Shown here in pieces: positions 1 through 64,000 of a stretch of DNA of 64,000 bases; the first letter of the stretch is position 1, and each line of letters opens with the position of its first letter. Source of the DNA: Phycisphaerae bacterium (GTDB taxonomy: Bacteria > Planctomycetota > Phycisphaerae > UBA1845); assembly GCA_963666835.2 (NCBI GenBank), contig CAXXGO010000001.1, positions 736,001-800,000 on the forward strand. The letters are read 5' to 3'. The position numbers were made by a program, and so were the translations under genes. The notes beneath the pieces are model-generated. The model searched no databases. It saw only the letters and a program-made list of their open reading frames with translations, and was not told where the DNA came from.

Positions 1-41
1 CGTCCGTCGCCAAGGGCGAAGGGTGGGGAATGGGCTGCCCT

Positions 42-350
42 GTAGGGCAGGTCGAGGTACGAGACCTGCCGCAATAACGCGCGTTACGCGAAACTCGCGT
101 CGCGATTCGCGTCCCCCACCTCTGAAGAGGCGGGCCACCCGGCTCGGATCGGGGTACGTGTCGCACCACCACGGGTCAACAAGTTGACCCATGCCACCCG
201 TGTGGCATCCTTTGTAGGGCAGGTCGAGGCACGAGACCTGCCGCAATAACGCCCGTCGCGCGAAACTCGCGTGACCATCAGAGTCCCCCACCTCTAAAGA
301 GGCGGGCCACCCGGCGTAGGGCAGGTCGAGGTACGAGACCTGCCGCAATA
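42..350. repeat. REP-like palindrome cluster (three GTAG-headed copies plus GTGG-headed hairpins)
   Basis: GTAG-GGCAGGTC-gaggNacga-GACCTGCC at 42, 214 and 316; CCACGGGTCAACAAGTTGACCCATGCCACCC at 169. Confidence 0.85.
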
Positions 351-351
351 G

Positions 352-3021
352 CTAGCGAATGCGCTTTGCCTTCGTGATCTGGACGCCACCCTGCGCGTAC
401 AGGGCCATGTCGTCGAGATTCAGACGTCCGTCGTTGTTGATATCACCAGCGGCCAGCTCACCGCGACCGTCGCGGATGAGTTCCTTCACGCTGATATCGA
501 GCACCGGCTCGAAAGCGTCCGCGGTCGCGTAACCGCAGCAGCCGAGCTTGCTCTGGGCCATGAAGTTGTTCTCAATGATCCCGAAGTCGATCGCGTCCAC
601 CACGCCGTCACCGTTGAGGTCGGCATTCGCGAACGAACCCCGCGCACAGTCCGCGCCGCACGCGGTGTCACCGGTGCCGTAATCAGCCCCGAGCTGCCAC
701 ATGTAGACACCGAAATCAAGCGCGTCCACGTGGTTCGGGCCGTTGTCGCCAACCTGATAGAAGTCCAGGCTGCCCGGGACCAACCAGTTGCCGCCGGTCA
801 GCGGATCGCCCTTGAAGACGACCTTCCAATTGCCGGTGACCTCATCGCACTCGATATCGCTGAACGAACGTAGCGTATGGAGCGGATCGCGCGCCTCCAC
901 GCATTCGAAGTTGCCCTTGTCTATGTCCAAAGTGGCCGTGCCGTGGTTCGGGAAGTTGTACGGCGGACCGAACGTAACTTCCGCGCAAACCGTCTGCGGA
1001 GCGGCGCAGTTGTAGATCAGGTCGAACATGATGCAACGCGTTAGATTCGGAACGACGGCTGGCGAAAGGTCGACCTCGACGTCCAGAGTCTGCTTGTCCG
1101 AAACAGTGACCCACCACAGGCACCGTTCGTAACTCCCACACTCGTTCTCGGCGGAGCACTCGAAGAATGTGGTGCCCTGGGGGAAGTTGCCCCCATGCAT
1201 GATCATGTCTTGTGAAATCGGCAGGCCACCATCGTGCTGGGCCGCGCAGACCACGTCCAAAGCGCCCAGGCACTCATCCTCGGCGTACGGCGGATCCCAC
1301 AGAACCTCGGCATCAAGAACTCCGCAGTCCACATTAACGTTCGCACCGGCCGGGCAAACGATCGTGACTTCGCCGTCGAGAACTATTCCAGCGCTGCAGC
1401 CACAGTTATCCAGCGGAACGTTCTCACCGTGATAGTCACCCAGCAGGGTGTTGTACGGGTTCTCGCTAATGAAGCATACTTCGCACGGGTCGCAGCCACC
1501 CAGCTTCACGAACTCGATGCAGGCCAAGTCGTACGGACCGACCGTGCCCTCGTTCGGGGCTATAGGATCGTCCGCGGCCAGAACCGCATACCAGATCTTA
1601 CCGGCAACCTCGTCGACCCAGGAGTCAACCACCGTCAGGAACTTGTCGTCATCTTCGCACGGTCCGATTTCCACGAACTCGAGGCACTCGGGATCGTACG
1701 TCATTAAGAACTGGCCGGTCGTGACAATCGCGGTTCCCACCTCGATATGAACGGAAGCCGTGACGGTGTCGCCCTCTTCGTAACAGACGCTGTCGAATTC
1801 GATGCACAGCGGGGTCTCTAGGCGGCAGTCGCAGTAGCCGTACATTGGTGAGGACGTATCCTCAGTCTCGCAGAACCAACCGGCCGGGCAATCAGCGAGC
1901 TCGGTGCAAGCGATCATCTCGTCCGCCGGGAAGCCACCGGCGCAGGCCGTCGGATCGGCCGTGCCGTCGCAGACGTCATCGATCGAGCACGGGTTGCCGT
2001 CATCGCAGCTTGCACCCTCCGGCAACACGTTGTGGGTCACGTTGCCCGTATCCGGATCACAGATATCATCCGTGCAGGCCAAACCGTCGTCGATCACGGT
2101 CAAGCCGCCATCGGACGGATCACAGCAATCGGCAGCATCATCGTAGTTCAGCGTATAGAAACACTTACACGCGTTACAATAATGACTCTCGCACGCGCTG
2201 CCGCGGTTACAATCAGAATCATGGTCACACTCGCAGCAGTCCTTCGGATCGCTCGGATCGCAGACCTCGCCTGGGGTGAAGATATACGGCATACCCGGCG
2301 TGCACAGGGCATCACACTCGACTTCCGTGATACCATCCGCGCACGGACCGCCCAAGCTAACATCGTAGCAGCATTTCCCGGTCGGCACCGTCACCAGCGC
2401 TGGGGTAGTGACCAATCCAGGGATCAACTCCGCGATACCGTTGTTCATGAACGTCTTCGCCGGGTTTGGGTTCAATTGGATCTCGTAGGTACCCTTCGCC
2501 CCGGCGGGTAAATCCAGAACCAACGTGCCTCCGTATTGGATTGTGCCCGGGTCATGCGGGAAGCTGCCCATGCAGGTCGCCCCCCACTCGTAATCCAGGG
2601 TCCCGCTGGGCCACGGTGGAGGCGGCATCAGGCCAAAGTACACGAAGTCCGGCCGGTCGTAATCGATGTAGCAACCATCTTCCGTCAGCGGATTCAGTGG
2701 GCCGATGGTCGCCCCGACGCCGTTGTTGTACGAAGCCGCACTATTCAACGTGCCCTGATAGGCGCCCAGAACCGGATTGCCGGGAGCCAGGCCCCAGCCA
2801 CTGACCTTGAGCTCGATCGTAACGGTCACCCCGCCGCCCGGCAGGAGAATCTCCGACGGCGTACCCACCGTCCCGAGATTGTCGATGATCGAATAGGGTC
2901 CGTCCGCGCTGATCGGCTCGAACCGCAGCTCCGGCGCCGGATCGGCAGATGCCGCAGTAACTCCGGCCAGAACCACAATAGCCGCGAAAACCACTCGACA
3001 GGCACGATGTCTCGTCTTCAT
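352..3021 (-). CDS. Secreted Cys-rich multidomain protein with cohesin-like, HYR-like and dockerin-like modules (paralog 1, ~889 aa)
   Basis: Start moved to MKTRHRA after a GGAGG RBS; signal peptide ending TAASA; CDDGxxC(T/S)xDxC repeats; GQFLMTYDPECLEF cohesin-like strand; Ca-binding loops DLNGDGVVDAIDF and DINNDGRLNLDD. Confidence 0.75.
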   Translation of the reverse strand: MKTRHRACRVVFAAIVVLAGVTAASADPAPELRFEPISADGPYSIIDNLGTVGTPSEILLPGGGVTVTIELKVSGWGLAPGNPVLGAYQGTLNSAASYNNGVGATIGPLNPLTEDGCYIDYDRPDFVYFGLMPPPPWPSGTLDYEWGATCMGSFPHDPGTIQYGGTLVLDLPAGAKGTYEIQLNPNPAKTFMNNGIAELIPGLVTTPALVTVPTGKCCYDVSLGGPCADGITEVECDALCTPGMPYIFTPGEVCDPSDPKDCCECDHDSDCNRGSACESHYCNACKCFYTLNYDDAADCCDPSDGGLTVIDDGLACTDDICDPDTGNVTHNVLPEGASCDDGNPCSIDDVCDGTADPTACAGGFPADEMIACTELADCPAGWFCETEDTSSPMYGYCDCRLETPLCIEFDSVCYEEGDTVTASVHIEVGTAIVTTGQFLMTYDPECLEFVEIGPCEDDDKFLTVVDSWVDEVAGKIWYAVLAADDPIAPNEGTVGPYDLACIEFVKLGGCDPCEVCFISENPYNTLLGDYHGENVPLDNCGCSAGIVLDGEVTIVCPAGANVNVDCGVLDAEVLWDPPYAEDECLGALDVVCAAQHDGGLPISQDMIMHGGNFPQGTTFFECSAENECGSYERCLWWVTVSDKQTLDVEVDLSPAVVPNLTRCIMFDLIYNCAAPQTVCAEVTFGPPYNFPNHGTATLDIDKGNFECVEARDPLHTLRSFSDIECDEVTGNWKVVFKGDPLTGGNWLVPGSLDFYQVGDNGPNHVDALDFGVYMWQLGADYGTGDTACGADCARGSFANADLNGDGVVDAIDFGIIENNFMAQSKLGCCGYATADAFEPVLDISVKELIRDGRGELAAGDINNDGRLNLDDMALYAQGGVQITKAKRIR

Positions 3022-3123
3022 CTTCCTGACCTCCGATTCTCCGTATACAGCTTCGTAGGGTCTCATACCTCGACCTGCCGCCAACGTGCGGCCACGGCCC
3101 AAACTGGGATGCGTATCGCATTA

Positions 3124-3306
3124 CCACGGGTCAACAAGTTGCCCTATGCCACCCCGGTGTCATCCTTCGTAGGGCAGGTCGAGGCACGAGACCTGCCGCA
3201 ATAACGCCCGTCGCGCGAAACTCGCGTGACCATCAGAGTCCCCCACCTCTAAAGAGGCGGGCCACCCGGCGTAGGGCAGGTCGAGGAACGAGACCTGCCG
3301 CAATAG
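3124..3306. repeat. REP cassette, near-identical to 169-351
   Basis: Same GTGG hairpin, two GTAG REPs and same spacer sequence as 169-351. Confidence 0.85.
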
Positions 3307-5982
3307 CTAGCGAATGCGCTTTGCCTTCGTGATCTGGACGCCACCCTGCGCGTACAGGGCCATGTCGTCGAGATTCAGACGTCCGTCGTTGTTGATATCA
3401 CCGGCGGCCAGCTCACCGCGACCGTCGCGGATGAGTTCCTTCACGCTGATATCGAGCACCGGCTCGAAAGCGCCCGCGGTCGCGTAACCGCAGCAGCCGA
3501 GCTTGCTCTGGGCCATGAAGTTGTTCTCAATGATACCGAAGTCGATCGCGTCCACCATGCCGTCACCGTTGAGGTCTGCATTCGCGAACGAGCCCAACGC
3601 ACAGTCCGCGCCGCACGCGGTGTCACCGGTGCCGTAATCAGCCCCGAGCTGCCACATGTAGACCCCGAAATCAAGCGCGTCCACGTGGTTCGGGCCGTTG
3701 TCGCCAACCTGATAGAAGTCCAGGCTGCCCGGGACCAACCAGTTGCCGCCGGTCAGCGGATCGCCCTTGAAGACGACCTTCCAATTGCCTGTAACCTCGT
3801 CGCACTCGATGTCGCTGAATGAACGCAGCGTATGGAGCGGATCACGCGCCTCGACGCACTCGAAGTTGCCCTTATCCACATCCAGAGTCGCCGTGCCGTG
3901 ATTCGGGAAGTTGTACGGCGGGCCGAACGTAACTTCCGCGCAAACCGTCTGCGGAGCGGCGCAGTTGTAGATCAGGTCGAACATGATGCAACGCGTTAGA
4001 TTCGGAACGACGGCCGGCGAAAGGTCGACCTCGACGTCCAGAGTCTGCTTGTCCGAAACAGTGACCCACCACAGGCACCGTTCGTAACTCCCACACTCGT
4101 TCTCGGCGGAGCACTCGAAGAATGTGGTGCCCTGGGGGAAGTTGCCCCCATGCATGATCATGTCTTGTGAAATCGGCAGGCCACCATCGTGCTCGGCAAT
4201 GCAGACAACGTCCAAAGCGCCCAGGCACTCATCCTCGGCGTAAGGCGGATCCCACAGAACCTCGGCATCAACAACCCCGCAGTCCACATTGACGTCGGCG
4301 CCCGACGGGCAAACGATCGTGACTTCGCCGTCGAGAACTATTCCAGCGCTGCAGCCACAGTTATCCAGCGGAACGTTCTCACCGTGATAGTCACCCAGCA
4401 GGGTGTTGTACGGGTTCTCGCTGATCAAGCATACGTCACACGGCTCGCAGTTGCCCAGCTTCACGAACTCGATGCAGGCCAGGTCGTACGGACCGACCGT
4501 GCCCTCGTTCGGGGTTATCGGGTCGTTAGCCGCCAAAACCGCGTACCAGATCTTACCGGCAATCTCGTCGACCCAGTAGTCAACCACCGTCAGGAACTTG
4601 TCATCACCTTCGCACGGCCCGATTTCCACGAACTCGAGGCACGCGGGATCGTACGTCATCAGGAACTGGCCGGTCGTTACAGTTTCGGTCCCCACCCCGA
4701 TATGGACGGCGGCCGTGACCGGGTCACCCTCTTCGTAGCAGATCTCGTCGAATTCAATGCACAGCGGGGTCTCGAGGTTGCAGTCGCAGTAGCCGTACAT
4801 GGGCGAGGACGTGTCCTCGGTTTCGCAGAACCAACCGGTCGGACAATGAGCGAGCTCGGTGCATGCGATCATCTCGTCCGCCGGGAAGCCACCGGCGCAG
4901 GCCGTCGGATCGGCCGTGCCGTCGCAGACGTCATCGATCGAGCACGGGTTGCCGTCGTCGCAAGCCGCCCCGACCGCCATGACGGCATGCACAGCGTCGC
5001 CCGTATCCGGATCACAGAAGTCCCGCGTACACGGCAAACCGTCGTTGAGCATGGTGATCGTGCCCCATGTCGTATTGCAGCACTCAACGCCAACATTGTA
5101 GTTCACATCATTGTAGCAGAGAGATGTCCGCACATCGCACCAGTCATCCGTGCAGGCATTGTAATCGTTACAACCGTGATCATCCACGCAATCGAAGCCA
5201 CAACCCCGTGTCGTGCAATCGTCGCCCGGGAAGAACATGTACGCTCTTCCGACTCCGGTTAGCATATCGCACTCGGCTTCGGTAATACTGTCGGCGCACG
5301 GAGGCGGTCTGTCACCGAGGTTGTAGCAGCATTGCCCCGTAACAACAGTCACCAACGCCGGGGTGATGACCGTACCCGGAATCAGGTTGGCCTCCCCATC
5401 GTTCATGAAAGTCTTCGCCGGGTCCGGGTACAACTGAATCTCGTAAGTCCCCTTCGCCCCGGCGGGTAGATCCAGGATCAACGTGCCGCCGTACTTGATC
5501 TCACCGTCGTCATGCGGGAAGTCGCCCATGACGGTCCAACCGAACTCGTAATCCAGCGTACCCACCCACGGATCCGAGAGCGGTATGGGGTAACCAAAAT
5601 ACACGAAGTCTGCCCGGGTAACGTCAATGAAACAGCCATCTTCCGTAAACGGATTCAGCGGACCGATGGTAGCCCCGACACCGTTGTCGTAAGACGCGGC
5701 ACTATTCAACGTGCCCTGATATGCTCCGAGCACCGGGTCTCCAGGAGCAGCGCCCCAGCCGCTAACCTTCAACTCGAGCGTGACCGTAACGCTGCCGGCC
5801 GGAATCAAGATCTCAGACGGCGTACCGGGCGTACCCGTGTTGTCGATGATCTGGAAGACCTCCGACGACCCAACCGGCTGCCACCGTAACTCCGGCGCCG
5901 GGTCGGCAGATGCCGCGGTCACTCCGGCCAGAACCACAATAGCTGCGAAAACCACCCGACCAGCACGATGTCTCGTCTTCAT
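3307..5982 (-). CDS. Secreted Cys-rich cohesin/dockerin-like protein (paralog 2, ~891 aa)
   Basis: Same architecture as 352-3021; C-terminal ~60% nearly identical, N-terminal part diverged. Confidence 0.75.
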   Translation of the reverse strand: MKTRHRAGRVVFAAIVVLAGVTAASADPAPELRWQPVGSSEVFQIIDNTGTPGTPSEILIPAGSVTVTLELKVSGWGAAPGDPVLGAYQGTLNSAASYDNGVGATIGPLNPFTEDGCFIDVTRADFVYFGYPIPLSDPWVGTLDYEFGWTVMGDFPHDDGEIKYGGTLILDLPAGAKGTYEIQLYPDPAKTFMNDGEANLIPGTVITPALVTVVTGQCCYNLGDRPPPCADSITEAECDMLTGVGRAYMFFPGDDCTTRGCGFDCVDDHGCNDYNACTDDWCDVRTSLCYNDVNYNVGVECCNTTWGTITMLNDGLPCTRDFCDPDTGDAVHAVMAVGAACDDGNPCSIDDVCDGTADPTACAGGFPADEMIACTELAHCPTGWFCETEDTSSPMYGYCDCNLETPLCIEFDEICYEEGDPVTAAVHIGVGTETVTTGQFLMTYDPACLEFVEIGPCEGDDKFLTVVDYWVDEIAGKIWYAVLAANDPITPNEGTVGPYDLACIEFVKLGNCEPCDVCLISENPYNTLLGDYHGENVPLDNCGCSAGIVLDGEVTIVCPSGADVNVDCGVVDAEVLWDPPYAEDECLGALDVVCIAEHDGGLPISQDMIMHGGNFPQGTTFFECSAENECGSYERCLWWVTVSDKQTLDVEVDLSPAVVPNLTRCIMFDLIYNCAAPQTVCAEVTFGPPYNFPNHGTATLDVDKGNFECVEARDPLHTLRSFSDIECDEVTGNWKVVFKGDPLTGGNWLVPGSLDFYQVGDNGPNHVDALDFGVYMWQLGADYGTGDTACGADCALGSFANADLNGDGMVDAIDFGIIENNFMAQSKLGCCGYATAGAFEPVLDISVKELIRDGRGELAAGDINNDGRLNLDDMALYAQGGVQITKAKRIR

Positions 5983-6330
5983 CTTCCTGACCTCCGATTC
6001 TCCGCGAGCGCCGCGCACGTACCCACGGAACCAACCCGGACCGAAACACTCGTCCACAAGCACCCGCTGGACTCGCGGCCGGACCTTGCCCCGCGCTGAA
6101 CCAAGGTCAAACCGCGAATCCGCTAAACGAGCACTTTACTCGCTCTATTGTAACGCGGTGATCGCATTCAATACAAGGTGTTTTTGAGTTTCTTTCAACA
6201 ACGGCCGGCAGTCCGTTGAGAATGGGGGGCGCCTGCGAGCCGATTGCCGCTAACGGTACCGGAAGGCGCCTTTGGCGCGGCGTTCGTGTCTTCTTCTGGC
6301 CGCCCGCGGAGCAGCCCCGGCGGGCGTTAG

Positions 6331-6747
6331 TCACAGATGTTTCCAAAGGAAGATGCCCATCACAAGCCAAACAAGGCCGAAGACCAGGAGCAGGTGGCGG
6401 ACCGACTCTCCCATTACCCAGCGGTACCCGATGCTAATGACGGTTATCGCGGCAATCCCCATGCAGGGACGGGAGAAGATCGCCTCCGGCCCGGCCGAAG
6501 AGCACGCGATAAACACGAGGCCTGTGGCCATCAAGGCCAGTCCAGTTGCACCCGTGAATAGCTGCATCAAGACCGCCCGTCTATCGGCGGCGTCCTTGCG
6601 GGCGGCGTCTTCCCGCCGGGGAGGAGCTTCGTCGCACGGGAACACGGCCCCGCAGTCATTACAGACCCCGACCCGCCGCTCCGCTTCGGACAACATCGCC
6701 CTGCAGGACGGACATCGATTCGAGGCCGTCGGCCATACTCCCGTCAT
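6331..6747 (-). CDS. Hypothetical membrane protein with N-terminal zinc ribbon
   Basis: CPSC...CNDC followed by about three hydrophobic segments; AAGGAAGG upstream of ATG 6747. Confidence 0.6.
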   Translation of the reverse strand: MTGVWPTASNRCPSCRAMLSEAERRVGVCNDCGAVFPCDEAPPRREDAARKDAADRRAVLMQLFTGATGLALMATGLVFIACSSAGPEAIFSRPCMGIAAITVISIGYRWVMGESVRHLLLVFGLVWLVMGIFLWKHL

Positions 6748-6884
6748 TACCGTCCCTTCCTTGCCGGCGTCCGCCACGGCCAAAGCCATGGGCCACCCTG
6801 GTGTATTCTGCCTTTTCGAGTTGTCATAGACCGCCCCGGCAGGATACCCGGATCGGCAATCCCATGCCAGCCGTCACCTGCGGC

Positions 6885-7011
6885 CGGGTGGGTGGTCCGC
6901 GTCCTTTTGGATTTTGCCGGGTGGCCCACGTCCTTTTGGGTTTTCGGTGTGCGCCAATACACCGAGGGGCATACGATGGGCTTCTGTCTGGACGTGGGGG
7001 AGCCGATGATC
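6885..7011. repeat. GTGG-headed REP-like element (CCCACGTCC...GGACGTGGG)
   Basis: GGACGTGGGGGAGCCGATGAT recurs near 6990, 7517, 39693 and 39805. Confidence 0.65.
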
Positions 7012-7151
7012 AACGAGCACTAATCGCAGCGAGTCTCGCGTCTTGACTTTGGGTACTAGGTTTGTGTCTGCCACGTGTGTGTCATTGCGGGGTTTAGCCC
7101 TCTTTCAGTATATTCCGAGAGAGGCCGGGCAGTCGAAAGAAACGCGTGGTT

Positions 7152-7268
7152 CATCGCCGCCGTCTCTTTCACCCTTTCAGGGTGATTGGGGTTGTTGGGG
7201 CCTCGTCCGGGGGCGGCGGCCGCTGCGCGGCCTTGCCCCCGGCTACTATCTTGCAGCCTTTCAGGCTG
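7152..7268 (+). repeat. ~117-bp dispersed three-hairpin repeat (inverted copy at 39924-40040)
   Basis: Aligns along its length with the reverse complement of 39924-40040. Confidence 0.8.
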
Positions 7269-7274
7269 GAGGAC

Positions 7275-7384
7275 TAGCCGCGTCTTTCGGGCTGGGGGAT
7301 TAGCCGCGTCTTTCGGGCTGGGGGATTAGCCGCGTCTTTCGGGCTGGGGGATTAGCCGCGTCTTTCGGGCTGGAGGATTAGCCG
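7275..7384 (+). repeat. Tandem repeat, 26-bp unit, 4 copies plus a partial
   Basis: TAGCCGCGTCTTTCGGGCTGGGGGAT starts at 7275, 7301, 7327 and 7353. Confidence 0.95.
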
Positions 7385-7551
7385 GCTTGCAGCGTTTGAG
7401 ATGAAGGAAGGAGTCGCTACCGTCTCAGACGAATACGCTCGGCGTGCCTGCCGGGTGGCCTTGTGGCTTTTAGGTGTGCTCCAATCAACCGAGAGTCGTA
7501 CGATGAGCTGCTTTCTGGACGTGGGGGAGCCGATGATATACCGTTCCGTTC

Positions 7552-7806
7552 ATGCCGACGCATCTTCGCAGGTATGACGAACCGGGCGATACCGACTTCT
7601 AAACAATCTCCTGCCGGCGCCGTCTGACCTTCTTTCACGACGGCGGCATGAAACGTGTCGTGGCGAGAGGACCAGAAATGCTGCAGCGGCAATCCGGCGT
7701 CTGCCTGATAGCATAGGTGATTATGCCTGACCATGTGCATGTCATCGCCCATCATCTGGTGAAACGGGAGCAGGCGAGCGAGACCTGGAAGCACCCGGGC
7801 GGGTAG
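7552..7806 (+). pseudogene. REP-associated tyrosine transposase (RAYT/TnpA-REP, Y1 HUH) remnant
   Basis: Frame reads MPTHLRRYDEPGDTDF*TISCRRRL...LIA*VIMPDHVHVI; stops at 7600 and 7714; HUH motif MPDHVH; 3' half missing. Confidence 0.8.
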
Positions 7807-8029
7807 GTGGGGGGGGCGTTCACGGTCGGGCGATGCGATTGGTCATTGTACGTGTTACCGAGCTGGCAGACGGTCGGCGTGGCCGCCGTTCGATTGAGGC
7901 CCGCACGTGGCCACCGGACCGGGTGACTCGGCTCGTTTCCCGGCTTGAATTCGTGTGAAGCTGGCGTTTTTCAATCTAAGGGCTGAGCCGGGGCACGCCG
8001 GGATTGCTGCTTGGTCCGGAAAACTTGGC

Positions 8030-8057
8030 TTGACAGGACCTCATGGACCGATATAGT
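8030..8057 (+). promoter_or_regulatory. Putative sigma70 promoter
   Basis: TTGACA-N16-TATAGT upstream of small ORF 8141. Confidence 0.55.
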
Positions 8058-8140
8058 TGGAATGTTGGCGCGGACCCTGTAAGCAATTCAGTGGTGCCGT
8101 GAGTGTGAAGTTGGTTGTAAGGCTTAACGGGAGAAGAGTT

Positions 8141-8227
8141 ATGAATTGGCTTTGGCAGTTTCTGGTTTCGGCGGCGGCGGCATTGGTGGGCGTGTTCGGT
8201 TACTTCTACATGTACCCGCTCAGCTAA
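8141..8227 (+). CDS. Small hydrophobic peptide, 28 aa (MNWLWQFLVSAAAALVGVFGYFYMYPLS)
   Basis: GGGAGAAGAG RBS-like tract, upstream promoter, single transmembrane-length hydrophobic stretch; below the ORF-track size cutoff. Confidence 0.5.
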   Translation: MNWLWQFLVSAAAALVGVFGYFYMYPLS

Positions 8228-8472
8228 GTCTTGCCGTTTTCCGTGGCTATCAAGCCATCATCACCATAATGGGTGAAGCAGCTCGCCGCTATTATAACAG
8301 AGCGGCGAGTTGTGTTTTTTACTCCCGCCATTCTCCGTCAATCGTGGACAATCGCGCGTTCATCGACAGAGCAACACTTCGGGATTCGACATCGAAAGAC
8401 CTGCGTTGACTTCGGGTCTCTTTGGCAGATCGCCTCGGCTGCTTGCGATGATATCTCGACCTTCAACCGTCC

Positions 8473-8500
8473 TTGGCGTCAGGAGGGCGGCGGCTATAAT
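8473..8500 (+). promoter_or_regulatory. Putative sigma70 promoter
   Basis: TTGGCG-N16-TATAAT upstream of small ORF 8565. Confidence 0.4.
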
Positions 8501-8564
8501 TCGAACTCGCGCGGTCCGGGGACCGCGGTTTGTTTTCGAAGCTGTTGCGAGGAGCGTGTAGGAA

Positions 8565-8687
8565 ATGTTGGATCTAAATGGCTTTTTCACGTCGACCGAG
8601 TTTGTGAGCACGCTGGCCACCCTGATCGTGACGTTGCTGACTACCTTCTTCGAATCGCTCCTGGGCGTGTCGATTACGACGTCGTAA
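8565..8687 (+). CDS. Small Ser/Thr-rich hydrophobic peptide, 40 aa (MLDLNGFFTSTEFVSTLATLIVTLLTTFFESLLGVSITTS)
   Basis: GAGGAG...TAGGAA immediately upstream; GC-rich third positions; amphipathic pattern. Confidence 0.6.
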   Translation: MLDLNGFFTSTEFVSTLATLIVTLLTTFFESLLGVSITTS

Positions 8688-9024
8688 CGCACGAAGCCGC
8701 GGAACGCACCCAGTCCAAACCAGACCGCTGAAGGTCTGCGCGCCGGCCGATACGGACAAGCCGGCGGCACTCGGTTTCCAAGAAAGCTGAATCGCAGATC
8801 CGCCGGATCACGGAAGTTCCCCCGCGGCGGCGCCGTCCCATCACTTAGGTGTCGCAACAAACGGGGCCCTTCGCCTCACACTCCACATCGCGATACCGCC
8901 TCACCCCGCTGGGATTGCCTTTTCTGCATTTCCGCTGGGCAGCTATCTCAAGGCTCCCCGCCGGCGCTCCGATAACCAAGCGGCAAACGCGCCTGCTCCG
9001 CAGACCGCCTACAAAGGGAAAACC

Positions 9025-9771
9025 GTGCCGCATACGCTCAGCATCCTCATACCCGTTTACAACGAGGCCAAGACGGTCGAGCAGCTCATCCGCCGGGTGG
9101 CCGCCGTGCGTTTCCCGATCGATCGCGAGATCATCGCCGTGGATGACGGCTCGAAGGACGGCTCGGCCGACGTGCTGGCCTTACTGGAGCAAGAGGGCGT
9201 CATCCGGCTGATCGAGCACCGGGTCAATCGCGGTAAGGGCGCCGCGATTCGTACGGCTATCGCTCAAGCCAACGGCAGTATTCTGGTTATCCAGGACGCC
9301 GACCTGGAACTCGAGCCAAACGACCTGACAACCCTGCTGGAGCCGATCCTGGCCGGGGAGACCCGGGTCTGTTTCGGCACCCGTTTCGCCGCACCGGTTC
9401 CCGCGGCGATTCGGCGGCTGCCGACGTATTGGGCCAACCGCCTTCTCAATGCGGTCAGCAACGTTCTGAACGGCATCCGCCTTACCGATTTCAACACCTG
9501 CTACAAGATGATGACTGCCGAGGTGATGTCCCGGCTCTCCATCACAGAGAACGGGTTCGCCATCGAGCCGGAGATGACCACGAAGATCGCCCGGTTGGGC
9601 TACGGGATCATCGAACGGCCTATCCACTACGAACCTCGGTCCAGCGCGGAGGGCAAGAAGATCCAAGTGCTCGACTTCTTCAAGTACATAGCCGCGATGC
9701 TTCGGTATCGCTTCTCCCGCGTACCGCAGCTCCGGTCCGCCCCGGAAGCCTCGATCCTCAAACCGGCCTGA
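9025..9771 (+). CDS. Glycosyltransferase family 2, polyprenol-phosphate glycosyltransferase (DPM1-like)
   Basis: SILIPVYNE, VDDGSKDGS, NRGKGAA, QDADLE motifs. Confidence 0.9.
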   Translation: MPHTLSILIPVYNEAKTVEQLIRRVAAVRFPIDREIIAVDDGSKDGSADVLALLEQEGVIRLIEHRVNRGKGAAIRTAIAQANGSILVIQDADLELEPNDLTTLLEPILAGETRVCFGTRFAAPVPAAIRRLPTYWANRLLNAVSNVLNGIRLTDFNTCYKMMTAEVMSRLSITENGFAIEPEMTTKIARLGYGIIERPIHYEPRSSAEGKKIQVLDFFKYIAAMLRYRFSRVPQLRSAPEASILKPA

Positions 9772-9796
9772 TCGGAAACAACGCCGGATCGCGGCT

Positions 9797-11584
9797 TTGG
9801 CTTCAACACGATCGGCGAGCGTCCGATATCTAATCGTGGACCCAGTTTGCCCCAACAACCTGTCGAAGAACGGCGCCGACCCCTTGCCGAAGGAGCGTTC
9901 TGACATTCCAAGCCGGAATCACCTCGGAGCCGGTCCCCTCTATCGACGGCTGACCAGTCCGACGGTTGGGCTGGTCGTTCTGTTGTTGATTCTCACCGGT
10001 TACCGCCTGACCCTAATCGACTCCGGGCACTTCTTCTGGAGCGACGAGCGGTGTTTCCTCCCGGCCGTGCAGCTTGTAGACGACCTGGCGGCCGGGGACT
10101 TCATCGCGGCAACGCAACGGCTGTTCGAAGGCGTGGGGCGTCCGGGGTTCATCGTCGTGAGCATCGTTCCGGCGTTGGGTCAGCGGCTGGCGAACTGGTA
10201 CTGGGAAATCGCCCCGCAATCGTTGCAGGCCTACGACGTCGTATCGGCATTCAATGTTCTGATCGCGCTGGCCGTCACGGCTGGCGTGTATGTGCTTACC
10301 CGTCGATGGACGGGATCTGCGTGGTATGGTGTGCTCGCAGCGGCGGTCTACTCTCTTCTGGCGAGTTCCAACGTCTGGATCCGTCATGCGGTGCCGTACA
10401 ACGAGTCGCTGCTGCTGTTTATGCTCGCGTTGATCGTCCTGTCTCCTGCACGTAACGCGGCGGGGCCGTCGGGGCGTGCAATGGTCGGTGCCGGATTACT
10501 GACAGCCTTCGCCTATACGTGTTATCCGGGGCATTATTCCTTCGTTCTGATCAACGGGGTGGTCGCTCTGGTCGTCGCCGGTCGAAAAGTACGCTTGTCT
10601 TTCGGCTTCGCCGTTTCCGCCCTGGCGGTGTTGGCGGGGTTCGAGGCTCTGTCGCAAAGCGTCGGTCTGTCGTATCTGCACAATCTGCGTGAACTGTCCG
10701 GGACGGTCACGATGGGGTACACCGGCGAGGGTTATGTCTTCCCGTGGCGGTATCTTCGGGATGTGGAGGGGCCGGCGGGGATCGTTCTTCTGTTGCTCTT
10801 CTTGCTCGCGATCGGGTCGATCCTGCTACGACGACAGCCCGGCCTGCCGCTTGCGGCCAAGGCGGCGTTACCGGCGGCAGTTGCCGCCTGCCTGCTTCAC
10901 GGCGCCTTGGGGGTGCATTTCGGGAAGATGGTGTTCTATGGCCGATTGCTTCTGCAGTTTATTCCTTTGCTGGTGGCTGGTGCGGTCATCGGGCTGCTGA
11001 CCCTGCGAAATGCCGGAATAAGGCAAGCCGGCTTGGTGGTCCTGGGCTCGGCCGCGATCGCATCGTTTACCACCTTTGCATGGGACTACTCGCGGATTGC
11101 GTACCCGGCCGACGTACTTCAGAATGCCATGCGTGCGTCAGGTCGGCACGTTGAATATCCCGCCAACATGCTCTGGGGTTTCGTTGACGGTAACGCGGAT
11201 GACACGATCCAGCAGGTGGACCCTGAATGCGTGATGGTGGTCGATACCCTCCCGGAAGGCGTGGACCGCTATGTGATGGTATCGTCTCACGACGAGGCAC
11301 GAACAGGCCATAAGCCGTACATCGGAGTCAACTTCAGTTGGCTGTTCAACGTCCGGGAGCGTGACCACCGCTTTACCGTGCCGGACGACTATCAACTCGT
11401 TGCTACGGGCGTTCATCCGGCCGCTTTCCCGGCAATCAGCTACGAAGCCTATCCCCCGTGGTGCCGCCGCCGCCTGGCGGAAAGGCACTATCGAATGCGA
11501 CTATACCGACACGTCGGCGCCGCTTACACCGCGGCTTCCGACCAGAGCGTGGTTTCGGTTTCGGATGCCGCCCCACGACACTGA
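9797..11584 (+). CDS. Multi-pass membrane protein, probable GT-C fold (ArnT/PMT-like) glycosyltransferase
   Basis: WSDE motif after the first TM helix; ~11-12 TM segments; soluble C-terminal domain; adjacent to GT2; start uncertain. Confidence 0.65.
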   Translation: MASTRSASVRYLIVDPVCPNNLSKNGADPLPKERSDIPSRNHLGAGPLYRRLTSPTVGLVVLLLILTGYRLTLIDSGHFFWSDERCFLPAVQLVDDLAAGDFIAATQRLFEGVGRPGFIVVSIVPALGQRLANWYWEIAPQSLQAYDVVSAFNVLIALAVTAGVYVLTRRWTGSAWYGVLAAAVYSLLASSNVWIRHAVPYNESLLLFMLALIVLSPARNAAGPSGRAMVGAGLLTAFAYTCYPGHYSFVLINGVVALVVAGRKVRLSFGFAVSALAVLAGFEALSQSVGLSYLHNLRELSGTVTMGYTGEGYVFPWRYLRDVEGPAGIVLLLLFLLAIGSILLRRQPGLPLAAKAALPAAVAACLLHGALGVHFGKMVFYGRLLLQFIPLLVAGAVIGLLTLRNAGIRQAGLVVLGSAAIASFTTFAWDYSRIAYPADVLQNAMRASGRHVEYPANMLWGFVDGNADDTIQQVDPECVMVVDTLPEGVDRYVMVSSHDEARTGHKPYIGVNFSWLFNVRERDHRFTVPDDYQLVATGVHPAAFPAISYEAYPPWCRRRLAERHYRMRLYRHVGAAYTAASDQSVVSVSDAAPRH

Positions 11585-11906
11585 TCCCGGACTCGTCATT
11601 GAAAAGGCTCCTTTCAACCGCTGGATGAGTGCATGGAGCAACCGAACCGGCGTCAGGCAAGACAATGCGATCGTATCCGGTTGAATCGGCCGAAGCGCCG
11701 CAATACGATTCCCGCTTAAGGTGTGACGGGTGGGTGCCTTGCCAGGGAGAAAGGGCGTTCTTCTGGTGTTCGGATAACGGGGAGGTGCCCGGCAGGGGTG
11801 GCTTTTGCGGGCTCGGCGCCGCGACTCTTCGGGGCCGGCGGGATTGCCGGCCTTGGCGTTTGCGCCAAACGTGACAGGAATGACCAACATGAACGAGACA
11901 GGAACC

Positions 11907-14282
11907 ATGATTCGACAGAAGCGTATTATCGTCGTTCTGATTAGTGTGTTTGTCGGCGGGTCACTTGCAGGATGTACGCCGGTCGCCGACTCGGGGGATA
12001 ACGGATCGAGCGACGTTGAATTACCGGATGGCGTAACTGCTCCGCAGGCTTTTGATGTCGAGATTCTGGAAGAAACCAGTGATGAATACGTCACGCTGCG
12101 CGAGACTCAAACGGCTATAGAAGCGCGGAATACGCTGGTCGACGCATTGAACGCCGGAACGACCGGCGTGTCGTCGGCCGGCTTGGCCAATGACAATTAC
12201 ACCATCGTGCTGGCCTTCGAGGACGGATCACACGCTGCCTTGAACACGATTGAAGGCTTCGGCAATGGAGACGTCTACGATTCGCAGGCGATGGCCGGGA
12301 AGATCGCGGCGGCGCTGCGAGAGCCCGAACTCGCAGGGCGATCGTCGACGTCATTGACGGACCCCGATGCATTGAAAGGCCCCGAACCGGGAGACCTGAA
12401 GCACACGCCGACGAGCCGGAAGATACTCTTCATGAGCGCAATCTCCGAGGATCTCAATGGGGCCGACATGGACCTCTTCGAGAGTCTGACAACCAAGTTG
12501 GTCATCGAGAACAACTGGAGTACTTCCGACATTACGATCAAGACGAACCAGGCCGAGGATGGTTACGCGACGCTGGGTTTCGACGACTTCTTCGATCTTG
12601 AGGACTACGGCGTGATTGTCATCATCGCTCACGGCCTCTACATGGATACGACCCGCAGAACGGGCAGTTCGACTGATGACGGCTCGGACGATGGCGGAAC
12701 AACGGACGGCGATGGGACTGATAGTAGCGATCCGTTCAACTTCGGGTTCAAGACGGTCGCCACGGCGGGGGATGATGGCCAAACTCCGCACTACTTCATC
12801 CAGGTCGCCGCGGCCGGTCCGATGGTCAGCGCGGTTGCGTCCCCGACGTCCCCGCCGGACGATGACAAGAGTGATCCGTTTGATTTCGGTTTCAAACGGA
12901 TGGTTGCGGCAGCGGAGACCGACGGAATCGACCTCGAGCTGGAGACGGCCGGGGGACGTCTGCTGATTGTCTCACATGCAAGCCCGGACACTGCCACGAT
13001 CCGTCCGTATTACTATATGCGCGACGATCTGTGGAAGGAGAACATCGGCACCTTGCCGAACAGCCTGATCTACCTTGCTTCGCCGAGCGGTTATGCGGAT
13101 CCGGACGAGACCTGGCCCGACGTGGGCGCTGACGATGACGCCGCAGATTCGGCGGACGATGATACGGACCCGTTCAACTTCGGGTTCAAGCGTATCGATC
13201 GCAGTAGCTTCAAGACGGCCGATAGCGGGGCCGGGCTCATCTTTGAGGGAACGGATGCCGGCACCGTGCTGGCCTGGACCGGCGCTGTCGATACCCAGGC
13301 GGCTTTGGATGCGGCGTGGCTGATGGCCTTGATGGCCGGGCGTAATGAATCTGACCGCGAGGTGTGGAACAGCGGCGACATCCGGCGGGCCGCGGCGAAG
13401 GCCGGGGTTCCGCGTCGCTCGGGGGTGTCGCCGCCCGACCCAGGGACTGCGGACGGGTCTGATCCGTACGGTTTCGGCTTCAAGGGGATCTTGCGTGATA
13501 CGAGCACCGCGGCCGACGAGAGTGGCGAGTATTATGCCAAGCTCGCCTTGCACTCCAAGACCGAGGACGCATTCCTCTATCTGCCGACGTGGGCCGAGAT
13601 AACCGCCCTCGATCCGATCCCCGACGGCACCGCCACGCTCGCGGTTGAGGTGGATTACACCAGTGCGGATAACCCGGTGCTGGACCCCAGTTCGTTCAGT
13701 GGTGACGTTGACGAGACCTTTACCTTCGACGGCCTGATTCCTGGGCAGGAGGTTACCGTTGTTGTGCAGGCGTTGGACAGCGCCGGCGCGCTGGTTTCCG
13801 AGTTCGAAGAGACCCTTACCCTGCAGAGCGGAGGTAACGACATCGAGGCCTCGTTCACCAGGGAGCTCTCGGTGACTCTGAGCGGCAGTGACGACGACAG
13901 CGGTGACTGGGGTGATCGGGAGGACCTCGAGAACCCGCATCGTATCCACTGCGAAGGCTACCGAATTCGGGTTTCGAAGAACGGAGAGTTGCTGAGCCCG
14001 AACTCGATCAACCTCACCCAACTCTGGGTCACGCAAACATACCCCCCGATACAGTTGATCTCCCACGATGAGATCTTGACGTACTCGGGTTGGAATCCCG
14101 CTTATCCCGGCGACACCATTTCGGTGGAGTTTACCGTCGACGCGAACGACGGAATCAGCGCGAGCATCGGGCCGATGTATCTTCACTATTGGAACGACGC
14201 CACCCACGAGGTGATCGAGCTGGACACGGTATTCGGCTCGGATGGTGAGGAGTTTACGCAGACGGTAACGCTCGGGAAGTGA
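11907..14282 (+). CDS. Large acidic lipoprotein with four DP(F/Y)xFGFK motifs
   Basis: Basic N-terminus, hydrophobic core and LAGC lipobox; motifs at 12729, 12873, 13167 and 13461. Confidence 0.75.
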   Translation: MIRQKRIIVVLISVFVGGSLAGCTPVADSGDNGSSDVELPDGVTAPQAFDVEILEETSDEYVTLRETQTAIEARNTLVDALNAGTTGVSSAGLANDNYTIVLAFEDGSHAALNTIEGFGNGDVYDSQAMAGKIAAALREPELAGRSSTSLTDPDALKGPEPGDLKHTPTSRKILFMSAISEDLNGADMDLFESLTTKLVIENNWSTSDITIKTNQAEDGYATLGFDDFFDLEDYGVIVIIAHGLYMDTTRRTGSSTDDGSDDGGTTDGDGTDSSDPFNFGFKTVATAGDDGQTPHYFIQVAAAGPMVSAVASPTSPPDDDKSDPFDFGFKRMVAAAETDGIDLELETAGGRLLIVSHASPDTATIRPYYYMRDDLWKENIGTLPNSLIYLASPSGYADPDETWPDVGADDDAADSADDDTDPFNFGFKRIDRSSFKTADSGAGLIFEGTDAGTVLAWTGAVDTQAALDAAWLMALMAGRNESDREVWNSGDIRRAAAKAGVPRRSGVSPPDPGTADGSDPYGFGFKGILRDTSTAADESGEYYAKLALHSKTEDAFLYLPTWAEITALDPIPDGTATLAVEVDYTSADNPVLDPSSFSGDVDETFTFDGLIPGQEVTVVVQALDSAGALVSEFEETLTLQSGGNDIEASFTRELSVTLSGSDDDSGDWGDREDLENPHRIHCEGYRIRVSKNGELLSPNSINLTQLWVTQTYPPIQLISHDEILTYSGWNPAYPGDTISVEFTVDANDGISASIGPMYLHYWNDATHEVIELDTVFGSDGEEFTQTVTLGK

Positions 14283-14298
14283 CGATAATCAGTCTTCC

Positions 14299-14870
14299 CG
14301 GCAGGTCTCGTTCCTCGACCGTGCCCTACAGTCTTTGCGGCAGGTCTCGTTCCTCGACCGTGCCCTACAGTCTTTGCGGCAGGTCTCGTTCCTCGACCGT
14401 GCCCTACAGGGTCCTTGCGGCAGGTCTCGTTCCTCGACCGTGCCCTACAGTGTTTGCGGCAGGTCTCGTTCCTCGACCGTGCCCTACGAGTGCGGGTGCC
14501 CCATCCATTCCGGCGCGGGTGCCCCATCCATTCCGGCGTTTGCGCGGGTGCCCCATCCATTCTGGCGTTTGCGGCGTTGGAATGGTTGTGGCGACCCGCC
14601 GCCGGAATGGGTGGGGGATGGATGGAGACCCGATAGGCAACCGCATTCCGCAATGAGTCTTCGCGCGATGCCCGTCTTTGCGGCAGGTCTCGTTCCTCGA
14701 CCGTGCCCTACAGGGTCCTTGCGGCAGGTCTCGTTCCTCGACCGTGCCCTACAGTCCTTGCGGCAGGTCTCGTTCCTCGACCGTGCCCTACAGTGTTTGC
14801 GGCAGGTCTCGTTCCTCCACCGTGCCCTACAGTGTTTGCGGCAGGTCTCGTTCCTCGACCGTGCCCTACG
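14299..14870 (-). repeat. Two tandem arrays of five GTAG-REP copies flanking a GGTG-type palindrome cluster
   Basis: GCGGCAGGTCTCGTTCCTCGACCGTGCCCTAC x5 (14299-14489) and x5 (14681-14870), ~39-41-bp period; GGGTGCCCCATCCATTC x3 between them. Confidence 0.95.
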
Positions 14871-15264
14871 AGGCGGATGTTGCGAAACGCACAAGGTCGA
14901 AGCGCGATTATCGGGCGGCGACGCTTGCGCGAACGGCGCCCTTGCCGGGGTTGCGACATTACCCGCCCGACCAACCGTTGCTGCCGGTGGTTTCGTTAGT
15001 GACAGGCCCAGACGGTGAGATTATGGGACGGCCGCCGGCCGTGGCGGTTTGCTTGCGCGTAAGGGGTGCGGTTGCAGATTGACCCGCCGGGCCGCTTCCG
15101 AGAGGCCTGCTTGCCCTGCCGATAGATACGCTACGGAGTCTCCCGGAGTACAAGGTGCTCCGCCGGTGGCAGTGCCGAACGAGTGCCGGCCGCGTAAGGC
15201 AAGGGCGGTCGTAGCGTTGCGAGGATTCGATCCACCGGCATTAATGTGGCAGCGATGTTGTGCT

Positions 15265-16926
15265 ATGGGCATGCGCAGAACCCCCAGGATCTACTCAAAA
15301 CGCTGCTGCCGGCGCGGTGGTTTCACTTTGCCGGAGCTGGCGGTCAGCCTGGCCGTGATGACGGTGCTGATGGGGTCCATGGCGATGGCCGTTTTTATCG
15401 CCACGACGGCCATGGGGGACGGTTCTTCCATGGCGACCCGGGTCGGCGAGGGTGCCGAAGCGCTCAGTTCTTTGGTGGATGAACTGGGCACCGCGGAGCA
15501 CTTGCTGGAAAGAACCGCAACCGCGATTGCCTTCACCGTGGCAGATCGTGACGGCGACGACGTTGAAGAGGTCATCCGCTACGAATGGTCCGGAACCGCC
15601 GGCGATCCGCTCGCCAGAACGTACAACTACGGCGATAGCAAGACCATTCTGGAGGACGTACACCAGTTTGACCTGGCCTATGACGTCAAGACGGTGACCG
15701 AAGAGTACCCCGGCCCGGTCGTCAAGAGCGCGGAGCAGGTGCTGGCCAGCCACGATGTGGGCTGGCTCCTGGATTATGTTGGAATCGGGCCAAAGGACTG
15801 GCTGGCCCAGGCGTTCGTACCGACGCTACCCGATGATGCGCTCGACTGGGCGGTTACGAGAATAGCAGTCTACGGACGCAACGCTGACGGATCGGCGGGA
15901 ACGCTACTGGTAAGCGCGTACCGGCTGGGCGACGACAACACGCCGACCGGGGACTCCCTGGAAGATGTTGAGATTCTATCCGCTACGTTGAGTGACAGCG
16001 CGTCCTGGATATGGGCACCTTTCAGCACGCTGACCGGACTCCATCCAGCCCAAAGTCTCTCGATCATGTTCAGTGGGGACCTGGACCACGTGGCCAGGAT
16101 TATCCGCGACGAGAACGGCGGCGTGCAGTGCTGCCGGACGTACAATTCAGGGTCGTATTGGTGGTGCTCCACCGACAAGTCCATACCCTTCTACTTGTAC
16201 GGCACGTATACCACTCCCGGGCCGGTGCAAACGGCCGTTCGGGATTACGTCACTGCCACGCGCATCTCGTTGCAGGCCGGATCGAGCGCCGGAGCCTATG
16301 TCACCACGACGGCACAGATGCTCAATCGTCCGGAGATTCTCACGGGGCTGTGGGAGACGGAGTTTAATGTCGATCCTACGCTTGATCACAACGGTGACGG
16401 CGTGGACGATTGGGTCAGCGGCGATGGGACGGTCTTCGCGGCAGGTGGGTTAGTGAGTGGACTCTGGACTCCCGCCAGATTCGAACTCGACACCTCCGGC
16501 CCGCACGATTTTACCGGCCTGACCACCCTGAGCACCCGGCTCCGCCACATTCGGGCCGCTGGCGATCCTATCACCATCGGGGCGAATGTCGATTGGACCG
16601 GCGGGACGTGTGCGACGATCAGCGCGCAACTGTCCTTGGAGTCCGACTCCACCCAGAGTCTGCTGCTCAGCGATAAGATCGATTCGGTTACCTCATCCAC
16701 GTTGGCCACGCTGGCCGGGCTGCCGGACGGGTTGATCGATCTTAGATTGGTAATCGATGCGGAGGCCGACACCGTGAGGTTGCAGGTTAACGGTATTCAT
16801 CGGGGGACCTTCGCCTATCACACTTATACGCCCAGCCATGACGATCGACAGGTGACTATCGCGGTGCCGGCGGCAAAGACCGCCGAATTTGATTTCTTCT
16901 CGCTGCGGACCGGGGAGGCGAAATGA
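15265..16926 (+). CDS. Prepilin/pseudopilin-like protein (GspJ/PilW-like) with large C-terminal beta-rich domains
   Basis: RRGG|FTLPELAVSLAV class III signal peptide (G-1/F+1/E+5). Confidence 0.75.
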   Translation: MGMRRTPRIYSKRCCRRGGFTLPELAVSLAVMTVLMGSMAMAVFIATTAMGDGSSMATRVGEGAEALSSLVDELGTAEHLLERTATAIAFTVADRDGDDVEEVIRYEWSGTAGDPLARTYNYGDSKTILEDVHQFDLAYDVKTVTEEYPGPVVKSAEQVLASHDVGWLLDYVGIGPKDWLAQAFVPTLPDDALDWAVTRIAVYGRNADGSAGTLLVSAYRLGDDNTPTGDSLEDVEILSATLSDSASWIWAPFSTLTGLHPAQSLSIMFSGDLDHVARIIRDENGGVQCCRTYNSGSYWWCSTDKSIPFYLYGTYTTPGPVQTAVRDYVTATRISLQAGSSAGAYVTTTAQMLNRPEILTGLWETEFNVDPTLDHNGDGVDDWVSGDGTVFAAGGLVSGLWTPARFELDTSGPHDFTGLTTLSTRLRHIRAAGDPITIGANVDWTGGTCATISAQLSLESDSTQSLLLSDKIDSVTSSTLATLAGLPDGLIDLRLVIDAEADTVRLQVNGIHRGTFAYHTYTPSHDDRQVTIAVPAAKTAEFDFFSLRTGEAK

Positions 16927-17486
16927 CCCGGAGCCGGCTCTGCTTAATGGGTTTGCCGCGACCGCTCAGGTGCCGCAGGGCACGCGGGCTGAGTATCGTC
17001 GAGGCCCTGGTGTCTATGGTGATCGTGAGTGTTATCGTCGTATCCGCCCTCGAGACCGCCGGGGCGATGAGTATGACGCGCATGAGGACGAGCAATCGAG
17101 CCCTGGGCGCTCGGCTGGCCGAGGATCTTATGGCGGAGATCTGCCGGCAGGACTATGAAGACGCGGATTTGGCTCCGGGCTCGTTCGGTCTGGGGGCCGA
17201 TGAGGTCGGCGACGGCAGCAGGCTCTTGTGGGAGGACGTGGACGATTACGACGGCTGGACGGCCTGTCCGCCCCAGCAGAAGGACGGCACTGAGCTACCC
17301 ATCTCCGACCAGTGGGCGCGGAGTGCGTCCGTACGATGGATCCTCCTCTCCGACGTCGGCAGCATTACCTCTTCGGACACGCGGGCGAAGGAGATTGTCG
17401 TCACCGTGACCTACGCGGGGACGCCGGTAGCGTCGCTGACGGCCGTTCGCGCTGCGGCCACGCGCTGGACGGAGGAGATCGAATAA
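16923..17486 (+). CDS. Pseudopilin-like protein (PilV/GspI-like)
   Basis: RARG|LSIVEALVSMVIV; 4-nt overlap with the upstream gene. Confidence 0.75.
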   Translation: MTRSRLCLMGLPRPLRCRRARGLSIVEALVSMVIVSVIVVSALETAGAMSMTRMRTSNRALGARLAEDLMAEICRQDYEDADLAPGSFGLGADEVGDGSRLLWEDVDDYDGWTACPPQQKDGTELPISDQWARSASVRWILLSDVGSITSSDTRAKEIVVTVTYAGTPVASLTAVRAAATRWTEEIE

Positions 17487-18406
17487 TGAAGCGATCATCC
17501 TGCAGAAGGCGTGGCACCATGTATGTAATGGTGCTGATGACGGCCATGCTCGTGACCGTGATCGGCATCTCCGCGCTGGAGTTGAGCAGAATCCAGTTCC
17601 GCGTTCGGGAGCGTGAAAACGACGTGATTGCGGCGCGTTATCTGGCGCTGTCGGCAATTGAGGCCGGGTTCAAGAGCATTGCGGCCGACGCTGACTGGCG
17701 AACGACGTTCACGCATGACGAGTGGGAAATGCGGACGGAGTTGGGTGGAGGGGAGTTTGCCTGGAAGCTCTTTGATGTTGACAACGCGGACCTGGCCGCG
17801 GACGCTTGCAGTTCCGTTCGGTTGTTCGGACGCGGTGCCGTCGGCGATGCAGTTCGCGTGTATTCGGCGCTGTTGCGGTCGCCGCTTCCGGATGCAAACC
17901 TGCTGATAGACGGAGGGATGGAGGACCATAAGCTTGGCGGGTGGGATGAAGTAAGTTGCGTTTCAGGTACCGGTTGTGCGCTGGCGTCGGAGAAGAAGGA
18001 CGCACACGGCGGGACCCGGTTTGTCGAGGTCAGTTCCCGCAATAACGCCTGGTCCGGTCCGAGTCAGGATGTCTCGGCCGTCATTGCCGCTGACGTTCCG
18101 TATTCGGTTGCGGCGTGGGTCAAGTTGAGTTCGGCGGAGTACGTTCGGGTGACCATCTACGTGGATGGCAGCGGAAGTTCCGCTAAGGCTTACTCGACCG
18201 ACTGGGTTAAGGTGGAGACATCGTGGACCGAGGTGTCCGGTACGGTTACGCCGACCTGGTCCGGCGCTCTCGAGTTTGCATGTCTGTATATTTCGACGTA
18301 CAGCACGACGCAGGATATGTCGGTGGACGATGTGTCGATGATCGCCGATACGGGCGCGGGCGTTGCTCTGGTTGCCGGAAGTCTCCGCCGCGAACCGGAT
18401 TCATAA
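17486..18406 (+). CDS. PilX/GspK-like protein with a CBM4/9-like carbohydrate-binding domain
   Basis: RRRG|TMYVMVL lacking E+5; ARYLALSAIE; NLLIDGGME...AHGG...Y.VAAWVK...WTEVSG...VDDVS. Confidence 0.7.
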   Translation: MKRSSCRRRGTMYVMVLMTAMLVTVIGISALELSRIQFRVRERENDVIAARYLALSAIEAGFKSIAADADWRTTFTHDEWEMRTELGGGEFAWKLFDVDNADLAADACSSVRLFGRGAVGDAVRVYSALLRSPLPDANLLIDGGMEDHKLGGWDEVSCVSGTGCALASEKKDAHGGTRFVEVSSRNNAWSGPSQDVSAVIAADVPYSVAAWVKLSSAEYVRVTIYVDGSGSSAKAYSTDWVKVETSWTEVSGTVTPTWSGALEFACLYISTYSTTQDMSVDDVSMIADTGAGVALVAGSLRREPDS

Positions 18407-18429
18407 TGCGCAATCGATCGGGTGACGTC

Positions 18430-18720
18430 CGGGTGGCCCCCGTTCTCCATCTGGGTGGCCCACCCTCTTTGAAGGTGGGGGAGCCGATGATCAACAACCC
18501 ACGGGTCAACAAGTTGTCCCATGCCACCCATGTAGCACTATCTGTAGGGCAGGTCGAGGAACGAGACCTGCCATCGAGGGTGGCATGGGCGAGCTTCGCT
18601 TGCCTGCGATGACGCGCGTTACCCGGAGGTGATCTAACGTTGATCGTGCGAGCCCGTTCCGCTTGCCCGTGACAAGGGTCGACGGCCGTGGGTGGCCCAT
18701 CTTCTCCGAAGGTGGGGAAG
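18430..18720. repeat. Composite REP mosaic (same unit as 20871-21530)
   Basis: GTGG hairpin, GTAG REP, GGCAAGC/GCTTGCC hairpin and shared spacer. Confidence 0.85.
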
Positions 18721-18767
18721 TTCCGCCGCAATTCGCGGTTCTTTCCGACACCCAGTGTTGCGCCGCG

Positions 18768-19067
18768 AGCCCCGCCAGGGGCGATAGATCTTCCAAGCCC
18801 GCGGCGTGAGCCGCGGGACCGAGCCGGCATGATCAACATAGCCCCGCCAGGGGCGACACCGGAATCAATGTGGTGTCCCACCATTCGGAAGTGTGTGCCG
18901 CGCCGGTAGCACCGTACACTCTGTTGCGAACGGCTGACGACGACACGCATAAGGTAATGGCAGCGTTATGGTCATCCGGTGCCGCCCCTGGCGGGGCTAT
19001 GGTTAGTTAACGCCGCATTCCCGTGGCTGACGCCACGGGCTAGACAGATCTTCCGCCCTGCCGGGCT
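18768..19067. repeat. Long inverted-repeat element (REPIN/MITE-like)
   Basis: Arm 18768-18863 is an imperfect reverse complement of arm 18975-19067. Confidence 0.75.
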
Positions 19068-19491
19068 TTCGGTACTCATCGCTTACGTACGCCGGTTTGG
19101 CGTTTGTGAAGCTCCCCTATGTCCAGAGTGTGTTGCGTAGCACGTTCCGCCGCATATCGGAGCAGATGCTACGATCAAAAGGACATGGGCCACCGCGCCT
19201 GGTGACGGTCGGCGTATGCAGCCCCGACGCGGCGCGGTCGGCACAAACGGAACGACCGGAACGACCGGCCTGCCCCGCCCAAGCCGCACTCACCTGCCGG
19301 AGAAAGCAGGTTAACCCGCCTGCTGACACCGCATTCGTAGATACTATCGGACGGCCGTGCTCGTCGCGATCGTGCCCAACCTCGCCATCTCGCGCCGCCA
19401 CCCTGGCACCCGAACCTGCAGGACAGTACCGCGGTTACCGCGGGCGGCCCGGTGTTTGCGCTCGCCCCGATAATCGAGGGGGAACGGAGCG

Positions 19492-20889
19492 TTGGCGGAC
19501 TACGTTGGGATTACCGCATTATCACAGAAGCCGGCCGAACTCCGCGAAGACCGCGGGCGCAGCTTGTCTTGGGGCTGGGTTGCGGTGATTGTCGGAGCGG
19601 TTCTGTACGGCTCGCTCATTCCCTTCGAGATAGACCGCGCCGCGCTTGCCGCGCCAGGTGGGATCGGCTTTCCCACGTTGGCGTGGTCGTTCACAACCGT
19701 CAGCGATGTTATCACCAACTGGGTCGTGTATGTTCCGGTCGGGCTGGCCGCGGCACTTTGCGGGCCCGCGCGGCGGCGAGGGAGTGCCACACTTCTGGCG
19801 ATATCGCTGCTGGTCGGCGCGGCGCTCAGCATATTGGTGGAAAGTATTCAGACGGTGATTGTCGAACGGGTGGCCTCGTGGCCGGACGTCGGCTGCAACT
19901 GCGCAGGCGCCCTTACCGGTGGGCTGGCGGCGCTTGGCGTGAGGCGGTGGGGGACGCACGCGGCGTTGTGGGCTCGGCTGGCGCTGTGCGATCGGCCGTT
20001 TGCGGTCGGGGCAACCGTTTTGACTATGGGGCTGGTCGTTCATGGTCTGGCTCCGTTTGATTTCGTACGAACCACGGCCGGTCTTCAAGATTCGTTTCTG
20101 CAGGCCGATTGGGACCTGACCAGTCCGCGAACGACCGGTGTCGATAACGTGTCGCATCAAGTTCTGGGTGGCAAGCCGGCCGGGGCGGCGTGGTTCAGCT
20201 TACTGGCTTATCTTAATGCCTTTGCAAACCTGCAGCGCAGACGGCGCCCGATAATCGCGTGGGCTTCGGCGATGAAGCACACTATGGTTGTCATCGTGGT
20301 CCTCGAGTTCATGCGTCTTTTCACGGTGAGTCAGACGTTTGACCTGGCTGCGATGCTGCTGGGCTTGTCGGCGGCATTGTTGGGAGCGTGGCTTGCGGTG
20401 TTCCTGATTGACCCGGCCACGCACGGACGCTGGCGGGAAGAGATCGGACACGCTTTGCCCACGATTCTGCTGCCGGTTGTCGCGGTATTCCAGATCGGGG
20501 TTCTGCTGCTCGGGTCGGTGGATATGCAGGTGTGGTCTGCCGGGGGTTTCGACGCGGCCGTGATTCGTTGGCTGCCCTTCGAAGCGATGTGGCATGGTTC
20601 GATGATCCAAGCGGGGTGTGGAACGGCGACCGCCCTGGTGACTTTCGGAGTCTTGACGGTTACCGTTGGGACGGTTCTTTGCCGGGTTCGGGTCAGCCGG
20701 GCTTGGGTGGTTGCCGGCGTGGTGGTGACTCTGCTGGCAGTGTTTGCAGAGTATCTGCGGGGTGCCAGCGCCGTGGCCGTGCCGGATCTCACCGGCCCGG
20801 TCCTGGCCATGATTGCTTCCGGGTTGGCGATACGAGCAGTTGCGATGGTGAAGCAGGCCGCGCCCGATCGCCACGGGTCAACAAGTTGA
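19492..20889 (+). CDS. VanZ-family multi-pass membrane protein
   Basis: GSLIPF, DVITNWVVYVPVG, E.IQ....RVASWPDVGCN.AG; tandem VanZ-like units. Confidence 0.75.
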   Translation: MADYVGITALSQKPAELREDRGRSLSWGWVAVIVGAVLYGSLIPFEIDRAALAAPGGIGFPTLAWSFTTVSDVITNWVVYVPVGLAAALCGPARRRGSATLLAISLLVGAALSILVESIQTVIVERVASWPDVGCNCAGALTGGLAALGVRRWGTHAALWARLALCDRPFAVGATVLTMGLVVHGLAPFDFVRTTAGLQDSFLQADWDLTSPRTTGVDNVSHQVLGGKPAGAAWFSLLAYLNAFANLQRRRRPIIAWASAMKHTMVVIVVLEFMRLFTVSQTFDLAAMLLGLSAALLGAWLAVFLIDPATHGRWREEIGHALPTILLPVVAVFQIGVLLLGSVDMQVWSAGGFDAAVIRWLPFEAMWHGSMIQAGCGTATALVTFGVLTVTVGTVLCRVRVSRAWVVAGVVVTLLAVFAEYLRGASAVAVPDLTGPVLAMIASGLAIRAVAMVKQAAPDRHGSTS

Positions 20890-21630
20890 CCCATGCCACC
20901 CATGTAGCACTATCTGTAGGGCAGGTCGAGGAACGAGACCTGCCATCGAGGTGGCAAGCCTCGCTTGCCTGCGATGGCGCGCGTTACCCGGGGGTGATCT
21001 AACGTTGATCGTGCGAGCCCGTTCCGCTTGCCCGTGATGGAACTTAATGGTCGTGCGTGGCCCGCCCTCTTCGAAGGTGGGGGATGAGATGGTCATCAAG
21101 CCACGGGTCAACAAGTTGACCCATGCCACCCATGTAGCACTATCTGTAGGGCAGGTCGAGGAACGAGACCTGCCATCGCGGCTGGCATGGGCAAGCTTCG
21201 CTTGCCTGCGATGGCGCGCGTTACCCGGGGGTGATCTAACGTTGATCGTGCGAGCCCGTTCCGCTTGCCCGTGACAAGGGTCGACGGCCGTGGGTGGCCC
21301 ACCTTCTCCATTTGCGTGGCCCGCCTTCTTCGAAGGTGGGGGATGAGATGGTCATCAAGCCACGGGTCAACAAGTTGACCCATGCCACCCATGTAGCACT
21401 ATCTGTAGGGCAGGTCGAGGAACGAGACCTGCCATCGCGGGTGGCAAGCCTTGCTTGCCTGCGATGGCGCGCGTTACCCGGGGGTGATCTAACGTTGATC
21501 GTGCGAACCCGTACCGCTTGCCCGTAATGGCCGGGTGGTCCGCCTCTTTAGAGGTGGGGGACTCAAACCGCGACAAAGGCTTGCGTCGCGCGCCGTTGCG
21601 GCAGGTCTCGTGCCTCGACGCTGCCCTACA
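20871..21630. repeat. Three tandem composite REP units plus an inverted GTAG REP
   Basis: Unit starts at 20871, 21101 and 21360; inverted copy at ~21597-21629. Confidence 0.9.
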
Positions 21631-21682
21631 CCCGCCTGCGGTGCCCGGCCGGTAGGATCAGAAGGACGCCCGGCCGGAGTGT

Positions 21683-22561
21683 CTACGAATCTTCGTACGG
21701 CTCAATGTGGACGAGGACGTCGGCGACCTCGGCCCATTTCTTCATGATCTGATCTTTAACTTCGTGCCCGACGGCATGGGCTTTGTGGACGGTCATTTCC
21801 GGGTCGACGTGCAGGTGCATGTCGATGTAGATCTTCGGGCCCATCTTACGCGCGAGGACCTTCTCAACGAGACGGACGCTGTCGACGGCCGATGCCGCTT
21901 TCTCGATAGAATCGACCAGTGACGTTTGCGGGGCGGTGTCCATCAGCTCTCTTATAGCGCTGCGAACGAAAAGCCCTGCGTTGGTTACGATCACTCCGCA
22001 CGCGGCCAAGGCCGCCCAGTCGTCCGCGGAGGCATATCCTTCGCCGCCGATCAGCGCAATCAGGATCCCAATTGCGGCGGCTGCCGACGTCATTGCGTCA
22101 CTGCGATGATGCCAGGCGTCGGCGTGGATGGCGGTACTGCCGATACTCCGGGCTACCCGGGATTCGTAGCGGTACATGGCCTCTTTGATGGCGATTACGC
22201 CCAGCAACACGACCAGCGTGTACGGTGCCGGGGTCGGATGCGGCGTGCCGATTTCATCGAGGGCCTGCCAGGCAATTCCCGCTGCGGCTAGGACCAGCAT
22301 GAGGGCTACGGCCATGGCTGCGAGGGGCTCGGCCTTACCGTGGCCGTACGGGTGATCGCGGTCGGCCGGACGAGCTGCGATTACCAGTCCGCTCCACACG
22401 ATGACGGAGCTGAAGATGTCTCCGAAGGACTCGACGGCGTCGGCAATCAAGGCGTTGGAGTGACCGACGACTCCGGTAAGGAGCTTGATGAGCGCAAGCC
22501 CGCCGTTGAGCGCGAAGCTGATCCGTGAAGCGCGTTGACCTTGTTCCTGTGGCTCGTCCAC
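21683..22561 (-). CDS. Cation diffusion facilitator family transporter (FieF-like)
   Basis: ALIADAVES, D.DHPYGHGKAE, ADAWHHRSD, VLVHIEP. Confidence 0.92.
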   Translation of the reverse strand: MDEPQEQGQRASRISFALNGGLALIKLLTGVVGHSNALIADAVESFGDIFSSVIVWSGLVIAARPADRDHPYGHGKAEPLAAMAVALMLVLAAAGIAWQALDEIGTPHPTPAPYTLVVLLGVIAIKEAMYRYESRVARSIGSTAIHADAWHHRSDAMTSAAAAIGILIALIGGEGYASADDWAALAACGVIVTNAGLFVRSAIRELMDTAPQTSLVDSIEKAASAVDSVRLVEKVLARKMGPKIYIDMHLHVDPEMTVHKAHAVGHEVKDQIMKKWAEVADVLVHIEPYEDS

Positions 22562-22741
22562 CGGGGCAGGTTACCACGAGACGGCCGGCACTGCACGGTC
22601 GCCCGGGTGATTAGACACGACGGACCGGTCCGGCTAACGTGACGGTGCCGTGAGGGGAGCTCGGTGGGGGTGTCGAGGTTGGTGCAAGGACGTGATCTTG
22701 ATGGTGGATTAGACGTCGACCTCGGATCAGGTGTTCGGACT

Positions 22742-23416
22742 ATGCTTATCAAGATCTGTGGACTGACTACCGTTGAGGATGCGAAGCTGGCCCGGCAGGC
22801 AGGCGCTGATTGGCTTGGTCTCAACCTCTTTGCCGGGCCGCGACGGATTGATATGCGCCGATTGCGGCAGATCATCGATCATCTGGACGATCCTGCACCT
22901 GTGGTCGCTCTGGTGGGCATAGATGGCGACGGGGGCTATCCGGCAGTGCTTGCTGAGCTTCGAGAGAGCGGCGTCCGACATCTACAGGTCTACGGAAACC
23001 TGTCTGCGGACCATTTGCGTCGCCTCAGAGAAGATCAGTTTGAGGTGGTCCTTCCGTGGCCCGTGGCGGACCGAGCGTCTCTGCGCGATCTTGACGCGCT
23101 TCTGAGATCTTGTGGCGATGCAGCTCCGTCTTATGTCCTCCTTGATGCCCACGACCCAGACCGGCTCGGAGGCACCGGGCAGCGCGCCGATTGGGAGGCA
23201 ATCCGGGATGCGCGAGGCTCGGAGGGCTTCGGCGGGCAGGCTAAGATCATCGTGGCCGGTGGTCTTACTCCTCTCAATGTGGCTCAGGCCGTGCGGATGT
23301 TGGCTCCCGACGGGGTAGACGTCGCCTCGGGCGTGGAGTCTTCACCGGGCCATAAGGACGTCGACAAGATGGCGGCCTTCATCGCGGCAGCCCGTAATGC
23401 TGCCGGTGCTCTGTGA
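22742..23416 (+). CDS. trpF: Phosphoribosylanthranilate isomerase
   Basis: IKICGL, LLDA, GGTG, AGGLTP.NV, GVDVASGVE..PG.KD. Confidence 0.93.
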   Translation: MLIKICGLTTVEDAKLARQAGADWLGLNLFAGPRRIDMRRLRQIIDHLDDPAPVVALVGIDGDGGYPAVLAELRESGVRHLQVYGNLSADHLRRLREDQFEVVLPWPVADRASLRDLDALLRSCGDAAPSYVLLDAHDPDRLGGTGQRADWEAIRDARGSEGFGGQAKIIVAGGLTPLNVAQAVRMLAPDGVDVASGVESSPGHKDVDKMAAFIAAARNAAGAL

Positions 23417-23466
23417 GCCGATTGCCTGGCGGGCCGCCGGCCATCTGCAACAGGAAGCTGGACCCG

Positions 23467-23508
23467 AAAAAGAGACCGGGCCGCCCTCAACGAAGAGGAC
23501 GGCCCGGG
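23467..23508 (-). terminator. Putative intrinsic terminator between convergent genes
   Basis: CCGGGCCG...CGGCCCGG hairpin followed by TCTCTTTTT on the minus strand. Confidence 0.55.
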
Positions 23509-23563
23509 TTCGTCACTCACTCAGGCTCGCAGCGGCAAGTGCCGGGGGCGGGCCTGTGTCCGA

Positions 23564-26500
23564 TCAGTGCCCCGAAGGTTTCGGCCCCATCAGGAACGGG
23601 ACGTTCGGGTAGACAACACCGGCATCGATCGCCAGGATCCGACCATCCCCGTTGATGTCGCGCCGCTCGTCATCAGCGGCATTCAAGGTCGGGACTCCCG
23701 TGTAAACCAAACCGGCATCGATCGCCAGAACACGGTTGTCGTCACTGGCATCACCCACGGCCACCGCGTAGTGAATCTCGAACGGCAACACATTCTGCCA
23801 GCCGCCGATGTTACGAACGGCGTACCACTTCTTGTGCTGCAGAGTGGAGCCGTTATCCCAGATCCGCAAAGTGCGCGGGTTGCCACTGCTGTCCGCCTCC
23901 ACCGTCATGCTGAACGCGCCCGACAGATCGGGACCAAACGCGCCACCGGGAAGGAGTTCCTGGATCATCACCTGTCCGGCGCCCGGTGGGGTGATGTCCA
24001 GATCGAAGCCCAGGCGTGCGATGTTGTGTGCTGACCGCCACCAACTGTGGTTGGGCTTCGGATTACTCCGAATCCACTCGGCCGGCTTCGTGGTCAACAC
24101 GAAGGCCATGTCCCAACGCACGGTCGGCGGATCCCCCAGGGGGTAACCCTGTTCGAACGTGTTACCGATCTGCGGAGCGTTCGGGACCTGGACTACCACG
24201 GCACTGTCGTTAAAGAAGTGCTCGCGCGTCTTCCAACCCCAGACGTATGGACCCGGGTCGGTCTCCTGGATGGCCGAGATGCTCACCCAGAAGATCTCGC
24301 AAGCCGGTCCCTGACGGAACCACAGATCTTCGGGAATGAGGAAGTCGTACCGGAAGCACGTATCGACCGGCGTACCGGGCACCGAGTCGCACCCGACCGC
24401 ACGCTCGTTGAGCACATCGCGCGAAACGCGCCACTCCCAGATCATCTCTCGCGGACGACTCCAGGGCAGGGTGGAGGACGCCGGCTCGTCGGTCCATATA
24501 CCAATGTGGAACGCAATGGGTGCGTTCTGCGGAGGCAAGTCTTCGCGCCAGCCGACATACGAGCCCCACCAGTGGATGTCGGTGATCGGGTGATCGTTCA
24601 TGCACGCCCAATCATCGGCCACGACGGCCTTTCCGTATGCCGACGGCTCATCCCAGCCCCAGAAACATACGGAAGGAGAGTCGGGGTTAAAGGTCGGGGG
24701 TTGTGCCCATTTCAACGGGTGACAAATCCGGTCGTCACAGGTCGTCCCGGGCCCCTGCGGATCTCCACGCCTCAACACGCAGTCCGTATGGGTCAGTTCG
24801 ACGCAACTGCCGTCACGCAGACAGCACGCCTGGATCAGTTGCAGATCCTCGCAGGCGTCATCGACTCCGTTTTGGTTCCAATCGCCCAGGCAATACGGAG
24901 CATTCCACGGGGACGGTACTCCGCCGAGATCGTCACAGCAGAGCGGATCGACTTCCGTGCAGCCGCCGTCCGGCAGGCAACACGCGATCGTGTAGTCCAC
25001 GCAGGCCGTGTTGGGTCCCTGCCGAACGCCACCGAGGTCATCGCAGCAGAGCGGGTCGAGATCCAGACAGACCCCGTCCTCCACGCAGCACGCTTCGACT
25101 CGTGTGCAAACGGTGCCCGGACCCTGCGGAGTTCCGCCGCGATCCTCACAGTCCTGCGGAGTGAGTTGTACGCAAGTACCGTCATCCAGGCAGCAGGCTT
25201 CCTTCGCCATGCACACGCACTCGTAGTACTCCGCCTCGGGCAAGACCGTGACGGTCATTTCGCAGATTTCCGCGGTATTCGGGCAATCTCCGGTGCAATA
25301 TGGTTCTATAGTAAGGGCTTGCTCAACGTGGCAGTAGCCCCGGTCGATGCACTCACATTCCACGATCTCCCATGGCGAGGGGGGCGGCGGCAGAATGTGG
25401 ACAACCTGGATAATCCGGAATCCGGTCGGCTGATTCTCCACGTCCAGAAGATCGACGCCGTTCCAATCACCAGGGGTCTCGAAAGAGCTGCCGAGCGGCG
25501 GAATCGCATAAAGGCCGCCGGCCAGCAGCGGAATCGGCTCACGGTTCCACAAACCGCTCACACCCTGATCCGGAAGGTCGATCTCCACGAAGACATCGAA
25601 GAAACTCTCCGCCGGGAAGTCCGTACCCGGCAAGTCGGCTCCGACAACCTTGCCTACGCTCGGACGCTCGTTCGGGGCCAGGCGGATCATGGCCGGCTGG
25701 CTTGCCGGACCGAGTGCCGACAGATCCATCTGGACAATCTCGGTATCGATGACGCGGTGAGTACCCACATCCTCCGGATCGCTACGGCGTACCACGGTCA
25801 AGTTCGGCTCTTCTCCCGTGATCTCGAAAGCTGCTACCCCGCCGGTAGGGCTCTGGATTACGACAACTCCGGTAGTCGGGGACAGAACGTCCTCTCCTGC
25901 CGGTGGGAACTCCGTTTCGGGCAGATCATGCCTGATTACCTTCGGCAGGCATATCTGCATTGGGTCGGGACATTGGATGTTGAAACACGCAGTTCCATCC
26001 AGATTGGGCTCGCAATCCGGCGGCACATCTTCGCACGCGTCATCCCATCCGTTCTCGTTCCAATCGCCCAGGCAGTGCTCCGAACCCCAGGGAGATGGGA
26101 TCCCGCCGAGATCGTCACAACAGAGTGGATCGACCTCGACGCACTCGCCCTCCGCCAGGCAGCACGCGACCGTCATGTCGACGCAGGCCGTGTTGGGCCC
26201 TTGCCGAGTTCCGCCAAGCTCGTCGCAGCACAGCGGATCGACTTCCACGCACACGCCGTCATCGATGCAGCAGGCCTCAGGCTGAGTACAGAGAGTGTTC
26301 AGACCCTGCGGGATTCCCCTGCGGGCGATACAATCATCCGGAAGCAGATCCAGACAGGTGCCGTCCTCCAGACAGCAAGCCTCCGGACGCGGCTCCGGAA
26401 CACAAACGCACTCAAAGAGGTCGTCGATACCGTCGTCATCGACGTCTGAGACGGTCATCTCGCAGATCTCTTCAGGTGGGCAGTCGCCAGTGCAGTACGG

Positions 26501-28012
26501 CAGCGTACCGTCGACGTAGTTGATGTGGCAGTAGTCTCGGTCGATGCACTCGCATTCCACGACCCGCCAAGATGCGGACGTCGGATCGGACGGGTCGTGC
26601 TTAATGACCTTCGGCAGGCAGACCTGCGTCACTTCGGGGCATTGGATCGGGAAGCACGCCGTACCTTCCAGATTGGGTTCGCAATCCGGCGGCAGATCCT
26701 CGCACGCATCTTCTATCCCGTTCATGTTCAAATCGCCCAGGCAATACGGCGAACCCCACGGAGAGGGGTACCCGCCCAGGTCGTCACAGCAAAGAGGATC
26801 CACCTCGACACAAGCACCGTCCGGCAGGCAGCACGCGATTGTCATATCAACACACGCGGTGTTGGGCCCTTGCGGTGCTCCGCCGAGATCGTCACAGCAC
26901 AGCGGGTCGAGTTCCATACAAGCGCCGTCGCCCAAGCAACAGGCCTCCGGCTGCGTGCAGACCGTTCCGGGGCCTTGCGAAACACCCCTGATGGCGGCGC
27001 AATCGTCCGGGAGCAGATCCAGGCACGTACCGTCATGAACGCAGCACGCCTCCGGCTCCGGCAGTGGCACACATACGCACTCATAGTACTCCGCATCGGG
27101 CAAGACCGTGACGGTCATCTCGCAGGTTTCATTGTTCGGACAATTTCCGGTGCAGTACGGTTCCGTAGTGTCGGAATACTCGATATGGCAGTCATTCTCG
27201 CTGAGGCAGTCGCACTCGATAACCAGCCATGGCGGACGTTTCGGTGGTAGGGTGTGGGCGACCTCGATGATCCGGAACCCGGATGGTTGATTCTCCACAT
27301 CCAGAAGATCAACGCCGTCCCAAGCCTCCGGAGTTGCGAACGTGCTGCCCAATGGTGGAAGCGCGTCCACGCCGATCGCCGACAGCGGAATACGATCGGC
27401 GGCCCTTAGCCCGACTACCCCGCTGTCAGGAAGATCGATGGTCACAAAGACATCGAAGAAGCTGTCCGCCGGGTAATCGCCGGCCGCGGACGGTAAACCC
27501 AGGACGCTCCCCAGGCTCGACTCGTTGGGGTCCAGGTGGATTATCGCCGGGTGCCCAATTGGGCCGGTCGCCCACAACTCCATCTCGACAATCTCAGTCT
27601 GAACCAGCCGAAAAACACCGCTGCTCTCCGGATCGCTGCGGTTCACCACGGTTACGTTCGGATCCTCACCGGTGATCGTGTAGGTTTCCACTTCACCGGC
27701 GAGATTCTGAATCAGAACATGCCCGGTCGTCCCCTCCAGAACGTCCTGGCCGCCCGGCGGGAAAGCGATGTCAGGCACAATGCGCTGAATCACTCTCGGC
27801 ACGCAGACCTGGGAAAGCTCCGGGCAGACAACATCGGTGCATCCGGACCCGTCGTCCAGCGGTTCGCAAACCGGATCCGCCGCTTGTTGCGCGCCGTTGA
27901 CGATCTGGTTAGTCCCCGCACTCAGTAACAATGGGGTACTGGCGGCCCACCCGACCGACGCAGACCCCACCCCCAACGCCATGATTAGCGCAACGCAAAA
28001 AACCCTCTTCAT
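23564..28012 (-). CDS. Giant secreted Cys-rich repeat protein with C-terminal dockerin-like pair (1482 aa)
   Basis: Signal peptide; about ten ACCxxDGxC repeats; duplicated SFFDVFV domain; KWAQPP...ADDW...IHWWGS domain; GDASDDNRVLAIDAG and DINGDGRILAIDAG. Confidence 0.75.
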   Translation of the reverse strand: MKRVFCVALIMALGVGSASVGWAASTPLLLSAGTNQIVNGAQQAADPVCEPLDDGSGCTDVVCPELSQVCVPRVIQRIVPDIAFPPGGQDVLEGTTGHVLIQNLAGEVETYTITGEDPNVTVVNRSDPESSGVFRLVQTEIVEMELWATGPIGHPAIIHLDPNESSLGSVLGLPSAAGDYPADSFFDVFVTIDLPDSGVVGLRAADRIPLSAIGVDALPPLGSTFATPEAWDGVDLLDVENQPSGFRIIEVAHTLPPKRPPWLVIECDCLSENDCHIEYSDTTEPYCTGNCPNNETCEMTVTVLPDAEYYECVCVPLPEPEACCVHDGTCLDLLPDDCAAIRGVSQGPGTVCTQPEACCLGDGACMELDPLCCDDLGGAPQGPNTACVDMTIACCLPDGACVEVDPLCCDDLGGYPSPWGSPYCLGDLNMNGIEDACEDLPPDCEPNLEGTACFPIQCPEVTQVCLPKVIKHDPSDPTSASWRVVECECIDRDYCHINYVDGTLPYCTGDCPPEEICEMTVSDVDDDGIDDLFECVCVPEPRPEACCLEDGTCLDLLPDDCIARRGIPQGLNTLCTQPEACCIDDGVCVEVDPLCCDELGGTRQGPNTACVDMTVACCLAEGECVEVDPLCCDDLGGIPSPWGSEHCLGDWNENGWDDACEDVPPDCEPNLDGTACFNIQCPDPMQICLPKVIRHDLPETEFPPAGEDVLSPTTGVVVIQSPTGGVAAFEITGEEPNLTVVRRSDPEDVGTHRVIDTEIVQMDLSALGPASQPAMIRLAPNERPSVGKVVGADLPGTDFPAESFFDVFVEIDLPDQGVSGLWNREPIPLLAGGLYAIPPLGSSFETPGDWNGVDLLDVENQPTGFRIIQVVHILPPPPSPWEIVECECIDRGYCHVEQALTIEPYCTGDCPNTAEICEMTVTVLPEAEYYECVCMAKEACCLDDGTCVQLTPQDCEDRGGTPQGPGTVCTRVEACCVEDGVCLDLDPLCCDDLGGVRQGPNTACVDYTIACCLPDGGCTEVDPLCCDDLGGVPSPWNAPYCLGDWNQNGVDDACEDLQLIQACCLRDGSCVELTHTDCVLRRGDPQGPGTTCDDRICHPLKWAQPPTFNPDSPSVCFWGWDEPSAYGKAVVADDWACMNDHPITDIHWWGSYVGWREDLPPQNAPIAFHIGIWTDEPASSTLPWSRPREMIWEWRVSRDVLNERAVGCDSVPGTPVDTCFRYDFLIPEDLWFRQGPACEIFWVSISAIQETDPGPYVWGWKTREHFFNDSAVVVQVPNAPQIGNTFEQGYPLGDPPTVRWDMAFVLTTKPAEWIRSNPKPNHSWWRSAHNIARLGFDLDITPPGAGQVMIQELLPGGAFGPDLSGAFSMTVEADSSGNPRTLRIWDNGSTLQHKKWYAVRNIGGWQNVLPFEIHYAVAVGDASDDNRVLAIDAGLVYTGVPTLNAADDERRDINGDGRILAIDAGVVYPNVPFLMGPKPSGH

Positions 28013-28215
28013 AACTAGACCTCCATCTCAGAGTTGCTCCGGCACGCCCCTGTGGCCAGGGAACATATACATGTTATTGGAATGGCCAGGCAAGATCAAT
28101 GGCGCAGGCAAGATTCAGGTACGTCCCATAGCCTGCGGGCTACAAGAAGGGTAGATAGATACTGGAAAACCGCCGTCAGGGCAGACCCGATGGAATACCC
28201 TGTTGCCTTAGCAAG

Positions 28216-29967
28216 TCAGGCGATTTCCGGCGGTGGTCCGGCCAGAGCTTCGAATTGCTCGAGTGCCGTGCGATCGCCCTGGCGGACGAGCTCGATATCA
28301 CGATGTACGGTGGGGATGCCAGTCTCGATGTAACGGCGGGTGACGAGTCGCTTGTGGTCATCGACTTTGGCCTGCCGCAACAGGAGGTGACCGATAAGAA
28401 CGGTCATGGCGGCGTCGACGAGCCGCCGCCCGAAGAGGTCCATATTATCGCCCCCGCGCTCCTTAACCGCGGCAACACCTTCAAGCACGAGTTTTCGGCC
28501 CTCTACGAGCATGTTCTGCAGTTTGCGTAGAGACTCGTCTGTGAACTCGTGCCGCTCCAGTTCCTCGACCCGTCTGGCAAACGCGCCACCGCACACGCCG
28601 CGCACGGCGGCGACGATCTGCAACTGACTGGTGCCCTCGTAGATTGACGTAATCCGAGCGTCGCGCAGGTGTCGCTCCGCGGGGTAATCCCTCATGTAGC
28701 CCGACCCGCCCAGCACTTGGATCGTGTCGTTGGCGATTCTGATGCTCGTCTCCGAGGCCAGGTACTTGCTCATCGGCGTCAACATGCCGGCAAGCCGCTT
28801 GAGGATCCGGGCGTCATTCTTTCGCCGCTTCAACTCGTCCTTGTCGGCCGGGGGGTTCGTCTCCAGCACGCGCAGGTTGTTATTTTCCAGGTCTACGATC
28901 CGGGCGGTTTCGTATACCAACGTGCGAGCGGCTTCCAAGGCGACCTTCATGCCGGTGACCATCTCGGCCACGGCTGGAAGCCGTTCGATGCGCACTCCGA
29001 ACTGCTGACGGGTGTGGGCGTAATTACGGGCGCAGCGGTAGGCGGCTTCGGCGATTCCCAAGGCCTGGGCTGCGACCCCGAGGCGGGCGCCGTTCATCAA
29101 GCTCATCGTATAGCGGATGAGCCCCAATTGGCGTTCGCCGACCAGTTTGGCCGGGACGTCGTCATACACCAGCTCGCACGTCGGCGACCCGTGGATTCCC
29201 AGTTTGTTTTCCAGTCGGCGAACGCGGAGACGCGGATCACGTTGGTGGACAAAGAGGCTCAGCCCGCGTCCGTCGCTGATTTCCGGCTCGCTTCGCGCCA
29301 GAGTCAGCAGGACATCTCCACAACCGTTTGTGATGAAACGCTTCACCCCGGTGAGACGCCACTGACCGTTATCGTCCTGCCACGCGCGCAGGCCGACCAC
29401 CTGCAAGTCACTGCCGGCATCCGGCTCGGTCAGAGCCATGGCTCCGGTGACTTCGCCCCGAGCGAACTTCGGCAAATACTCCTTCTTGGTCTCTTCATCC
29501 GCGAAGGCATTAATGGTCTCTCCGATTCCCTGAAGACCGAAGAGGTTCATCAACGAGGCATCCGCCCGGCTGACGATCTCGACCGCCATGGTGTAAACAA
29601 GCGAGGGGAAATTCAAACCTCCGTAGGCTCGCGGCAGGGTAAACGCCATTAAGTCCGCCTGCCCGAGTACGTTGAGATTCTCTTGCACGGCGGGGCTAAG
29701 TGTGACCGTGCCGTCCGGGTTCAACGTGTGGCCTTCTTGGTCCACCTGCTCGGCGCGGGGAGCTATACAATTGGCAGCGACGTCTCCGACGATGGCGAGG
29801 ACCCGACGGTAATTGTCGATGGCATCCGCGGCGTCGCGCGGGGCGTAGTCAGCCCCCGGTCCGTTCGTGCTCTGGAAACCGTCTTCCTGAACTGTTGCCA
29901 CCTCGCTGAGGTCGAAGTGGTCAAAAAGGAAGCGAATGTCGTCGTTGTCTTCGAAGAAGTTAGCCAT
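28216..29967 (-). CDS. Acyl-CoA dehydrogenase
   Basis: MALTEPDAGSDL, G.KRFITNG, KLGIHGSPT, R.QFG, GGSGY, IYEGT. Confidence 0.95.
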   Translation of the reverse strand: MANFFEDNDDIRFLFDHFDLSEVATVQEDGFQSTNGPGADYAPRDAADAIDNYRRVLAIVGDVAANCIAPRAEQVDQEGHTLNPDGTVTLSPAVQENLNVLGQADLMAFTLPRAYGGLNFPSLVYTMAVEIVSRADASLMNLFGLQGIGETINAFADEETKKEYLPKFARGEVTGAMALTEPDAGSDLQVVGLRAWQDDNGQWRLTGVKRFITNGCGDVLLTLARSEPEISDGRGLSLFVHQRDPRLRVRRLENKLGIHGSPTCELVYDDVPAKLVGERQLGLIRYTMSLMNGARLGVAAQALGIAEAAYRCARNYAHTRQQFGVRIERLPAVAEMVTGMKVALEAARTLVYETARIVDLENNNLRVLETNPPADKDELKRRKNDARILKRLAGMLTPMSKYLASETSIRIANDTIQVLGGSGYMRDYPAERHLRDARITSIYEGTSQLQIVAAVRGVCGGAFARRVEELERHEFTDESLRKLQNMLVEGRKLVLEGVAAVKERGGDNMDLFGRRLVDAAMTVLIGHLLLRQAKVDDHKRLVTRRYIETGIPTVHRDIELVRQGDRTALEQFEALAGPPPEIA

Positions 29968-29972
29968 ACCCG

Positions 29973-31001
29973 TTATTCCCGTCCCTTGATGGCCTTTATC
30001 ATGGTCGGGATCACTTTGCGCAGATCTCCGACGATTCCGTAATGGGCAACAGAGAAAATCGGTGCGTTCGGGTCCGAGTTAATCGCGATGATCTTGGCGG
30101 ATTCCTCCATCCCTGCCCGATGCTGGACCGCTCCACTGATGCCGCATGCGATATACAACGCCGGACGGACCGTAGTCCCGGTCTGTCCCACTTGATGTTC
30201 CTTGCCGATGAGACCGCCGTCGACCGCGGCACGCGACGCGCCCACGGCCCCGCCTATGGCGCCGGCCAAGTCATGGATGTACTTGAAGTCGTCTTTGCTG
30301 CCGACTCCGCCGCCGCCGGCAACGATCGTTCGCGCCGCTTTGAGGTTGACCAAACGCTTTTCGCGGTGACGTTCGATCAACCGCACGGCCAACTCCAGGT
30401 CATCGAACTCCATCTGTTCTTCGATCACTTCCCCGCGGCGCTTTGGGTTGCCTTCGGCCAGGCGCATGACGCCTTCGCGCACCGTGGCCATCTGAGGCCA
30501 GCGATCGAAGTTGATGATTGTCGCGATGATATTGCCGCCGAACGCCGGACGGATCTGCAGGAGTAGATTCCGATGGGTTTCCTTCGTCTTGGGCTCGACA
30601 TAGTCGCCGATGTCCAGGCCCGTGCAATCCGCCGTCAGCCCGGCGCGCATTTCGGAAGCCACCCGCGGAGCCAAGTCCCGTCCGAGCGGTGTTGCTCCGA
30701 AAAGCACGATCTGCGGTCGGTGTTTGGTAACCAGCCGGCACATCACCCGCGCGTACGGCAAGGTGCGGTAATGCTCCAACTCGGGATGACCCACGTGATA
30801 GACCCGGTCGGTCCCCTGGGCGATGAGCTGGTCGGCGAGGTTGCGGGCGTTCGACCCGGCCAGCACGGCGCCGGTCGACACCCCCAACTGATCCGCGAGT
30901 TCTCTGGCCTTGCCACAGAGCTCCAGCGCCACGTCGTTGAGACTGCCGTCTTCCTGCTCGGCGAAGACCCAGACTTCGCCATCTCGATTCGGTTCGATCA
31001 T
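29973..31001 (-). CDS. etfA: Electron transfer flavoprotein alpha subunit
   Basis: GLTADCT, RPAFGGN, GASRAAVD, QVGQTG, GISGAVQH. Confidence 0.95.
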   Translation of the reverse strand: MIEPNRDGEVWVFAEQEDGSLNDVALELCGKARELADQLGVSTGAVLAGSNARNLADQLIAQGTDRVYHVGHPELEHYRTLPYARVMCRLVTKHRPQIVLFGATPLGRDLAPRVASEMRAGLTADCTGLDIGDYVEPKTKETHRNLLLQIRPAFGGNIIATIINFDRWPQMATVREGVMRLAEGNPKRRGEVIEEQMEFDDLELAVRLIERHREKRLVNLKAARTIVAGGGGVGSKDDFKYIHDLAGAIGGAVGASRAAVDGGLIGKEHQVGQTGTTVRPALYIACGISGAVQHRAGMEESAKIIAINSDPNAPIFSVAHYGIVGDLRKVIPTMIKAIKGRE

Positions 31002-31082
31002 GGTCAAGCTTTCAGAGTTTTGCGTCCGGCGATCGGCCTGCTCTGTCGCGACTCAAGCCCCGGTCGGGCGGACGCCGGCGGA

Positions 31083-32003
31083 TTATCCCAGCGTATGGTC
31101 GACGATAAGCTCGTGAACCAGTCCCCGAATGCCTTCCTCGGTGGGAGGAACTTCCGTGTAGCCTTCTTTCGTCAGGACGATCGACTGAATGCGGTGGACC
31201 TTCGTCGGTGAGCCGGAAATTCCACACCATTGCAGATCCGCGTCGAGGTCGTCCAGATTCCACTGCTCGGTCAGCAAGCCCTTCATCCGAAGATGTTCGA
31301 GCCGCTTGCCTAACTCTACCTCGCGCTGCTCGGCGGCGGCGTCAGGCATGGCCGAAGCTACCTCGCGGCTGACCTCCGCCTCTACCCGGGCGCGTTTGTA
31401 GCGCATGACGCGCTTGGCACTCGGGGGGCGAGGTTCGTTAGCCGTGTCCAGCGCCGTCACCAACAGCGGCAGTTGGGCCTCCAGCACTTCCCAGCCGTTG
31501 CCGACGTTGCGGCGGATGCGCACGGTGCGGTCGGTCAAGTCGACCACCTCTTCGAAGTACGTTACCTGAGGTAAGCCGAGCTTCTCGGCCATTTGCGGGC
31601 CGACTTGGGCGGTATCGCCGTCGATGGCCTGCCGGCCACAGAATACGAAATCGTAGTCTCCGAGCTTCCGAACCGCTTGGCTGAGGATGTAGCTGGTCGC
31701 CAGCGTATCGCTGCCCGCCGCCCGCCGGTCGCTCACCAGAATCGCCCGATCCGCCCCGCGGTACAGGCACTCCCGCAAGACTTCTGACGCCCCCATGGGC
31801 CCCATCGTCACGGCCGTGACCTCTCCGCCGTACTGGTCCCGGACCCGCAGGGCAGCCTCCAAGGCGTGGAGATCCTCTGGGTTGAAAACCGCGGGAAGGG
31901 CCTCGCGATTCACCGTCCCATCCGCCTTCATCGCCTCTCCGGTGATGTTAGCGGTATCCGGTACCTGTTTGACACAAACGATACAGTGATAGCCCAAAAC
32001 CAC
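31083..32003 (-). CDS. etfB: Electron transfer flavoprotein beta subunit
   Basis: VCVKQVPDT, NPED, TMGP, DTLAT, GRQAIDGDTAQVGP, GSPT. Confidence 0.95.
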   Translation of the reverse strand: MVLGYHCIVCVKQVPDTANITGEAMKADGTVNREALPAVFNPEDLHALEAALRVRDQYGGEVTAVTMGPMGASEVLRECLYRGADRAILVSDRRAAGSDTLATSYILSQAVRKLGDYDFVFCGRQAIDGDTAQVGPQMAEKLGLPQVTYFEEVVDLTDRTVRIRRNVGNGWEVLEAQLPLLVTALDTANEPRPPSAKRVMRYKRARVEAEVSREVASAMPDAAAEQREVELGKRLEHLRMKGLLTEQWNLDDLDADLQWCGISGSPTKVHRIQSIVLTKEGYTEVPPTEEGIRGLVHELIVDHTLG

Positions 32004-32317
32004 TCTCCATCGTTCGAGAAGCCACTATGTACGTTCGGCAGAGTCGGACCGTAGCCGACCGCGCCAGACCCGTCAAGTAGTCGGGGTAGTTCCGGTTCGG
32101 CGTCTTGGAGCGGGTTGTCCGGGTCCACGGTTTTGGTTCGGGGGAGCTTCCCGATTATGGGCTGTCGTTGCGGGTGGTTTGTTTGTGTGAAGCGGGTTGC
32201 TTTGGCACGCACCATGCAGGCTGAAAGTGGGGAATACAACGCGGCGGCGCGTCACCGCTTGACGAGAATGTTCCACGGACTAACGCCGTAATCGGCGCAT
32301 GTTGCGAGGTAGTTTCC

Positions 32318-33604
32318 ATGAGCACCAAGCCGTTCAATGCATTCGCGATGGCTCAAGCCCAGTTCGATAAGATCGCTGAGACCCTCGGGCTGGACCAAGG
32401 TACTATTGACCTGCTACGACATCCGATGCGTGAGTACCACTTCAGCCTGCCCGTGCGGATGGACGACGGGTCCACCAAGGTCTTTCGCGGGTTTCGCGTG
32501 CAGCACAACGACGCCCGGGGTCCGGCAAAGGGGGGCATTCGGTTCCACCCCCAGGAGACTGCCGATACGGTGCGTGCCCTATCGATGTGGATGACCTGGA
32601 AATGCGCGGTCGCGGACCTGCCTCTGGGTGGTGGCAAGGGCGGGGTGATCTGCGAGCCGCACAACCTGAGCATGAACGAGCAACAGAGTATTTGCAGAGC
32701 CTTTGTGCGGCAGATTTCTCGGGATTTGGGGCCCTTGCGCGATGTCCCGGCTCCTGACGTCATGACCTCCGGGCAGCACATGCTCTGGATGCTCGACGAG
32801 TACGAGCAGATTCACGGCGGGCACTTCCCCGGCGTCATTACCGGAAAACCCGTCGGCATGGGGGGGTCCCTCGGGCGGACCGAGGCCACCGGCTACGGCG
32901 TCGTGTTTACGGTCCGGGAGGCTTTGAAGGAGCTCAATGTTCGGCCGCAAGACACGACTGCGGCCGTGCAGGGATTCGGTAATGTCGCGCAATACGCGAT
33001 CGAACTATTCAACCAGATCGGGGGTACGGTTGTGGCCGTTTCCTGCTGGGACCAGGGGGACCAGAAACCCTATACGTTCCGGAAGAAAGGCGGTGTGGAT
33101 CTCGCCGAACTGCGCAAGATCACCGATCGTTTTGGAGGTATCGATAAGCAGAAAGCCGCGGAACTCGGCTATGAACAGTTGCCGGGTGAGGCGTGGATAG
33201 AACAGGATGTCGATATTCTGTTTCCCTGTGCGCTGGAGAACTCGATCACGGTGGACAACGTATCGAACATCTCCAAGCGCGTGAAATTGATCGCCGAGGG
33301 GGCCAACGGCCCGACAACGCCGGAAGCGGACCACATTCTTCACGAACGCGGCATCTTTGTCATCCCGGACTTCTTGGCAAATGCCGGTGGTGTCACATGC
33401 AGCTACCTGGAGCAGGTTCAGAGCAACATGAACTACTTCTGGGATAAGGACGAGGTGCTCGGCAAGCTCGATGTGATGATGACCTCGGCGTTTATCGGCG
33501 TAAGTAGCATGGCCCGCAAGCGCAAGCTGTACATGCGTGACGCGGCCTATACCATTGCTATCGCGCGTGTGGCGCAAGCATGCAAGGACCGAGGTTGGGT
33601 ATAG
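32318..33604 (+). CDS. gdhA: Glutamate dehydrogenase (Glu/Leu/Phe/Val dehydrogenase family)
   Basis: RGPAKGGIRFHP, GGGKGG, DVPAPD, GGSLGRTEATG, QGFGN, EGANGP. Confidence 0.92.
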   Translation: MSTKPFNAFAMAQAQFDKIAETLGLDQGTIDLLRHPMREYHFSLPVRMDDGSTKVFRGFRVQHNDARGPAKGGIRFHPQETADTVRALSMWMTWKCAVADLPLGGGKGGVICEPHNLSMNEQQSICRAFVRQISRDLGPLRDVPAPDVMTSGQHMLWMLDEYEQIHGGHFPGVITGKPVGMGGSLGRTEATGYGVVFTVREALKELNVRPQDTTAAVQGFGNVAQYAIELFNQIGGTVVAVSCWDQGDQKPYTFRKKGGVDLAELRKITDRFGGIDKQKAAELGYEQLPGEAWIEQDVDILFPCALENSITVDNVSNISKRVKLIAEGANGPTTPEADHILHERGIFVIPDFLANAGGVTCSYLEQVQSNMNYFWDKDEVLGKLDVMMTSAFIGVSSMARKRKLYMRDAAYTIAIARVAQACKDRGWV

Positions 33605-33636
33605 TCGCACAAGTACATTAGTTGGTGGACAGCTCG

Positions 33637-35382
33637 ATGAGCCGGACGCCGAATTCAGGCATGTACCCGCGCTTCGACCGCAGATTCTTCGGGGCGGACG
33701 AAGATTTCACCGTCATCGGCGGTGGTGGACTCGGGGGGAAGGCCCTGGGGCTTGCTTCGGCCAAACGTATCGTTGAAGAAGCGTGCCCGGCGGGCAGCTT
33801 CCCCGAAGTGCAGATTGGCATCCCTCGCCTGGCTGTATTGGGGACGGAAGTCTTCGAGCAGTTCATGGCGCAGAACGACCTGTACAAGGTCGCCTTGGCG
33901 GACTTGCCGGATGAACGGATTGTCCACGAGTTCATCAAAGCGGAGCTTCCACCGGTTTTCGTTGGCGATCTGCGGGCCTTGATCGCGCAGATTCACCGAC
34001 CGTTGGCCGTGCGCTCATCCAGCTTGTTGGAAGACGCCCTGCAGCATCCTTTCGCAGGTGTGTACGCCACCAAGATGATCCCGAACAACCAGGCCGCAGT
34101 TGGTGACCGATTCAAGAGGCTCGTTGAGGCCGTCAAGTTTGTCTGGGCTTCGACGTTCTTCCGTGACGCCCAAAGCTATATGCGCACGATCGATCATCCA
34201 ATCGAAGAAGAGCGGATGGCGGTGATTATTCAGGAAGTTGTGGGCGAGCGCTTCGGGGACCGATTTTATCCCATTGTCTCTGGGGTTATTCGCACGCACA
34301 ACTACTATCCAATCGCTCCCGCCCGGCCGGAGGACGGCGTGGTGAACCTCGCGCTGGGGTTGGGCAAGACAATCGTCGATGGTGGAGTGACCTGGACTTA
34401 CAGCCCGCGGTTTCCGAATCGTCGCCCTCCGTTTGGATCAACCGGCGAGCTGCTCAAGAACACGCAGACACAGTTCTGGGCGGTCAGTATGGAACAGGCC
34501 CCGTACGATCCGATCAACGAGGCCGAGCATCTTACACAATCGGGGCTCGATGCGGCGGAGTGGGACGACGTCTTGCGTTTCACGGCGTCGACCTACGACG
34601 CCGCTTCAGACCGGGTGACCCTTGGTACCGCGACGACGGGCCCGCGCATTCTCACGTTCGGGCGCATACTTGAACTGGGTGATGTCCCGCTCAACGATGT
34701 GGTGAAGCGACTGTCCAGCTACTGCAAGGACTCGTTGCAGGCCGACGTGGAGATTGAGTTCGCCTTGACATTGGATCGTCAAGACGGTCTACCGGCCCGG
34801 TTCGGGTTCTTGCAGGTGCGTCCAATGATGGTGGCGCAAGAGTCGGTGTACGTGGATGAAGCTGAGTTGAGAAGCGATCGCGCGCTGGTCGCCAGCGAAA
34901 TGGTGTTGGGCAATGGGCAGAGCCGTACGATTACGGATGTGGTGTATGTGAAGCCCGGGGTGTTCGAGGCGAAACACACTCCGGTTATTGCCGCAGAAGT
35001 GGACGTGTTGAATAGAGGACTCGTTTCTGAGCAGCGGCCGTACTTGCTCATCGGGTTCGGACGTTGGGGCAGCAGCGATCCGTGGCTGGGGATTCCCGCC
35101 ACGTGGCCGCAGATTTCCGGCGCGCGGGTAATCGTCGAGGCCACGCTGCCGGAGATGAACGTGGACGCCAGCCAAGGGTCGCACTTCTTCCACAACATGA
35201 TTAGCTTCCACGTGCAGTATTTTACGGTGCGGCACTCCGGGTCGTACGCGGTTGCCTGGGATTGGCTTGACCGCCGGCCGGCTTTGGGCGAGACTCGGTT
35301 CCTGCGGCACGTGCGGCTTGATGTGCCACTCGAAATCCGCGTGGACGGCCGCAATGGACGCGGTGTCATTCTCCACAACTGA
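33637..35382 (+). CDS. PPDK/PEP-synthase N-terminal (ATP-grasp) domain protein
   Basis: GGKA.GL, AVRSSSLLED, FAGVY, MAVIIQE, GLG, IEFA, LQVRP; C-terminal GRWGS...GSHFF; no TIM barrel. Confidence 0.85.
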   Translation: MSRTPNSGMYPRFDRRFFGADEDFTVIGGGGLGGKALGLASAKRIVEEACPAGSFPEVQIGIPRLAVLGTEVFEQFMAQNDLYKVALADLPDERIVHEFIKAELPPVFVGDLRALIAQIHRPLAVRSSSLLEDALQHPFAGVYATKMIPNNQAAVGDRFKRLVEAVKFVWASTFFRDAQSYMRTIDHPIEEERMAVIIQEVVGERFGDRFYPIVSGVIRTHNYYPIAPARPEDGVVNLALGLGKTIVDGGVTWTYSPRFPNRRPPFGSTGELLKNTQTQFWAVSMEQAPYDPINEAEHLTQSGLDAAEWDDVLRFTASTYDAASDRVTLGTATTGPRILTFGRILELGDVPLNDVVKRLSSYCKDSLQADVEIEFALTLDRQDGLPARFGFLQVRPMMVAQESVYVDEAELRSDRALVASEMVLGNGQSRTITDVVYVKPGVFEAKHTPVIAAEVDVLNRGLVSEQRPYLLIGFGRWGSSDPWLGIPATWPQISGARVIVEATLPEMNVDASQGSHFFHNMISFHVQYFTVRHSGSYAVAWDWLDRRPALGETRFLRHVRLDVPLEIRVDGRNGRGVILHN

Positions 35383-35407
35383 GTCTTGCTGCTCACGGGG
35401 ACTCCCT

Positions 35408-38400
35408 ATGACCGATCAAGATGGCCGGGTAGCTGATATTCTCCGATCACTGCAGGAGCGGGCTAAGGAACTTAACTGCCTCTATCGAGTGGAGGAAATC
35501 ACCGACACCGATCTACTGACGTTAGAGGAGGTGTTTGAAGGCGTTATCGACGCCATTCCTCCGGGCTGGCAGTATCCGGAAGTCTGTGTCGCCCGTATTT
35601 GCTACGACGGCAAGGTGTACGCCACCAGGGGTTATCGCGAGACGGAATGGTCTCAGGAAGCACCTATTCGTGTGTACGGGGAGGTGGTCGGCACCTTGGA
35701 TGTCGCTTATCTTCAGCAAATGCCCCCGGCCGACGAAGGCCCCTTCTTCAAGGAGGAACGTAAGCTCCTCGAGACGATCGCCGAACGCATTGGCAGTTGT
35801 GTGACACATCGCCGTCTCTTGGAAACCATGCAAGGCATGCGCGATTCCGAGAATGCCTCCCGGCGCAGGGGCCGGGAATGGGCGGCGATTCTCGATCTTC
35901 TGCACCATACGGATCAGGGCTTGCTGATGCGCGTGGCCCGCAAGATGATCAACCACCTGTGCTGGAGCGGAGTGAAGGACGCGGGTGAGATTCTGCAGGA
36001 GTTTCGCCCCCATGTTGAACCGCACGAGCCGGAGGTGTTTTTCGAGTCGAACCGGCCGCGCGATCGGGCGGCCGCCCCGTCGGCCACAGCGCTGGCGGAC
36101 CGAGTCTTCGAGCTGGCGGCGGCGCATCTCAGCGACGATGAGATAATCTCGTGCATCCATAACTGGATCAAGCAAGATCGAGCCAGCTTCCTCGTGAACA
36201 CGCTCGAGAACCACCACACGACGATTACCGAGGTCAGCGACGCCATCCAGCGTTACCGGCACGCCGGTCACGGCGAGGTCGAACTCTCGCCGTCGACGCG
36301 CAAAGGCCTTTTGGTGTCGCTCGTGCGGCGGTTTCTTTCCGATCAGCTCGAGTACATCAACGTTGCCAAGAACTATGTGGAAATCAAGGATTTTCACGAG
36401 TTGATCGGGCGGCTCATCTACCCGGCCCGGGAGCACGGAAAAACCGGCGGCAAGGGGGCCGGGCTCTTTCTCGCCTACCAGATCGTCCGGCGGCACCGCG
36501 AGGAGGACAAGCTCCTTGCGGATATCAAGACACCGAAGACCTGGTATCTGACGTCCGATGGGATGCACGATTTCGTGTACTGCAACCACCTTGAAGATGT
36601 ATTTTCCCAGAAGTACAAAGAGATCGATGAGATCCGCCAGGAATACGACGATGTCGTGCAGGTTTTCAAGAACTCGCAGTTCTCGGCGACCATTGTCAAG
36701 GGCCTGTCGCTGGCGTTGGATGACCTGGGCAACAAGCCGCTGATCGTCCGTAGCTCCAGCTTGCTGGAAGACCGCTTCGGGGCGTTGTTCTCGGGGAAGT
36801 ACAAGAGTCTGTTTCTGGCGAACCGGGGGACTAAGCAGGAACGCCTTGATTCCCTGATGGATGCCATTGCCGAAGTATACGCATCGACGTTCGGCCCGGA
36901 TCCGATTCAATACCGGGCCGAGCGAAACCTGCTTGACTTCCAGGAAGGAATGGGCGTGCTCATTCAGGAGGTCATCGGAACACAGATTGGAGATTACTTT
37001 CTTCCGGCGTATGCGGGTGTTGCCTTTAGCCACAACGAATTCCGCTGGTCACCGCGCATCCGACAGGAAGACGGGCTGGTGCGTCTCGTTCCCGGTTTGG
37101 GCACGCGCGCCGTGGACCGGGTCGGCGATGATTTTCCGATCCTCGTTTCGCCCGGTCAGCCCGGTTTACGGGCAAACTCGACGCCCGAAGAGGTCGTCCG
37201 GTATTCACCTCGCTACCTGGACGTCATCAACCTGGTTACCAACAAGTTCGAAACGGTTGACGTCGCTCAGTTTCTGCGCAACGTCGGCGACGAGTTTCCG
37301 GCCGTGGAGCAGTTGGTTTCGGTATTCTCCGACGGGAATCTGCGACAGCCTATGCCCGGCAGCGTCGATTTCGAGCAGGATGACCTGGTAGTCACATTTG
37401 AAGGGCTTCTGAGTCGAACACCGTTTGTCAAACAGATCGATGCCCTGCTGAGACTCCTCGAACGCGAGTGCGGTTACCCGGCGGATATAGAGTTTGCGTC
37501 AGACGGGAAAGACCTGTACTTGCTGCAGTGCCGCGCGCAGGCACCTGCGAAACATGCGAAGCCGGCGCCCATCCCGCAAGATGTCCCGCAATCCAGGATG
37601 ATCTTCTCGGCAAATCGCCATATCTCTAACGGAACCGTGCCGAACATCACGCACATAGTGTATGTCGATCCCGAGCAGTATGGCCGGCTCGGAAGCCGCG
37701 AGGAGCTGCTTGCTGTTGGACGGGCGGTCGGGAAGCTCAACAAGCTGCTCCCCAAGCGGCAGTTCATCCTGATGGGCCCCGGACGCTGGGGCAGTCGCGG
37801 TGATATTAAGCTCGGCGTGCCCGTGACATACTCGGACATCAACAACACGGCGATGTTGATCGAGATCGCCCGCAAGACCGGTGACTACACGCCCGATGTT
37901 TCATTCGGCACGCATTTCTTCCAGGATCTTGTCGAGGCCGATATCAGGTATCTTCCGCTCTATCCGGATGATGCCGACGTCGCCTTCAACGAGCCGTTTC
38001 TGACTCGCTCGTCGAACCTGTTGGCGGAGCTTGCCCCCAAGTTCGAGTCCCTCCGTGAAACGGTGCGGGTGATTGACGTTCCCCGAGCGGCGGATGACCA
38101 AGTGCTTCATGTGTTGATGAACGCCGAACTCGAGCAGGCGGTGGGCGTGCTCTCCGATCCGGCCGAGCGTTTGGACTACGACGATGACTCCGCGGAGGCA
38201 CCCGCGGCTCCGGACGAGCAGGATTGGCGCTGGCGCGCCCGCATGGCTGAAAGCGTTGCGGCGCACCTCGATCCCGCGCGGTTTGGCGTAGAGGCTTTGT
38301 ACGTGTTTGGCAGCACGAAGAACGCAACAGCCGGACCCGCCAGTGACATCGATCTGCTCGTACACTTCGTCGGAGATGAAGAACAGCGGCGCGATTTGGA

Positions 38401-38602
38401 TCGGTGGTTTGAAGGATGGAGCCTCTCACTTAGCGAAATCAACTATCTTAGAACGGGCTATCGTAACAGTGGTCTACTCGATGTGCATATTGTTACCGAT
38501 GAGGATCTCGCAAAACGTACGAGCTATGCAGTCAAGATCGGGGCGGTGACCGACGCCGCCCGCGAGCTGCCGCTCGGAACGGCGTGTTCTGCCGTGGGCT
38601 AA
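35408..38602 (+). CDS. GAF-like + PPDK N-terminal ATP-grasp + nucleotidyltransferase fusion protein (~1064 aa)
   Basis: ERAKELNCLY...PPGWQYPE sensor-like domain; GGKG, IVRSSSLLED, DIEFA, LQCR; GTHFF; C-terminal YVFGS...SDIDLLV. Confidence 0.85.
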   Translation: MTDQDGRVADILRSLQERAKELNCLYRVEEITDTDLLTLEEVFEGVIDAIPPGWQYPEVCVARICYDGKVYATRGYRETEWSQEAPIRVYGEVVGTLDVAYLQQMPPADEGPFFKEERKLLETIAERIGSCVTHRRLLETMQGMRDSENASRRRGREWAAILDLLHHTDQGLLMRVARKMINHLCWSGVKDAGEILQEFRPHVEPHEPEVFFESNRPRDRAAAPSATALADRVFELAAAHLSDDEIISCIHNWIKQDRASFLVNTLENHHTTITEVSDAIQRYRHAGHGEVELSPSTRKGLLVSLVRRFLSDQLEYINVAKNYVEIKDFHELIGRLIYPAREHGKTGGKGAGLFLAYQIVRRHREEDKLLADIKTPKTWYLTSDGMHDFVYCNHLEDVFSQKYKEIDEIRQEYDDVVQVFKNSQFSATIVKGLSLALDDLGNKPLIVRSSSLLEDRFGALFSGKYKSLFLANRGTKQERLDSLMDAIAEVYASTFGPDPIQYRAERNLLDFQEGMGVLIQEVIGTQIGDYFLPAYAGVAFSHNEFRWSPRIRQEDGLVRLVPGLGTRAVDRVGDDFPILVSPGQPGLRANSTPEEVVRYSPRYLDVINLVTNKFETVDVAQFLRNVGDEFPAVEQLVSVFSDGNLRQPMPGSVDFEQDDLVVTFEGLLSRTPFVKQIDALLRLLERECGYPADIEFASDGKDLYLLQCRAQAPAKHAKPAPIPQDVPQSRMIFSANRHISNGTVPNITHIVYVDPEQYGRLGSREELLAVGRAVGKLNKLLPKRQFILMGPGRWGSRGDIKLGVPVTYSDINNTAMLIEIARKTGDYTPDVSFGTHFFQDLVEADIRYLPLYPDDADVAFNEPFLTRSSNLLAELAPKFESLRETVRVIDVPRAADDQVLHVLMNAELEQAVGVLSDPAERLDYDDDSAEAPAAPDEQDWRWRARMAESVAAHLDPARFGVEALYVFGSTKNATAGPASDIDLLVHFVGDEEQRRDLDRWFEGWSLSLSEINYLRTGYRNSGLLDVHIVTDEDLAKRTSYAVKIGAVTDAARELPLGTACSAVG

Positions 38603-39462
38603 ACAAGCGTCCGCGTTGCCGTAGTGGGGTCCGCCGGGTCGAAGCGAATCAGAGCCAGTTCCGGACCGTCGTGAGCGGCGGAGAAGCAATGCGTTTGCCC
38701 GATACGTTGTGACCATGCCCCCGTAATCTGCGCCGATTCATGGATGTGTCCGTGCAACGTGACCAGCGGCTGCCTCCGTTCCACGAACCGTTTGACGGCA
38801 ACGCTTCCGACATGCACATCGAGCGGCGCGTGGTCTATCATCTTCCCGTCCAGCGCCGCGCGATCCAGGTCCGTCTGGTACGGGGGGGAGTGGAACAGGA
38901 AGATGGCTTCGTCGACGGCTCGGTCACCAACCAAGCCGGTCAGGTCATCGGCGATGGTTGCGTACCTGACTTGGTTATCGGGCACCGGAATCGAGCGATG
39001 TCCGTCCTCCGGCGATACACACCCGGGATCCACGTACCGCGAAACGTCGTATCGTTCCCAGTCCTTCAGCAAGAAGGGCGTCGGCGGTACATAGGCGTAC
39101 CCGTACACGTCGCGGCCCGAGAATGAGACTCGGCGGTCATGGATGTACTCCCAGATGCCGGTAGTCGCCGCCGCGATTACCGCCGCCTCTTCCGATCGGC
39201 TGTCGTCATTACCGAGAATCACGAAAACGCGGGGATAAGCCTCGCCGAGATCCTCCCGAAGCCGCGTGAGCCGGCGGGCGAGGAAGCCGTTCACGAAATC
39301 CTCGTGGCCGAAATCCAGTGACTCGGCCGCCGAGAGCCCGGAGGGCAGCAAGTCTCCTCCTGCAAAGACTGCCTTCGGCCTCTCGATACTGATCAGCTCG
39401 AGCAGTTTCTCGTACCGGTCCACCCGGCCGTGCAAATCTGAGACGAAGAAACAGGTCGACAT
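38599..39462 (-). CDS. Calcineurin-like metallophosphoesterase (Icc-related)
   Basis: SDLHG, GGDL, GNDD, HSPP, HGHIHE. Confidence 0.88.
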   Translation of the reverse strand: MSTCFFVSDLHGRVDRYEKLLELISIERPKAVFAGGDLLPSGLSAAESLDFGHEDFVNGFLARRLTRLREDLGEAYPRVFVILGNDDSRSEEAAVIAAATTGIWEYIHDRRVSFSGRDVYGYAYVPPTPFLLKDWERYDVSRYVDPGCVSPEDGHRSIPVPDNQVRYATIADDLTGLVGDRAVDEAIFLFHSPPYQTDLDRAALDGKMIDHAPLDVHVGSVAVKRFVERRQPLVTLHGHIHESAQITGAWSQRIGQTHCFSAAHDGPELALIRFDPADPTTATRTLV

Positions 39463-39689
39463 CAGACATCTCCCATCGGGCCTATCTTGGACCGGATGCC
39501 GGGCGGATTCAAGCGCTGTTCTGCGACCATCTCAGGCGGTCCTCGCGCGGTCTGGGTAAGGTCGACCGGGGCGTGGTGCCAGGTCGGTTGGGCAGGGTGA
39601 CCCGTCCTATTGCAGCTGGCCGGGTAGCCAGGTCCTTTTGTAACTGACGTATGTTCCGACTATTCGCGGATCGTTCAAGACCCAGCCCG

Positions 39690-39826
39690 GCCGGACGTGG
39701 GGGAGCCGATGATCGACCGGTGCCGGCAGGCAAGGTGGCCCACGTCCTTCTGCATTTGGAGCATTTGCCGCTCCCTCGCGGGTCGTTCAACATCCCGCCC
39801 GGCTGGACGTGGGGAAGCCGATGATC
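39690..39826. repeat. GTGG-type REP-like copies
   Basis: GGACGTGGGG(G)AGCCGATGATC twice and GGTGGCCCACGTCC, as at 6885-7011. Confidence 0.65.
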
Positions 39827-39923
39827 GGTGGTTGACAATCGCGGCAGGTTCCGCGTCTCGGCCGTCGGCGCCGTCCCGCGCATCTGCCACCTGCGTGTCA
39901 TCGGGTGATTCAGCCTACGTGTT

Positions 39924-40040
39924 CAGGCTGAAAGCCTGCAATATAGTAGCCGGGCGCAAGGCCGCGCAGCGGCCGCCGCCCCCGGGTGAGGTCCCAATAA
40001 CCCCAATCACCCTGACAGGGTGAGAGAGACGGTGTCGATG
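39924..40040 (-). repeat. Inverted copy of the 7152-7268 repeat
   Basis: Direct alignment by eye. Confidence 0.8.
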
Positions 40041-40126
40041 CGTCGAATGATGGTTAGAACAACGAGGGCGTGAGCCGCGGGATCGGATGACCGCACTCAA
40101 CTTCCCCTGTGAGGGCGGCGATGCAC

Positions 40127-40945
40127 TCATGTAAGGTAAGGCCAGAGGGTCTGGACCGTGCCCTGGGCAACGACTGAGCCCAACCAAGTGAACGGGAAGA
40201 CGAGTGGGATCAAAAGACCCGCCAACCATCGGGGGCGATTGCGGATGAGCAACACCGTTGCCAGAACCGCCCACCACCAATAGAAGATGATCGTGACACC
40301 CCAATCCGGCCGGATAAGGCTGCTCGGATTCAACGGCCAGACGAAGGTCGTATCGGACAGCGAGGAGACTAAGGGGGGGGCCTCAACGAACGTCCAACCT
40401 GCAACGAAGCAGGTCGAGTAGAAGGATACGATGAGCCACAGGCGGAATCGGGCGTACCAGCGCGGCGAATCGGCAGACTGTCTGAAGCACAAGGTGGCGA
40501 AGACCAGCGACTGCGCCAGTATTACCGCGGATACCGGCAGCACTGCAGTCGCAGCTTCTATAAGCAGATTCCCCCATGCATCTAGGTACCACTGAGCCAC
40601 GCTCAGACAACACAACACCGCCACGATCAGACTCGGCCAGATCGCTTCGTCGGTGCGCACCTGCCGGGCGAAGCGCCACGGAGTGAATAGCATCACCATA
40701 ACGGTCATGAGCGTCTGATCGACCTTCCGCCGACCGCGGGCTCTATGAGCGGGCGTGCCCACTCGCCGACCTTCCACGCCGCTTCGCGCCAATTCCCAGT
40801 CGATCTGACATCCGCACTCGGGGCAGACGTCCGCAGTGAGCCCCGTCAGGTTGTATCCGCACTCCACGCACCGATCGCCCGTGTCTTCCACCGGCGGGCA
40901 TGCAGAGCCCGACGTGGCCGCCGACGTATGTGGTTCTTGTGGCAT
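40127..40945 (-). CDS. Hypothetical membrane protein with double zinc ribbon
   Basis: CVECGYNLTGLTADVCPECG followed by several TM segments. Confidence 0.7.
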   Translation of the reverse strand: MPQEPHTSAATSGSACPPVEDTGDRCVECGYNLTGLTADVCPECGCQIDWELARSGVEGRRVGTPAHRARGRRKVDQTLMTVMVMLFTPWRFARQVRTDEAIWPSLIVAVLCCLSVAQWYLDAWGNLLIEAATAVLPVSAVILAQSLVFATLCFRQSADSPRWYARFRLWLIVSFYSTCFVAGWTFVEAPPLVSSLSDTTFVWPLNPSSLIRPDWGVTIIFYWWWAVLATVLLIRNRPRWLAGLLIPLVFPFTWLGSVVAQGTVQTLWPYLT

Positions 40946-41130
40946 CTATGGTGTTCTCTTCCTGACCGGTGCCGACCCTGACATACCGGCGAAGCTCGTC
41001 CTTCCTCCGAACCGTCGGAGCGATCATACCAAGTTCGGTCATCAGACAGTACCGCCGTCTTCTTCTGACTTTCTGTCGGATCAGACTCGTTCGCCTCGGG
41101 GCGAGATAGGCGGGGGAGCGGTGGTGGGAT

Positions 41131-43581
41131 TCACGATCCGATGTTTGGCGAGACGGCGGCAAGTTGCTTCGGGCCGGGGCGGTACTGAAACACCCAGGCG
41201 GGGCTGGCGGAAGTGGTTGGAACGTGCCGCGATAGACCGAAGATCCGCACGACCTCCTCCGGCTTGGCGATCCAGTAATCCCGCCATTTGTTGTCGGGGG
41301 CGAGCACGAACAGTACCCGCGGGTCGTCCACGTTGCGGCTGGTCGAGATGTTCCGCACCCAACGATCGAGCGCGGCGGGGGTCTCGGGGATCGGCAAGGT
41401 CGCAAGGCCGGTCTCGAACGTGATGTGCTCGTGGAAGTTGCTTACGAGGATCAGCTCCGGTGCGGCCTGCTCCTGAAGCCAGCTATACAAACCTGAAGCG
41501 TCTGGTGCGAAACAACGCGCCCATCGTCCGGAAGGCGCGGTTTCGCGATCGGCGGCCAGCCAGCGCTGATACGGTCGCGGCCAATCCTGTTGCACGATCC
41601 ACGCGCACGCCACTAGCATTGCAGCCCCTGCCGCAACCCGGATCGTACGCTGCGGGATCAGTAAGACCGGGGCCGCGAATAACAAGAAATACAGCGGTTT
41701 GATCGGCTGGTAATAGCGACCAAGGGCGACATAATCGAACTTATCGCCGAACACGGAAGTCGCCCCAATCAGTACCGCGAACAAGGCGAGGGCCAAACAA
41801 CCGCTCAACGATACGGCCGGGGAAGACGCGAACACCCGCAATGCCCGCCGGGTACGCGCGAAACAAAGCCCGATCGCCAGCAGCGCTGCCGGCCAGAGAG
41901 CGAACAGCCAGTGGCTGTACCAGTGGTAATCGTAAAAGCCGAACTCGGTGAAATTCCACCAAGCCTCGCCGAGCATGCCCGGCCCGAAATGGAACCCGAT
42001 CGTGTGCCCGAGGTTCAGTTGCGCCTGGGTCGAACCGGCGCCCATCACGCAGTTGAGGATTATCAAGCCGAGAATCGGCACGGCCGCCGCTGCGCTGAAC
42101 AGTGCGAACGGTCGCCAGGTCATCCGCCGCCGCCCGGCCCATTGAACAAGCAGCCAGACGCCAATCCCCAGGGGTACGAACACGCCGGCATATCGAATCC
42201 AAAACAACCCCCCGGCCAGGAGCCCGGCGAGGATGAGCCACAGAGTGGCACTGCCGGCCAACCGCCCGTCCGCGTCCAGCTTCTGCGAGAGGTCGGCGAT
42301 ACCAACGTAGGCGAGGGAGTCGTCCTCCGTGCCGCGACCTCGGCGTAGTTCTCCTCGAGCGCGAGCGTGTATTTCCGACGTAGGGCGAACGCCTCTCAGC
42401 CCCCCGTTAGTGCAGGCGGAATGGCCGGGTATTACGGGGAACCCGCCCCCGAGCCCCCCCCCGAGCCCCCCCCTTTCAAGGGGGGGAAAGCTCGAAGCGG
42501 CGGAATTACTGCACAGGTCGTCGGGGTTTGGGGGTGCAGTTTGCATCGCGGGGAATCCCCCCCTTACGCTCGTCTTAGCCGGTGAGATAGGGGCAACCGT
42601 AGTGTACGTGCTCCACGATTCCTCCCACGGCTCGCCAGTGGCGGTAGACAGGTGTTCTGCCACCGCTGATCCTCCGCGAAGGCTGCCCGATGGCCGTACA
42701 GAGGTCCGCGACGTAACGACGCTTGTTTCGAGTTCCTCCGCGAGTTCAGAGATGTCTTCCAGTTTCGGGCGGCTGGTTCTCAATGCTCCCGAGGCGCTCA
42801 GAGGAACCTCCAAAGGTCGGGCGACGCCTCTCATCCCTTCGAGCGGAGCAGGCGTGTTTGAGCCTCGACCCGGCATACTCGTGGGGATCACGGCAATCGG
42901 GGCCACCGCCGAGTGGGTGGCAGCCCGGTACGAGGTGATGCCGAGTGCGTCCGCCCCTCGAAGAAGCGCGATTCTCTCAACGGCGAGAACGGTCCCCAGC
43001 AGCGTAAACGGCAGGACTGCAACGAGGATCGCGTCCGTGCTCGGGTTAATTAGCATTGCAGCCGAGACCGAGCACGCGGCCGCCACCGCGGACAGTAACG
43101 TCCCGCAGATCCCACGCGGCACGGCGCGCTTGACCCAAGTGAACCAACCCACCAGAGCGAGCGCACACATGGCCACGCTTATCCACTGACACGCGGCGAT
43201 GGTCCCCACGCCGGTCGTTTGGCGCACGGCCCACACCATCAGCGGATAGCCGACCGGCCACTGCGTGAGGAACCCCCAGTCATATTGCCACTCCCACGGT
43301 TGCAGCGGGGCGACCGGTTGCAGGGAGGTCGGCCCCAAGCCGGCGGACATCCGTTCCGCGGCGATCAGTTGATAGCAGTAATCCGATTCAACCAGCGGGG
43401 GAATAGCCGATCGAGACGGAAGAAGGGCCAGAATGGCGAATACTACGAGAAACGCACCGCCCACCGCCCACCATCGCGAGGCGGCCAGCGGCACTTCGGT
43501 CGTCGGCCGGCTCAGGAGCGCGGCCTGGATAGCTGCTACCCGCGTGCGCGGGTTTGGAATCACGGCTTCGGCGACGGACAA
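41131..43581 (-). CDS. Probable GT-C-type membrane glycosyltransferase with a ~230-aa in-frame insertion
   Basis: ESD..Y after TM1, WPVGYP, IRYAG, GRY.QP; low-complexity segment at ~42270-42960. Confidence 0.6.
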   Translation of the reverse strand: MSVAEAVIPNPRTRVAAIQAALLSRPTTEVPLAASRWWAVGGAFLVVFAILALLPSRSAIPPLVESDYCYQLIAAERMSAGLGPTSLQPVAPLQPWEWQYDWGFLTQWPVGYPLMVWAVRQTTGVGTIAACQWISVAMCALALVGWFTWVKRAVPRGICGTLLSAVAAACSVSAAMLINPSTDAILVAVLPFTLLGTVLAVERIALLRGADALGITSYRAATHSAVAPIAVIPTSMPGRGSNTPAPLEGMRGVARPLEVPLSASGALRTSRPKLEDISELAEELETSVVTSRTSVRPSGSLRGGSAVAEHLSTATGEPWEESWSTYTTVAPISPAKTSVRGGFPAMQTAPPNPDDLCSNSAASSFPPLERGGLGGGLGGGFPVIPGHSACTNGGLRGVRPTSEIHARARGELRRGRGTEDDSLAYVGIADLSQKLDADGRLAGSATLWLILAGLLAGGLFWIRYAGVFVPLGIGVWLLVQWAGRRRMTWRPFALFSAAAAVPILGLIILNCVMGAGSTQAQLNLGHTIGFHFGPGMLGEAWWNFTEFGFYDYHWYSHWLFALWPAALLAIGLCFARTRRALRVFASSPAVSLSGCLALALFAVLIGATSVFGDKFDYVALGRYYQPIKPLYFLLFAAPVLLIPQRTIRVAAGAAMLVACAWIVQQDWPRPYQRWLAADRETAPSGRWARCFAPDASGLYSWLQEQAAPELILVSNFHEHITFETGLATLPIPETPAALDRWVRNISTSRNVDDPRVLFVLAPDNKWRDYWIAKPEEVVRIFGLSRHVPTTSASPAWVFQYRPGPKQLAAVSPNIGS

Positions 43582-43754
43582 CGCAGATCCTCTGGGGCGA
43601 ACGGGCGGTCGCTTCGCACAGACCGCGACCTCAGCGGTCCATTATCGGTCCTATCGGCGGATTCGACGGCCGGATTAAGAGGACCGCAGCTCGCAACGGG
43701 GAATCATTTCAAGCCGGGCGCCCCCGTCACCGACGTAATTATGGGAACTGCGCC

Positions 43755-45053
43755 ATGAAACTGACTATCGTCATTCCGGCCTTCAACGAAGAGGACGCGA
43801 TCGGCTCGATCATCGAGCGCTGCCAAGCGGCGCGCCCGCAGATCGTGGCCGAGTCGCCGGTGGACGACGTCGAGATCATCGTGGTCAGCGACGGCTCGAC
43901 CGATCGCACCGTCGAAATCGCCTCCGGTTACGATCAGGCCAAGCTGATCGTATTCGAGAAGAACCGCGGTTACGGCGCGGCCATCAAACGCGGGTTCGAG
44001 GAGGGCGAGGGCGACTTGGTAGCGTTTCTCGATGCGGACGGCACGTGCGATCCGGCTTTCTTCGCCACGTTGTGTCGGGCAATTATCGACGAGAACGCCT
44101 CGGTGGCTATCGGGTCGCGGATGGGGCCGCAGAGTTCCATGCCCCGGCTTCGCCGGCTCGGTAATCGGGTTTACGCGTTGATCCTGTCCGCGCTGAGCAA
44201 CCGAGTTGTGACCGACACGGCCAGCGGGATGCGGGTGATCCGCCGCGAGGCTTTGCCGAGTCTGTATCCGCTGCCGGATGGCTTGCATTTTACGCCGGCG
44301 ATGAGTGCTCGAGTGCTGATGGATGACTCCCTGACGATCGTCGAGCGACCGATGCCCTACGAAGAGCGGATCGGCGAGTCGAAATTGCACGTGGTTCGGG
44401 ACGGGGTACGGTTCCTCAATACTATTCTCGAAATGACCCTCATGTGGCGGCCGGCGCGCATGTTCACCGCTGTCGCCGCGGTCTGTTTGGCGCTGACGGT
44501 TCTGCTGGCCAGCCACCCGTTCGAGATGTGGCTCCGCGTGCAACGGCTTCAAGAGGACATGATCTATCGCCTGCTCTTCTGTGCGTTGCTCGGGATGTTC
44601 GGTGTCGCCATGTTGTCAGCCGGAGTTGTCGCCGACCATCTGCGCCGGTTCCTCAGTGAAGAGTCGAGCCCGCGCACTTTTGTCGCGTCTGTATTGGACA
44701 AGGTGTATACTTTTCGCGGGTTCGCGGTTACCACGGTGGTCAGCCTGCCGGTGCTCGGCTGGCTGGTCGGGCGGGGCGTGTGGACCCGAATTACAGACGG
44801 ATTCGTCGACCTGCACTGGTCTCGGGTGGTGCTGGCCGGAGTTATCGCATTCAGCCTGGGGCAGATGCTGATTACCGTTCTCACCGCCAATCTCCTGCGG
44901 TTCCACGCCGCCCGGAGGGTAACCGGCACGGTTCGCAAGACCGCCCGCCGGTCCGCCGTCGCGATCGCAGCGCCCCGCCAGCCGGATCCACACCGTTCCG
45001 CCGAGCCCGTCGGCGTTACTTCCGGCGTTTCTGCCGGCGTTTCCGCAATCTAG
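43755..45053 (+). CDS. Glycosyltransferase family 2 with C-terminal TM region
   Basis: IVIPAFNEE, SDGSTD, NRGYGAAIK, FLDADG, DTASGMR, ERIGESKL. Confidence 0.9.
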   Translation: MKLTIVIPAFNEEDAIGSIIERCQAARPQIVAESPVDDVEIIVVSDGSTDRTVEIASGYDQAKLIVFEKNRGYGAAIKRGFEEGEGDLVAFLDADGTCDPAFFATLCRAIIDENASVAIGSRMGPQSSMPRLRRLGNRVYALILSALSNRVVTDTASGMRVIRREALPSLYPLPDGLHFTPAMSARVLMDDSLTIVERPMPYEERIGESKLHVVRDGVRFLNTILEMTLMWRPARMFTAVAAVCLALTVLLASHPFEMWLRVQRLQEDMIYRLLFCALLGMFGVAMLSAGVVADHLRRFLSEESSPRTFVASVLDKVYTFRGFAVTTVVSLPVLGWLVGRGVWTRITDGFVDLHWSRVVLAGVIAFSLGQMLITVLTANLLRFHAARRVTGTVRKTARRSAVAIAAPRQPDPHRSAEPVGVTSGVSAGVSAI

Positions 45054-45085
45054 CTCCGTTTCCAGAAAGGTAGTCGCGTTTCTGC

Positions 45086-45206
45086 CTCCCCTCCTTACCA
45101 AGGAGGGGCCGGGGGAGGTTATTTCGTCCGGGGGAGTCGTTCACCCGTTCGAAGTCTCGCGCCGCCCCGCAGACCCCCCTCAATCCCCCCTTGTTAAGGG
45201 GGGAGG
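45086..45206. repeat. Inverted pair of CCCC-TT-N2/4-AA-GGGG palindromes
   Basis: CCCCTCCTTACCAAGGAGGGG and CCCCCCTTGTTAAGGGGGG. Confidence 0.7.
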
Positions 45207-45327
45207 ATCCAAGTTTGATTGCCCGGGCGGATTCTTGCACAATACGGCGGTTATCGAAGAGCGGATTCCCCCGCGCCGGCGCGTGGCGGGCTCCGCGGTG
45301 CATCGCAACCGAACGGAATCCTCAACG

Positions 45328-46491
45328 ATGAAGGTACACGAGTATCAGGCAAGAGCGTTGCTGGCCGAGGCCGGCGTTCCCGTTCCCCCCTCGAAGGTTG
45401 TCGAAACGGCCGACGACGCCGTCGCGGCTTTCAATGAGATCGGCGGGCAGGTAGTGGTTAAGGCCCAGGTGTTTGCCGGGGGCCGCGGTAAGGCCGGGTT
45501 CGTCAAGCTGTGCGATTCCGCCGACGCAGTTCGCGAGGCCGCCACGTTCATGCTCTCCAACCGGATGGTCTCGGTCCAGACCGGGGCGGAGGGTATCCCG
45601 GTGAAGAAGATCCTGGTTGCCTCCGCCGTCGATATCGACAGCGAATATTACGTAGCCGTGGTCGTGGACCGGGCGAAACGAGCCCCGGTCGTGATGGTCT
45701 CGCAAGAGGGCGGGGTCGAGATCGAGGTCGTGGCCAAGGAACGTCCCGAGGCCATCCACAAACGCTGGCTCCATCCACATCTGGGGCTGCTGGACTTTCA
45801 GTGTACACAGTTGGTTACCGCCCTGGGCTTTACCAACAAGGAGCAGGGCAAGGCGGCCGCGAGGGTGATCCGCGGGCTCGTGGATGTAGCGCAGAAATAC
45901 GACTGCTCGCTGGCCGAGATCAACCCGCTGGTGCGCACACCGACCGGCGAGGTTCTGGCGATCGACGCCAAGATGAACTTCGACGACAACGCGGTCTTCC
46001 GCCACAAGCGGCTCCAGGAGATGTTCGACCCGACGGAAGAGAACCCGATGGAGTTGCGGGCCAAGGACCACAACCTGTCTTACATTGCGCTGGACGGGAA
46101 CATCGGCTGTTTGGTCAACGGGGCCGGGCTGGCGATGGCCACCATGGACCTGATCAAGCTGCATGGTGGTGAGCCGGCTAACTTCCTCGACGTCGGTGGA
46201 TCGGTGACCGCCCAAGAGGCCACCGAGGCGTTCCGCATCATTCTGTCAGACGATAAGGTCAAGGGCATTCTGGTGAACATCTTCGGTGGGATCGCCAAAT
46301 GTGACACGATCGCCGAGGCCTTGATCGCCGCGGCCGAGGAGGTCGGATTCACCGTCCCGGTGGTCGTGCGCCTGGAGGGAACCAACGTCGAACGCGCCCG
46401 CGAACTGCTGGCCAAGGCGTCTATCCCGCAACTGATCCCCGCCGAGGACTTAACCGACGCGGCGAAGAAGGTGTGCTCTAAGGTGGCGTGA
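45328..46491 (+). CDS. sucC: Succinyl-CoA synthetase beta subunit
   Basis: MKVHEYQA, KAQV.AGGRGKAG, EINPL, NGAGLAMATMD, NFLDVGG, VVRLEGTN. Confidence 0.96.
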   Translation: MKVHEYQARALLAEAGVPVPPSKVVETADDAVAAFNEIGGQVVVKAQVFAGGRGKAGFVKLCDSADAVREAATFMLSNRMVSVQTGAEGIPVKKILVASAVDIDSEYYVAVVVDRAKRAPVVMVSQEGGVEIEVVAKERPEAIHKRWLHPHLGLLDFQCTQLVTALGFTNKEQGKAAARVIRGLVDVAQKYDCSLAEINPLVRTPTGEVLAIDAKMNFDDNAVFRHKRLQEMFDPTEENPMELRAKDHNLSYIALDGNIGCLVNGAGLAMATMDLIKLHGGEPANFLDVGGSVTAQEATEAFRIILSDDKVKGILVNIFGGIAKCDTIAEALIAAAEEVGFTVPVVVRLEGTNVERARELLAKASIPQLIPAEDLTDAAKKVCSKVA

Positions 46492-46583
46492 CGGCGCCGG
46501 GGATGATCACGCAAGTGTGGACCGCGGCACCCGCGCGACGGTTTTCGCACCAATGTCCATCCTCCAATCTCCAGAGGGGGATC

Positions 46584-47384
46584 CTACGGCGTATCAGCCG
46601 CGATGATCTCGGTTATGTGCTGCGGCAATGGCATAATCACCTGGTATTCTTCGCCTGTTCGCGTGTCGGTGACCGACGCACACGCCAGCCCAAACGTGTA
46701 CCATCGCGCATCCTCTGCCTTCCCGGTTGGGCTGACCATCATCTTGGCCGGGCTCCCGGATACGAAATCGGGAGACGAGGGCTGGACGACCACGATATCA
46801 TTGGGCAGGTTGATGCCGCGGATTTCTTTCCAGTTTGGTCGTTCAACCACACGAAAGACCAACGGATCGGTTGCCGGGAACGCCGGCGCCACAAGGACAA
46901 TCTCGCCGGGCTTTGGACGAAGAGTCGGGTCGACGTATCTGTCCCACTCGCTGACGGCGCAGCCTTCGTAAAGCTGAATCAGTGCAAAATCACCGCCCTG
47001 CGGGTCGATTGGTATGTGTTCTTGCAGTCTGCCGGCCATCCAGACGTCTCGACAATTAATCCGGGCGACGGTGCCGGGCAACGGTACCGGGGCAAACCCA
47101 AAACCAGCGTTTGCGCCTACAATGGGCGTTTTGAAGCAATGCGCGGCTGTTACTACGGCGTGAGGTGCCACCGGGAATCCAGGGCAAATCTCGCTGTCAC
47201 CGGACTTTGGAGGGCCAAGCACCTGTCCCGCTACGAATCCGAAATCCAGCGGTTTACCGAAGTAGTCACTCGCCCTGGGCGCGTAGACATGGGATGGGGC
47301 AGCGCACCCCATTGAGAAAAGTCCCCATCCCGCCACGACGAACAACCTCAGACTTGGGCGAAGGCTCGCACTGATCTTCATCAT
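46584..47384 (-). CDS. Trypsin-like serine protease lipoprotein (paralog 1)
   Basis: SMGC lipobox; VVTAAHCF, DFALI, SGSP. Confidence 0.65.
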   Translation of the reverse strand: MMKISASLRPSLRLFVVAGWGLFSMGCAAPSHVYAPRASDYFGKPLDFGFVAGQVLGPPKSGDSEICPGFPVAPHAVVTAAHCFKTPIVGANAGFGFAPVPLPGTVARINCRDVWMAGRLQEHIPIDPQGGDFALIQLYEGCAVSEWDRYVDPTLRPKPGEIVLVAPAFPATDPLVFRVVERPNWKEIRGINLPNDIVVVQPSSPDFVSGSPAKMMVSPTGKAEDARWYTFGLACASVTDTRTGEEYQVIMPLPQHITEIIAADTP

Positions 47385-47403
47385 CTAATCTCCAAAGGGG
47401 ATC

Positions 47404-48213
47404 CTACGGCGTATCAGCCGCGATGATCTCGGTGATGTGCTCCGGCAGCGGCACGATTACCATGTGCTCTTCACCAGTTCGGGCGTTGGTGACACCCGCG
47501 CACGCCAATCCAAACGTGTACCACCGCGCATCCTCCGCCTTGCCGGTGGTGCTGACCATCATCTTCGCCGGGCTCCCGGATGCGAAATCGGGAGACGAGG
47601 GGTGAACGACCACGATATCGTCGGGTAGGTCGATGCCGCGGATCTCTCCCCACTCGGGTCGTTCAACAACACGAAAGACCAATGGATCAGTGTCCGGTGG
47701 CGCCGGCCCCACAAGGACAATCTCGCCGGGCTTCGGCCGAAGAGTCGGATCGATATACCTGTCCCACTTGCTCACGGCGCAGCCGTCGTAAAGCCGAATC
47801 AGCGCGAAATCACCCGCTTGCGGATCGATCGGAACATGTTCTTCCAGTTTGCCGGCCATCCAGACATCTCGACAGTCCATCCGCGTAACGGTGCCGGGCA
47901 CGAGCGTCGGCACCGGCGCTAACCCAAAACCAACACTCTCGCCGACTCCCGTTGGCGGCCTGAAACAGTGACCGGCCGTTACTACGGTGTGGGGTGCTAC
48001 GGGGAACCCCGGGAAGTACCGGCTATAACCGGGCGTCAAACCGCGAGCCAAGTGCCCGGTGACAAACCCGAAATCCAATTGCCTGCCGAAGTAGTCACTC
48101 GCCCGAGGCGTCTGGACACGGGATGGAGCAACGCACCCCATCAAGAAGAGTGGCCATGCCGCTACAACGAACAACCTCAGGCTTGGGCGAAGGCTCGCAC
48201 CAATCTTCATCAT
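47404..48213 (-). CDS. Trypsin-like serine protease lipoprotein (paralog 2)
   Basis: LMGC lipobox; VVTAGHCF, DFALI, SGSP. Confidence 0.65.
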   Translation of the reverse strand: MMKIGASLRPSLRLFVVAAWPLFLMGCVAPSRVQTPRASDYFGRQLDFGFVTGHLARGLTPGYSRYFPGFPVAPHTVVTAGHCFRPPTGVGESVGFGLAPVPTLVPGTVTRMDCRDVWMAGKLEEHVPIDPQAGDFALIRLYDGCAVSKWDRYIDPTLRPKPGEIVLVGPAPPDTDPLVFRVVERPEWGEIRGIDLPDDIVVVHPSSPDFASGSPAKMMVSTTGKAEDARWYTFGLACAGVTNARTGEEHMVIVPLPEHITEIIAADTP

Positions 48214-48441
48214 CTAATCTCCAAAGCAAGACCGAACGTTATGCATCTTCATCGTTCCCGGAGCCTATCCAACGGCCCCGAGCACTCTTGGCGGCGGGTA
48301 GCCAAGCGGGGCCGCGGCTGAGAGTAGCGGGCCGGCGAGCGGGGGGAGCACGATCGCCCCCTCCGCTCACGCAGCTCCGGCTGGTTAAGCCCACCATGTC
48401 CATCGCGCGCAGATGACATGGGTTATTGCCATCTTATGCAA

Positions 48442-49110
48442 CTACTCGATACCCGATTCGCTGAACCGCTGGACGGGCACGCCGTTCAGCGACAGATAGT
48501 CGCCCTCGAGTCCTACGCGGACAACCTCGCCCGCGAAGTCCGCCGCGGCGCCCGCAAGCTCGACGGCGCCCTCGGGCATGTCGGCCAAATCGATGTTGAT
48601 CGCCAGAGCGCCGGCGATCTTCATGGCCTTGAGTCCATCCATGGCCGGACCGTCGAACGAGATCACCGTATCCTCGCCGTTGGTCCAAACCACGGTGACA
48701 CCCGCGGTCTCCTGAAGCTCGGCGGCAGTCTCAGCGTCCAGTTCGAACGGGAGGGTTGCCTCGTAGCCGATGCGGTCCAGCTCATCGAGTTTGTTGGTTA
48801 AAGTGAAGCCCTCGGCGGCCATCTCGAAATCTAGATAGAGGAGGTTGAGCGACCCCGTCAAGGGCGGAGCGACGGGCTCGCACTGGGGAGGAAGGTCGCC
48901 CCAAGGGATCGGCGGACCCATCTCCGGATCCTCAGGTGGCACGGTGTTGGGAGGATAGTCCCTGCCGAACTCGACCCCGGCTTCGTTTCCTTGGGCATCT
49001 CTGATATACGCTTTGGCGTGAGAACCCTGTATGCAACCGCTCATCGGGACCGTGATAACGAGCAGCATCAGAACGGACACTGCCTTACGAATGGTGTTCT
49101 TCTTCAACAT
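48442..49110 (-). CDS. Hypothetical acidic lipoprotein
   Basis: MLKKNTIRK, hydrophobic core, MSGC lipobox, Pro-rich linker. Confidence 0.65.
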   Translation of the reverse strand: MLKKNTIRKAVSVLMLLVITVPMSGCIQGSHAKAYIRDAQGNEAGVEFGRDYPPNTVPPEDPEMGPPIPWGDLPPQCEPVAPPLTGSLNLLYLDFEMAAEGFTLTNKLDELDRIGYEATLPFELDAETAAELQETAGVTVVWTNGEDTVISFDGPAMDGLKAMKIAGALAINIDLADMPEGAVELAGAAADFAGEVVRVGLEGDYLSLNGVPVQRFSESGIE

Positions 49111-49963
49111 AATCCTACTCTCTTCACTTGAAGTCTGGTAAACTTGAAATGCTTTGTGGTCACCTGCGGCGGTGCCTGCCGGCAACGGCAACACCGTCGT
49201 GGGTGCTAATTCAGCCCGGTTTGTCTTAACGCGTGCCCTCGCCGCGGCGGCCCGCGACAACGAGTTTGATGTTGCCTCATGAGCAGTCCTTCTCCGTCCG
49301 CTGTGTCAGAACCGACACGCTCTCACCTGCTGTGGCAGGTACACCTCGCTCTTCTTCGTATTGCGGCGATGCTCGTCTGCACCTCGCCCGCTACGGCCGG
49401 ATCGTCCCTTCTGCCAGCCGCTGCTATCGATTCAGAAGCAACGCCGCCCATCTCGCCGAATGAGGTTGGCGCCGGCCCGAAACGCGTCGCGCACCTATAG
49501 AAGAAGCGCAAACAGATAACGACCGTGAAATGTCACAGATCACGTCTCCTTTCCGCGCTGCGAGCTGCGTCGTGCCCCAGCACATCCGTCCGAACCCGAT
49601 GAAATGCCCATTGCGAAGGATCGGCTCCGTGGAGTGCCTTACAGCCTCCAACGCTGTGACCCTTCGCATGAGGGTGCGTCGAATCCTACTGCGTTCATCG
49701 CTGGCATGTCAAGTCCCTCTATGGAATTTCTCTGGGGCGTACCGCCACATGTGATATGTTCTATTCGTAGGACAGAACTAGTGTTATGTAGGCTGTTCAG
49801 TTGAATTCGGGAGCAAGGGGCCCATTGTTTGGAGAGTCGCTGCGGATCAGTACTGCGACTGTGAGGCAGAAACCGTGGTCTGCATCCCCCATCTCTGAAG
49901 GGCCTGTCGGTTTAGTCGCAGCAGACGGAGTATGGGTGAGCGATCTCCGTGCGGCTCGCGCTG

Positions 49964-51816
49964 TTGCACGGCTACGTTCTCCTCATCCAATCCGTGTCAT
50001 CGTGGGTGTCCCTGGCAGATCAGACTCCCTATCTTCCCTAATAGAACGGTTTTTCCTGCGCGCAAGCCCTTTTAGGCCTCTTAAATGGCTTTCACCCGAC
50101 CCTCGGCGCGCAGAGCTCCCACTATCGCTATCAGTTTCTTTATGTTGAAGGCTGTGCATGCCCATAACCACTCGGTTCGGACCTTGTCCAATCCACGTAG
50201 CAGAAACTGCCGAAGCCCCATTGCATGCTTGATGACTGCGTTGGGAGTCTCCGCCAGATGCGCCCGCCGTGCGTAGTCCTTCTTACCGGATGCCGTCTTC
50301 AGCCACGCCGCAACCTTCTGGCGAAGCGGTTCATGTTGATCATGTGAAACCGTTCGCCGCTTGCACTTGCCGGATAGACAATCTTCCGCCAGCCTGCAAC
50401 CCTCACATGACAAACACCGATAGACCCGGTATTCCGAATCGGCGCCGTTCTCACGACCCTTCGTCTTGACTTGATCAAACGTCAGCCGGCGACCCTGTGG
50501 GCAGTAATAGCAGTCTTCTTCCCGCTGATAAACGAAGGCGGCGCGGTCCAGCTTTCCCGTCTGACGACGACGAGGAAGCTTAGCCCAGTCCGCCTCCGGC
50601 ACCGGGGTACTCGGGTCCGAACGTTCCGCCGGATTGTCATCCGGCAACCGCGAAGTCCCCGTAGGCATCAAAGGTTCAATCCCGCGATCCACCAACGCCG
50701 AGAGGTTGCCACCTGTGCCGAACGTCGAATCTGCCACCAACTGCTCGGGTTTCTGACCAAAAGCGGATTCAATACGCTCGGCCGTGGGGATTACGGCCTC
50801 CGCTTCGTTAATCTCGTTGAGCACGTCCCCATCTACGATCATCCCGCACTCATCATCCGCAGCGGCTACCGGATTGTAATTCGGACCATAGCCGCCCTCT
50901 TTATTGGGCATGATCGTCGAATCCGGATCGGCCACCGGAACCTTGGCCTTACGTTTCGAAGTGTTTTGGGACTTGCTATGCTTGGCGTCGATCTTCTTCG
51001 CAGCCTCCAAGGCCTTATGAAGTTGTTTCTGACGCTTCTTCAGATCGCCCAACTCCGACGGCAGGGTGTTGACCGAAACGCTGTCGCCAAACAGATCCTT
51101 CTCGCGACGATCTATCTGATCCGCCTCGGCCAGCAACTTATCGATCTGTTCGTCCAGAACACGTAATCGTTCTTCAAGCGTCTTGGCAGTGGCCGTCGCG
51201 TGTGGACTGCTATTCGCTTTAACCCGAGTCCCGTCCAACGCCACCTGATTCAGGCGTATCAATCCCATTTGCATAGCCACGCGGCCGATCTGTCGGAACA
51301 GATCCTTCAGTTCTCGTTTGAACCTCGTGCGGAAATCACAGAATGTCGAATGGTCGATGATCCGTCCTTCCGTCAGCCACATGAAGTCAACAGCGTTACC
51401 ACACGCCCACTCCAGACGCCGACTCGATCGAATCTTGTTGGTCAGACCGTATAGAATCGCCCCGGCCACGATCTTGGGGTGAATCGGCGGCTGCCCCACC
51501 ACCAGAACGTAATGTTGTTCCCAGCTTGCCCAATCCAGTCCATCGAGGATTTCCATCAAGAGCCGCACCGAGTGATTCTCGGGGATGCGGTCTCCCAACG
51601 TCTCGGGAATCAGGAGTATTTGGTCTCTGGGCAGCGGGGCTCGGTTCCATCTGCTCATGCTCGTTGCCTCCCTGCGACGCCTCTCTTCCTGACGCTCGGC
51701 CACGAACACCTGCCATCAAGAACCATGCCAATTAAATCGACAGGCCCTGAAGAGAAGGGCCATCCGACGAAAGAAAGCATATGTGTGCAGGTCCCGCGCC
51801 GGGCGTAGCCACGCAA
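49964..51816 (-). mobile_element. IS1182-family insertion sequence (ends tentative)
   Basis: Transposase flanked by imperfect inverted repeats TTGCACGGCTACG (49964) and CGTAGCCACGCAA (51804); no clear target duplication. Confidence 0.65.
50081..51658 (-). CDS. IS1182-family DDE transposase
   Basis: IRSSRRLE, DHSTFCDFR, LDGTRVKAN, ADS, CPQG, C..C....C, E....IK..MGLRQFLLRG. Confidence 0.93.
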   Translation of the reverse strand: MSRWNRAPLPRDQILLIPETLGDRIPENHSVRLLMEILDGLDWASWEQHYVLVVGQPPIHPKIVAGAILYGLTNKIRSSRRLEWACGNAVDFMWLTEGRIIDHSTFCDFRTRFKRELKDLFRQIGRVAMQMGLIRLNQVALDGTRVKANSSPHATATAKTLEERLRVLDEQIDKLLAEADQIDRREKDLFGDSVSVNTLPSELGDLKKRQKQLHKALEAAKKIDAKHSKSQNTSKRKAKVPVADPDSTIMPNKEGGYGPNYNPVAAADDECGMIVDGDVLNEINEAEAVIPTAERIESAFGQKPEQLVADSTFGTGGNLSALVDRGIEPLMPTGTSRLPDDNPAERSDPSTPVPEADWAKLPRRRQTGKLDRAAFVYQREEDCYYCPQGRRLTFDQVKTKGRENGADSEYRVYRCLSCEGCRLAEDCLSGKCKRRTVSHDQHEPLRQKVAAWLKTASGKKDYARRAHLAETPNAVIKHAMGLRQFLLRGLDKVRTEWLWACTAFNIKKLIAIVGALRAEGRVKAI

Positions 51817-51873
51817 GTGTGGCCCGCCGGGCGCTCAGAGAACGGCATACCCCGATAGGTCTTCTGCGGATTC

Positions 51874-53283
51874 CTACGGACAAGCCGCCGGGGCGCTGAA
51901 CGGATAGGTCAGCCCCGAGAACGCATTGACCACCCGCTGGACATCCGTCATATTCACGACCGTGTTGGGTGTCTGCGGATCGACATCTACCCAGGTCAAA
52001 TGCGGCGAGGTCGCCGCGCCGCCGAAGTACTGCACTACTGCCTGAAGGTCACTCATATTGACCAGGCCGTCCGCGGGCGTCCAGGCGGATACCGCAAAAC
52101 CGCCGACGCAATCAGCCCACCATTTCGGTGTCGGTCTCGGCGTAGCAGGCAAGGCAAGCGCCGGCGAATAGCTGGCCTCGTCGGCAATATCACAGGTGGC
52201 TTCGATGGCCTGGACGTCATAGACCTCGTTCGGAGATACGGCGCACCCGGCAGCATGTACAACCGGCTCGGTCCACACCCGATATACCGGTGCGTTCACC
52301 AAGTACGACACCCATACCCCCGGGGCGGCGAGGAACGGCGTGTCCAGCCACCAATACCGGCCGCTGGCAGGATGCTTCACGCGCAGCGCCACGGTCGCCC
52401 CCGGATTGTTCGGTTCAAACGAAAGGTACCGGTTCTTCGGCGCGTAACAGACACTGTTAATACACACGGCCTCGTTGGTACAATCAGTATCCAGGATGCA
52501 GGGTGTTGAATAGACCTCCGGCTGTGGTTGCAGTGCGATCGGGCAGACGGACTCCTCTCCGATAATCTGAAACGCCATATCGATGGACTCGCCCATGAAC
52601 TGATGTCCGGGCGGATAGCGCAACTCTTGCCACATGTCCGGCGGCGGATCATGCTCTGTACTCCAGACCGCGTCATCATTCCAGTGTTCCAACGAGGTCT
52701 TCCATCCGAACAGCGCCCCCGGATCCAAAGGGTTGGCCTGCACGTCAAGCCAGTACACGATCGGGTCCTGCGCCGTACCCTGCTGGGTGAAGTCGGACGG
52801 GTCGAGATAGAAGGTGTACTCCCAACAGATCGTATCGGCCGGGAAGAAGTACATATCCGGCGGGTCCATCCAGCCCTCCATGATCCCGGGTGTATCAACA
52901 TCCACTGTGAACTCGCCGGGCACGAACGTCCGCATCCACAGGAGTGGTCCCGGCACGCTCCAGCCTTGGGGACCCGCAGGAATGTCCGAGTGAATACTGA
53001 GCGTGAATTCCACCATCATAGGATCACCGCCCATCGGCAGGTAATCCTCAAGCCAGGAACCCCACACGTGAATCTCGGTTAGCGGGCCCGAGGCCTCACA
53101 CAGAAAATCGTCGGCCAGAACGTACCCCATCATGGCATTGGCGTTGATATCAATACCGGTCTCAAACAGATCCGGAAACTGGGTCCACTTGACGATTTCC
53201 GGTCCGCCGCCCTGCTGGTTGTATTTGATCGTCGCGTAGTCGCCGCCGCTGTAACCGGTGACATAGACGCTGTCTGCGTCATA
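51874..53283 (-). pseudogene. 3' part of the IS-interrupted secreted SBBP/dockerin-like protein
   Basis: Open frame runs up to the target duplication; KWTQFP...ADDF...IHVWGSW domain, KNRYLSF domain, DGLVNMSD and NTVVNMTD dockerin-like pair. Confidence 0.85.
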
Positions 53284-53291
53284 TACATCGA

Positions 53292-54333
53292 CCTGATTCT
53301 CTACTTGACTCCGGCGGCTAAGTACGGTATTTGTTAGGGCTTACGATTTCATGGTTCATGGAGGAGGTCGGCCATGTCTGACGAGATTCGCCCGAAGCAT
53401 CCCGTGCCCAAGATCTTGGATGTAGCGTCGTTTATGCGTCGCTTCGGAGATGATGCGGCCTGTGCCGCGTATCTGCGAAAGGCTCGCTGGGGACCGAACC
53501 TGGAACGGTTCGTCTGCCCGGACTGTGGGCATAACCGCGGATGGTGGCTCCCGACCCGAGGGCTCGTCGAGTGCCGGGAGTGTCACCATCAGACCTCACC
53601 GACGGCCGGCACGGTGTTTCACGGTGCCCGCGTGCCGCTCTGGAAGTGGTTCTGGGCTATGTATCAAGAGGCTCACTCGAAGAAAGGCCTCGCGGCCACG
53701 GCGTTGGCCAAGCAGATCCAGGTCTGCTACCAGACTGCCTGGATGATGCTGCAGAAGCTCCGCGAGGCCATGCGTCAACGATGCCAACGTTATGTCCTGC
53801 AGGGACTTGTGGAGGTCGACGAGACATACGTTGGCGGCCGGGAACCGGGTCGGCCGGGGCGTGGAGTGGAGAAGAAGGTCCCAGTGGGAGTGGCCGTCGA
53901 GCTTGACGAGAACGACCGGCCTAAGCGAATCGCCATTCAGGGACTGAAAAGCGTCGACGCTCGAAGCCTGAGGGGTTTCACGACGAGACACGTAGCGAAG
54001 GGCTCATGTCTCCGGACGGACGGATGGGGAAGTTACGTTTCAGTGGCCAAGGCCGGGTACGAGCACGAGGCAATCGTGACGGGCGGTGGGAAGAATGCGG
54101 TTCAAATTTTCCCCTGGGTTCACACCTTCATCGGCAACCTGAAGCGGATGATTGTGGGCACATATCACAGCGTTTCGCCCAAACACCTCGACCGTTACCT
54201 GGCCGCGTTCACCTATCGGGCCAACCGTCGCTGGATGGAAGCAAAACTCTTCGATCGCCTTGTTATCGCGGCCGTAGCTGCCAAACCACTGACATTAAAG
54301 GAGTTAACCACCGGAGCGAGGTAGAGAATCAGG
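53292..54333 (+). mobile_element. IS1595-family insertion sequence, 1042 bp
   Basis: ~30-bp imperfect TIRs beginning CCTGATTCTCTAC; 8-bp direct repeat TACATCGA at 53284-53291 and 54334-54341. Confidence 0.95.
53374..54324 (+). CDS. IS1595-family transposase
   Basis: CPDC...CREC zinc ribbon, TAGTVFH, VEVDETY, TDG, PWVH, YH.VS.KHL..YL. Confidence 0.93.
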   Translation: MSDEIRPKHPVPKILDVASFMRRFGDDAACAAYLRKARWGPNLERFVCPDCGHNRGWWLPTRGLVECRECHHQTSPTAGTVFHGARVPLWKWFWAMYQEAHSKKGLAATALAKQIQVCYQTAWMMLQKLREAMRQRCQRYVLQGLVEVDETYVGGREPGRPGRGVEKKVPVGVAVELDENDRPKRIAIQGLKSVDARSLRGFTTRHVAKGSCLRTDGWGSYVSVAKAGYEHEAIVTGGGKNAVQIFPWVHTFIGNLKRMIVGTYHSVSPKHLDRYLAAFTYRANRRWMEAKLFDRLVIAAVAAKPLTLKELTTGAR

Positions 54334-55587
54334 TACATCGATTGCCATCGCCTGATCGGCGTAATCAGTCCCGCCGTTGTAACGCATGGCCCATTGTTCT
54401 GCGCCGGAAGAGTCATACATCACGGTGGCATAGTCCCAGTTGTTGGCCGTGCCGCGGCTTTCCCCGGTCACGTAAACATTGCACGGGCTCTCATCGTCGA
54501 TGGCGATATCATAAGCGTTGTCGTCATATCCGGTGCCGTCGTAACGGCTTGCCCACTGCTGAGTGCCGGAAGCATCGTATTTGATCGTTACGTAGTCGTT
54601 GCCGGTTGCCGCCCCGGCGCTTTCGCCGGTAACATACAAGTTGGCCGCGCTGTCCACGACTATTGCGTGGGCAGTATCGAAGCCGCCCGTCCCGTCATAT
54701 CGGCGGGCCCATTGTTGAGCACCGTTCGAGTTGGCGAACTTCACCGTGGCGATATCGTAATCAGTGCCCGAGCCCATACTGTAGCCGGTGACGTACGCGT
54801 TGCCGGAGGAATCAACCGCGACGGCTTCGGCGGTGTCGTTCAGGTCTCCAGTCACCGGGCCGTCGTAATAGGCCGCCCAGTACTCGGTCGCCAACGTCGG
54901 GTCGCACTTGACCGTGAAATAGTCGGGGCCGTTCGTGCCGGTCGCATAGACATTGTTGCCGGCGCTGTCCAGTGACACGCCCATAGCATATCCGCCACCG
55001 TATATTCGCACGTATTGCTGGGTACCGGCGGAGTCATACCTGAGCATGATGAAGTTGTCACCGCTTCTGCCCACGACGTAAACATCCCCGGAGCTACCTA
55101 CGGTGATGTCGTAACCTTCGTCATAGCGATCATCGGGGGCGCCGCCGGCATACTTGGCGCTCCACTGGAAGACTCCGGTGGTGTTGTATTTGACGGTCAG
55201 AATGTCGTAACCCGTCATCCCCGAGCCGGTGGCGGTGTTGCCGGTAATGTAGACATTCCCCGAGATGTCAACGGCGATGGCCAAGGCAACGTCGCCGAGG
55301 TCACTCCCCGGATTGTAGTTGTAGCGTCGCACCCACAACTCGCTGCCGGCCGAGTCATACTTTGCCGTGGCACATTCCCAACCGTCGCCGCCAATGTAGC
55401 CGGTCACATAGACATTACCGGCGGCGTCCGTGGTAATGTCCTGTGCGTAATCGCTTTGCCCGCCGTCGTACCGGGCGACCCATTCTTGAGCTGCCTGCGT
55501 TGATGTGCCGGCCAGCAATGCGGTGCCTGCAAGCAGCAGGCCCAAGGGCCAAGTTTGTTTTGTGATGTTCATCGTGTTTGTCTTCAT
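54334..55587 (-). pseudogene. 5' part of the IS-interrupted protein: signal peptide plus SBBP beta-propeller repeats
   Basis: Repeated D..GNVYVTG......D..T.KY...G..QW..RY units; frame reads into the IS end and stops at 54304. Confidence 0.85.
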
Positions 55588-56004
55588 TCAGATGTGAGTA
55601 CGGACCTAGTAAGAACGCGCATGCTCTGCACGGTCGGTGCGGAAACGCTGATGGGTCAATCGGGCCGTGTTCTGAAAATGGTCGATGCAGGGATTGGGCC
55701 GAACTGGTCAACACATCGCAAGCAGCGGATCCTGCTTCCACGATCGTCTCTGCGAAACGAGATTTGTCGCCGGCCAAAGCGAACGGAAATGAGTATACGT
55801 GGGCGCACTGCTTACGGCAAGCCAGAAGGCGCGTTTGGAGGGCGAGTCGCATTAACCTGACCGTTCTTGCGGCGCGTAAGATGGCAGTCCCACGTACGTG
55901 CGCCCCGGCCTACATGGCGAGCTGGAAATCGTGCCAGGAAGATGGTCACGGCGTGAGTCGGGCCGTGGTGTGTTTACGAGCGCCTGCGGCGAGGCCGCGC
56001 CAGG

Positions 56005-56418
56005 CTAACGTGGCGTCTTATTAGTAGCCAGCCGAATTTGGATCTGGCTGCGCTGGATTGCGCGGGTGCGGGCTTTGTAAGAATTCTCGTCGGTGATCTT
56101 CATAGCGCGAGCTTCGATTAAGGCCTCTTCGGCCGCGGCGGGGTCGATGTCCTCTGGGCGGCCGGCTTGCTCGGTCAAGATTGTCAGACGGTTGTCAACT
56201 ACCTGCGCGAAGCCCCCGTCGATATACATCGTGTGGTTCTCGGTCGGTGCCTCAATGCGGAGGCGGCCTACGCCCAGCTTGCAGAGCAGGGGGGACCGGT
56301 TGAACAGCACGCCCATCTCGCCGTCGTGGGCGGGAAAGGCCACGAACGTTGCCGCGCACTCCACCATGGTCCGCTCCGGCGTAACCACACTGCACTGAAA
56401 AGTATCGCTCTTGGCCAT
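56005..56418 (-). CDS. atpC: ATP synthase epsilon subunit
   Basis: VVTPE, GEMGVL, GGFAQV; operon position. Confidence 0.93.
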   Translation of the reverse strand: MAKSDTFQCSVVTPERTMVECAATFVAFPAHDGEMGVLFNRSPLLCKLGVGRLRIEAPTENHTMYIDGGFAQVVDNRLTILTEQAGRPEDIDPAAAEEALIEARAMKITDENSYKARTRAIQRSQIQIRLATNKTPR

Positions 56419-56458
56419 CAGTTACTCGCAAAAATCAACCTGACACCCTTTTAGAGGG

Positions 56459-58875
<2,417 letters not shown>

Positions 58876-58927
58876 CGATCCGTCGCTTCCCCCGCCGCCG
58901 CATCATCTGCGCCGGCGGACTCGGTCG

Positions 58928-60646
58928 TTACTTGCCCGTAAACTGCGTTTTGAAATCGCCGATGAGCTTGCGGAGCTTCTCCGTGATCTCGTCGGTCATC
59001 TCGCCTTTCTCTTCCAAATCCTTAACGACATCCGCGTGGCTATCGCGAACGTGCTGCAGCAGAGCCGCCTCGAATTCCTGGACCTTGTTGATCGGTAGAT
59101 TGTCGAGGAACCCCTGGGCTCCCGCGAATATGCTGATCACCTGATCGTTAATGTGGTAGGGCGTGTACTGCGGTTGTTTCAACAACTCAACCATGCGCTG
59201 GCCGCGGTCGAGTTGGCGCTGCGTAGCCGCATCAAGGTCCGTACCCAGTTGGGCAAACGCCTCCAACTCGCGGAACGAAGCCAGATCGAGCCGCAATGAG
59301 CCGGCGATCTTCTTCATGGCCTTCCGCTGGGCGTTACCCCCGACGCGGGATACGCTGATCCCCACATTGATCGCCGGCCGCACGCCGGCGAAGAACAGAT
59401 CCGGCTCCAGATAGATCTGGCCGTCGGTGATCGAGATCACGTTGGTCGGAATATACGCGGACACTTCGCCTTCCAGCGTTTCGATGATCGGCAGTGCGGT
59501 AAGTGAACCCCCGCTATCGGGGAAGTGGTGTACGCGGTACTTGTCCTTGTCCGGCATGGAGTTATGCCACGCGGTTGCTTTTTCGAGCCCTAACGGCCGG
59601 TGGAAAAGCCCGTCTGTGTCGTCCGGACGATGTTCCTTCGGAGCTTTGAGCCCCTCGGGGTGCTTGACCGTTACGCTGCGGTCGCGGCAATCCTCGGCCG
59701 TGCCCGCCGGAACGACTGCATACTCGTCACGCAGCTTAACGCTACGTTCCAGCAAACGCGAATGCAGATAGAAAACGTCTCCGGGATACGCCTCACGTCC
59801 TGGAGGCCGGCGCAGCAGCAGCGAAAGCTGCCGGTAGGCGTGGGCTTGTTTGGAGAGGTCGTCATAGATGCACAACGTGGCGCGGCCTTCCTGGTACATG
59901 AAGTACTCGGCCATCGCCGCCCCGGCGTACGGGGCGATGTACTGCAGCGGGGCGGGGTCGGCGGCGGAGGAGGAAACGACAATCGTGTAGTCCATCGCTC
60001 CCATCTGGGTGAGCTTGTCGACCACGCCGGCGACCGTAGATTCCTTCTGCCCCACGGCCACATAGATGCAGATGACGTCGCCGCCTTTTTGGTTGATGAT
60101 GGTGTCGACCACGATGGCGGTCTTGCCGGTCTTGCGGTCGCCGATGATAAGCTCACGCTGCCCGCGCCCGATGGGAATCATGCTGTCGATAGCCTTGATG
60201 CCGGTTTGCAGCGGTTCGTTGACCGGCTGGCGCTCGGCGATACCGGGGGCTTTGAGCTCGAGCGGCCCGCGGTGCGGAGTCTCGATGGGCCCCTTGCCGT
60301 CCAGCGGGCGTCCGAGCGGATCGACCACGCGGCCGATCATCGCTTCCCCGCACGGGACGCTGAGCAGTTCACCCGTGCGCCGGACTTCATCGCCCTCCTT
60401 GATGCCGAGGTAGTCCCCGAGAATCACGGCGCCGACGGAGTTCTCTTCGAGGTTGAACACCTGGCCGAACTGCCGGTTGGCGAATTCCAGCCGTTCACCC
60501 GCCATCGCGTTCTGCAGCCCGTAGATCCGCGCGATTCCGTCGCCGACCTCGAGCACCTTGCCGACCTCGGCCACGTCGACCTCACTGCGGTATTGGCGAA
60601 TCTCTTCACTGATTACCGAGGAGATCTCGTCGACTTTGAATTTCAT
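58928..60646 (-). CDS. atpA: ATP synthase alpha subunit
   Basis: [43 protein letters not shown]. Confidence 0.98.
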
Positions 60647-60739
60647 ATATCTACCTTTGCCTTGTGGCACCTATCCGGCAAGACGCCGGTGATTCCGGGT
60701 GGTCAGCCCTCGATCCTTGGCGGAAGCGTTACGGCGGCG

Positions 60740-61342
60740 TCAGCCCGCTTCGATAACGTATGCCCCGCCCTCGTGAGCTTCGACCGACGCCCGTTCGGCG
60801 AGGGAATCCGCCAGTTTTCTCAATCGCGTTGACACGCTCGTGTCAAGTTGCCGGTCACCGATCCGAATGACCACCCCGGCGATGATCGATTCGTCAACGG
60901 TCTCGACCAGCCGGGCTTCTTTGCCGGCGAACTCGCCGGTAACCGTCTTCAGTCTATCTCGCAGAGAATCAGTCAGTGCTGTGGCCGTGCGCACATGTAC
61001 GTCCACCACGCCGCGCCGGTCCTGATGGGCCAGGCGGTAGGCTTCCACGACGCTGCGCAGAATACCCGCACGGTCTTTACGGTTCAGCACCTGCAGTGAG
61101 TCTACGAGTAAGTCGCTGGCCCTCCCGCGAAAGATCTTCTGGATCGACGCGCGGCGCACTTCGGGATCTACCATCGGGCTGGCGAGGAAGGTCTCGAACT
61201 CCGGGTTACCGTCGAGGACGGTCACCAGATCGAGCAACTCCTCGAGCAGCGCGTCGGCCTGACCCTGCGCCTCGGCGAGTTCGAACATCGCCCCGCCATA
61301 CACCCGCGCCAGAGCGAATTCCTTGTCGCTTGCTTCAGCCAT
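60740..61342 (-). CDS. atpH: ATP synthase delta subunit
   Basis: ARVY..A.FE, VDESIIAGVVIRIGD..LDTS. Confidence 0.93.
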   Translation of the reverse strand: MAEASDKEFALARVYGGAMFELAEAQGQADALLEELLDLVTVLDGNPEFETFLASPMVDPEVRRASIQKIFRGRASDLLVDSLQVLNRKDRAGILRSVVEAYRLAHQDRRGVVDVHVRTATALTDSLRDRLKTVTGEFAGKEARLVETVDESIIAGVVIRIGDRQLDTSVSTRLRKLADSLAERASVEAHEGGAYVIEAG

Positions 61343-61377
61343 TGACTTTCATCCACAGCGCCGCCGGAGCTTCCGCG

Positions 61378-61956
61378 TCAGTTCCGACTCATCTTGCTCA
61401 ACTCGTCGATCGACTCGGCAATCAACCGCTCGTGTTCCTTGGCATTCAGCTCTTTGCGAACGATACGCGAAGCGACTTCGACTGCGAGCCTCCCGCCTAC
61501 GTCACAAATCTCCTTGACCGCTGACGCCGTCGCCAAGTCAATCTCGCGCTTGGCGCGATCGATCATGGCTTTAGCTTCGTTCTTGGCCTCTTCCTCGATC
61601 GCTAACCGGGCGGCTTCGGCATTGCGCCGCGCCTCGTCGAGCACGTCCTTGGCCTCAGTCGAAGCGGCCTTGAGCTTCTCGTCATACTCTTTGAGCCTGG
61701 CTTCCGCGGCCTCGCGGTCTTCTTTCGCTTTTTCGAGCGAGCCGCGAATGAAATCCTCGCGTTTCTGGAGAGCTTGCAGAATCGGGCCCCAGGCGAACTT
61801 CCCCAAAACGAGCACAACGAGAGCGAAGATGAGCAGCGTCCACACCGCCACCCCGACGTCACCCGAGAAAAGTCCCGGTTCCGCTCCTCCGCCGGATGCA
61901 AAAGCCTCAGAGGTGGTCGCCAGGAAAACGAGACCGGCCGGCATTATCCTTGTCAT
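61378..61956 (-). CDS. atpF: ATP synthase subunit b
   Basis: WTLLIF...LGKFAWGPIL..L.KRE..I followed by coiled coil; start uncertain (61956-61977). Confidence 0.92.
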   Translation of the reverse strand: MTRIMPAGLVFLATTSEAFASGGGAEPGLFSGDVGVAVWTLLIFALVVLVLGKFAWGPILQALQKREDFIRGSLEKAKEDREAAEARLKEYDEKLKAASTEAKDVLDEARRNAEAARLAIEEEAKNEAKAMIDRAKREIDLATASAVKEICDVGGRLAVEVASRIVRKELNAKEHERLIAESIDELSKMSRN

Positions 61957-62059
61957 ACCATCACTCGCCATCGACATCGCCCGCGAAGCTTTCGGCCGCC
62001 GGGCTGCCAGTTTCAGATACATGCGTCCCCTCAAATCGAAGGGACACACCCGCGGCCTG

Positions 62060-62419
62060 CTACATGGCGGCCAGAAGCCCGACGACAACGCCGAACAACG
62101 TAACACCCTCGATCATGGCGGCGGTGATGATCATGGCCGTGCTGATACTGCCCGAAGCCTCCGGTTGCCGCGCCATCGACTCGACGGCGCTTCCGCCGAT
62201 ACGACCGATTCCGGCTCCGCCGCCCATGACGACCAGCCCGGCACCGATAGCCCCGCCGATCTTCCCGGCACCTTCCGTCGAGAGGAAGGTGGCGTTGTCT
62301 GCGTGGGCGGCCTCGGCTTCGGTTTCGGCCGGTTCCGTGGCGGTGGCCACGCCAGCGAACATCAGAACAAACCCGGCCAGGATCATCCCCAGAATGATCT
62401 TCGAGAATCTCTTGCTCAT
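62060..62419 (-). CDS. atpE: ATP synthase subunit c with N-terminal extension
   Basis: GGGAGIG, ARQPE, AMIEG. Confidence 0.95.
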   Translation of the reverse strand: MSKRFSKIILGMILAGFVLMFAGVATATEPAETEAEAAHADNATFLSTEGAGKIGGAIGAGLVVMGGGAGIGRIGGSAVESMARQPEASGSISTAMIITAAMIEGVTLFGVVVGLLAAM

Positions 62420-62550
62420 AGTCGTACGATCCTTACGTCAGTGGCGGTTGGGTGGGGCCGCCCGCCCAAGCTCGATTCGCCATCGCAGTCACGCCTTACG
62501 ACCCGAGTGCCCCACGCATATCCGGGCATGGCGAATATTCGGTTTACCAG

Positions 62551-63435
62551 CTAATGCGCGTGGGCCTCCTCATGCTCAGCGTCGTGGTGGAATACTACGG
62601 ACATCCCAATGAATAATGTCGTCAGGAAGGTGAAGATAAACGCCTGCAGAAAGGCCACGAATAACTCAAGGAGTATGATGGCAACACTGCCCAATACTAC
62701 CGGGACGGCGACGGCGAATCCGCCCCCCGCACCGATGGTCGTGCCGGCACTGATGATGAAACTCAAGAGCACCGCCAGCAGAATATGCCCTGCCACCATG
62801 TTGGCAAAAAGTCGCACCGCCAGGGCGAAGATCTTCGCCACGAGCCCCACTATCTCTACCGGGACCAACAGCGGCGCCAGCCAGAGCGGGCCCGGGCAGA
62901 AGTGGGCGATGTATTGCATGCCGCCCAGCCGTACACCATTGATTACCATCAGCGCCATAGTCATCAACGCCAGTGATGCGGTGACGAAGATGTTACCCGT
63001 AGCCGTCCCGCCAAGGTGCGTGCCGAAGAGTGCGCTGATCGGCGCAATCGGAAGCAGCCCGAGCAGATTGATGGTCAGGATGAAGAAGAACACGCTCCAG
63101 ATGTACTTAATGAAGCGGTCAGTGTGTTGCTGCAACGCCGGCTCGGCCACCTCTTTGCGGAGGTACTGGCAGATGGCCTCGATGAAGTTCACGAAGCCGG
63201 TTGGGACCATTCCGTCGATATCGTTCGAGCCGCGCAGCCGGCGAACCGCCCGTGGAACGAAGAGGATCAACAGCATTCCGGCGACCATCATCATTATGAT
63301 CTGGTCGCTGAGCAGGGTGACTACGCCTTCCGGAGTCAACAGGCCGTGGATGTCGCCCTCGACCGTGAAAAGCGGATGTTGCACGACGTGATCGAGCGGA
63401 CTCCCGCTGGCTAGAAATCCTGGCGCCATGCTCAT
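62551..63435 (-). CDS. atpB: ATP synthase subunit a
   Basis: NLLGLLP, TATGN, ALAVRLFANMVAGH, LQAFIF; start moved to MSMAP. Confidence 0.96.
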   Translation of the reverse strand: MSMAPGFLASGSPLDHVVQHPLFTVEGDIHGLLTPEGVVTLLSDQIIMMMVAGMLLILFVPRAVRRLRGSNDIDGMVPTGFVNFIEAICQYLRKEVAEPALQQHTDRFIKYIWSVFFFILTINLLGLLPIAPISALFGTHLGGTATGNIFVTASLALMTMALMVINGVRLGGMQYIAHFCPGPLWLAPLLVPVEIVGLVAKIFALAVRLFANMVAGHILLAVLLSFIISAGTTIGAGGGFAVAVPVVLGSVAIILLELFVAFLQAFIFTFLTTLFIGMSVVFHHDAEHEEAHAH

Positions 63436-63854
63436 GACTTCTCCGGGATAGGAGCCGAACCGCCCAACCGGACGGCGTAAGCCGTGTCCACAAACAGGAA
63501 GACTACGTAGCTTATCGCTACCCAAAGCAACAACGGACCGCGCTCGAACCAACCGCTCAGGACAACCGCCACCGCCAACAATGCAACGACCGCAAGCCGC
63601 AGAGCCGTCGCCAGGAGCACGGCGTTCGGCATTACCCGGGCCGGTCGGCCGGCCGCCCGCAAGATCGGGATCACTCCCACCAGGCTGCCGAGGGCGCTTA
63701 TCGAACACCCCGCGATCATTGCCGGTAGCGCGTCGGCTCCTCCCACGCGTCTGGTCGGAACGTATCCGACTGCCATCAAGATGACAGCACAAACGACCAC
63801 CAAGGCCGCCAGTCGCAAGGCATGTCCGATAGCCGGAAAACGGTTGTCCGTCAT
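63432..63854 (-). CDS. atpI: ATP synthase protein I-like four-TM protein
   Basis: Four hydrophobic segments; overlaps the atpB start. Confidence 0.65.
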   Translation of the reverse strand: MTDNRFPAIGHALRLAALVVVCAVILMAVGYVPTRRVGGADALPAMIAGCSISALGSLVGVIPILRAAGRPARVMPNAVLLATALRLAVVALLAVAVVLSGWFERGPLLLWVAISYVVFLFVDTAYAVRLGGSAPIPEKS

Positions 63855-64000
63855 CTCTCCTTATCGTCCGAATCTGTGGACGCGTCCTGTTGGGCGGCTT
63901 CCCTAGTCGCCGCCAGCGCCTCGCGGATCAAGTTGTATCCGCCGCCGACTATTCCAAGCCCCGCGCCAATCAGCAGGCCCAGCCGGTCGTTACCGTAGTG
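63851..64000 (-). CDS. AtpZ/AtpI-family protein, 3' part (truncated by the window edge)
   Basis: ...YGNDRLGLLIGAGLGIVGGGYNLIRE...*; ATGA overlap with the next gene. Confidence 0.7.
   Translation of the reverse strand, partial: HYGNDRLGLLIGAGLGIVGGGYNLIREALAATREAAQQDASTDSDDKER

Follow-up and report, generated by a model that had tools for sequence, protein, structure and literature searches.

The window, a 64,000-nt stretch of DNA, contained a glutamate dehydrogenase gene (gdh) followed on the forward strand by the genes for two dikinase-like proteins, A and then B, with a metallophosphoesterase gene (M) converging on B from the reverse strand (Table 1). The gaps were 32 nt between gdh and the ATG of A and 25 nt between A and the ATG of B, and M and B overlapped by 4 nt. 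An earlier interpretation made without database searches, here called the sequence-only reading, had described two dikinase-like paralogues at gaps of about 30 nt, a GRWGS...G(S/T)HFF motif in both with its histidine at the positions listed in Table 1, and a metallophosphoesterase with a 4-nt overlap; all of this was reproduced, the histidine positions exactly. Promoter and terminator scans gave no signal above chance level. A divergent ETF/acyl-CoA dehydrogenase operon and an ORF at 40127-40945 were rejected as parts of the system, each being present at none of the 80 B loci that were compared.

Table 1. Genes and domains of the gdh-A-B-M locus, numbered from the first nucleotide of the window.
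Feature	Position	Strand	Description
gdh, glutamate dehydrogenase	32318..33604	+	428 aa; PF02812 and PF00208; archaeal/GudB-like group, "G1" type
Protein A	33637..35382	+	581 aa; ATG start; ATP-grasp and His domain, no sensor, no acceptor barrel
A, ATP-grasp (PPDK_N, PF01326)	33730..34848	+	E 5e-33
A, GRWGS...GSHFF domain	34825..35379	+	Predicted divergent phospho-His swivel fold; His516 codon CAC at 35182
Protein B	35408..38602	+	1064 aa; ATG start; GAF-like sensor, linker region, ATP-grasp, His domain, minimal nucleotidyltransferase
B, N-terminal GAF-like domain	35447..35797	+	Weak GAF match, E 0.001-0.008, under cut-off
B, ATP-grasp (PPDK_N, PF01326)	36443..37585	+	E 5e-53; K349, R448, S467, E695, Q707, R709
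B, GRWGS...GTHFF His domain	37547..38152	+	His836 codon CAT at 37913
B, minimal (Pol-beta-like) nucleotidyltransferase (MNT)	38198..38599	+	NTP_transf_2, E 6e-7, passes cut-off
M, metallophosphoesterase	38599..39462	-	287 aa; PF00149, E 2e-9; DxH, GGDLLP, GNDD, H191, HGHxHE

The GDH contained the ELFV domains and the glutamate-site lysines, with K71, K95, K107 and S362 kept. A conserved stretch, W244-D-Q-x-D...Y252, included an insertion relative to 1euz. The best solved relatives were 1euz/1gtm and GudB/RocG-type chains, and the best NCBIfam model was GdhA_Arch at 466 bits, under its cut-off of 750. The enzyme is thus not an E. coli-type NADP GdhA, which corrects the name gdhA used in the sequence-only reading. 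The genome from which the window was taken has a second pair, in which an NADP-type gdh accompanies a 985-aa protein C (REC-REC-A-like), so that two different GDH groups are each partnered by a member of the family. A role in glutamate catabolism, which had also been suggested, was not established, since other family members pair with NADP-type GdhA.

Proteins A and B were 26% identical across 526 aa. Both matched PF01326, in line with the ATP-grasp domain of the PPDK/PEP synthase kind that had been recognized in them, and in A the residues K35, R126 and T145 aligned with K22, R117 and T136 of RPH, with E374, Q393 and R395 kept as well. Among 176 relatives, ORFs recruited via the ATP-grasp domain alone, the HFF histidine was invariant (176/176), as were R126, E132, D133, E374 and Q393, whereas K35 was found in 174. 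The GRxG motif and E501 of the His domain were invariant in the same relatives. Neither A nor B had a Pfam match to PEP-utilizers or PEP-utilizers_C at E≤0.1, and they lack the C-terminal PEP/pyruvate TIM barrel, as previously noted. A stops 65 residues past its histidine, and its predicted model consists of the ATP-grasp and His domains and nothing else; B runs on into the MNT. An ordinary PEP synthase or PPDK whose barrel is supplied in trans would account for the weak matches to PEP-synthase models and for names like "pyruvate, water dikinase" in the source records. However, those matches reached 20-60 bits against cut-offs of 500-1350, no barrel gene recurred in the 80 loci, and a separate canonical full PPDK-like gene lies elsewhere in the genome, which makes this explanation highly improbable.

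With Foldseek, the ATP-grasp domain matched RPH/HpeI/PEP synthase-type structures best (E 1e-14 to 2e-10), above PPDK. For the His domain, the 13 best rows of the VIA structure comparison were all phospho-His swivel domains, at moderate Z scores of 5.5-6.8 with none reaching 8, and the best fold matches were to the PPDK central domain. The predicted model places the histidine at the N-terminus of a helix, and its spacing to the next strand equals that of TSHAAVVARG; this spacing and the His-to-His register against the PPDK swivel were judged by eye only. The domain comprises about 185 aa, compared to about 125-140 aligned aa in the PPDK swivel. Searches with the His domain returned no Foldseek match at E≤0.001 (E≥0.04), no PF00391 match in 95 sequences with Pfam, nothing in the PDB profile search at E<0.2 and no usable match in the Atlas search, and its hhalign score against the swivel, 12.9, fell inside the shuffle range of 9.3-20.5. 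The suggestion that the HFF domain corresponds to the phospho-His swivel thus received moderate support from the ranking of structures and found no echo in sequence comparisons, and we describe the domain as a predicted, divergent phospho-His swivel fold.

The arrangement of gdh directly ahead of two dikinase-like genes was found in bacteria of more than 10 phyla. The His domain was present in 1486 clusters at 50% identity, and the family was present in 55/301, 140/301 and 24/121 genomes of three phylum samples, each searched with different queries. Two matches in a "phages" collection were unannotated faecal contigs. Upstream gdh genes were counted at the 61 B loci with at least 4.5 kb of upstream sequence, and a G1 GDH was present at 60 of them. 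In a 301-genome sample from another phylum, B was found in 70 of 71 G1-positive genomes and 70 of the 84 G1 copies lay within 8 kb of B; G1 was absent from 10 of the 80 B-type genomes. The co-occurrence with gdh for which a neighbourhood analysis had been advised is therefore real, and the link between GDH and B runs both ways. In the phylum of the window itself, 34 of 54 family-positive genomes had a family gene and an ELFV-dehydrogenase domain no more than 10 kb apart, with about 0.7 expected, and the gdh-family arrangement is far beyond chance. In the other 20 genomes, gdh was absent from the 10 kb around the family gene; many of these genes were at contig ends, and several (four loci) had room for a neighbour. 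A third phylum showed the link in 21 of 24 genomes and for 38 of 42 matches. At two loci an MNT-bearing B adjoined an NADP-type GDH, so the pairing is not strictly type-specific. Elsewhere, among others at two loci, family copies were duplicated next to duplicated gdh genes. The only recurring partner genes of B at the 80 loci were gdh, A and M.

The GAF-like domain of B also heads sensor histidine kinases in all four of the other ORFs that matched it, and type C contains two receiver-like domains, the second of which has retained the Asp in six of the seven sequences aligned (judged by eye). The input domains thus differ across the family, and the sharing of the GAF-like domain with histidine kinases, together with the receivers, points to a regulated enzyme. 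A was present at 51 of the 61 B loci; in some genomes it was fused to B and in others the receiver-bearing type C took its place. A is thus the usual but dispensable partner of B, and its candidacy as an obligatory subunit was rejected. A KaiC-like N-terminus seen by eye in an 870-aa subfamily had no Pfam support. The receivers of type C, and two-component-type ORFs that, judged from their sequences, recurred in 13/80 and 6/80 loci, might suggest a phosphorelay in which the His-phosphate feeds receivers or response regulators governing gdh transcription. We consider this improbable, since A and B have neither a receiver nor a DNA-binding domain, the 80 loci have no constant regulator neighbour, and the receivers of C occupy the N-terminal position that the sensor has in B, consistent with a role in input.

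The same domains bear on whether the cassette is a small-molecule enzyme that extends GDH chemistry by passing the His-phosphate to a metabolite such as glutamate, 2-oxoglutarate or a derivative; the metabolite would bind to the enlarged His domain, the A/B pair or GDH itself. Small molecules are the substrates of the proteins nearest in fold (RPH, HpeI and PEP synthase), the His domain is larger than the PPDK swivel and could form a site with its invariant GRxG and E501, and three gdh-unlinked loci lie near a glutamate mutase gene, carAB or a glutamate-synthase-like gene. However, an acceptor-binding domain is absent, no conserved metabolic neighbour or downstream pathway gene other than gdh was found at the 80 loci, signalling-type input domains are swapped across the family, and copies were duplicated alongside gdh. 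On this evidence, a small-molecule enzyme appears rather unlikely.

The sequence-only reading had combined all the genes into a single sensor/writer/eraser module. Its link to gdh was upheld, but the MNT and the phosphoesterase proved not to be integral, as 40 of 70 genomes with GDH and B lacked a fused MNT. The MNT motif (G968-S969, D980, D982 and D1025) was conserved in at least 90% of 80 sequences. M was found only together with the MNT, at 27 of 36 loci with it and 0 of 44 without, and in five genomes the MNT-M pair was detached from gdh. Thus, MNT and M form an accessory sub-module in which M tracks the MNT and not the dikinase. In the five genomes where the pair is detached, GDH and B are nevertheless present, so the target of the MNT is probably B/A or GDH. 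Relatives of M had GNDD in 47 of 47 cases and a GGDLLP-type motif, and only 3 of 48 aligned rows had an Arg among the four residues that follow GGD. M therefore lacks the Arg of the monoesterase-type GDxxDR and the His of GNH[DE]; in CthPnkp, Arg237 and His264 are described as critical for Mn-dependent monoesterase activity (PMC2190708). The active site of M is of a diesterase type, with a predicted diesterase-only activity. With two monoesterase residues missing, M is unlikely to be a phosphate eraser on GDH, and this candidate was rejected, also because M co-occurs with the MNT; M likely erases a nucleotide tag instead.

We propose that A and B are acceptor-less dikinases that would phosphorylate themselves on the invariant histidine at the expense of ATP, presumably from the beta-phosphate (ATP to AMP and Pi). 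The His-phosphate would then be handed to the neighbouring GDH and switch its activity, B would be gated by its predicted GAF-like sensor, and MNT and M would constitute a separate, optional layer that adds and removes a nucleotide tag. From the genomic context, control of GDH by the family, whatever the route, is on balance probable, and covalent phosphotransfer to GDH itself has a reasonable chance that falls somewhat short of even. Our preferred reading, a sensor-gated, VadK-like His-dikinase cassette that regulates GDH, probably by phosphotransfer, with the tag layer separate, is put forward tentatively. A two-tier cascade on GDH, in which new trans-acting dikinase protein kinases are combined with a detachable MNT/phosphodiesterase cycle and the Bacteroidales member is the trans-acting factor downstream of gdhA, is doubtful.

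The same genomic evidence would also fit a regulator that leaves GDH unmodified, where the phospho-His state or nucleotide binding sets the docking of B/A on the GDH hexamer and acts allosterically. GDH is controlled by protein partners in GudB-GltAB, GarA and APRTh, which offers a precedent. Our literature search found no primary paper on such control. The cassette encodes no dedicated phosphate eraser, a point against the covalent model and for this alternative, and VadK interacts with methylcitrate-cycle enzymes and tunes flux (PMC13400623). The fully invariant catalytic set, including the histidine, in both paralogues suggests turnover and not mere binding, although autophosphorylation alone would likewise require it. 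We regard non-covalent control as unlikely.

GDH stands at the junction of carbon and nitrogen metabolism. We know of no dedicated covalent control system for the bacterial enzyme. A full-text literature search, in which subscription papers and old scans were thinly covered and supplements excluded, found no description of this family, and a set of B. thetaiotaomicron (BT) locus tags had no literature match. Dikinase chemistry would become a route to protein phosphorylation if the acceptor proves to be GDH. Whichever reading holds, the labels PEP synthase and PPDK given to the cassette genes are wrong and mislead metabolic reconstructions.

The family reaches gut Bacteroidales, where it is genetically testable. 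Baggio and Morrison reportedly described in 1996 a trans-acting control of Bacteroides GdhA by a factor downstream of gdhA, an observation that would become directly testable if GDH is the acceptor. In Parabacteroides and Phocaeicola records, type C lies between two gdh genes, 3' of one of them, with other genes separating it from the 3' gdh (3.5-4 kb); the identity of type C with the Bacteroides factor is a lead only. Glutamine synthetase is controlled by a nucleotidylylation cascade of GlnD and GlnE, to which a two-tier covalent GDH cascade, if true, would be a parallel. The cassette resembles it in the Pol-beta-type motif GS...DxD...D, in its pairing with a predicted removing activity and in the context of a nitrogen enzyme. 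It differs in that the MNT is minimal (about 135 aa, with only NTP_transf_2/Polbeta and sub-cut-off MntA matches) and optional for the GDH link, the putative eraser is calcineurin-like and not an HD domain, and no PII gene was seen as a recurring neighbour.

Like PPDK and PEP synthase, A and B combine a PPDK_N ATP-grasp with a His domain behind it, but they lack the barrel, have GxHFF in place of TSHAA and fall far under the curated cut-offs. RPH and HpeHI are small-molecule dikinases (PMC4844700, PMC12167813). They gave the best ATP-grasp fold matches, the equivalents of K22, R117 and T136 are kept, and the His domain, predicted to be swivel-like in A and B, is C-terminal as in them. In contrast, a substrate-binding domain is missing from A and B and from the genes next to them, and the family has sensor domains and the GDH linkage. 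VadK (Rv1127c) of mycobacteria is a truncated relative that evolved from PPDK, with an ATP-binding and a His domain; it autophosphorylates its histidine, which was placed by an overlay on PPDK structures, and binds metabolic enzymes, and the parts of the study covered here did not show phosphate transfer to a partner protein (PMC13400623). Judged against that description, A and B are set apart by an ATP-grasp domain nearer to RPH/HpeI/PEP synthase, by a His domain unrecognizable from its sequence, and by the GAF-like, receiver or MNT domains and the gdh tie of their family, and they share with VadK the combination of an ATP-binding domain and a His domain with no acceptor domain.

A GDH-linked system built on the dikinase-like proteins A and B is real and widespread, and apparently undescribed. 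At the window locus the layout proposed by the sequence-only reading was present throughout, with A starting 32 nt past gdh, B 25 nt past A, and the metallophosphoesterase gene M overlapping B by 4 nt; both His codons were in place as well. That reading had also claimed an ATP-grasp domain without the TIM barrel, and PPDK_N was indeed found in both A and B, while the domain search gave no PEP/pyruvate barrel match in either. PEP-synthase models all scored far below their cut-offs on A and B, and the genome carries a separate full PPDK-like gene, so a PEP-forming role for A and B is not needed and their being PEP synthases is highly improbable.

Coordinates of the cassette, its relatives and neighboring features (plain numbers are window positions)
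Feature	Position	Strand	Description
gdh	32318-33604	+	GDH of archaeal/GudB-like group, here called G1
A	33637-35382	+	581 aa
B	35408-38602	+	1064 aa; also weak GAF match, NTP_transf_2
M	38599-39462	minus	phosphoesterase
His codons	35182 (A), 37913 (B)	+	from window sequence
WDQxD...Y stretch of G1	33047-33073		conserved
etfB-etfA-acyl-CoA dehydrogenase operon	28216-32003	minus	divergent from gdh across 314 nt
Cys-rich protein	23564-28012	minus	1482 aa, secreted-looking; many repeats (ACCLxDGxC...DPLCCDDLGG); dockerin-like C-terminal end, by eye
Lipoprotein-like ORFs	46584-48213	minus	two tandem paralogs, 266 and 269 aa; trypsin-like motifs TAAHC/TAGHC, GDFALI, SGSP, by eye
Second cassette, own genome	L001:8844-13361 (G000:C1:1716843-1721360)	minus	NADP-type gdh (453 aa), then C; transposase-like ORF follows, by eye
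Split type C	L086:1-2916, L091:12968-16073, L097:1662-4759		separate genes for receiver part and core; divergent His domain
G1 cassette with extra dehydrogenases	L160:1108-7996		G1 gdh, B without MNT, two tandem divergent ELFV dehydrogenase genes (31-33% identical to G1)
gdh-unlinked member	L041:4107-11454		adjoins glutamate mutase E/S genes and GAF-sigma54 activator
Stand-alone MNT and M pair	L155:6226-7797; L156:5793-7530; L157-L159	convergent	away from gdh

Relatives of A and B number in the thousands each (8000/8000 and 7583/7999 scored candidates). A scan of 9 of the 64 parts of the GTDB collection gave 560 relatives, of which the best 80, B-like by selection, have titles spanning more than 10 phyla. 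Where these had at least 4.5 kb of upstream room, G1 was present in 60 of 61 and A in 51 of 61; with downstream room, M was found in 40 of 60, and 37 of those were convergent. The etfB-etfA-acyl-CoA dehydrogenase operon accompanied the cassette at 0 of the 80 loci. In a reciprocal test on 301 genomes from the phylum of genome G321, G1 (all scores above 690 bits, the next ones distinctly lower) occurred in 71 and B-type proteins in 80. The two were found together in 70 genomes, G1 without B in one (close to the end of a contig), B without G1 in 10, and neither in 220. The family was found in 55 of 301 genomes of the window's own phylum, with an ELFV-dehydrogenase domain within 10 kb in 34 of 54 against 0.7 expected, and in 24 of 121 genomes from the phylum of G322 (21 of 24 within 10 kb). 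These co-occurrence counts are descriptive, as kin are not independent. The gdh linkage of homologs was borne out from both directions.

Some members were gdh-unlinked despite sufficient room (L013, L015, L021, L041 and L065), and a few gdh-unlinked members have other genes of glutamate or glutamine metabolism close by. One precedes carAB (L018) and another adjoins a glutamate-synthase-like gene (L020). Small-molecule chemistry by these proteins is conceivable, if rather unlikely.

The architectures varied. A-B fusions, with A first, made up 8 of the 120 B matches listed, and further subfamilies of 770-950 aa combined B-like cores with different N-termini and had no minimal nucleotidyltransferase domain (MNT). 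C, the relative in the second cassette, has 985 aa; its core shares 43% identity with A and is joined to two receiver-like domains. By eye, the phospho-acceptor Asp of the second receiver was kept in 6 of 7 aligned relatives. A phosphorelay would be a quite improbable reading of the system. C takes the place of A beside a B-like gene at L027, L161, L165 and L166, and in three named Bacteroidales records it lies between two gdh genes in two, with no gdh within 8 kb in the other. Split type C adjoins an NADP-type gdh in L086 and sits at a G1 cassette in L086, L091 and L097. All four other ORFs matching the N-terminal domain of B were sensor histidine kinases headed by the same domain.

Conservation was assessed in 179 ORFs from L001-L041 and L045-L124, recruited by the ATP-grasp part alone; three whose frame ends before the C-terminal domain were dropped, leaving 176, and the set holds duplicates of at least one contig. 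The His of the HFF motif, whose conservation was in question, was invariant (His516 in A, 176/176) and was kept in 148 of 150 distant representatives; its domain occurs in 1486 clusters at 50% identity. R126, E132, D133, E374, Q393, G475, R476, E501 and G514 were also invariant, and K35 was present in 174 of 176. K35, R126 and T145 align with RPH K22, R117 and T136 once a 12-residue shift due to the tag is taken into account; in RPH these three residues position ATP (PMC4844700). A model of A (pLDDT 89.8) matched RPH, HpeI, PEP synthase and PPDK.

The proposed likeness of the HFF domain to a phospho-His swivel was upheld in part. When the domain was modeled alone (pLDDT 95.6) and compared with 999 chains by VIA, the top 13 rows were all phospho-His swivel domains, led by PPDK 371-509 (Z 6.8, rmsd 3.8, 124 aligned) and including the isolated PPDK carrier domain (6.7), RPH (6.7), the pyruvate-kinase extra domain (6.6) and enzyme I (5.5). 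No row reached Z 8, Foldseek with the isolated model gave no match at E<=0.001, and sequence methods detected no homology to known swivels. By eye, the His opens a helix, and the next strand follows at TSHAAVVARG-like spacing. A swivel-type fold is thus predicted, and we consider the domain a divergent swivel with moderate confidence.

The single module envisaged from the sequence, including nucleotidyltransferase and phosphoesterase, holds at the window locus, where both are present, but 40 of 70 GDH+B genomes in the phylum of G321 lacked a fused MNT among the matches listed; 51 weak matches fell outside that listing, so divergent MNTs may be missed. On the same basis, fused MNT occurred in 31 of 80 B-type genomes. 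M was present in 27 genomes: it accompanied MNT in 27 of the 36 B genomes with that domain and occurred in 0 of the 44 without it. In five genomes M converges with a stand-alone MNT of ~140 aa at a site separate from gdh and B; four of these share flanks, so they represent about two events. The own-phylum sample was less clean: two of three close M relatives adjoin B-MNT, the third is in a genome without any MNT-query match, and M was missing from four genomes with MNT. GNDD is kept in all 47 relatives of M and GGDLLP in most, and M therefore lacks the His and Arg that a characterized relative requires for Mn-dependent monoesterase but not diesterase activity (PMC2190708). M is predicted to be active as a diesterase. 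MNT keeps GS, DxD and a third Asp. The co-occurrence and the M site make M the likely enzyme for breaking a protein-NMP bond that MNT would form.

Gene order, conservation and co-occurrence are established here, and we tentatively propose that a sensor-gated His-dikinase phosphorylates GDH in trans. A signal would gate the dikinase through the sensor domain, A or B would autophosphorylate its own His, and the phosphate would then pass to GDH as the presumed acceptor; MNT would add NMP to a putative protein target and M would remove it. The WDQxD...Y stretch of G1, with W244 invariant in 62, contains an insertion, judged against 1euz, directly past the coenzyme-binding strand and is a candidate docking or modification site. 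Non-covalent control of GDH is an unlikely alternative to phosphorylation in trans.

No description of the A/B family was found in the full-text literature searched. The cassette differs from GlnD/GlnE by architecture, and A and B fall outside PPDK/PEP synthase, having no barrel, and outside RPH/HpeHI, having no substrate domain. The cassette proteins are a variant of acceptor-less dikinases. The closest working model is VadK, which combines an ATP-binding and a His domain as in A and B, autophosphorylates and interacts with methylcitrate-cycle enzymes (PMC13400623).
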